Under the pieces are notes generated by a model. It was not told where the DNA came from, did not search any database, and worked only from the letters and a program-made list of their open reading frames with translations. A program made the position numbers and the translations under genes. DNA of 33,531 bases, the filler included, from Candidatus Delongbacteria bacterium (GTDB taxonomy: Bacteria > UBA4055): NCBI GenBank assembly GCA_016937995.1. It is 2 parts of 2 records of this genome, joined end to end, with 100 filler letters (N's around TTAATTAATTAA, not from the genome) between each part and the next. Parts side by side here need not be neighbours in the genome. Positions count along the whole stretch, not along the records: positions 1 to 13,822 come from JAFGVM010000049.1; 1 more part is not named here. One strand, written 5' to 3'. Positions 1 to 33,531 of this stretch are shown piece after piece. How positions within the stretch are numbered: position 1 is the stretch's first letter; every line of letters starts with the position of its first letter.

Positions 1-195
1 GCTGTTATCCAGATTTATTTTTGCTTCTGTTGTGCTGATCACCATTAGAGTATCACCAAGATTGAAAACTCTTAACCCGTCATCAGAAATTGAAAATACC
101 GGATTATTACTATTATCTTTTATCTCGAAAAGAGTTGCCGAATAAAGTGATGAAAGTACAATGATCATGGTTGCAAATACATATAATTTTTTCAT
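1..195 (-). CDS. 5' part of a fourth paralog of the secreted fibre-like protein family (runs off the window edge)
   Basis: Not in the ORF track. Manual translation from ATG at 195 gives MKKLYVFATMIIVLSSLYSATLFEIKDNSNNPVFSISDDGLRVFNLGDTLMVISTTEAKINLDNS: a signal peptide plus the N-terminal domain shared with the next three genes. Confidence 0.9.
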   Translation of the reverse strand, partial: MKKLYVFATMIIVLSSLYSATLFEIKDNSNNPVFSISDDGLRVFNLGDTLMVISTTEAKINLDNS

Positions 196-222
196 TCAGG
201 ATCCTTATCTAGTTTAACATTC

Positions 223-1794
223 TTATTTTAATGACTTTGCTGTAAGAGTTTTTAATATTCTTTCAATTTCATTAAGTTTATATTTTAAGGTTTCATTTTC
301 TTTTTTTAGTAATTCAATTTCTTTCCTGTTTATTTCGCTCTCAACATACTTTGATGCAACACAAAGCACTCCTAACGAATCAACATAAAGACTTTTCATA
401 GCATTTAATGAAGTTGTTGTATACAAATTTGGTATAACACAATTTCCTGCAACGTTAAGATTTCCGTTTATTTTAAGAGAATCGCTGTCAAACTCACCGT
501 AAATTAATGGAGATGAAGTAGTGGAATTGTCTATATATAATTTGTCAGATCCTGGCTCATTATATCCAGCCTTGTATCCTAAAAATACATTGCCTGACCC
601 GGCAGTACTGCTGTATCCGGACTGGTAACCTATGTGAGTGTTCTGAATACCTGTAACATTAGTGAAACCTGTACGATAACCTATCATTACATTTCCACCG
701 CTTGAATCCAGTACATTTCCTGCTCCGGATCCTATAAGTATACTACCTCCGCCTGTTGTATTTTTATTTCCTGCAAAAGCACCTATGAAAATATTGTTTC
801 CACCAGTTGATGTATATTCCCCTGAACGGGCACCCATCATAACATTCATAAAACCCGTAGTAAGTCCAAAACCTGAATTATACCCGAAAATACTGTTATT
901 GCTAAATGACGATCCTGTTGTTCCATATCCTGCCTGAAATCCGAATATTGTGTTATTATCTCCACCACTGTTTTGATGTCCGGCCGCAACTCCAAAATAA
1001 CTGTTGTAATCACCATCTCCATTTTCGTGCCCCGACTCATATCCATAAAATGAGTTCATGTAGCCTGTCGTACTGTTGTATCCGCTGGCTTTACCTACAA
1101 AAGTATTGTAACCACTTAAAGAGCTGTAACCCGAATGTGTGCCAACAAAAATATTATAATCGCCCGATATATTACTATATCCCGACATTCCGCCGATGAA
1201 TGTATTTAACTCTCCATCCACATTTTTCCAGCCTGATGAATTACCTATAAAAGTGTTCCTTGTACCTGTAGTATTATCAAGTCCGCTTCTGTTTCCTAAA
1301 AAAATATTGAAATATCCCGAAGTATTTGCAACTCCAGAATAATTTCCTATGAAAACATTATCAATGCCTGACTGAGGAAGAGGATCTCCTACAGTAACAT
1401 TCTGACCGGAAGACAGACCTAGAAATATATTTTCAGGACTGAAATATGAAAATCTGGGACCTTTTGCAGTGTTTGACATTGTTGCATTCTCACCTGTAAC
1501 ATCTAACGAGTGCATATGAGCATCTGTGGCTGTTACTTCTAAAGCATTTGTTCCTTTTGATGCTGAAGTAGTAACACTGAATGATCTTGACAAACCTCTG
1601 TCTTTGCTATTCGCAATGTACGCTTTTATGTCAGTCGCGGTTATTACCATTAACGTATCATCCAAATTAAAAACCCTGAGTCCGTCGTCAGAAATTGAAA
1701 ATACCGGATTATTGCTATTATCTTTTATCTCGAAAAGAGTTGTGGCATTAATTGAAAATAACATAAGTAATATTATTGGCAGTGAATTCTTCAT
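223..1794 (-). CDS. Secreted fibre/adhesin-like protein: conserved N-domain, many 14-aa N-x-F-x-G-x-x-[AS]-G repeats, C-terminal coiled coil, no S74 domain
   Basis: 523-aa ORF with a signal peptide, TLFEIKD...DDGLRVFN...KDRGLSRSFSVTTSASKG domain, Gly/Asn repeats, LYIDNS..PLIYGEFD motif and terminal heptad helix. Confidence 0.8.
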   Translation of the reverse strand: MKNSLPIILLMLFSINATTLFEIKDNSNNPVFSISDDGLRVFNLDDTLMVITATDIKAYIANSKDRGLSRSFSVTTSASKGTNALEVTATDAHMHSLDVTGENATMSNTAKGPRFSYFSPENIFLGLSSGQNVTVGDPLPQSGIDNVFIGNYSGVANTSGYFNIFLGNRSGLDNTTGTRNTFIGNSSGWKNVDGELNTFIGGMSGYSNISGDYNIFVGTHSGYSSLSGYNTFVGKASGYNSTTGYMNSFYGYESGHENGDGDYNSYFGVAAGHQNSGGDNNTIFGFQAGYGTTGSSFSNNSIFGYNSGFGLTTGFMNVMMGARSGEYTSTGGNNIFIGAFAGNKNTTGGGSILIGSGAGNVLDSSGGNVMIGYRTGFTNVTGIQNTHIGYQSGYSSTAGSGNVFLGYKAGYNEPGSDKLYIDNSTTSSPLIYGEFDSDSLKINGNLNVAGNCVIPNLYTTTSLNAMKSLYVDSLGVLCVASKYVESEINRKEIELLKKENETLKYKLNEIERILKTLTAKSLK

Positions 1795-1806
1795 ATTTTG
1801 TTCCTT

Positions 1807-3207
1807 TTATTTCTCATTCTGTATCTCTTCTATTATCCGTTCTATCTTTTTCAATCTTTCTTTCAGCTCTTCGTTTTCGTGCCTTAGTTCTTTTATCGCT
1901 TGAATCGCTATTACACTTAAACCTGCATAATCCATAGTATATATTTCACTTTCTTCATTGTACTGAACAAATTCAGGGAACAGTTTTTCGACTTCCTGAG
2001 CTATAAGTCCGGTGTGTTTAATATCTTTATCTCCCTGTGATATAAAGTTGTATCTCTTTGGCTGAAGTAACATGACCTTGTCAAGAATGTTTGCAAGATC
2101 CTCTATGTTCTTCTTAAATCTTATGTCCGAAATTGAAGAATACACACCTGTAGCATAATTAAATGTTCCCCTCTGATCCGAACCGTGAAAAAGATAGAGA
2201 TTATGTGTTGTGGAGTGGTATAAATGCCAGTCACTCGTTGCGCTGGTATTTTTTATAAACAGACCGTTATCCACTCCTGAAGGATGCCAGGCATATGTAT
2301 AATTTGAATTGAATTTCAAAGTATTAGTATCGAATTCACCATAGATCAATGGTGAAGATGTGTCTGAATTATCAATATAAAGCCTGTTTGACCCCAATTC
2401 ATTATGTCCAGAATAATATCCAATAAACACATTTCCAGAGCCAGTTTCATTCTGATATCCGGATCTTGAACCGATGTATACATTCTGATCTCCGTTACAT
2501 TGAACACCTGCAAAATAACCGAAAAGGCAACTGTTCGAACCTGAACTGTTCATTGAACCTGCATTCTGTCCAAAAAAGGAGTTATAGCTTCCATCATTAG
2601 AGTAGCCACTTGAGTAACCGAAAAAAGCGTTTTGATCACCTGTAGAAGAAAATCCGGCGGAACATCCCACATAAGTATTTGTGGCTGCTGTAGTGTTACT
2701 TTTACCTGCATCGAGCCCTATGAAAACGTTAGCACTACCGCTAATGTTTGAATATCCTGAATTTGCACCTACAAAGACATTTGACCATCCTTCAGAATCA
2801 TTAAGTCCTGCATCATTACCTACAAATACGTTCTGCATACCTTCATTTTGAGATCCAGCGTTCAAACCAAGGAAAATATTCTCCGGGCTAAAATTAGCAT
2901 ATTCACCCGAACTGCTTCCCATAGTATTTTTTTTCGAAGTTACCTCTAATGCTTTTGCCCCTTTTGAGGCAGATGTTGTTACACTGAATGATCTGGACAA
3001 TCCTCTATCTTTACTGTTACTGAGGTTCGCTTTAATTTCAGACGCACTGATCACCATAAGTGTATCACCCATATTAAACACTCTTAACCCGTCATCTGAT
3101 ATCGAAAATACAGGTTCACCACTATTATCCAGTATCTCAAAAAGTGTTTCAGCATTTAAGGTGAATAAGGTTATCAGCAAACTAAGGATTATATATGTCT
3201 TTTTCAT
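1807..3207 (-). CDS. Secreted tail-fibre-like protein with C-terminal peptidase S74 intramolecular chaperone
   Basis: ORF 1807..3228, start moved to ATG 3207 (MKKTY, GAGG upstream). Same N-domain and repeats; SDIRFKKNI...GLIAQEVEKLFPE...MDY...IQAIKEL is the S74 signature. Confidence 0.85.
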   Translation of the reverse strand: MKKTYIILSLLITLFTLNAETLFEILDNSGEPVFSISDDGLRVFNMGDTLMVISASEIKANLSNSKDRGLSRSFSVTTSASKGAKALEVTSKKNTMGSSSGEYANFSPENIFLGLNAGSQNEGMQNVFVGNDAGLNDSEGWSNVFVGANSGYSNISGSANVFIGLDAGKSNTTAATNTYVGCSAGFSSTGDQNAFFGYSSGYSNDGSYNSFFGQNAGSMNSSGSNSCLFGYFAGVQCNGDQNVYIGSRSGYQNETGSGNVFIGYYSGHNELGSNRLYIDNSDTSSPLIYGEFDTNTLKFNSNYTYAWHPSGVDNGLFIKNTSATSDWHLYHSTTHNLYLFHGSDQRGTFNYATGVYSSISDIRFKKNIEDLANILDKVMLLQPKRYNFISQGDKDIKHTGLIAQEVEKLFPEFVQYNEESEIYTMDYAGLSVIAIQAIKELRHENEELKERLKKIERIIEEIQNEK

Positions 3208-3239
3208 AATCGATCGTACCTCAAACAATTCAATTTTCT

Positions 3240-4910
3240 TTAATTTGATAATTTCGACTTAAGCATTTCTAATTTTTCAATTCTGTCATTCTGTATTTTC
3301 ATTTCTTTTTTCATTAACTCGATCTCTTCTTTTTGATCTTGAATAGCCTTGATCAAAATCGGTGTTAATTCAGAATAATTAAGCCCTAAAGTGTGTTCTT
3401 CATCTTCGCCCACATCAACAATTTCAGGTACTATCTCAAGTAATTCCTGAGCAATTAACCCAACTTTGCGTCCACGTTCAGGTTTGTCTTTCCAAAAGTA
3501 TGTAACAGGTCTCATTTTTAAGACCGTGTTTAAACCATACTCAATATCCTTAATATCAGACTTCTGTCTTTTATCCGAAGTTTGAATTACTCCATTTGTT
3601 GCGAATACATCATCCCAGCGTAATGTTGATGCACCAAGATCAAAAACATTATCCGATATTGGTCGTAGAAAACCGCTAGATAAGTAGGGAATCCCTCCAG
3701 AAGTATTATAGGATAAATACATTAAAGGCCCATAAGAGATTGCATTACCTTCTGCCCACCATTCAAGTCTGTTTAAACCTCCATCGTATTTCATTGACAT
3801 ATTATAAGTTCCGTCATTATCTTCAGCTAGAACTATTTCAGCATCATCACCACTTGTTGCTTCTGATGGGGCGATCATTAAAGAACCAAGAGTAGGACTT
3901 CCAACTACATTAAGCTCACCATTTATAGTAACAAAATCATTATCAAACTCTCCATATATCAATGGAGTCGAACTATCTGAATTTTCGATGTATAATTTAT
4001 TAGAACCTGTTTCATTACTACCTGAAGAATATCCAAGACATATATTTCCTTCACCTGCAATATTCCTACCACTATTTGCTCCGATCAACACATTGTTATT
4101 GTTATCAAATCCGGTCATATAAAGACCGCTAAAAGCACCTAAGCATACATTATCGTTGCCATATGGGCTTGTGTAACCTGATCTATGTCCAATATAAATA
4201 TTCGAATGCCCTTCAATGTTATTATATCCCGACTCTTTTCCGATCATTATGTTAGTAGTTCCAACAACATTTTCATAACCTGCAAGATTCCCAAGGAATA
4301 CATTAGCGGATCCACCCCAGTTATTTTCTCCGGACGAATTTCCTAAAAATACATTATCAATTCCACTCATACCATTAACGACATTAACTTTACCTGTGTT
4401 TAAACCCAAAAAAACATTCTCCGGGCTAAAGTCTGAATAATGTTCTCCAACCGCACCCTCTCTCATTTTCGTTTCATCAGAGTTAACTTCTAATACATCG
4501 GTCTCCAACTTCCCAGCACCTGTGGAAGTAACGTTAAATGAGTATGAAGTGTCAATGTAGGCTGTAATATTCCCGGTCGTAATGTCCATCAGATTTGTGT
4601 TATCACTATAAACTCTTAAACCGTCACCAGCTATATTTACAACATCACCCTGACCTTTAGAAGCTGAAGTTGTTACACTGAATGATCTAGATAATCCTCT
4701 ATCTTTGCTATTCTCAATAAAAGCTTTTATCTCAGATGAACTTATCACCATCAGAGTATCTCCCTGATTAAATACTCTAAGACCATCCGTGGTTACCTCA
4801 AGTACGGTGTAATTACTTTCATCTTTTATTTCAAATAGAGGTGTCGCTTTCACTTGTATAGAAAACAAGATAACGACTAAAATAAAAACAATATGTTTTT
4901 GGTATATCAT
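3240..4910 (-). CDS. Secreted tail-fibre-like protein with duplicated N-domain and C-terminal peptidase S74 chaperone
   Basis: 556-aa ORF, GAGGAGG RBS, signal peptide, repeats and TSDKRQKSDI...GLIAQEL...LNYSELTPILIKAIQD. Confidence 0.85.
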   Translation of the reverse strand: MIYQKHIVFILVVILFSIQVKATPLFEIKDESNYTVLEVTTDGLRVFNQGDTLMVISSSEIKAFIENSKDRGLSRSFSVTTSASKGQGDVVNIAGDGLRVYSDNTNLMDITTGNITAYIDTSYSFNVTSTGAGKLETDVLEVNSDETKMREGAVGEHYSDFSPENVFLGLNTGKVNVVNGMSGIDNVFLGNSSGENNWGGSANVFLGNLAGYENVVGTTNIMIGKESGYNNIEGHSNIYIGHRSGYTSPYGNDNVCLGAFSGLYMTGFDNNNNVLIGANSGRNIAGEGNICLGYSSGSNETGSNKLYIENSDSSTPLIYGEFDNDFVTINGELNVVGSPTLGSLMIAPSEATSGDDAEIVLAEDNDGTYNMSMKYDGGLNRLEWWAEGNAISYGPLMYLSYNTSGGIPYLSSGFLRPISDNVFDLGASTLRWDDVFATNGVIQTSDKRQKSDIKDIEYGLNTVLKMRPVTYFWKDKPERGRKVGLIAQELLEIVPEIVDVGEDEEHTLGLNYSELTPILIKAIQDQKEEIELMKKEMKIQNDRIEKLEMLKSKLSN

Positions 4911-4936
4911 TATGAATCCTCCTCAAAATTCAAACC

Positions 4937-4979
4937 AATATAATAATATTAATAGATAAAGTCTGTGACCTACCTCACG
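4937..4979 (-). promoter_or_regulatory. CRP-family binding site (TGTGA-cctacc-TCACG, 4964-4979) with TATATT -10 (4942-4937): class II activated promoter of the fibre array
   Basis: 9/10 match to TGTGA-N6-TCACA. The centre at 4971.5 equals -41.5 if 4942 is -12. No recognisable -35. Confidence 0.7.
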
Positions 4980-4989
4980 AAAAGGTGTG

Positions 4990-7900
4990 CTATTTCATGT
5001 TTTCCTGAATAGACTTTCCTTTTTCGATGTATTCAGCATATCCGATCTCATTTGAAATATTAACACCTTTATTGATATATTCCTCCGCTCTTTTTAATTC
5101 ACCTGTGTTTAAAAATATTTCACCAAGTTCAATTAATGCTTCCGCTATATGATGTTTTATGCCATACTTTTCTGCAATTTCCAGACCTTTGATCATTTCT
5201 GTTACTGCTTTATCGTATTTTTTCTGCAGCTTATATACATGTCCCAAATTTATAAGTGCATTGGACATTGTTGAATAATCAGACAATTCTTTACTTATTC
5301 TAAAACTCTCTTTGTGATGAGATATTGCTTTTTTAAACATTCCAAGATCCTTGTATAAAAAGCCTATGTTATTTAAACTCTGAGCAAGTTCATTTCGTTT
5401 TCCGAGTTCTTCACTCAGTTTAAGTTTCTTTTCGTAAAACTCTCTGGCTTTTTCCAGTTCACCTTTCAAATGATAAACAACTCCGATATTTCCTATTGCA
5501 CTGGCTGTTTCCATCTTAAAATTCATTTTTTCGGTTATTTCAAGTTGTTTATAATAGTTTTCAAGAGCTTTATTAAACTGCCCTGTATAATCGTAAACAA
5601 TCCCTATACTTCCAAAAAGCTTAGCACTGTTTTTATCCCGGATGTTTTTATCTATGATTTTTTCAGAGGTTTCCAGTCCAAGTTTAAAACATTCGAGAGC
5701 TTTGTCCATCTTTCCAGTTGTAAGATAATTTTTACCCAGGCTCTCATATACCAGACATAACCTATCATTGTTATTATGTTTTTCGAATATGACTTTTGCT
5801 TGTTCAAGTTCACTGTTGGATTCTTCAATTTTTCCACTGTGTGCCGATAATTGACTTAGATCTAGATTCGTAAAAGCGATCAGCATTTCGTCCTTTACTT
5901 TTTTTGCAAGGTTAACAGTAGTATTGATAATATTTTTACTTAACTCAACATTCTGAAATATACCAAAGTAGAAATAAAACCTTTGTTGATTGATTATGAT
6001 TAATTCTTTTACGATATCAATGTTGGATTTGTTTATTTTAAGATCATCCCAATCGCCTGTACTAATACCTGTTTTTTTAGATGCGTATTCTACCCACTTA
6101 TCAAAGTGTTTTACTGAAAGATCGTTCTGGTAGTCATTTTTAGCTTTAAAACCCGCTTTCTTCAGATATTCCATTGCCTTGTCAACATTTTCAGCCAGAT
6201 CATAATGATATGCAAGTATATTATAATGCGAATCTAATTTATTTTTATTTATTTCCTCAATTGCTTCTGCAGCGATTTCATGAATATCTCTGATGATTTT
6301 TCGAAGTTGCATATCATAAATTGCATCTCTGATCACGGCATACTTGAACAAATAATTTACTTCAGAAACAAGTATGAGAATATCTTCACTCTCAAGATCG
6401 GTCAGGTGCTTTCCAAGATTATCGTATTTATCTCTTAGTATGTGTGAGAGTACTTCTACAGAAAAATCGTTTCCTAATACTGATGCTGTTTTTAAAATAT
6501 CTTTAAGGTGTTGTTTAAGCTTATCTATCCTGGCTATAACTATCTTGTTTAATCCGTCAGGGATATCATCTTCATTCGTTAGTATATTCTTTTTTGTGAT
6601 CAAACGGTTATCAACCAGATAGTGTATCATCTGTTCCAAAAATAAAGGATTACTGTGACTTTTTTTCTGAAGCACTGTTAATGTTTTTTGAGGGATCCTT
6701 TTAGTTTTCAGTCTATTTTTAGTAAGCTCTTTAAAATCGGTACTATTGAGTCTTCCAAGCTTTATCCTTTTCTGACTGCTGAACCCGAAATCATATTTAT
6801 CGCCATTGTACTTGAATCTGCAATTTAGTATCATCCCGAAGGAATATTTTTTTAGTTCGTGGGATAATCTTTTAAAAAATTTCATTGAATCATTATCAAG
6901 AAATCCTGCATTGTCTATCTCAAATACCATTGTAATGTCTTGATTAAAGCATTTAAACAATGTTATCAGAGTAAGTAGGATATTGTTCTGCCTTTCATCC
7001 GGTTCTTCTGCGTAAATATCAGTATTTGTTAGTTGAAGATTCAGAAAATAACAAATATAGTCTCTATTGTTGTCGAGATCAGTCTTTGATTTATCACACT
7101 CAATTGTTTCAATCAATTGATCCAGTTTTTTATTAAACCTGAAAGTATTTCTTTCCTGGGTATCATCTTCTGCCAAATCAAAGTGTCTGTTAAAAAAGTA
7201 TTTCAAAGGATTATATGGACTTTTTATGATCTCATCGCATGAAAAATAAAACCAGTTTATTTGCTTTCCAAGCTTTTTGTATTCTAATACAGTCTCTGAT
7301 CTTACTTTGTTTGCAAGTCTTGATTTACCGATACCTGCCTCTCCATCGAGATATATTGAACCGATATATTTGTTCTTACTCAGTGGGCTAAGAAGCTTTT
7401 TAAGTCTGCTCTTTTCTTTCTCTCTACCTATAAAATCACCTTTGAAGAATATATCCTTGATCTCCGCTTTACCAGCCAGATTATATGTGGGTATCAATTT
7501 TTCAATACCTTTATATTTTAAATCCCCGATATGATCGAAAATAAAATTTTCATTCGAAATAAATTCTTTTCCAAGTAAAACTTGTTCCCAATTTGCCTGC
7601 ATCATAAATCTTGCACTTTGATTTACAGTATTACCTAGACAGGTAAACTCTTGTCTGATATCAGCACCACTGAAGCCACAATAAACTATACCTTTTGCTA
7701 AACCAGCTCTAATATGAATTTTATCTAATCTTGCTTCAGCTAACCTGAAAATAAAATTTAAAGCACGCTGGATATTATTTTCATAGGATATTGGTGCACC
7801 GAAAAACAATAGAATATTTCCACCTTTATCACCAAAATCCAAAACAGGATGAGATGCTCCGTAAGTAATTTTAAGCTCATAAAGTCTTTCCATTAATTCC

Positions 7901-8670
7901 TGCAGGTCAACATCACCCGAAAATGATATGAACACAGATATAATATCCCTGAACTCTCCTATCGGAAATTCAGCTTCAAGCTTTCCCGTTAAATGGTTAA
8001 TATCTTCTTTCTTAGCTTTTACTCTCTGGTATTTAACTTTAGTAACGGTAAATCCTTCTGTTGAGATCACTTGATAAAATTTCTCATTGTGAAGTTCCGC
8101 TTTCTTAGTTTTTACAACAACATCTTCTACAAATTTATAGAAAGAACTGTGTGCCCATATATCTCCTTTTTCTGCATTATGCTCCGCCATGGCACAAAGA
8201 TCCACAGCACTTCCGCTGAAATAGTATGTTCTCTCTGTTGAAGATCCTACAATCCCACAGGTACAATTACCAAATGACAATCCTACCTTTACACCAAACT
8301 CAAAATCCCCGAATTTGGATTTATATATTTTATTGTCTTCAAAAAATTGATTTGTTATTATCGCGGCTTTCAAAGTTCTTAATGCAGTGGTTTTCTTTAC
8401 ATCTTTAACCTCAAATATCGCAGTAAATGCATCTCCTGCATACTTTGTTACATAACCGCCATGATCATAAACAGCAGAAACAGTGGTATTAAAAAGATAC
8501 TTCAGTATGTCTGAAAGTATCTCAGCTCCTTCCTGCCCATGCTTCATTAACGCTTCAGTAGTACTTGTAAATCCTGAAATATCAACGAACATTGCAAAGC
8601 ATTCGAATTTATCTGTGAATTTATTGTCAATAAAATTTTGGACTATTCTGTCAGGTACTAAATTGTGCAT
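4990..8670 (-). CDS. Class III adenylate cyclase (soluble-AC/ADCY10-like, two cyclase domains) fused to STAND/AAA ATPase and TPR repeats
   Basis: FVDISGFT and KYAGDA (metal-binding Asp), DFGDKG and EFTCLGNTVNQSARFM (second domain), Walker A GEAGIGKS, NPLFLEQ, C-terminal TPRs (GNIGVVY, LNNIGFLY). Confidence 0.9.
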   Translation of the reverse strand: MHNLVPDRIVQNFIDNKFTDKFECFAMFVDISGFTSTTEALMKHGQEGAEILSDILKYLFNTTVSAVYDHGGYVTKYAGDAFTAIFEVKDVKKTTALRTLKAAIITNQFFEDNKIYKSKFGDFEFGVKVGLSFGNCTCGIVGSSTERTYYFSGSAVDLCAMAEHNAEKGDIWAHSSFYKFVEDVVVKTKKAELHNEKFYQVISTEGFTVTKVKYQRVKAKKEDINHLTGKLEAEFPIGEFRDIISVFISFSGDVDLQELMERLYELKITYGASHPVLDFGDKGGNILLFFGAPISYENNIQRALNFIFRLAEARLDKIHIRAGLAKGIVYCGFSGADIRQEFTCLGNTVNQSARFMMQANWEQVLLGKEFISNENFIFDHIGDLKYKGIEKLIPTYNLAGKAEIKDIFFKGDFIGREKEKSRLKKLLSPLSKNKYIGSIYLDGEAGIGKSRLANKVRSETVLEYKKLGKQINWFYFSCDEIIKSPYNPLKYFFNRHFDLAEDDTQERNTFRFNKKLDQLIETIECDKSKTDLDNNRDYICYFLNLQLTNTDIYAEEPDERQNNILLTLITLFKCFNQDITMVFEIDNAGFLDNDSMKFFKRLSHELKKYSFGMILNCRFKYNGDKYDFGFSSQKRIKLGRLNSTDFKELTKNRLKTKRIPQKTLTVLQKKSHSNPLFLEQMIHYLVDNRLITKKNILTNEDDIPDGLNKIVIARIDKLKQHLKDILKTASVLGNDFSVEVLSHILRDKYDNLGKHLTDLESEDILILVSEVNYLFKYAVIRDAIYDMQLRKIIRDIHEIAAEAIEEINKNKLDSHYNILAYHYDLAENVDKAMEYLKKAGFKAKNDYQNDLSVKHFDKWVEYASKKTGISTGDWDDLKINKSNIDIVKELIIINQQRFYFYFGIFQNVELSKNIINTTVNLAKKVKDEMLIAFTNLDLSQLSAHSGKIEESNSELEQAKVIFEKHNNNDRLCLVYESLGKNYLTTGKMDKALECFKLGLETSEKIIDKNIRDKNSAKLFGSIGIVYDYTGQFNKALENYYKQLEITEKMNFKMETASAIGNIGVVYHLKGELEKAREFYEKKLKLSEELGKRNELAQSLNNIGFLYKDLGMFKKAISHHKESFRISKELSDYSTMSNALINLGHVYKLQKKYDKAVTEMIKGLEIAEKYGIKHHIAEALIELGEIFLNTGELKRAEEYINKGVNISNEIGYAEYIEKGKSIQENMK

Positions 8671-8877
8671 TTACAACTCCGGAATAAAATATTTATTCAA
8701 CACTGGACGCTTTCTGTCAGTATAGGAAGTGAATTAAATTGAAATACCAACATAAGACCACAGTACTTATATCAAGATTAATAATATAACGCACATGATA
8801 CAAATAATAAATAAAAATAAAAAAAATATATTTGTGTTCGGGGACGGCAGATCATTTTGAACTAAGATCTATTAAAT

Positions 8878-9240
8878 TTAATGAAAATCCAACCCGCCTA
8901 TCAATTTTCTCAAAACTACTAAAAATTCTTCATAATTATCGGGAAATTCTCCAGACCCATAAGTATGAAGTTTTAATTTACCTACTTTAATATTCACACT
9001 CCAATTCTGCCCGTCTGATGTACTTTTATCAACATATGATCTGTTCCATAGCCATATCTTAAGATTAACCGTTTCTTTCCAGAATTTATCCCAGTCATCA
9101 TCTGATGGATCTCTTACAAGTTTTTCCTCAGGTCTTGTTGCATGATAGATAAGTTTATTATCCCTGAGTAGTATTGTGAAAGATCTTCCGTAAAAAGAAC
9201 TTAAAGTGATCCTCATTTCTTCAGGTGTTGATGAGTGCAT
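8878..9240 (-). CDS. Hypothetical protein (Trp-rich, 120 aa)
   Basis: Clean ORF with globular composition and its own sigma70-type promoter upstream. Confidence 0.7.
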   Translation of the reverse strand: MHSSTPEEMRITLSSFYGRSFTILLRDNKLIYHATRPEEKLVRDPSDDDWDKFWKETVNLKIWLWNRSYVDKSTSDGQNWSVNIKVGKLKLHTYGSGEFPDNYEEFLVVLRKLIGGLDFH

Positions 9241-9280
9241 ATTAAAAACCGTATCTTAGTTATTGCTTATTTGATCAGTA

Positions 9281-9309
9281 AATTTGCTTTATAGCTTACA
9301 AAATGTCAA
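9281..9309 (-). promoter_or_regulatory. sigma70-type promoter TTGACA-N17-CAAATT
   Basis: Perfect -35 at 9309-9304 and 17-bp spacer. The CAAATT -10 also occurs upstream of pstS and the porin. Confidence 0.5.
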
Positions 9310-9491
9310 GAATAGAAAAATTAAAGTTTCGGTTTTCGTTGTTACGGTGTTATATTTATATTCCATTTAAGGCAAATAATGTAAGATAATTGTTGTGGAA
9401 GTACGGCTTTAAATTTACTTTTTTATCAAATGTGTGATTTTTAAAATAAAATCGCTTAAATTTCGTTTACTATAGAAAAATGGAGTTTATA

Positions 9492-10172
9492 ATGACCAGA
9501 TACTATTTTATCGTCTTGATGATCTTATTGCTTGGAGTGACTTACACAGTAAGAGCAGAAAGTGGGGATGATATAAAACATTTTGGAAGTGATACCGATC
9601 AAATGCTATTAGCAGAAAATAACTTAGATGATATTACAGCTATGCCAGATGATGACAGGGATTTTGAATTTGATCCTCCCGGTGAAAAAAGGTTCGAGCA
9701 TGGGAAAAAAGGTAGAGGTATGCGCGATAAAAACATATCTCCTGAGCTTGAAACGAAGATCAGTAACACTTTGAAAGAACATTTTCCAGAACTTTATAAC
9801 AAATCTCTCGATCTGAAAAAAAATCATCCGTTGATATATCGAAAACTTTTGAAAAAACTGAGAAAACACATCAGAAGAACAAAAGAACCTAAGGAAGAAA
9901 AGAAAAATTTGATCGCAATGATCTTCGAAGAATCAGAAGTGGATATTTTAATTCAAAAATTCAAGAACACTGAAAACGAGAAAGAAAAAGCAGAATTAAA
10001 AGATATCATCAGGAAAAAATTATCAGACGGATTTGACAAGAGAGAAAATATCGAAAAAAAGGTTATTAATAGAATTGAAAAGAACATTGAAAAGAAAAAG
10101 AAAAATCACGATGAACGAATAAAGAACAAAGAAAAATTAATTAATGAACATCTAGAAAAACTGTTGAAATAA
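9492..10172 (+). CDS. Exported, highly charged alpha-helical hypothetical protein
   Basis: ORF 9480..10172, likely start ATG 9492 after GGAG. Signal peptide ending VRA; K/E-rich helices. Confidence 0.75.
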   Translation: MTRYYFIVLMILLLGVTYTVRAESGDDIKHFGSDTDQMLLAENNLDDITAMPDDDRDFEFDPPGEKRFEHGKKGRGMRDKNISPELETKISNTLKEHFPELYNKSLDLKKNHPLIYRKLLKKLRKHIRRTKEPKEEKKNLIAMIFEESEVDILIQKFKNTENEKEKAELKDIIRKKLSDGFDKRENIEKKVINRIEKNIEKKKKNHDERIKNKEKLINEHLEKLLK

Positions 10173-10176
10173 ATCA

Positions 10177-10878
10177 ATGATAAAAGTAACTGACCTATCA
10201 TTTTCTATCTCCGGTAAAGAAATTTTAAATAATGTAAATTTTTCTGTTGATGATAATACCTCATTAATAATTTCAGGTCCAAGCGGTGCAGGAAAGACCA
10301 AACTGCTTGAGATCATAAGCGGTTTTGAAAGAAGTTATACCGGCAAGGTATCAATCGGAGGATCTCCTTTGGAAAATCTTGGAGATGATCTTTACGACAT
10401 GATTAGCTACGTCAGTAATTCCTGGCTAGAAAATACTCTGTCCGAAAAAGTGATGAGCGATCTTGTATTTCCTTTGGAGTTAAAAAATCTACCCGAACAT
10501 GTGATAAAAGAAAAACTGGATCGGATTATAAGTGTTTTTAATCTAGAAGATCTTATCGATGTTCCACCAATGAATTTATCAGGTGGAGAAAAACAATTTG
10601 TAAATATTTGCACTATGATAATAAAAGAACCTAAGATCCTAATGATCGATGATCAAATGACCATGATCGACAGAGGAAAAAGGGAGATAATATTCAAAGA
10701 AATAATCCGTTCAAAGAAACACACCGCTGTAGTGATCTCTAAAGATACCAATATCTACTCTGAGTTCGATAAGATACTTTTTCTGGACAAGGGAAGTGTT
10801 TACTATTTCGGTGATACGGTGACTTTTAACAAAGAACACCGTTCCAAGTTAATAGATACCGGATTGATCGAAAAATAA
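10177..10878 (+). CDS. ABC ATPase, ECF (CbiO/EcfA)-like, with degenerate catalytic motifs
   Basis: Walker A GPSGAGKT, LSGGEKQ signature, V.SDLVFPLE motif of ECF ATPases. Walker B reads MIDDQ and the H-loop reads ISKD. Confidence 0.8.
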   Translation: MIKVTDLSFSISGKEILNNVNFSVDDNTSLIISGPSGAGKTKLLEIISGFERSYTGKVSIGGSPLENLGDDLYDMISYVSNSWLENTLSEKVMSDLVFPLELKNLPEHVIKEKLDRIISVFNLEDLIDVPPMNLSGGEKQFVNICTMIIKEPKILMIDDQMTMIDRGKREIIFKEIIRSKKHTAVVISKDTNIYSEFDKILFLDKGSVYYFGDTVTFNKEHRSKLIDTGLIEK

Positions 10879-10921
10879 TTCCCATATCGCTGTTTTAATC
10901 AAAACATCATAAAAAAACATC

Positions 10922-10950
10922 TTGATTTAGTTCATAAAAAACTTTAATAT
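10922..10950 (+). promoter_or_regulatory. sigma70-type promoter of the oxidoreductase operon (TTGATT-N17-TAATAT)
   Basis: Consensus-like hexamers with 17-bp spacing, 55 bp upstream of the ferredoxin start. Confidence 0.45.
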
Positions 10951-11005
10951 CAATTTCTTGATAGCAAGGTTTAATTAAAAATATAATAAAAATTTTGGAG
11001 GAAAC

Positions 11006-11227
11006 ATGGAGATTAAAGGGTACATTGAAGTGGATATTCAAAAATGTAAAGGATGTCAGCTTTGCGCGACCGTTTGTCCAAAGGCTGTTATCGGCTATTC
11101 CGATAAAACAAATGACAAGGGATATTATTACGCAATTATGGTTAACGAAGATTGTATCGGTTGTGGAAATTGTGCAATAGTGTGTCCGGATAGTGTGATC
11201 ACTGCCTATAGAGCAGCAAAAAAATAA
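11006..11227 (+). CDS. 2x[4Fe-4S] ferredoxin, delta subunit of 2-oxoacid:ferredoxin oxidoreductase
   Basis: Two CxxCxxCxxxCP motifs; GGAGG RBS; first gene of the operon. Confidence 0.93.
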   Translation: MEIKGYIEVDIQKCKGCQLCATVCPKAVIGYSDKTNDKGYYYAIMVNEDCIGCGNCAIVCPDSVITAYRAAKK

Positions 11228-11257
11228 TTATTTAATAAAATAGATTGGAGGTCAAAA

Positions 11258-12319
11258 TTGGCTGAAAAGTATTTAATGAAGGGTAATGAGGCTCTTGCTG
11301 AAGCGGCTATCAGAGCAGGCATTGATGGTTATTTCGGTTATCCTATAACTCCTCAAAGTGAAGTATTGGAATACTTCTCAAAATGGCTACCAAGAAAAGG
11401 TATTGCCTATGTTCAGGCAGAAAGTGAAGTTTCTGCGATAAATATGGTTTATGGTGCAGGTGCCTGTGGTAAAAGGGTTATGACCAGTACATCTTCTCCT
11501 GGATTTTCATTAATGCAGGAAGGTGTTTCTTACATAGCTTGTGCTCAGATACCATGTGTTCTTGTAAATGTTCAGAGAGGCGGTCCCGGTCTTGGAACAA
11601 TTCAACCTTCACAGGGTGATTATTTTCAAGCAGTGAAAGGTGGAGGTCACGGAGATTACAGACTTATCGTTCTGACTCCTAACTCAGTTCAGGAACAGGC
11701 TGATATGGTATATAAAGCATTCGATCTTTCCGAGAAATATCTTAACCCTGTTCTGATTTTGTCTGACGGTGCTTTGGGACAGATGATGGAAACAGTGGAA
11801 TTTAAGGAAGATTATGTAAGACCTGAATTTGATGACAGCTGGGCAACTACTGGAAAAATGACAAATAGAGGAATGAATACCATTACTTCTCTATATATTA
11901 AACCTGAGGATATGGAAAAGAAGAACTTCGAACTACAGGCAAAATACAAGATCATTGAAGAGAATGAAGTCGATTATGAACTTTGTCACATGGATGACGC
12001 TGAGATCGGATATATTGCTTACGGTCTATCTTCAAGAATAGTAAAAAAAGCTGTTGATATAGCAAGAGAACAGGGAATCAAAGTCGGCCTTATCAGACCA
12101 AAGACTGTATGGCCTTTCCCTAAAGATGTTATCAAAAAATACTCTGAGCAGGTAAAAGCTTATTTATCTATTGAGATGAGCGTTGGACAGATGATCGAAG
12201 ATGTAAAGCTTGCAATAGATTGCAAGATACCTGTTGAACATTATGGTAAGACAGGTGGTATCGTTCTTTCAACAGAAGAGATCATTGAAAAAACAAAAGA
12301 TATGTTAAACAAATATTAA
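11258..12319 (+). CDS. vorB: 2-oxoacid (3-methyl-2-oxobutanoate-type):ferredoxin oxidoreductase alpha subunit
   Basis: MKGNEALAEAA, GYPITPQSE, QAESEVSAINMVYGA, TSTSSPGFSL, GGGHGDY; TTG start with GGAGG. Confidence 0.9.
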   Translation: MAEKYLMKGNEALAEAAIRAGIDGYFGYPITPQSEVLEYFSKWLPRKGIAYVQAESEVSAINMVYGAGACGKRVMTSTSSPGFSLMQEGVSYIACAQIPCVLVNVQRGGPGLGTIQPSQGDYFQAVKGGGHGDYRLIVLTPNSVQEQADMVYKAFDLSEKYLNPVLILSDGALGQMMETVEFKEDYVRPEFDDSWATTGKMTNRGMNTITSLYIKPEDMEKKNFELQAKYKIIEENEVDYELCHMDDAEIGYIAYGLSSRIVKKAVDIAREQGIKVGLIRPKTVWPFPKDVIKKYSEQVKAYLSIEMSVGQMIEDVKLAIDCKIPVEHYGKTGGIVLSTEEIIEKTKDMLNKY

Positions 12320-12335
12320 ACAGGAGCAGTTAACT

Positions 12336-13112
12336 ATGGCTGAAACAATTACTAAGAACGGTCAGGAATTTGATGTAGTTTGGAAAAAACCAAACCTTCA
12401 GAAAAATGACATGCATTACTGCCCGGGTTGTGCTCATGGTACTCTTGAAAAGCTTCTTCAGGAAGTAATCGATGAAAAAGGTATTCAACATCAGATCATC
12501 GGAGTATCACCTGTGGGTTGTGCAGTATTTGCTTATGATTATATGAACTGTGATATGCAGGAAGCAGCTCACGGTAGAGCATGTGCTCTGGCTACTGGGA
12601 TTAAAAGAGTTATGCCGGAACATGCAGTATTTACAATTCAGGGTGACGGAGATCTTGCTTCTATTGGTCTGGCTGAAACTCTTCATGCATGTAACAGGGG
12701 TGAAAGCATTATAATTCTTTTCTATAACAACGCAATTTACGGTATGACAGGCGGACAGATGGCACCTACAACTTTACCTGGACAGATCACTTCTTCTTCA
12801 CCTGACGGTAGGGACCCGAAGCTTTCAGGAATGCCTTTAAAAGTTGCGAATATCGTAAAAGAATTTGACGGCACCTGCTATGTAACAAGACAGGCTGCTA
12901 ATAATGCTGTTAACGCAAGAAAACTTAAAAAAGCTATTGAAAAAGCTGTTGATAACTCTCTGAACAACAGAGGAACATCTTTCATAGAGCTTGTTGGAAA
13001 CTGTCCATCCGGATGGAAATTGACACCTGTTGAATCCTACAAATGGTGGGAGGAGAACATGTTGAAATATTATCCGCTTGGTGACCTAAAAACTGAAGGA
13101 GGGATAAAATAA
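12336..13112 (+). CDS. 2-oxoacid:ferredoxin oxidoreductase beta (TPP-binding) subunit
   Basis: YCPGCAHG, PVGC, HGRA, QGDGDL...NNAIYGMTGGQ. Confidence 0.93.
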   Translation: MAETITKNGQEFDVVWKKPNLQKNDMHYCPGCAHGTLEKLLQEVIDEKGIQHQIIGVSPVGCAVFAYDYMNCDMQEAAHGRACALATGIKRVMPEHAVFTIQGDGDLASIGLAETLHACNRGESIIILFYNNAIYGMTGGQMAPTTLPGQITSSSPDGRDPKLSGMPLKVANIVKEFDGTCYVTRQAANNAVNARKLKKAIEKAVDNSLNNRGTSFIELVGNCPSGWKLTPVESYKWWEENMLKYYPLGDLKTEGGIK

Positions 13113-13663
13113 TGTTACAGGAAGTTATGTTTTCAGGATTTGGTGGACAGGGTGTTCTTACTATCGCAAAGAATTTATCTTACACAGCGATGCTGGAAGG
13201 TAAAGAGACATGCTGGATGCCAACTTACGGACCTGAGATGAGAGGTGGAACTTGTGGTTGTACTGTTTCTGTTAGTGATAAACCTGTAAGTTCTCCTATA
13301 TTAGAAAAATATACTACAGTAGTAGCTTTGAACCAGCCTTCACTTGACAAGTATCAACCAAAAGTGAAGGAAGGTGGACTGTTGATATGGGAATCTACTA
13401 ATATTCATAAAGCACCGACCAGAACGGATATTAATATAGTTCCTATTCCTGCTTACGAAGAATCAAACAAACTTGGAAATCCACTGATGATGGGTATGAT
13501 CCTTCTTGGAGCTTACATTCAAAAGACAGGTGCGATCACTATTGAGGGTGTTATCGATGCACTTAAGAAGACTTTACCTGAAAGAAGGCATGATCTTATT
13601 CCTCTGAATGAGCAAGCGCTCAAAAGAGGATTTGAACTGGCTGAAGCGATCAAATGCTGCTAA
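13112..13663 (+). CDS. 2-oxoacid:ferredoxin oxidoreductase gamma subunit
   Basis: GFGGQGV and YGPEMRGG; TAATG stop/start overlap. Confidence 0.93.
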   Translation: MLQEVMFSGFGGQGVLTIAKNLSYTAMLEGKETCWMPTYGPEMRGGTCGCTVSVSDKPVSSPILEKYTTVVALNQPSLDKYQPKVKEGGLLIWESTNIHKAPTRTDINIVPIPAYEESNKLGNPLMMGMILLGAYIQKTGAITIEGVIDALKKTLPERRHDLIPLNEQALKRGFELAEAIKCC

Positions 13664-13678
13664 GATTCATTAAATTCT

Positions 13679-13706
13679 AAACGGGACTGAATGTCCCGTT
13701 TTTTTT
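13679..13706 (+). terminator. Rho-independent terminator
   Basis: AAACGGGAC-tgaat-GTCCCGTTT followed by a T run. Confidence 0.85.
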
Positions 13707-13741
13707 GCTTCAAAAAATTAAATCGTATTTAATTATATTAT

Positions 13742-13822
13742 TTACATTAGTGACATTTGTCCCCTGAGAAGTAACCAAGTGTTACGCGGTAGTAAATATT
13801 TCTTCATTTTATCACTTCCGGA
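13742..13822 (-). CDS. Possible 3' end of a gene truncated by the contig end (SGSDKMKKYLLPRNTWLLLRGQMSLM*)
   Basis: Open frame from the gap to TAA at 13744-13742, converging on the terminator. Only 26 codons are visible. Confidence 0.35.
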   Translation of the reverse strand, partial: SGSDKMKKYLLPRNTWLLLRGQMSLM

Positions 13823-13922
13823 NNNNNNNNNNNNNNNNNNNNNNNNNNNNNNNNNNNNNNNNNNNNTTAATTAATTAANNNNNNNNNNNNNNNNNNNNNN
13901 NNNNNNNNNNNNNNNNNNNNNN
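13823..13922. other. Artificial contig-joining linker (44 N, TTAATTAATTAA, 44 N)
   Basis: Exactly 100 positions with a six-frame stop 12-mer in the middle. Confidence 0.97.
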
Positions 13923-13923
13923 G

Positions 13924-14349
13924 CTTGTTGCTATTGATAGAGGAACTAACGGTCTATTAGATCCTAGACCTCAGTCAGCTACTGCTACTACAGATTACTA
14001 CAGTATAACACCTGACGGATTCTTTGAAACAGCAAACTATATCGGAGCTTTTGCACCTGCAAGCAAATCAGGACTTTGGACTGACGGATGGACTTATCTT
14101 GATCAATTCGGATATACTGCAGATGTCGTTGTTGCCGATGCACCTTCTAATGTTTCAACTTCATTATCTGGAACAAATCTGACTGTTAGCTGGGATTCAG
14201 TTCCTGGAGCAGTATCATACAGTGTTTATTCATGTGATACTCCTAACGGTACATTTACACTTGAAACAACAGTTGGAACAAATCAGTGGACAGCAACTGC
14301 TACTGATTCCAAGAAATTCTATTATATAAAAACAAATACTGCTAAATAA
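13924..14349 (+). CDS. C-terminal part of a probably secreted protein ending in an FN3/Ig-like module (5' truncated)
   Basis: Not in the ORF track. 141 open codons: LVAIDRGTNGLLDPRPQ...DGFFETANYIGAFAP...WTDGWTYL...APSNVSTSLSGTNLTVSWDSVPGAVSYSVYSCDTPNGTF...KKFYYIKTNTAK*. Confidence 0.85.
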   Translation, partial: LVAIDRGTNGLLDPRPQSATATTDYYSITPDGFFETANYIGAFAPASKSGLWTDGWTYLDQFGYTADVVVADAPSNVSTSLSGTNLTVSWDSVPGAVSYSVYSCDTPNGTFTLETTVGTNQWTATATDSKKFYYIKTNTAK

Positions 14350-14483
14350 AAAATGAAAAAGGAGGCAAGTATAAGAAATTTGTAATCCTATTTTGAACTA
14401 TCAAGTTAGATCAGGTAATCGTTCATTGAAAACAATTAAGCCTGTTAAACTGAATTCACCGCCTGATAGAACTTGTAAAGATA

Positions 14484-14511
14484 AAAAATCCCGGAATAAT
14501 CCGGGATTTTT
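14484..14511. terminator. Bidirectional Rho-independent terminator
   Basis: Perfect hairpin AAAAATCCCGGA-ataa-TCCGGGATTTTT between convergent genes. Confidence 0.85.
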
Positions 14512-14914
14512 ATTTATCGTTATTTATCTTGCGGGGTCTAAGCTGACATGCGCAACCACCTGTGAGTTCGTTGTTCTTATCAATTTTAATGGGCATTCCG
14601 TCACTTTCCCAATCACTTATCCCCCCAATAAGCGAAAAGATATTATCATATCCTTTCTCTGTCAGAATTCTTACAGCTTCTTTGCTCTTGATACCAACAT
14701 AGTCAGCAACGATCACTGTTTTGTTTTTGGGGATAAAGCTTTGATCTTCTTTAAGATCATCCAGTTTGATATTGATAACTACAGGAACGTCAAAATCTCG
14801 ACCATTCCTGAAAATACCTTCTCTTAAATCTATAAGCAAAGCTCCTTCATTGAGAAGCTTGATCGAACCCCTTGGAGAAATAAATTTTATCCCATTTATA
14901 TTATATATAGAAAT
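14510..14914 (-). CDS. Rhodanese-like domain protein (start uncertain)
   Basis: Frame is open to 14932: ...KFISPRGSIKLLNEGALLIDLRE...ADYVGIKSKEAVRILTEKGYDNIFSLIGGISDW; C-terminal GGCACQL. No in-frame ATG upstream; ATT at 14914 follows AGGGG. Confidence 0.7.
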   Translation of the reverse strand: MSIYNINGIKFISPRGSIKLLNEGALLIDLREGIFRNGRDFDVPVVINIKLDDLKEDQSFIPKNKTVIVADYVGIKSKEAVRILTEKGYDNIFSLIGGISDWESDGMPIKIDKNNELTGGCACQLRPRKINNDK

Positions 14915-14981
14915 AAGAATCCCCTGCTTTTTTCATAATATTAATCACAGAGGATCTAAAATACAATATGTTTTATCATAT

Positions 14982-15638
14982 TTATTTTACAATAGCAGAT
15001 TTGATAACCGACATAGCTTTATCTTTATTCCCGAAACCTTCTGACTTCAATTCTCCCGGTCCTTTATAATTTGTGAACCACAGTTCTATTATATCAAGTA
15101 TTCCGGTGAAATTATTATTCAATTCTGAAATATCATTTATCTGTGAAAAATGTGAATCTTTTATAACAGCTATTAGCTTATCATCCTTCTCCCCTCCATC
15201 AAGAAGATACATCACACCTATTATCTTTACTCTTAATACTTTACCTCTTTCTATTGCAGGTCCAAGAATTATCACATCCAGTGGATCACCGTCTCCTCCT
15301 TTCTCTTTTGAAAGCAAAGTCCCCGGTATCATACCATAGTTTGCAGGATAACCAAGATATTTCACTTTTCTTGGTTTTCCTTTTTTAAATTCCCATTTGA
15401 GTTTTCCGTCACTTTTATCAACTTCCCATTTCCCTATTGTACCCGCCGGGATCTCAATTATAGCATTAACCTCACTGTTAAAAAGTTCTGTTTTTACTTC
15501 ATTGTAATTTATTTTTGACGCAAAAATATATGGATCTGAATCCATCTCATAATTTGAAATATCAGGCATTTTAGCATAAATTAACATGACCAGTGTTAAC
15601 AACGCAAGTGTCCTAAAAAAAAGATGATATTTGTTCAT
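14982..15638 (-). CDS. ppa: Family I inorganic pyrophosphatase with N-terminal signal peptide
   Basis: IEIPAG, YPANYGMIPGTL, GDGDPLDV, DDKLI; hydrophobic N-terminus ending LIYA. Confidence 0.9.
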   Translation of the reverse strand: MNKYHLFFRTLALLTLVMLIYAKMPDISNYEMDSDPYIFASKINYNEVKTELFNSEVNAIIEIPAGTIGKWEVDKSDGKLKWEFKKGKPRKVKYLGYPANYGMIPGTLLSKEKGGDGDPLDVIILGPAIERGKVLRVKIIGVMYLLDGGEKDDKLIAVIKDSHFSQINDISELNNNFTGILDIIELWFTNYKGPGELKSEGFGNKDKAMSVIKSAIVK

Positions 15639-15639
15639 T

Positions 15640-16287
15640 TTATTTTTCCTTCTTTAAATACATACTCATAAGAACTCCAAGTACTGCACCTATTACAGGT
15701 CCTGCAAAATAGATCCATAGATGTTCAAAATTCATTGTAGCTATGGCTGGTCCGAAAGATCTGGCAGGATTCATAGAAGCACCAGTAACAGGTCCTGCGA
15801 ACATGGCTTCAAGACATACTGTAGCACCGATAGCAACTCCAGCCATCATACCTTTTTCCTTGGCACCTGTCGCTACATGGTAAATCACGAACATAAGAAA
15901 GAATGTAAGCAGTAATTCGAAAATAAATGCCGGGAACACATCTATGGATGGTAAGGTCATACCTAAATACTCATCTTTGGGAAAAACAGACCTTAAAAAC
16001 AAACTAGCTGCTGAAGCACCTGCAAGCTGTACAATTATATAACTAACCGTATCTTTAAGAGAGATCTTCTTTGATGCATAGAATGCTATTGTTACAGCAG
16101 GATTTATATGTGCTCCGGAGATATCCCCGATAGCATATATCATTGCCATAACTATGAGACCGAATGTTATTGCTATCCCTGAGTGTGTTACAGCACCGTT
16201 TGAAAAATTATTAATAACGACTGCACCTGTACCTGCAAATACAAGTGCAAAAGTCCCTATAAATTCTGCAAGATACTTTTTATTCAT
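15640..16287 (-). CDS. MIP-family channel, NIP/AqpN-like (probable arsenite channel)
   Basis: AEFIGT, SGAHINPAVT, GASMNPARSFGP; start ATG 16287 (GTG 16293 is the alternative). Confidence 0.9.
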   Translation of the reverse strand: MNKKYLAEFIGTFALVFAGTGAVVINNFSNGAVTHSGIAITFGLIVMAMIYAIGDISGAHINPAVTIAFYASKKISLKDTVSYIIVQLAGASAASLFLRSVFPKDEYLGMTLPSIDVFPAFIFELLLTFFLMFVIYHVATGAKEKGMMAGVAIGATVCLEAMFAGPVTGASMNPARSFGPAIATMNFEHLWIYFAGPVIGAVLGVLMSMYLKKEK

Positions 16288-16332
16288 TTCCACCTCTAAT
16301 TTTTATCTAAGATTAGGAATTTAATAAATGAC

Positions 16333-16371
16333 TGTTATACTAATATTTTATTTTTGTTAGATTTTTGTTAC
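16333..16371 (-). promoter_or_regulatory. Pho-box-like array upstream of aquaporin-ppa
   Basis: + strand TGTTAT(16333), TATTTT(16344), TGTTAG(16355), TGTTAC(16366) at an 11-bp period; TAAATT -10 lies 9 bp downstream on the - strand. Confidence 0.75.
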
Positions 16372-16428
16372 AAACGGCATATAAACTTCTCAAAAGCTCA
16401 TTATTTGACCTTTTGATTGTTTAAATTT

Positions 16429-16456
16429 AAGTAAGAAGTAAGAAATTAGATGTCAG
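16429..16456 (+). repeat. Heptamer tandem repeat, left arm flanking the four-helix-bundle gene
   Basis: AAGTAAG AAGTAAG AAATTAG ATGTCAG; inverted match (26/28) to 16824-16851. Confidence 0.8.
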
Positions 16457-16464
16457 AGGAAAAC

Positions 16465-16820
16465 ATGGAAACAAATCTTTGAAATAGAACATTTAATTTT
16501 TCAATAAATATTCTAGATCTTGTTGAATCAATTCCTAAATCAACAACATCTAATGTAGTCAGATACCAACTATCTAGAAGCGGAACTTCGGTTGGGGCAA
16601 ATTATAGAGTTTCAAGAAGAGCAAGAAGTGACAGAGAATTTATTTCAAAGATCAGTATCGTGTAGAAGAAATTGATGAATCTCTGTTCTGGTTAGAAATA
16701 CTCGAATATAAAAGCTGGATCGACGATCCAGCTTTATATGATTTGCTTAAAGAAGCAAATGAATTAACATCAATTTTTGTTTCTATCCTTAAGAAAGTAA
16801 AGAAGCGCATTAATTCATAA
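16465..16820 (+). pseudogene. Four helix bundle protein (23S rRNA IVP-like) pseudogene
   Basis: METNL*NRTFNFSINILDLVESIP...QLSRSGTSVGANYRVSRRARSDREFISKISIV/VEEIDESLFWLEIL...EANELTSIF. TGA at 16480 and a 1-bp frameshift near 16661; GAGGA RBS. Confidence 0.88.
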
Positions 16821-16823
16821 CTT

Positions 16824-16858
16824 CTGACTTCTAATTTCTTACATCTTACTTCTGACTT
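16824..16858 (+). repeat. Heptamer tandem repeat, right (inverted) arm
   Basis: CTGACTT CTAATTT CTTACAT CTTACTT CTGACTT, abutting the arsC stop codon. Confidence 0.8.
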
Positions 16859-17279
16859 ACAACTCCTTCACAAACTCATCGATCCAGTTTTTTATCTGAT
16901 CTCTTACTTTTCTGGTAAAATCAAGCTTTTCTTCATAAGATCCCTGAAAAGCAGAAGGATCAGGAAATTCTTTATGAAGTCTTTTGTATACATTACCTGG
17001 GAATACAGGACATCTTTCACCTGATGCCTGATCACATACTGTAACCACATAATCGTAATGATCTCCGGAATCGATCTTTTCCTGTACAGTATTTGTAGAA
17101 TTTCCTGAGATATCTATCCCGATCTCTTTCATTGCATCAACTACAACTGGATTAAGCTTCCCTTTCTCAATACCAGCACTTTCAGCTTTCACATTTTCAA
17201 GCCCTGCATTATTAACAAATGCTTCCGCCATCTGACTTCTTGCTGAATTATGTATGCAAACGAATAAAACTTTAGTCAT
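16857..17279 (-). CDS. arsC: Arsenate reductase, LMW-PTPase (thioredoxin-coupled) type
   Basis: VLFVCIHNSARSQMAEA P-loop, VTVCD...CPVFPG, PDPS, R.VRDQI; start ATG 17279 after GAGGAG. Confidence 0.9.
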   Translation of the reverse strand: MTKVLFVCIHNSARSQMAEAFVNNAGLENVKAESAGIEKGKLNPVVVDAMKEIGIDISGNSTNTVQEKIDSGDHYDYVVTVCDQASGERCPVFPGNVYKRLHKEFPDPSAFQGSYEEKLDFTRKVRDQIKNWIDEFVKEL

Positions 17280-17326
17280 GATCTCCTCATTCGATTTTTT
17301 CAATACACCATAAAGATAATAAATAA

Positions 17327-17346
17327 TGTTACAAAAATATTATATT
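17327..17346 (-). promoter_or_regulatory. Pho-box-like site upstream of arsC
   Basis: TGTTACAAAAATATTATATT is identical (20/20) to 25570-25589 upstream of phoB; TATCTT -10 lies 8 bp downstream on the - strand. Confidence 0.7.
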
Positions 17347-17413
17347 TCTCTCATAAAGGCACCCATTCACAAAGGTTAAATTTGAATTTTCCGATTCCTA
17401 TCTTGTAAATTTT

Positions 17414-17537
17414 CAGGCTTTTCAAAAACGAGTTATACAAGGAAAAGTACTATTTTTAAAATGTAGCTTAGTTAACCTAAGTCACATTGCAGAAAATTGT
17501 ACTTCGACGCCGAAGAATGAAGTTTTTCAAAAGCCTG
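17414..17537. mobile_element. 124-bp MITE-like element with 16-bp terminal inverted repeats and internal palindrome
   Basis: CAGGCTTTTCAAAAAC ... GTTTTTCAAAAGCCTG (15/16 inverted). Internal AAGTAC...GTACTT and ATGTAGCTTAG...CTAAGTCACAT stems. Abuts the pstA TAG. Confidence 0.6.
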
Positions 17538-18407
17538 CTACCAATCGCGATTTTTTCTGATCCTATATCTAAAATAAACCGACGCAGAACTCACTATTAT
17601 TACAAATGCAAGCAGAACAAGTGCAGTTCCGTAAGCGATCGGAACCTGCTTATCAGGATGAGATCCTTCTGTCATCAGTGCATAAATATGATATGGTAGA
17701 GCCATGACCTCATCAGAAAGTGAATTAGGAAGCCTTCTGCTGTAGAACGTTGCTGCAGTAAACAATATAGGAGCAGTTTCTCCTGCGACCCTTCCGATTG
17801 CAAGTATTACTCCCGTCAGAATATTCGGTAAAGCTGCAGGTAAAAGCACCTTAAGAATAGTCTGTCTTTCTGATGCACCGAGCGAAAGTGAAGCATCTCT
17901 GAACTCTGGAGGGATTGTTTTAAGGGCTTCTTCTGTATTATTTATAATAATTGGTAGTATCAGAACAGCAAGTGTCAGAGATCCACTGATAATTGATACA
18001 TCAAACTCAAAATATATAACAAATACTGCCATTCCGAACAGACCGTAAATGATTGATGGAATAGCTGCAAGTGTACTTATAGTAACCCTGAGTGATTTTA
18101 CAAACCAGTAAGGTCTTGCATAACTTGTAAGATATACTGCTGTAAATACTCCGAATGGCAATGCTATCAGTACCGAAATAAGTGTAAGCCAGAGTGTTCC
18201 TACAATTGCAGGGAATATACCACCTTCTGTCATGAACTTTCTCGGCATCTCAGATACAAATTCCCAGGATATAACTCCGTAACCTTTTGATACAATTATA
18301 TATATGAAAATGAAAAGAAAAATACCCGTAGTAAAAGTAAGCAGATTAAGTGTTGATACACCCAGGAACTGCTTTAATGATCTCATATTAATAGTTTTAA
18401 GACTCAT
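17538..18407 (-). CDS. pstA: Phosphate ABC transporter permease PstA
   Basis: GGIFPAIVGT, LAAIPSIIYGLFG, GRVAGETAP. Confidence 0.95.
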   Translation of the reverse strand: MSLKTINMRSLKQFLGVSTLNLLTFTTGIFLFIFIYIIVSKGYGVISWEFVSEMPRKFMTEGGIFPAIVGTLWLTLISVLIALPFGVFTAVYLTSYARPYWFVKSLRVTISTLAAIPSIIYGLFGMAVFVIYFEFDVSIISGSLTLAVLILPIIINNTEEALKTIPPEFRDASLSLGASERQTILKVLLPAALPNILTGVILAIGRVAGETAPILFTAATFYSRRLPNSLSDEVMALPYHIYALMTEGSHPDKQVPIAYGTALVLLAFVIIVSSASVYFRYRIRKNRDW

Positions 18408-19273
18408 ATTTTTTTCTTCCTGAAGAATACAAGTTCAGTTATAATATTACTGAAGAAAGTTATAAAAAATAATATTATCGCTATAGCAAACAGAGAACTG
18501 TAATGATCACTGCCGACCACTGTCTCACCCATTTCTGCTGCGATAGCTGCTGTCATAGGTCTTACCGGTGAAAATATACTTTTCGGTATCTGAGCTGATC
18601 CTCCTGCCACCATAAGAACTACCAGGGTTTCACCTATCGCTCTACCAAATGCAAGAATAAACGATCCGATAATACCGCTTTTTGCTGCCGGGATAATGAC
18701 CTTGTATATCGTTTCGAATTTATTTGCTCCTAAACTCAATGATGCATCTCTTAGATTTTGCGGTACGGCATTCAAGGCATCTTCGCTCATTGTTGATATT
18801 ATTGGAATAACCATAATACCGAGTATTAATGATGCAGAGAACATATTCAGACCTATCGGTGCTCCAAAAGTATCCATTACAAATGGAGAAAGAAAGACTA
18901 TACCTACCAATCCATAAATAACAGATGGAATTCCGGCAAGAAGTTCAATGATCGGTTTAATAATTTCTTTTGTTCTTCTTCCTGCCAGTTCAGAGATATA
19001 GATCGCAGAACCCAGTCCTAAAGGAATAGCCACAACAAGTGTACCAATCGTTACGTAGATAGAAGATACTATCAGAGTCCACATTCCAAAAATAGGCGGA
19101 TCATCAACAGGTCTCCATTCCATACCGAATAAAGTGGAAAAGATACCGACCTTTTTTAAGATCGGTATCCCTTCAGTGAATATACTCAGGATTATTCCTA
19201 CAAGTGCTGCGATAGTAAAAAAAGCTGCACCGTATGTTATACCTGAAAATAGTTTATCATAGAATTTTTTCAT
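18404..19273 (-). CDS. pstC: Phosphate ABC transporter permease PstC
   Basis: KPIIELLAGIPSVIYG, SEDAL, GRAIGET. Confidence 0.95.
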   Translation of the reverse strand: MKKFYDKLFSGITYGAAFFTIAALVGIILSIFTEGIPILKKVGIFSTLFGMEWRPVDDPPIFGMWTLIVSSIYVTIGTLVVAIPLGLGSAIYISELAGRRTKEIIKPIIELLAGIPSVIYGLVGIVFLSPFVMDTFGAPIGLNMFSASLILGIMVIPIISTMSEDALNAVPQNLRDASLSLGANKFETIYKVIIPAAKSGIIGSFILAFGRAIGETLVVLMVAGGSAQIPKSIFSPVRPMTAAIAAEMGETVVGSDHYSSLFAIAIILFFITFFSNIITELVFFRKKKI

Positions 19274-19277
19274 TGGA

Positions 19278-20087
19278 TTATTTACTTACTTTTACAAATC
19301 CCATTTCTTCTACAATTGCCTGTCCCTTAGGTGAAAGAACGAAATCAATATACTTTTTTACTTTACCTTCCGGCTTACCTTTTGTGTACATGTGAAGTGT
19401 CCTTGCGATAGGATAAGTTCTATCCTGGATAGTTTTTTCTGATACTGTTATTCCGTTGATCCTTACATCATTAACATTATCGGAAAGGTAACCTATACCT
19501 ACATAACCAACTGCACCTTTTGTATCTTTTACAGTAGTTGCTACTGCATTATTTGAAGCAAGCATGAGTGAACTAGCTGCCAGCTTTTCCTTCTTAAGGA
19601 CTTTTGTCTCGAAGGTTTCATAAGTACCTGAAGAAACGTCTCTTGATACAAGAACTATAGGCATAGAAGGTCCGCCTACTTCTTTCCAGTTCATTATCTC
19701 ACCTGTATAGATCTTCTGAAGCTGATCGATTGTAAGATCTTTTACCGGATTTGATTTGTGAACTATAACAGCTATACCATCATTAGCTACTACATTCTCA
19801 TAAGCTTCTACACCATTCTGTTTAGCTTGAAGAAGTTCTTTGTTCTTGATGTGCCTTGAAGCATTACCTATGTCACAAGTTCCTGCTATAATTCCTGCTA
19901 CACCAACACCTGATCCACCACCTCTTACTGAGATATTCATGTCAGGATTCATTTCCATGAAAGCTTCAGCAGTTGCCTGAGCTATAGGAAGTACAGTTGT
20001 TGAACCGACCATTGTGATCTGATCACCTTTCTTAGCGAAAGCAACCATTGCTGCGATCATCATGATTACGAATAATAATTTTTTCAT
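19278..20087 (-). CDS. pstS: Phosphate ABC transporter substrate-binding protein PstS
   Basis: GSTTVLP, GGGSGVG, DIGNASR, R...SGT, YPIARTL; signal peptide. Confidence 0.95.
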   Translation of the reverse strand: MKKLLFVIMMIAAMVAFAKKGDQITMVGSTTVLPIAQATAEAFMEMNPDMNISVRGGGSGVGVAGIIAGTCDIGNASRHIKNKELLQAKQNGVEAYENVVANDGIAVIVHKSNPVKDLTIDQLQKIYTGEIMNWKEVGGPSMPIVLVSRDVSSGTYETFETKVLKKEKLAASSLMLASNNAVATTVKDTKGAVGYVGIGYLSDNVNDVRINGITVSEKTIQDRTYPIARTLHMYTKGKPEGKVKKYIDFVLSPKGQAIVEEMGFVKVSK

Positions 20088-20141
20088 TTTTTACTCCTAA
20101 TAAGTGTTTTGTTCTTTAACGTGTGTAATTTGCTATTTTAA

Positions 20142-20180
20142 TGTTTGAGAAATAATAAGGATTTGTTAGAATTGTATTAG
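20142..20180 (-). promoter_or_regulatory. Pho-box-like array upstream of pstS
   Basis: TGTTTG(20142), TAATAA(20153), TGTTAG(20164), TATTAG(20175) at an 11-bp period; CAAATT -10 lies 9 bp downstream on the - strand. Confidence 0.75.
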
Positions 20181-20185
20181 AAATA

Positions 20186-20265
20186 GGGTCTTGAGATGTG
20201 GGTCTCGGGTCTCGGGTTGCAAATCCAATCATAACCCAAGACTCAAGACTCGAGACTCACAACCG
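20186..20265. repeat. Inverted heptamer-repeat hairpin (GGGTCTC-like x5 / AAGACTC-like x5)
   Basis: GGGTCTT GAGATGT GGGTCTC GGGTCTC GGGTTGC, 10-nt spacer, ATAACCC AAGACTC AAGACTC GAGACTC ACAACCG. Confidence 0.75.
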
Positions 20266-20267
20266 TT

Positions 20268-21326
20268 CTATGAACCCAGCACTTCTGAAAAAATCCATCT
20301 CATCTGAAGCATGATCTGATTTACCGGATCTTTGTCACTGTCTTCATACATTGTTGTTTCATAGTTTAGCTGGAAGAACAGAGTAGGATTGTTCTTTGAA
20401 TCTCTTACAACATTATAATTAAGACCTACGACCAGGACATTATAAGCATCATCATCATTATCGGTATTTGGATCGTACATATCATATCTTCCTATAACAT
20501 CAAATGAATTATTGATCTTGTATTTAGGCATAAATGACATAACAGTAGTATTAATATCATCCGCTCCGTCAACATTAGGAAGTGATTTAGTTTTCATCAG
20601 ATACTGCCCAAGTAAACTAAAATCTCCAAATGCCAGTTTTCCCATTCCTGCGAACATGTTGTATTGCTCTCTTGCTGGATTGTCTACCAGTGGTCCATTA
20701 CCAGCTAAAGTAGTATCAACTTCTGCATTGTTCTTTGTCATGAAATAATATGAACCACCCAGAGTAACACCTACCATTGGAGTAATTCTTACATCTGCTG
20801 CGAAATTAAGATCTTTGTTAATGTCACTACCTGTTTTCTTGTATCCTTCACCATTATAAGCAGCAAAATTATATGTACCGAATCCGCTTGGGAAATATCC
20901 ACTGATACCGATACCGTAGTCGGTTGAGCTTACGAATTTGTACTTGTCAGACGGGTCTTTTTCTATTACCTGATAATCCCAGTCATAGATCGTTCCGAAG
21001 TATGTCTTCATCAGACCGATGGTCAGTTTTGAGTCAGTTATAGGTAACACAGCAAAATCAAGATAAGCATACTTAAGTTTCATACCTACACCGTCAGCTG
21101 CTCCGTCATCAGAAAAGAAATCAAGGTTGAATCTACCTTTGATGTTCGAACTGAATTGAGGTTCCAGCCTGAAATAACCTCTTTTTACTGCAAGTTCATT
21201 CTCAACGATATCACCATCGACCGTTTCCATTGTCCATCTGTTCCAAAGTTCCATTTTGAACTTTGTTGATGCGTTCAGTCCTGCCACTGCAAGAACTATT
21301 AATGCAAATACCAATGTTTTTTTCAC
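20268..21326 (-). CDS. Outer-membrane beta-barrel porin, probably phosphate-related (OprO/P-like)
   Basis: Signal peptide (GTG 21326 after GGAGG); VKRGYF, LKYAYL, YNGEGY, GRYDMYDPNT and amphipathic strands; located between phoU and pstS. Confidence 0.75.
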   Translation of the reverse strand: MKKTLVFALIVLAVAGLNASTKFKMELWNRWTMETVDGDIVENELAVKRGYFRLEPQFSSNIKGRFNLDFFSDDGAADGVGMKLKYAYLDFAVLPITDSKLTIGLMKTYFGTIYDWDYQVIEKDPSDKYKFVSSTDYGIGISGYFPSGFGTYNFAAYNGEGYKKTGSDINKDLNFAADVRITPMVGVTLGGSYYFMTKNNAEVDTTLAGNGPLVDNPAREQYNMFAGMGKLAFGDFSLLGQYLMKTKSLPNVDGADDINTTVMSFMPKYKINNSFDVIGRYDMYDPNTDNDDDAYNVLVVGLNYNVVRDSKNNPTLFFQLNYETTMYEDSDKDPVNQIMLQMRWIFSEVLGS

Positions 21327-21381
21327 ACTATCCTCCATTTGAGTGTTTAATTTTGTTTACGTGTGAAATTTGCTATATGAA

Positions 21382-21420
21382 TGTTTGGAGAATAATAAGG
21401 AAGTGTTAAAATTAAGTTAG
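21382..21420 (-). promoter_or_regulatory. Pho-box-like array upstream of the porin
   Basis: TGTTTG(21382), TAATAA(21393), TGTTAA(21404), AGTTAG(21415); colinear with the pstS promoter. Confidence 0.75.
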
Positions 21421-21458
21421 AATTTAGAAGTCAGAGGATAGAAGTAAAAATATTCCAC

Positions 21459-21488
21459 CTGGATTCCCGGATCAAGTCCGAGAATGAC
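21459..21488. repeat. REP-like palindrome CTGGATTCCCGGATCAAGTCCGAGAATGAC
   Basis: Imperfect hairpin ending TGAC, resembling the widespread GTCA-type small repeats. Confidence 0.6.
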
Positions 21489-21524
21489 AGTTTAACTCAA
21501 GACTCTAGACCCACAACCCAAAAT

Positions 21525-21547
21525 AAAAAAGGGTGCCTAAACACCCC
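21525..21547 (-). terminator. Probable terminator of phoB-phoR-pstB-phoU
   Basis: - strand GGGTG-tttagg-CACCC followed by TTTTTT. Confidence 0.55.
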
Positions 21548-21553
21548 ACGCAG

Positions 21554-21588
21554 TAGCTCATAGTTCATCGCTTATAGTTCATAGTTAG
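21554..21588. repeat. Heptamer tandem repeat (TAGTTCA-like x5)
   Basis: TAGCTCA TAGTTCA TCGCTTA TAGTTCA TAGTTAG. Confidence 0.7.
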
Positions 21589-21592
21589 AAAA

Positions 21593-21616
21593 GTCTTCGA
21601 CTCCGTTCAGACTGAC
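21593..21616. repeat. REP-like element GTCTTCGACTCCGTTCAGACTGAC
   Basis: Resembles the CTTCGAC-x-x-x-GCTCAG-x-x-TGAC small repeat type; located right after the phoU stop. Confidence 0.5.
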
Positions 21617-21620
21617 TTTT

Positions 21621-22274
21621 CTATTCAGCGTGCCTAACAATCGTCCCCTCGATCATATATATCACATCTTCCGAAATATTAGTCGCATGATCAGCTATCC
21701 TTTCCAAATATCTCGATACAGAAAGATAGTTCAAATAAAGCTTCATCTTATGAGGATCTTTTGAAACCTGTTCAACAAAAATATCATACATTCTGCTGTT
21801 CATATCATCTATCTCATTATCTGTATCAATAACAGCCTGAGCTTTCTGCATATCAAGATCAACAAGAGAATCTATACTGTCGTTAAGCATTTTTAAAGAT
21901 AGATTACACATACCATTAAAATCAAAATCAGGTATTTCACCTTCAAGATTTACTAATGCCTTCGCTCTTTGAGCAATATTTTGAGCAAGATCACCCACCC
22001 TTTCAAGATCAGAATTTATCTTTAATATAGATACAATCAGTCTAAGATCAGTCGCAACCGGTTGATACAAAGCAAGCATTTTTAGACAATCTTCTTCAAT
22101 TTCGATCTCGAAACGATCGATCTGATCATCTTTTTCAATAACTTTATCTGCGGTATCACCGTCCTTGTTCAAAAGAGCTTTGATAGCAAATCTCAGGCTT
22201 TCTTCCACAACAGTACATTGACTGAATATTTTTTTCTTAAGCTTTCTAAGTTCATTCTGTAAATAAATCGACAT
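21621..22274 (-). CDS. phoU: Phosphate signalling protein PhoU
   Basis: QPVATDLR, DLERVGDLA, LERIADHATNI. Confidence 0.96.
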   Translation of the reverse strand: MSIYLQNELRKLKKKIFSQCTVVEESLRFAIKALLNKDGDTADKVIEKDDQIDRFEIEIEEDCLKMLALYQPVATDLRLIVSILKINSDLERVGDLAQNIAQRAKALVNLEGEIPDFDFNGMCNLSLKMLNDSIDSLVDLDMQKAQAVIDTDNEIDDMNSRMYDIFVEQVSKDPHKMKLYLNYLSVSRYLERIADHATNISEDVIYMIEGTIVRHAE

Positions 22275-22282
22275 TTTATCTC

Positions 22283-23044
22283 CTATCCGAATTTTCCGGT
22301 TATATATTCTTCTGTTTTCTGCATATCAGGTTTTGTAAATATCTTCTTAGTATCACCAAATTCGATAAGCTCACCCTCGTAGAAAAAAGCTGTCTTATCT
22401 GAAACTCTGGCAGCCTGTTGCATATTATGCGTAACAATAACAATCGTATAATTTCCTTTAAGCTCACCGATAAGATCTTCTATCCTTGCAGTTGATTTAG
22501 GATCCAGTGCTGAAGCAGGTTCATCCATAAGAAGTATCTCAGGATCCACAGCCAGCGCTCTTGCAATACAAAGTCTCTGCTGCTGACCACCTGAAAGTCC
22601 CATGGCACTTTTATTAAGCCTGTCCTTTACTTCATCCCAAAGTCCCGCATTCTTTAAGCTTTTTTCAACGACCATATCAAGGTCTTTTCTTGCTGTAGAA
22701 CCGTGAATTCTTGGACCATATGCTATATTCTCATATATGGATTTAGGGAAAGGAGTTGATTTCTGAAATATCATACCTACTCTCTTTCTTAAAGTCACAA
22801 CATCAGTGCTCTTATTATAAATATTTACTCCATCTATCTCTACAATTCCTTTGACGACAGTTCCGAATATAGTATCATTCATCCTGTTAAGTGTTCTTAG
22901 ATATGTTGACTTTCCGCATCCGGAAGGTCCGATCAATGCAGTTACAAGACCTTTAGGTATATTCATATTAATGTCGAATAATGCCTGATTATCTCCATAA
23001 AAAAAGTCAAGCTTTTCACTTCTGATCTTAATTTCTTCTTCCAT
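22283..23044 (-). CDS. pstB: Phosphate ABC transporter ATPase PstB
   Basis: [43 protein letters not shown]. Confidence 0.97.
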
Positions 23045-24837
23045 TAATTCTCCACCTTTATGTTATTTGGAATTACAAGTGTGAATTTTGAACCCAGTCC
23101 GGGTTTACTTTCCACATCAATTCTTCCGTTATGTAAATTCATTATATGTTTTACTATTGAAAGTCCAAGACCGGTTCCGCCTTCTTTCCTGCTTCTTGCT
23201 TTGTCTACCCTGTAGAACCTTTCGAACAGTCTTGGAAAGTGTGATTCATCTATCCCCATTCCGTAATCTCTAACAGATATATAACTGTATTGAGCATCTG
23301 TATTACATTCAAGTTCGATCAGCTTTTTAGAATTACAGTATTTTATTGCATTGTCTATAAGATTTATCAATGCTTCTTCTATAAGCTGTTGGTTACAATA
23401 TATCTTTTTTACGCAGTTGTTCTTCACTTTTAGATCGATCTGATCCTTCTCCAGTGTTGAAGAGAAGATATCTCTGCTGTTTCTCATTATCTCAATCGGC
23501 AATGCATCTTTGAATTCTATCGTTGCTCCATTTTCCTCATCTTTATCAAGTTTGGAAAGTGTCAGCAGATCCTGAATTATCGTACTCAACCTTTCTGCGT
23601 GGTTAAAAATGATCTTAAGAAATTTTTTCCTGTGTTCTTTATCATCATCTGCACCTTCAAGCAGTGTTTCAACAAATCCTTTTATTGAGGTCAGAGGTGT
23701 TCTTAGCTCATGAGAAACATTGGCAACGAAATCTTTCCTTATTATCTCTGCCTGCTTCAATGCGGTTATATCATGCATAACAAAAACAGCACCTCTATTA
23801 TTATCCTCATGATCTTTAATTGTCGTTCCCTGAAGTCTATAAATAAATTCATTCCCGTAACTATCTGGAATAACCACTGTCCTCTTTACTTCTGAATCGG
23901 AATCAGTTACTTCATCAACAAATCTCTGGATAGTACTGTTCCTTACTGCCTGATGCAGCAGTCTGTTATGTGCATATTTCGGATCAATATTCAAAAATTT
24001 AGCTGCAGCTGAATTCACCAGTATAATATTCCCTTCCTGATCAATTGCAATAACACCTTCGACCATTGATTCAAGAATGGCATTCTGCTCATTCTTCTGA
24101 CTTGTAAGATTCTTTATCTTTTCATCCAGTTGAACTGCCATAGATTTCATGGACAGAGCGAGTTTCTGTGTCTCTTCGTTATTATATGAACCAGGTTTGA
24201 CTGAAAAATCACCTGCAGAATACATATCAGACAGTTCTGTAAGTTCCATAAGTGGATTACTGAACCTTCTGGACAGATAAAAACTCGCAGCTATTAAAAT
24301 TATAAGCACCAATATCCCCAAAGTTCCGAGACTATTTGAGAATCTTGAAATTGTGTCTGTGAATTTCATTAGAGGAAATGATGTTCTTATAACATATTGT
24401 TCTTTCCCGTGATAGAAGACCGGGATCGCAACATACATTAAATTCTGTTTGAGAGTTGCACTCCGTCTGATTATCGTACCCAGTTCACCCTGCATTGCTA
24501 TCATTATTTCAGGTCTGTCACCATGATAGTCCATATATTGGGGATCACTTCTGCTGTCTCCGATAACTTCACCGTTAGCTCTTATTACAGTATATCTTGT
24601 ATTAGTTTCTTTCCCTACATTTTTAACAATAGAGTCAGTAATAGCAATTGTCAAGGTATCCAGACTGAGTAAATTACTTTTAAGAAGTAAAGCCTGCTCT
24701 TCAAGTCTGATATGAATATTTTCGGAATAACTTTCTTCATATTTATTGACTGCAAAAATAAAAACTGACAGAGAAGCCAGAACTGTCACTATTAAAAATG
24801 AAGGAAATATACTCCAGAAATAAGGCTTATTTTTCAT
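23044..24837 (-). CDS. phoR: Phosphate regulon sensor histidine kinase (HAMP-PAS-HisKA-HATPase)
   Basis: [54 protein letters not shown]. Confidence 0.93.
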
Positions 24838-25523
24838 TTCCTGTCCTTAAACCTGTAACCGATACCTCTGATAGTTTCAACATATTTACTTGCACTTTTC
24901 AGTTTTTTTCTCAGACCGACCATCATTACATCAACACTCCTGTCTGTAACAGGATAATTATTCCCGTGAACATTCTCTACTATCTGGTATCTTGTGAACA
25001 CCCATCCAGGTTTTGACGCAAGAAAATGTAAAGCCTTGAACTCTGAAGCTGTCAGATCTATCTTTTCACCGTTGACAGTTACCTCATATCTCCCGGGAAC
25101 TATTTTAAGTTCATGAACATTAATATCTTCTCTATTGATCTCTTCTACCTGCTCTTTTCTTCTCAGGATCGTTCTAATTCTTGCAACGAGTACTTTTGGG
25201 CTGAAAGGTTTTACGATATAATCATCTGCCCCGAGCTCAAGACCGGTGATAATGTCGGATTCTTCACCCTTTGCAGTGATCATTACAACAGGGATATCTT
25301 CAGTTGATTCATTTCTTTTTAGTTTCTTACAAATTGTTAACCCATCGTCACCGGGCAACATGATATCAAGTAGGATAATATCACACTTTTCACTACTCAG
25401 AACCTCGAACATATCTTCACCGCTATCGAATTCTTTTACAAGATAATTGTTCTTCTTCAAGTTGTACGATATAAGTTCTCTGATATCCTCGTCATCTTCT
25501 ACAATAAATACTTTTTTGTTCAT
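24834..25523 (-). CDS. phoB: Phosphate regulon OmpR-family response regulator (PhoB/PhoP)
   Basis: Receiver domain (EDD, LDIMLPG, GADDYIVKPFS) plus winged helix (ETIRGIGYRF); overlaps the phoR start. Confidence 0.9.
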   Translation of the reverse strand: MNKKVFIVEDDEDIRELISYNLKKNNYLVKEFDSGEDMFEVLSSEKCDIILLDIMLPGDDGLTICKKLKRNESTEDIPVVMITAKGEESDIITGLELGADDYIVKPFSPKVLVARIRTILRRKEQVEEINREDINVHELKIVPGRYEVTVNGEKIDLTASEFKALHFLASKPGWVFTRYQIVENVHGNNYPVTDRSVDVMMVGLRKKLKSASKYVETIRGIGYRFKDRK

Positions 25524-25569
25524 AATTTTACCGTTTGGTTATAATTACATTCCAAATATAGTATGATTT

Positions 25570-25608
25570 TGTTACAAAAATATTATATTATTGTTAGAAT
25601 ATTGTTAG
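25570..25608 (-). promoter_or_regulatory. Pho-box-like autoregulatory array upstream of phoB
   Basis: TGTTAC(25570), TATTAT(25581), TGTTAG(25592), TGTTAG(25603); TATATT -10 lies 9 bp downstream on the - strand. Confidence 0.8.
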
Positions 25609-25735
25609 AATGACAGACAGATCCGGGAACGTTTCTCTTACAAAGAAACAAAGGTCATTGAGATAATAATATTTTACAATTATATGTTATCCATAAACCT
25701 TGATAATAAAATTATTTTTCTTTATAATTACATTT

Positions 25736-26599
25736 ATGAATAGAAGACATTTTGCAAAAATGATAAGGGATGAATTCCCTGATATTGATCTTACCATTTC
25801 CAGATTTATCACTCACGGCTGGGACCATTTTGTACTGATCTCAAAGGATAAAAAGGTTTTAAGGATACCCAAGGACAACAGATACAGATTTAAATTCGGA
25901 AACGAAATAAAGCTTTTAAAATATCTTAAGAACAAAGTATCTGTTGGGATACCCTACTATAAATATATATCTTCTACAGGTGAATTTGCCGGATATGATA
26001 TGCTTATAGGTAAAGATCTGACTGCTGATACTTTCAAAAAACTCTCAAGAAAGGACAAAGAGCTTCTCGCTGAACAGCTTGGAGAATTTTTGACCGGACT
26101 GCATAACATTCCTGTTGCAAAAATAGGATCAATGTGTGTTGAAACAGTTGACAACCTGAAGCAATTTAAAAATCTTGAAAACAATATAAAACAATATCTG
26201 CATTCTAAATTATCAGATAATGAAATAAAACTGATAAACTCATATATGGTCACTCTGAAAGAAACATTCGCTCATAATTACACTAAAGTCCTTGTTCATA
26301 ATGATCTTAGTGGAGAGCATATTCTTTGGGACAGGAAAAACTTCAAGGTAAATATCATTGATTTCAGTGACAGAGAAATAGGTGATCCTGCGATGGATTT
26401 TACAGGTTTCTTTGAATTCGGAGAAGAATTCGCTCAACAGGTTTATTCTTTTTACAAAGGCAGAAAAGATGTTTCTTTTCTTTACAGGGCAAAATTATAT
26501 TTTAAAAGAGTTCCTCTATACATTATGATAGATTCACAACAGGGATTCCCGTGTACTTTTGATGAAGGATATGAAATGTTCAAAAAATTATATAAATAG
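25736..26599 (+). CDS. Aminoglycoside phosphotransferase (APH/choline kinase) family protein
   Basis: HGWD, VLRIP, LVHNDLSGEHIL, IIDFSD...GDPAMDF; start likely ATG 25736. Confidence 0.85.
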   Translation: MNRRHFAKMIRDEFPDIDLTISRFITHGWDHFVLISKDKKVLRIPKDNRYRFKFGNEIKLLKYLKNKVSVGIPYYKYISSTGEFAGYDMLIGKDLTADTFKKLSRKDKELLAEQLGEFLTGLHNIPVAKIGSMCVETVDNLKQFKNLENNIKQYLHSKLSDNEIKLINSYMVTLKETFAHNYTKVLVHNDLSGEHILWDRKNFKVNIIDFSDREIGDPAMDFTGFFEFGEEFAQQVYSFYKGRKDVSFLYRAKLYFKRVPLYIMIDSQQGFPCTFDEGYEMFKKLYK

Positions 26600-26608
26600 A
26601 GCAGACAT

Positions 26609-27499
26609 ATGCAAAACTTACCCGTAATAATATTCCTTATCATCTTCCCTTTCTTTCTCTACCTGTTATTCAAATATCTTGGAAAAAGGGCAAAATGGAA
26701 AGATCCGACAGAGCCTTTTCCGGTTAAATGGAGAAATATCCTGTCCGACAAAGTTGATTTTTATTTTGATTTGAATGACGAGGAAAAAACACTTTTTGAA
26801 TTCAAAGTCCAGCAGTTTCTATTAAATACAAGGATAACCGGTATTGAAACAGATGTTGATGATACTGACAGAGTGCTTGTTGCTGCAAGTGCAGTAATAC
26901 CGATATTTCAATTTCGGAACTGGATATATTCAAATCTTTATGAAGTTCTGCTTTACTCTGATTCTTTCAATGATGATTTTAAGACCGAAGGTAAGGATAG
27001 GAATATTCTCGGAATGGTAGGTACAGGCTATATGGAGGGAAAGATGATACTTTCAAAAAGTTCTCTTTATCATGGTTTTGCTAATGAAAATGATAAATCT
27101 AATACCGCGATACATGAATTTGTTCATCTGATAGATAAAGCTGACGGAGTGATCGACGGGATCCCGTCTTTATTACTTGATAGGCAGTACTCCATACCGT
27201 GGATAGAATTGATGAGAAAAAGTATTGATGAAATTTATGAAGGAATGTCTGATATAAATCCTTACGGAGCAACCAACAAAGCAGAATTTTTCTCGGTTAT
27301 CAGTGAATATTTCTTTGAAAACCCTAAACTGCTGGAAGACAAACATCCTGAACTGTATAAATACCTTGAAAAAATATTCCACGTTGACCTTGCGGAAAGA
27401 GCAAAAGATCACAAGAAGAAATCTATTTCCCGAAACGATCCCTGCCCATGCGGAAGTGGGAAGAAATTTAAAAAATGTTGCGGAAAAGAGCATTTTTAA
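26609..27499 (+). CDS. MtfA-like (peptidase M90) zinc-dependent peptidase with N-terminal TM helix and C-terminal SEC-C motif
   Basis: HEFVHLID, YGATNKAEFFSVISEYFFE.P, RNDPCPCGSGKKFKKCC. Confidence 0.88.
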   Translation: MQNLPVIIFLIIFPFFLYLLFKYLGKRAKWKDPTEPFPVKWRNILSDKVDFYFDLNDEEKTLFEFKVQQFLLNTRITGIETDVDDTDRVLVAASAVIPIFQFRNWIYSNLYEVLLYSDSFNDDFKTEGKDRNILGMVGTGYMEGKMILSKSSLYHGFANENDKSNTAIHEFVHLIDKADGVIDGIPSLLLDRQYSIPWIELMRKSIDEIYEGMSDINPYGATNKAEFFSVISEYFFENPKLLEDKHPELYKYLEKIFHVDLAERAKDHKKKSISRNDPCPCGSGKKFKKCCGKEHF

Positions 27500-27692
27500 A
27501 ACATGAATATCCAATAGCCAACACGGAATAACCAATCATGAAGTGAATCCGTAAAGAAATGCTACCACACCAAACAGGATACGACCCAATTACCCTCCCC
27601 GTCTAAATTAGCAGTTCAACAAGACGGAGATTCGCACGATACTGCTATAAAATAGCAATATATAAGAGGTAAGAAACTTGAACTGCCTTGAA

Positions 27693-27764
27693 TTTTGGTT
27701 ACTTTGTTTCAAGACAAAGTAACGTAAGAAAATAGATTGCCACACACATTGTGTTCGCAATGAC
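27693..27764. repeat. Two REP-like palindromes
   Basis: GTTACTTTGT-ttcaag-ACAAAGTAAC (27698-27723) and AGATTGCCACAC...GTGTTCGCAATGAC (27734-27764). Confidence 0.6.
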
Positions 27765-27769
27765 AATAT

Positions 27770-27860
27770 GCAGGGGCGTTATTCATAACACCCTAAAATC
27801 CAAAAAACAATCATATGAATTTTTTTTCGACAAGTTGGGCGTAATAAATTACGCCCCTAC
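27770..27860. repeat. Inverted pair of GTAG-type REP palindromes (REPIN-like doublet)
   Basis: GCAGGGGCGTTATTCATAACACCC (27770-27793) and the reverse complement GTAGGGGCGTAATTTATTACGCCC (27860-27837); 19/24 identical, 43-bp spacer. Confidence 0.65.
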
Positions 27861-27958
27861 TTGCATTTTACGCACTTTTTTCTATTTTTTTTCGAAACTT
27901 TTTATCAAAAAAAAAGTTAAACGTAGTTTAAAACAATATAATATTGGAGAAATTGTGT

Positions 27959-28903
27959 ATGATCAGGATTGAAAATCTTAGTAAGGACTATGGAAAATTC
28001 CGCGCAGTTAATTCAATCAGTTTCGAAGTGAATGACGGTGAGATCCTGGGATTTCTGGGTCCGAACGGTGCAGGTAAATCAACCACTTTAAAAGTGATCA
28101 CATCATACCTTGCACCCACAGAAGGAAACGTTTACGTTAATAACCTGAATGTTATTGACGATTCAATGGAAATAAGGGACATGATCGGTTACCTGCCTGA
28201 ATTAAACCCTTTGTACCATGAAATGAATGTTTTCGACTTTTTAAAATTCGTATCTGTATCAAGGGGTTTTGATACAAAACGATTTAAGAAACGACTTGGA
28301 GAAGTGATCGAACTCTGTGGATTGAAAGGTGTTATGCATAAGGACATCAGAGAACTGTCAAAAGGTTACAAACAGAGAGTCGGACTTGCTCAGGCAATCT
28401 TCCATGACCCTAAAATACTTATACTTGATGAACCTACCAACGGCCTTGATCCGAATCAGATAGTCGAGATAAGAGAGCTGATCAAAAATCTTGGAAAAGA
28501 AAAAACAGTTATAATAAGTTCACACATTTTACAGGAAATTCAAGCTACTGCAGACAGAATGATCATTATTAATGAGGGTAACATAGTAGCCAATGGCACT
28601 ATTGATGAACTTATGGCTGACTTCCAGGGGAAAACAAGATTGACAATGGAAATAGCTGATACTACTAAAGACGCGATCAACGATCTTAAGAAAGAATTTA
28701 TTGAGCTTAATATTACAGAGATCGGAATGAACAAAGAAAATGTGTCAGCTACCCTTGAGTATCCAAATCACCGTGACTACAGAAAAGATATTTTCAATTA
28801 TGCTGTAAATAACAAATGGGCTATCCTTGAAATGAGCAGACATAAAACAAGTCTTGAAGATGTGTTCAGGAATCTTACTGTAGAAGGAGGTAAACATGAA
28901 TAA
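27959..28903 (+). CDS. ABC-2 type ATP-binding protein, GldA-like
   Basis: GFLGPNGAGKSTT, IGYLPE.NPLY, LSKGYKQRVGLAQA, LDEPT.GLDPNQ; start ATG 27959 after GGAG. Confidence 0.9.
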   Translation: MIRIENLSKDYGKFRAVNSISFEVNDGEILGFLGPNGAGKSTTLKVITSYLAPTEGNVYVNNLNVIDDSMEIRDMIGYLPELNPLYHEMNVFDFLKFVSVSRGFDTKRFKKRLGEVIELCGLKGVMHKDIRELSKGYKQRVGLAQAIFHDPKILILDEPTNGLDPNQIVEIRELIKNLGKEKTVIISSHILQEIQATADRMIIINEGNIVANGTIDELMADFQGKTRLTMEIADTTKDAINDLKKEFIELNITEIGMNKENVSATLEYPNHRDYRKDIFNYAVNNKWAILEMSRHKTSLEDVFRNLTVEGGKHE

Positions 28904-29609
28904 AATAGCTATAATATACAAAAAAGAGCTTAAAAATTTCTTTAACTCACCTGTAGCATACATCACATTAGTTGTGTTCCTGCTGATCGGCGGATGGTTC
29001 TTCACTTCGACCCTGTTTCTGATAAATGAATCTGACCTTAGAACACTTTTTCAGGTAATACCGATAATTTACATTTTTTTCATACCGGCTATCACCATGG
29101 GGTTGATCGCCAAAGAAAGAAATGATAATACAATGGAATTTCTCACAACACTCCCTTTTGATGATAAGGATATTGTGATCGGAAAATTCCTTGCAGCTTT
29201 ATCATTGATCGGGACCGCACTTCTTTTCACACTGGTACATTTTATAACTTTAACCGTGATCGGAACAAACCTTGATGTTGGAGCTTTACTTTCAGGTTAT
29301 CTCGGTTTATTCCTTGTAGGTGGAGTTTATGCAGCAATAGGAACATTCAGTTCATCAGTGACAAATAATCAGATCACAGCATTCATAATTTCATTTTTAA
29401 TAATATTCTTATTCTTCATGATGGATAAAATATTATTCTTCGTTCCAGGATTTATGACTTCTTTCCTTCAATTTATGAGTATTGATTACCATCTCAGCAA
29501 TATATCTCGAGGCGTGATAGATTCACGGAATCTGATCTATTTTGGATCAGTGATAAGTTTCTTCTTGCTTATCAGCACTCGAATTTTAGAAATAAGAAAG
29601 TGGAGGTAG
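28896..29609 (+). CDS. ABC-2 permease, GldF-like
   Basis: KELKNFFNSPVAY, IPAITM, NQITAF, RGVIDSR; six TM segments. Confidence 0.9.
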   Translation: MNKIAIIYKKELKNFFNSPVAYITLVVFLLIGGWFFTSTLFLINESDLRTLFQVIPIIYIFFIPAITMGLIAKERNDNTMEFLTTLPFDDKDIVIGKFLAALSLIGTALLFTLVHFITLTVIGTNLDVGALLSGYLGLFLVGGVYAAIGTFSSSVTNNQITAFIISFLIIFLFFMMDKILFFVPGFMTSFLQFMSIDYHLSNISRGVIDSRNLIYFGSVISFFLLISTRILEIRKWR

Positions 29610-29612
29610 ATC

Positions 29613-31166
29613 ATGGCTAATGTAATTAACAAAAAACAATTTACAACATATATTCTACTGCTTCTGGCTATAATTCTTGTGCTTAACATTGTTTCTAAGA
29701 ATTTATTTACAAGACTGGATGTAACGGATAACAGCATGTATTCACTGTCAGAATCAAGCAAGAACATAATTGAAAAATTAGATGACCGTTTGATCGCAAA
29801 AGTCTTCTTCTCTGAAGACCTTCCGGGTAAAGCGGCCAACTCAAGAAGATTCCTGCAGGATATGCTTGAGGAGTATTCAGCATATTCAGGTGGAAGTTTT
29901 AATTTTGAGTTCATTAATCCTGACGATGATAAAGATTATCAGAAGGAAGCTATGAACTTCGGTATTCCACCTGTTCAGATCCAGGTCGTTGAAAATGATA
30001 AACTTGAGATCAAGAACGTTTATATGGGTCTTGTATTACTGTACAATGATAAAAAGGAAGTATTACCGGTCATTGAAACAACTGACGGACTTGAGTATAC
30101 AATTACCACAGCTATAAAAAAGATAACTTCCACCGGTATGAATAAGATCGGTTTTGTAACGAGGAACACAGATCCAAAAGCACATCAGAAAATGAGAGAG
30201 ATCCTTTCAGAGACATACAATATATCAAATGTCGATCTTAATAATGATATCCCTGTGGATATTAACACTTTACTGATCAATGGGTTTACCGACAGTCTTT
30301 CAGAAAATGAACTTTACAATCTTGATCAATTCATAATGAAAGGTGGAAATATCATGCTTTCACAGGGTAAGCTTGATGCAAAACTGCAACAGGGTTATGC
30401 TGAAGAGGTAAATTCTAACATATTTGAACTGCTGGAGAATTATGGAATTGAAATAAACAAAGATATGATCATCGATCAGGACTGTGGCCAGATACAGATG
30501 TCTCAAAGTCAGGGTATCTTCAGAAGAGTTAACTCAGTAGAATATCCTCCATTCCCGGTAATTCATAAATTCAACAAAGAAAATATAATCGTAAAGAACC
30601 TTGAATCAGCACGTTTATTCTTTGCAAATGAAGTAACCCCACGTGATACAATTAAAAATTTTACTCCATTACTTTTAACTTCAGATAAAACAGGTACTCT
30701 GCAGGGTCCAAGATATAATATCTACCCTATGAATAATCCCGGCATGAAATTCTTCTCAAGCTCCTCAAAAACAGTTGGAGCATTAATCAGTGGTCAGTTC
30801 AGCAGTTTTTTCAATAAAATTGAATCTGAACTTATTACAGATAAATTTTTACCAAGATCATCGAATTCTAACATATTAATAATCGGTAGTACTGATTTTT
30901 TTAATGATGCTGCTGCCGGAGGAGTACCTGAGAACATAGAATTCATTCTTAACAGTATCGATTACCTTTCAGGTGACTCAGAGTTAATAGATATAAGATC
31001 CAGAGGAATAACAGCGAGACCTTTGGAAAAGGTATCAGATGGAGGTAAAAAAATATGGAAATGGGTTAATATCCTTTTACCAGCTTTATTAGTGATACTT
31101 TTTGGATTATTCAGATGGAAAACTAACAGAAGTAAAAGAAATTTCCTGGAGGAGCTATATGGCTAA
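29613..31166 (+). CDS. GldG-family ABC auxiliary protein
   Basis: RLDVT...YSLSESS, FEFINP, YMGLVL, LEYTIT, LDQFIMKGG, N.IDYL...LIDIRSR. Confidence 0.9.
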   Translation: MANVINKKQFTTYILLLLAIILVLNIVSKNLFTRLDVTDNSMYSLSESSKNIIEKLDDRLIAKVFFSEDLPGKAANSRRFLQDMLEEYSAYSGGSFNFEFINPDDDKDYQKEAMNFGIPPVQIQVVENDKLEIKNVYMGLVLLYNDKKEVLPVIETTDGLEYTITTAIKKITSTGMNKIGFVTRNTDPKAHQKMREILSETYNISNVDLNNDIPVDINTLLINGFTDSLSENELYNLDQFIMKGGNIMLSQGKLDAKLQQGYAEEVNSNIFELLENYGIEINKDMIIDQDCGQIQMSQSQGIFRRVNSVEYPPFPVIHKFNKENIIVKNLESARLFFANEVTPRDTIKNFTPLLLTSDKTGTLQGPRYNIYPMNNPGMKFFSSSSKTVGALISGQFSSFFNKIESELITDKFLPRSSNSNILIIGSTDFFNDAAAGGVPENIEFILNSIDYLSGDSELIDIRSRGITARPLEKVSDGGKKIWKWVNILLPALLVILFGLFRWKTNRSKRNFLEELYG

Positions 31167-31680
31167 GAAAAACAATTTTATGAAGACCTATATCATAATA
31201 TTCCTTGTACTTGCAGCATTTTTGATCTTTGTTTCTCTGAGAAATAAAAAGTTCGAACAGACTTCTGAACCTGTTTTTAAAGTTAATCAGGTCAATCTTA
31301 CTTCATTCACGCTATCAAAGGGTGATGACTCAGTAACATTGTTAAAAGATGATTCTCTCTGGGTATTTCAGGAACCGGATACTGGAATGGTAGATCAAAA
31401 CAAGATCAAAACTCTACTTGAAAATACTCTAAAAATTCAGAGAACAGGATTTATTACTGATAAACCTGAAAAATACTCTCAGTTCAATGTTGATTCCAAT
31501 GCGGTGAAATTTGAGCTGTTCGTTTCAGGGCAAAAAGTTGAGGAACTATTGATAGGTAGATCAAAATCCAGCTGGTCAACTAACTATATAAAGTATCCTG
31601 TTGACCCGAAAATATATATCTCGCAGGAGTCCATTTTGAACAGAGTTCAGGAAAAAGCTGATTTCTGGAGAAAACGATAG
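31159..31680 (+). CDS. DUF4340-like membrane-anchored protein
   Basis: Start ATG 31159 after GGAGG; N-terminal TM, W, LLIG and Y motifs; usual position after gldG. Confidence 0.75.
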   Translation: MAKKNNFMKTYIIIFLVLAAFLIFVSLRNKKFEQTSEPVFKVNQVNLTSFTLSKGDDSVTLLKDDSLWVFQEPDTGMVDQNKIKTLLENTLKIQRTGFITDKPEKYSQFNVDSNAVKFELFVSGQKVEELLIGRSKSSWSTNYIKYPVDPKIYISQESILNRVQEKADFWRKR

Positions 31681-31690
31681 TTTGAAAAAT

Positions 31691-31715
31691 AAGAGCGGAT
31701 ATACAGTCCGCTCTT
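31691..31715 (+). terminator. Hairpin, probable terminator
   Basis: AAGAGCGGA-tatacag-TCCGCTCTT; short U tract. Confidence 0.55.
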
Positions 31716-31759
31716 CATGTTTAGCAGACACACTATTTCTCTTTTTATTAAAATACTTC

Positions 31760-31788
31760 TTGACATTTTTTAGTACTCCCAATATTTT
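31760..31788 (+). promoter_or_regulatory. sigma70-type promoter TTGACA-N17-TATTTT
   Basis: Perfect -35 with 17-bp spacing upstream of the DsrE gene. Confidence 0.55.
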
Positions 31789-31825
31789 TCCCACGAAAAA
31801 CAATAAAAATGATCAGGAGTAAATT

Positions 31826-32185
31826 ATGTCTAAAATGGTTATCACACTTAACAGTTCGGAAGTAAAAACAATTAATTCAGCTTTGACGGTAGCTGTCTCC
31901 GCACTTGCAATGGGAGATGAAGTAATAATGTTCGCTCTTCCGGCAGGAATGCCACTTTTCAAAAAAGGAAAACTTCATGAAATTAACCTCGCATCTCCTA
32001 AATCTCCTGACACCGAAGAAATGTTCAGTGGTTTTATTGCCTTGGGAGGAAAACTTATGATCTGTGAGCTTGGATTTGATGTAAACGGATTGAAAAAAGA
32101 AGATCTTATAGAAGATATTGAGATCGTAGGCGCAACCACATTTGTTGCCGCTGCTCAAGGTTCTGAAATTACCTTCTCTTTTTAA
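31826..32185 (+). CDS. DsrE/DsrF-like family protein
   Basis: A..MGDEVIMF, GGKLMICE, EDLIEDIEIVGATTFV, ending TFSF. Confidence 0.8.
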   Translation: MSKMVITLNSSEVKTINSALTVAVSALAMGDEVIMFALPAGMPLFKKGKLHEINLASPKSPDTEEMFSGFIALGGKLMICELGFDVNGLKKEDLIEDIEIVGATTFVAAAQGSEITFSF

Positions 32186-32208
32186 AGAAATTTACAAAAA
32201 TAATTAAC

Positions 32209-32237
32209 TTGACATTGAGTTCTTATAAAAATAACTT
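32209..32237 (+). promoter_or_regulatory. sigma70-type promoter TTGACA-N17-TAACTT
   Basis: Perfect -35 with 17-bp spacing upstream of the TusA-family gene. Confidence 0.55.
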
Positions 32238-32286
32238 ATAGTTCTAACAAACAAATGACAAAATAAATTAGATAAAGGAGAACAAA

Positions 32287-32511
32287 ATGGCACAAAAAGA
32301 ATTAGATTGTTTAGGACTTAAATGCCCTCAACCAATACTTAAAGTGGTAGCTTTAGTACCTACTATGGCAGAAGGTGATATACTTGAAATTAAAGCGGAT
32401 TGCCCGTCTTTCCCGACTGATATCAAAGCATGGTGTGACAGAACAGGAAAAACATTAATGTTCTGTATGGATGATGGCAGTGGCGTTCACTCTGCTCAGA
32501 TTCAGTTTTAG
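32287..32511 (+). CDS. TusA/SirA-family sulfurtransferase
   Basis: LDCLGLKCPQPIL, GDILEIKAD, DIKAWC..TG. Confidence 0.9.
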   Translation: MAQKELDCLGLKCPQPILKVVALVPTMAEGDILEIKADCPSFPTDIKAWCDRTGKTLMFCMDDGSGVHSAQIQF

Positions 32512-32528
32512 TGGTGATGAGAAAAAGT

Positions 32529-32565
32529 AAAAAGGCGATCAGTTAAAATTGATCGCCTTTTTTTT
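32529..32565. terminator. Bidirectional Rho-independent terminator
   Basis: AAAAAGGCGATCA...TGATCGCCTTTTTTTT between convergent genes. Confidence 0.88.
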
Positions 32566-32585
32566 ATAGAATGTAAAATAATATC

Positions 32586-33104
32586 TTATGTATTTTTACT
32601 CTTCATGTTCTTTAATTTCTTTTTAAGAAGATCTTTTTTTATTTGAGGGATCCTTGAAATGAAAAGCACACCGTCCAAATGGTCATACTCATGTTGTATT
32701 ACTCTTGCCAGCATTCCGTATGCGTTAATAATTTTTTCTTCACCGTTCAGATCAGTATACTTAACAGAGATCTCTTCAGGTCTTTCTACGATCTCATAAA
32801 TCCCCGGAACAGATAAGCACCCTTCTTCCATTTTTATACTGCCTTTTCTGTCAGTAATAACAGGATTAATAAATGCTTCTTTAAAACTTGGTACTTTTTC
32901 GCCTTGCTCATTTTCGTAACTGAGCATTGTAACAACAAAAAATCTTTTTGATATTCCAATTTGAGGTGCGGCAAGCCCTATACCATTTGCCTTAGGACAT
33001 TCAATTATCATATCTTCAATAGTATTTCTAAGATCCTCTGTTATCTCAGTTACTTCTTCAGCTATCTGGTTTAATACTTCAGCACCGTAAGTTTTTATTT
33101 CCAC
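32586..33104 (-). CDS. def: Peptide deformylase
   Basis: GIGLAAPQIG, EGCLSVPG, QHEYDHLDG. Confidence 0.97.
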   Translation of the reverse strand: MEIKTYGAEVLNQIAEEVTEITEDLRNTIEDMIIECPKANGIGLAAPQIGISKRFFVVTMLSYENEQGEKVPSFKEAFINPVITDRKGSIKMEEGCLSVPGIYEIVERPEEISVKYTDLNGEEKIINAYGMLARVIQHEYDHLDGVLFISRIPQIKKDLLKKKLKNMKSKNT

Positions 33105-33113
33105 TTTAGTCGC

Positions 33114-33449
33114 CTATTGCTTTTTTTCTAATTTTTGCTCTTTAACCTGTTCTGCAACACTGCTTTTCAGCATCTCAATATCACTATTTGCAGAAACCTT
33201 AATAACAAATGTTTGGTCCCTGACTTCTACGATAGTTCCATATATCCCACCGATAGTAACCACTTTATCACCCTTAGTCAGTTCTGTAAGCATTTGCTTC
33301 TGCTCTTTAGCTTTTTTACTTTGTGGTCTTATCATTAAAAAATAAATAATGAATATGATCAAAATAAACGGGACCATTCCTGCAAAACCACTTCCCTGCT
33401 CTCCACCCTGTCCTGCCTGTGACATAGCTATTAAATCGTATGTGTTCAT
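33114..33449 (-). CDS. yajC: Preprotein translocase subunit YajC
   Basis: YFLMIRPQ.K, GDKVVTIGGIYG. Confidence 0.96.
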   Translation of the reverse strand: MNTYDLIAMSQAGQGGEQGSGFAGMVPFILIIFIIYFLMIRPQSKKAKEQKQMLTELTKGDKVVTIGGIYGTIVEVRDQTFVIKVSANSDIEMLKSSVAEQVKEQKLEKKQ

Positions 33450-33531
33450 GCTCTCTCCAAATTAGTTTTTAGGTTTCTAAATATAAGTTTTCGGCTTTAT
33501 CATTGCAAGATTATTTATCATAAACTTTTCC

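Follow-up and report, generated by a model that had tools for sequence, protein, structure and literature searches.

What controls an array of secreted fibres that lies directly behind the gene for a class III cyclase? The question is raised by a locus from an uncultured Delongbacteria, contained in a window (the whole stretch of DNA that was analysed) of 33,531 nucleotides. On the minus strand, the gene of a cyclase that resembles soluble adenylyl cyclase (sAC) is followed by a Crp-type box and then by the fibre array. The reading that we favour, at a probability of roughly 0.6, is that the fibre operon would have a Crp-family-dependent class II promoter, that its regulator would act in trans as a cyclic-nucleotide switch, and that the adjacent cyclase is a candidate source of the signal. 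The features of the locus are as follows.

8878..9240, minus strand: 120-aa protein of a family without a name, 5' of the cyclase on the same strand
4990..8670, minus strand: class III cyclase of 1226 aa, with a C1-C2 tandem, a STAND-type NTPase and a TPR array (Pfam)
8107..8595, minus strand: C1 catalytic domain, aa 26-188, with metal Asp D30 and D80 and with K76 (alignment to sAC)
7597..7881, minus strand: C2 catalytic core, aa 264-358, with T343, N350 and R354; P275 at the position of sAC K334 (alignment to 4clf residues 323-420)
6853..7434, minus strand: AAA_16 (STAND-type P-loop NTPase), aa 413-606 (Pfam E 2.1e-8)
5062..5664, minus strand: C-terminal TPR array, aa ~1003-1203 (Pfam TPR_12 7e-34, TPR_MalT 1e-12)
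4964..4979, minus strand: Crp-type box CGTGA-N6-TCACA, 9/10 consensus positions (sequence and orthologous boxes)
4937..4942, minus strand: -10-like hexamer TATATT, 21 nt 3' of the box
4930, minus strand: predicted transcription start, from the position of the -10-like hexamer
4918..4924, minus strand: Shine-Dalgarno sequence GAGGAGG
3240..4910, minus strand: fibre gene 1, 556 aa, ATG at 4910; signal peptide, shared N-terminal domain, Gly/Asn-rich repeats and C-terminal Peptidase_S74 (nt 3417-3578)
1807..3207, minus strand: fibre gene 2, 466 aa from the ATG at 3207; Peptidase_S74 at nt 1966-2130; the database form is also 466 aa
223..1794, minus strand: fibre gene 3, 523 aa; the N-terminal domain common to the fibres, no S74, coiled-coil C-terminus
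1..194, minus strand: start of a fourth fibre gene that runs past the window end; ATG at 194, signal peptide, TLFEIKD...DGLRVFN domain

The small protein encoded at 8878..9240 has no Pfam or NCBIfam match, and its AlphaFold model, at a pLDDT of 49, is too uncertain to use. It is kept just 5' of the cyclase in five related loci (L001, L003, L009, L010, and L011), at 55-82% identity.

The cyclase stop codon, TAG, ends at 4990, which leaves a 79-nt gap before the ATG of fibre 1 at 4910. The box in this gap, CGTGA-GGTAGG-TCACA, lies at 4979..4964 on the minus strand (plus strand TGTGACCTACCTCACG), is centred at 4971.5 and is separated from TATATT (4942..4937) by exactly 21 nt. From this spacing and a predicted start 7 nt past the hexamer (~4930), the centre of the box falls at -41.5, over the -35 position relative to the predicted -10. 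The preliminary description of this DNA had reported the palindrome and TATATT in the gap, and a site at -41.5 with no recognisable -35; both points hold, with the box read here as CGTGA-N6-TCACA, and the sole -35-like match in the gap, GTCACA, coincides with the right half of the box. [quoted passage not shown]

Within the window, TGTGA-N6-TCAC occurs once, where 0.20 matches are expected, and shuffled sequence contains at least one match in 13 of 100 cases. A relaxed search of the window, with up to two mismatches, gives no enrichment (17 matches, 19.7 expected). The box is thus not significant in the window alone, and its reality rests on conservation. The fold of RNA from the cyclase-fibre gap is unremarkable (z -0.91), and a terminator scan from the cyclase to fibre 1 found none, so that read-through into the fibres is possible. 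These weak window-only statistics and the lack of a terminator would suit an account with no regulatory site at all, where the palindrome is due to chance or to the 3' end of the cyclase gene and the fibres are expressed by read-through or from a plain promoter.

Orthologous loci bear directly on that account. Eleven come from genomes, of which L001 and L006 end inside the cyclase gene and nine extend past its stop. Another 11 come from metagenomes, five with downstream DNA (L112 duplicates L011); they were obtained by an alignment-based scan, and a single-protein query matched nothing. The fibre array lies ~30-115 nt past the cyclase in all nine genome loci that extend past the stop, and it also follows the cyclase in all five metagenome loci with downstream DNA. 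An nGTGn-N6-TCACA box, a T-run and a TATATT-like hexamer at 20-21 nt are present in the same 9/9 genome and 5/5 metagenome loci, and GTG-N8-CACA is found in 14/14 readable loci. Mean pairwise identity is 0.84 in the box halves, 0.45 in the spacer and 0.31 downstream, and shuffling yields the composite motif in at most 8 of 20000 cases in each locus. In seven of the nine genome loci the cyclase stop codon overlaps with the left half-site, which is weak there (AGTGG, 3/5); the overlap would suit a palindrome that belongs to the 3' end of the cyclase gene. In the window, L005 and L110, however, the box stands clear of the stop codon and GTG-N8-CAC is still kept. Together with the conserved halves between diverged flanks, the shuffling result and the recurrence of the design elsewhere in related genomes, this argues against the absence of a site, an account that we regard as already disfavoured and very improbable. 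Two other readings of the gap were discarded. A -35 role for TCACA was rejected, as the conserved hexamer lies at a distance of 20-21 nt rather than 16-18 and conservation extends to the left half-site. The sequence TGGTCTGCG, considered by eye as a sigma-54 element, was dropped because its TGG is not kept in L003, L004, L008 or L010.

A box scan of five related genomes counted 79 occurrences of GTGA-N6-TCACA, compared with 27 for the reversed control. There are 59 unique sites, 26 outside long ORFs and 33 covered by ORFs. The pattern TAnnnT stands at offset 21 in 19 of the 26 non-ORF sites (six or fewer at any other offset) and in just two of the 33 ORF-covered ones; the 19 sites fall into roughly eight orthologous groups and are therefore not independent. 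Among the genes behind offset-21 sites are those of GLUG giant proteins, with further fibres after them, of a Peptidase_C10 protease and of a giant protein that is beta-helix-like, and the gene of an FG-GAP protein lies behind a box with its hexamer at offset 20. Boxes also head fibre clusters that have no cyclase nearby (L038 and L099). Boxes before other fibre paralogues had been suggested as a check on the original proposal, and the relatives supply them, for further fibres as well as for other secreted proteins.

One of the conserved boxes, in front of a nuoE-like gene, stands 3' of a TTGACA-N17-TATTTT promoter in a repressor-like position, so a Crp-family protein need not always activate. 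Might the regulator then repress the fibres, by sitting over the -35 of a weak sigma-70 promoter? A scan does return such a promoter, GTCACA-N18-TATTAT, with 9/12 matches. What the orthologues conserve, though, is the hexamer at 20-21 nt and not the one at 17-18 nt, and the sharp peak at offset 21 across unrelated promoters fits the geometry of activation. Repression at this site thus seems unlikely to us, and we take activation from a class II position as the probable mode.

No Crp-family gene was present among the window ORFs scanned against Pfam, in keeping with the earlier proposal that the effector acts in trans, and related genomes encode a suitable protein. In nine of them it is a conserved 232-aa Crp-family protein with invariant FGEMSLLD..RNANA and TGISRETLSRI segments. 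The closest relative, G012, has it (65% identity to the G001 protein); it was not found in G005 or G008, both possibly incomplete genomes. Among solved structures the protein is closest to M. tuberculosis CRP (8e-29), GlxR, and E. coli CAP (1e-17), and its best NCBIfam model is CRP, at 107.2 bits, below the equivalog cut-off of 266. The recognition helix has the CAP-type R-E-x-x-x-R pattern, with RETLSR invariant in 9/9 related genomes examined. A second Crp/Fnr paralogue is a poorer candidate for TGTGA, with a helix TTIETAIR that is presumably FNR-like and a cassette without Gly-Glu/Arg. The phosphate-binding cassette of the 232-aa protein retains Gly-Glu and Arg, the Arg being followed by Asn in 9/9, and its C-helix reads T-D or A-D. 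In the sections of PMC10187061 that were available, all characterised cAMP/cGMP-binding CRPs reviewed have R-S or R-T, and R180, E181 and R185 of CAP read G2 and G4 of TGTGA (PMC10187061). GTG is the conserved part of the left half-site in the boxes described here. The cyclase orthologue, the fibre family and the regulator co-occur in the same clade of relatives, a pattern confounded by shared ancestry.

The cyclase matches Guanylate_cyc (two stretches), AAA_16, TPR_12 and TPR_MalT in Pfam, which upholds its earlier description as a STAND/TPR cyclase; the P-loop NTPase (aa 413-606) is followed by the TPR array (aa ~1003-1203). Among solved structures the best match is human soluble adenylyl cyclase (4clf, E 3e-26), which covers both catalytic domains, and orthologues occur in Delongbacteria MAGs at 49-72% identity. 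D30, D80 and K76 align to sAC D47, D99 and K95, and N350 and R354 align to sAC N412 and R416. All five are invariant in 17 orthologues, as are T343, H274 and P275. By this alignment neither the metal nor the transition-state residues have been lost: C1 keeps the Asp pair and C2 the Asn and Arg, as in an sAC-like tandem cyclase. The purine-specifying Lys (sAC K334) aligns to P275, with H274 adjacent, and the register at this position is uncertain by one because of a one-residue alignment gap nearby. With Pro/His at this position, the product of the cyclase is not assignable from sequence.

The cyclase might thus not be the source of the signal. The box would then be a real Crp-family site that answers to other cyclases, to cGMP, to another ligand or to none, and the cyclase would lie beside the fibres for co-transcription, or its STAND-TPR part would act on the fibres or their export. 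Related genomes have 5-10 Guanylate_cyc matches each, or ~4-6 cyclase genes by grouping, and the fibre clusters that carry a box and no neighbouring cyclase fit such an arrangement. So do the R-N cassette of the regulator, in place of the R-S/T of the characterised proteins reviewed (PMC10187061), the missing purine-binding Lys and the lack of a terminator. Set against these points are the cyclase-box-fibre adjacency, which every one of the 14 readable loci keeps even where protein identity is as low as 49%, the invariant catalytic residues, and the Gly-Glu and Arg kept in the regulator cassette. The preliminary description had named synteny in related genomes as a check, and the order was kept in every orthologous locus that could be read. 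We consider a non-source cyclase a real possibility, though clearly the lesser one.

On the favoured reading, the parts would work together as follows. The 79-nt gap would contain the class II promoter of an operon that encodes four or more Sec-secreted fibres. A Crp-type regulator, acting as a dimer and encoded at another place in the genome, would bind nGTGn-N6-TCACA in the place of the -35 and recruit RNA polymerase to TATATT 21 nt downstream. It would most likely be switched by a cyclic nucleotide from class III cyclases, among which the upstream sAC-like C1-C2-STAND-TPR enzyme is the candidate hard-wired to the fibre array. With a conserved box at activator distance before the fibres and right after the cyclase, a cyclic nucleotide probably controls the surface coat of the cell. 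Since the same box design stands before other secreted-protein genes, the fibres would belong to a small cell-surface and secreted regulon.

The fibres themselves have Sec signal peptides and a common N-terminal domain, and their genes form chromosomal arrays, 3 to 10 or more in number, that are not surrounded by phage genes. Fibres 1 and 2 carry a C-terminal Peptidase_S74 domain (PF13884, E ~1e-15), and S-D-x-R-x-K, which we take to be the cleavage site, is visible at its start. The Pfam scan found no Peptidase_S74 in fibre 3, so the array of S74 fibres proposed earlier stands as an array of secreted fibres, with S74 in the first two. A broader and more tentative idea is that Delongbacteria devote a cyclic-nucleotide/Crp regulon chiefly to the interaction surface of the cell, which would include S74 fibres (hypervariable, with one N-terminal anchor domain), GLUG and beta-helix giants and the C10 protease. 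The sAC-type STAND-TPR cyclase at the main fibre promoter would then be the sensor of the array, and a cue read by its TPR/NTPase part would turn the attachment coat on. If this is true, the locus would represent a forerunner of sAC signalling in bacteria, one whose input and output can both be read.

Among the papers listed by a full-text search on Delongbacteria, none concerns gene regulation, judged by titles and abstract openings, and literature searches on sAC/STAND/TPR, AC/AAA/TPR, and Peptidase_S74 adhesins yielded nothing that describes such a system. The regulatory kind is already known; this member is new, in an unstudied phylum. It provides a sequence-level circuit for an uncultured phylum, in which a defined operator and a fixed spacing rule come together with candidates for the regulator and the signal enzyme, and its parts are testable in vitro or in E. 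coli, with no need to culture the organism. The locus also suggests that phage-type S74 fibres may serve as chromosomal, Sec-exported, co-regulated surface arrays. Phage endosialidases and tail fibres share the C-terminal PF13884 intramolecular chaperone with fibres 1 and 2, whereas Sec signal peptides, the common N-terminal domain and chromosomal arrays without phage genes set the present proteins apart.

The class II promoters of E. coli CAP have a 16-bp TGTGA-N6-TCACA in place of the -35, 21 nt from the -10 (22 to its second position), as far as the available part of the source goes (PMC10187061), and the regulator of the relatives shares the R-E-x-x-x-R helix. It differs from CAP in its score (107 bits, cut-off 266), its R-N cassette and its T-D/A-D C-helix, and the putative targets here are secreted and surface proteins, not catabolic genes, in an uncultured phylum. 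The cyclase is a bacterial relative of full-length sAC with its likely output known. Like human ADCY10 (PDB 4clf), it has the layout of a C1-C2 pseudo-heterodimer, in which C1 supplies the metal Asp pair and C2 contributes Thr, Asn and Arg. Unlike ADCY10, it is a bacterial protein beside a putative target operon, and it has Pro/His at the K334 position. Full-length sAC carries a P-loop/TPR-like tail, and its R176, which we take to be the bicarbonate-binding Arg, aligns to Ala in the bacterial protein. In Synechocystis, SYCRP1 is a cAMP receptor protein that recognises a motif like TGTGA-N6-TCACA and controls motility as well as structures of the cell surface, according to the parts of the sources available (PMC10187061; PMC2633013; bioRxiv 10.1101/130278). 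SYCRP1 with its cyclase, which controls pili and surface components, is one of the closest known counterparts of the present system. The putative targets here, however, comprise S74-type fibres, GLUG proteins and a C10 protease rather than type IV pilins, and the cyclase gene is physically fused to the promoter region of the target operon.

The following genes, at positions 1-9240 of the window, form one set that is read in a single direction on the minus strand:

9240..8878, minus strand: 120-aa ORF without a family match
8670..4990, minus strand: 1226-aa cyclase with two Guanylate_cyc stretches, AAA_16 and a C-terminal TPR array (Pfam)
4910..3240, minus strand: fibre gene 1, with Peptidase_S74 at the C-terminus (Pfam)
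3228..1807 (likeliest start ATG 3207), minus strand: fibre gene 2, with Peptidase_S74 at the C-terminus (Pfam)
1794..223, minus strand: fibre gene 3, without Peptidase_S74 (Pfam)
start 194, cut by the window end, minus strand: fourth fibre gene

The cyclase and fibre gene 1 are separated by 79 nt. The inter-fibre gaps are only 11, 12 and 28 nt, so the fibre genes look like a single operon. Every fibre in the window carries a signal peptide, followed by a common domain (TLFEIKD...DGLRVFN...SKDRGLSRSFSVTTSASKG). The fibre N-terminal domain is present in 10-14 copies per genome, in several arrays (related genomes G001, G004, G006, G011 and G012), and in some members of the family the end is formed by H_lectin (PF09458) rather than S74. 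The pattern of the family is one common anchor with exchangeable tips. The 120-aa protein is kept directly upstream of the cyclase at five related loci (55-82% identity) and its predicted model has a pLDDT of 49; it may form one operon with the cyclase. Divergent from this unit lies a 230-aa protein (9480-10172, plus strand) that has a signal peptide, is extremely Lys/Glu-rich and gave no family match. The remaining window genes are housekeeping: 2-oxoacid:ferredoxin oxidoreductase, a pst-phoU-phoRB set, ABC transporters and deformylase. The phosphate-uptake set (17538-25523, minus strand) is complete, with a pstS-like binding protein, two permeases, an ATPase and PhoU, and is accompanied by a PAS histidine kinase and an OmpR-type response regulator. 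The closest proteins to those of the window are named Candidatus Delongbacteria. The window contains no Crp-family gene, as the preliminary description had stated.

On the minus strand, the gap between cyclase and fibre gene 1 reads TAG-cacacctttt-CGTGA-GGTAGG-TCACA-(21 nt)-TATATT-(12 nt)-GAGGAGG-(7 nt)-ATG, which places the Crp-type box and the hexamer where the preliminary description had them. Taken from the window alone, the box is weak evidence. TGTGA-N6-TCAC matches once there against 0.20 expected, at least one match is found in 13 of 100 shuffles, and a scan of the window with two mismatches allowed gave no enrichment.

Comparison with related loci carries the argument further. An alignment of 17 cyclase sequences was used to search species-representative genomes and returned 11 orthologous loci (49-72% identity) plus one unrelated weak match. 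Nine of the 11 reach beyond the cyclase stop, and the layout counts rest on those nine. In all nine the fibre array begins 30-115 nt downstream of the stop, and nGTGn-N6-TCACA lies after or overlaps the stop, followed by a T-run and a TATATT-like hexamer 20-21 nt past the box (locus L010 has TAAATT at 21 nt and TATATT at 16 nt). The metagenome search gave 11 loci, five of them with downstream DNA; the layout is the same in 5/5, one being a duplicate of L011 and two sharing an identical spacer. The cyclase-box-fibre order noticed in the window is thus kept wherever it can be read. Mean pairwise identity is 0.84 in the box halves, 0.45 in the 21-nt spacer and 0.31 in the next 18 nt, and in no single intergenic region did more than 8 of 20000 shuffles produce the composite motif; these figures speak for selection acting on the box. 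In seven of the nine genome loci the left half-site overlaps the cyclase stop (..AAATAG/TG..), and there its conservation could in principle reflect coding constraint. The box is clear of the stop codon in the window, in L005 and in the metagenome locus L110, where GTG-N8-CAC is still kept.

The same spacing recurs across genomes. Over both strands, G001-G005 together have 79 copies of GTGA-N6-TCACA and 27 of the reversed control pattern, and the unique GTGA-N6-TCACA sites number 59 (26 outside long ORFs, 33 covered by ORFs). TAnnnT starts exactly 21 nt past the box, in one orientation, at 19 of the 26 non-ORF sites, which form roughly eight orthologous groups and are not 19 independent events. 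Other offsets from 5 to 44 have it at 0-6 of these sites each. Only 2/33 ORF-covered sites carry the hexamer at 21, and both (L043, L050) are really intergenic. Sites in the related genomes include the following:

L033-L037 (G001-G005), for example L037 10131-10146: perfect TGTGA-N6-TCACA between gltX and a giant secreted protein, divergent from gltX
L038 9116-9131, L099 68-83 and L100 7837-7852: perfect box, N21, then TACAAT or TATTTT, with a GLUG-motif protein of 1063-1354 aa downstream
other box-N21-hexamer targets: a Peptidase_C10 protease with Inhibitor_I69 prodomain; a PAS protein; a small ORF upstream of an rsgA-like gene
L109: box with the hexamer at offset 20, FG-GAP protein downstream
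L105 3349-3364 and L106 4066-4081: box downstream of a canonical TTGACA-N17-TATTTT promoter, before a nuoE-like (hydrogenase/NADH dehydrogenase subunit) gene

The palindrome next to gltX is perfect in all five genomes, with TAnnnT 21 nt past it in four and 20 in one; the giant protein exceeds 998 aa, is secreted, has beta-helix-like repeats and matches no Pfam family. The preliminary description had proposed looking for boxes before other fibre genes, and perfect ones head the GLUG-fibre clusters L038 and L099, where S74-type fibres come after the GLUG protein. In G004 a GLUG-fibre unit directly follows the cyclase-linked array. GLUG-headed units form a second type of fibre cluster. The box before the nuoE-like gene is kept in five genomes, and its repressor-like position suggests repression there. 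The promoter at this gene indicates that ordinary -35/-10 promoters are in use in Delongbacteria relatives.

Crp/Fnr-family genes number two in each of G001-G005. One candidate, with the recognition helix RETLSR, turned up in 12 of the 30 relatives searched, at 63-100% identity. G012, the relative nearest to the window, is among them; the search did not find the protein in G005 or G008. Both FGEMSLLD..RNANA and TGISRETLSRI are invariant in nine aligned genomes. Among solved structures the protein is closest to M. tuberculosis CRP (8e-29), GlxR, and E. coli CAP and Vfr (~1e-17), and its best NCBIfam model is CRP, at 107 bits, below the 266-bit cut-off. The second paralogue (L013-L017) has 231-233 aa and the helix TTIETAIR, with neither a Gly-Glu/Arg nucleotide cassette nor an FNR-type N-terminal Cys cluster. 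According to the review PMC10187061, R180 and R185 of the CAP helix RETVGR bond G2 and G4 of TGTGA, E181 touches the partner of G4, and the conserved residues of CAP-type helices are the first, second and last. The invariant RETLSR helix retains all three, and the contacted bases are exactly the kept GTG of the left half-site. [quoted passage not shown] In characterised members, by the same account, the nucleotide-binding signature is always E(X)nRS or RT, whereas in the RETLSR protein Asn follows the Arg (R-N).

Residues 1-410 of the cyclase match human soluble adenylyl cyclase (sAC) best (4clf, E 3e-26), across C1 and C2. D30, D80 and K76 align to sAC D47, D99 and K95, and T343, N350 and R354 to sAC T405, N412 and R416; all six are invariant in 17 orthologues. 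The position of sAC K334 is occupied by P275, with H274 adjoining and a one-residue gap nearby, so the product may be cAMP or cGMP. Guanylate_cyc matches number 5-10 per related genome, or about 4-6 genes when grouped by ORF.

The promoter part of the original proposal is well supported, and we put its probability at roughly 0.85. That the effector acts in trans finds support in the candidate regulator encoded by relatives. That this cyclase would make the cAMP that acts on the regulator is plausible. The invariant cyclase-box-fibre adjacency favours such a link, while several cyclases per genome, boxed fibre clusters without a nearby cyclase, the R-N cassette and the absent sAC-type Lys call for caution. 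Among the 30 relatives searched, a single clade has the cyclase orthologue, the fibre family and the regulator together; this is one lineage and so gives no independent support.

Among the papers listed for Delongbacteria, none deals with gene regulation (judged by title or abstract opening), and a literature search on S74 adhesins gave no account of such a system. By sequence, the parts of the predicted circuit are all related to known families. The novelty lies in the phylum, in the targets (arrays of Sec-exported S74 fibres, together with other giant secreted proteins) and in the fixed joining of an sAC-like STAND-TPR cyclase gene to the promoter of those targets. Class II activation by CAP follows the same logic as that proposed for the Delongbacteria box. 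Pseudomonas Vfr offers a further parallel for cyclic-nucleotide control of surface structures. Synechocystis SYCRP1, as described in PMC10187061, is alike in placing surface structures under cyclic-nucleotide control.
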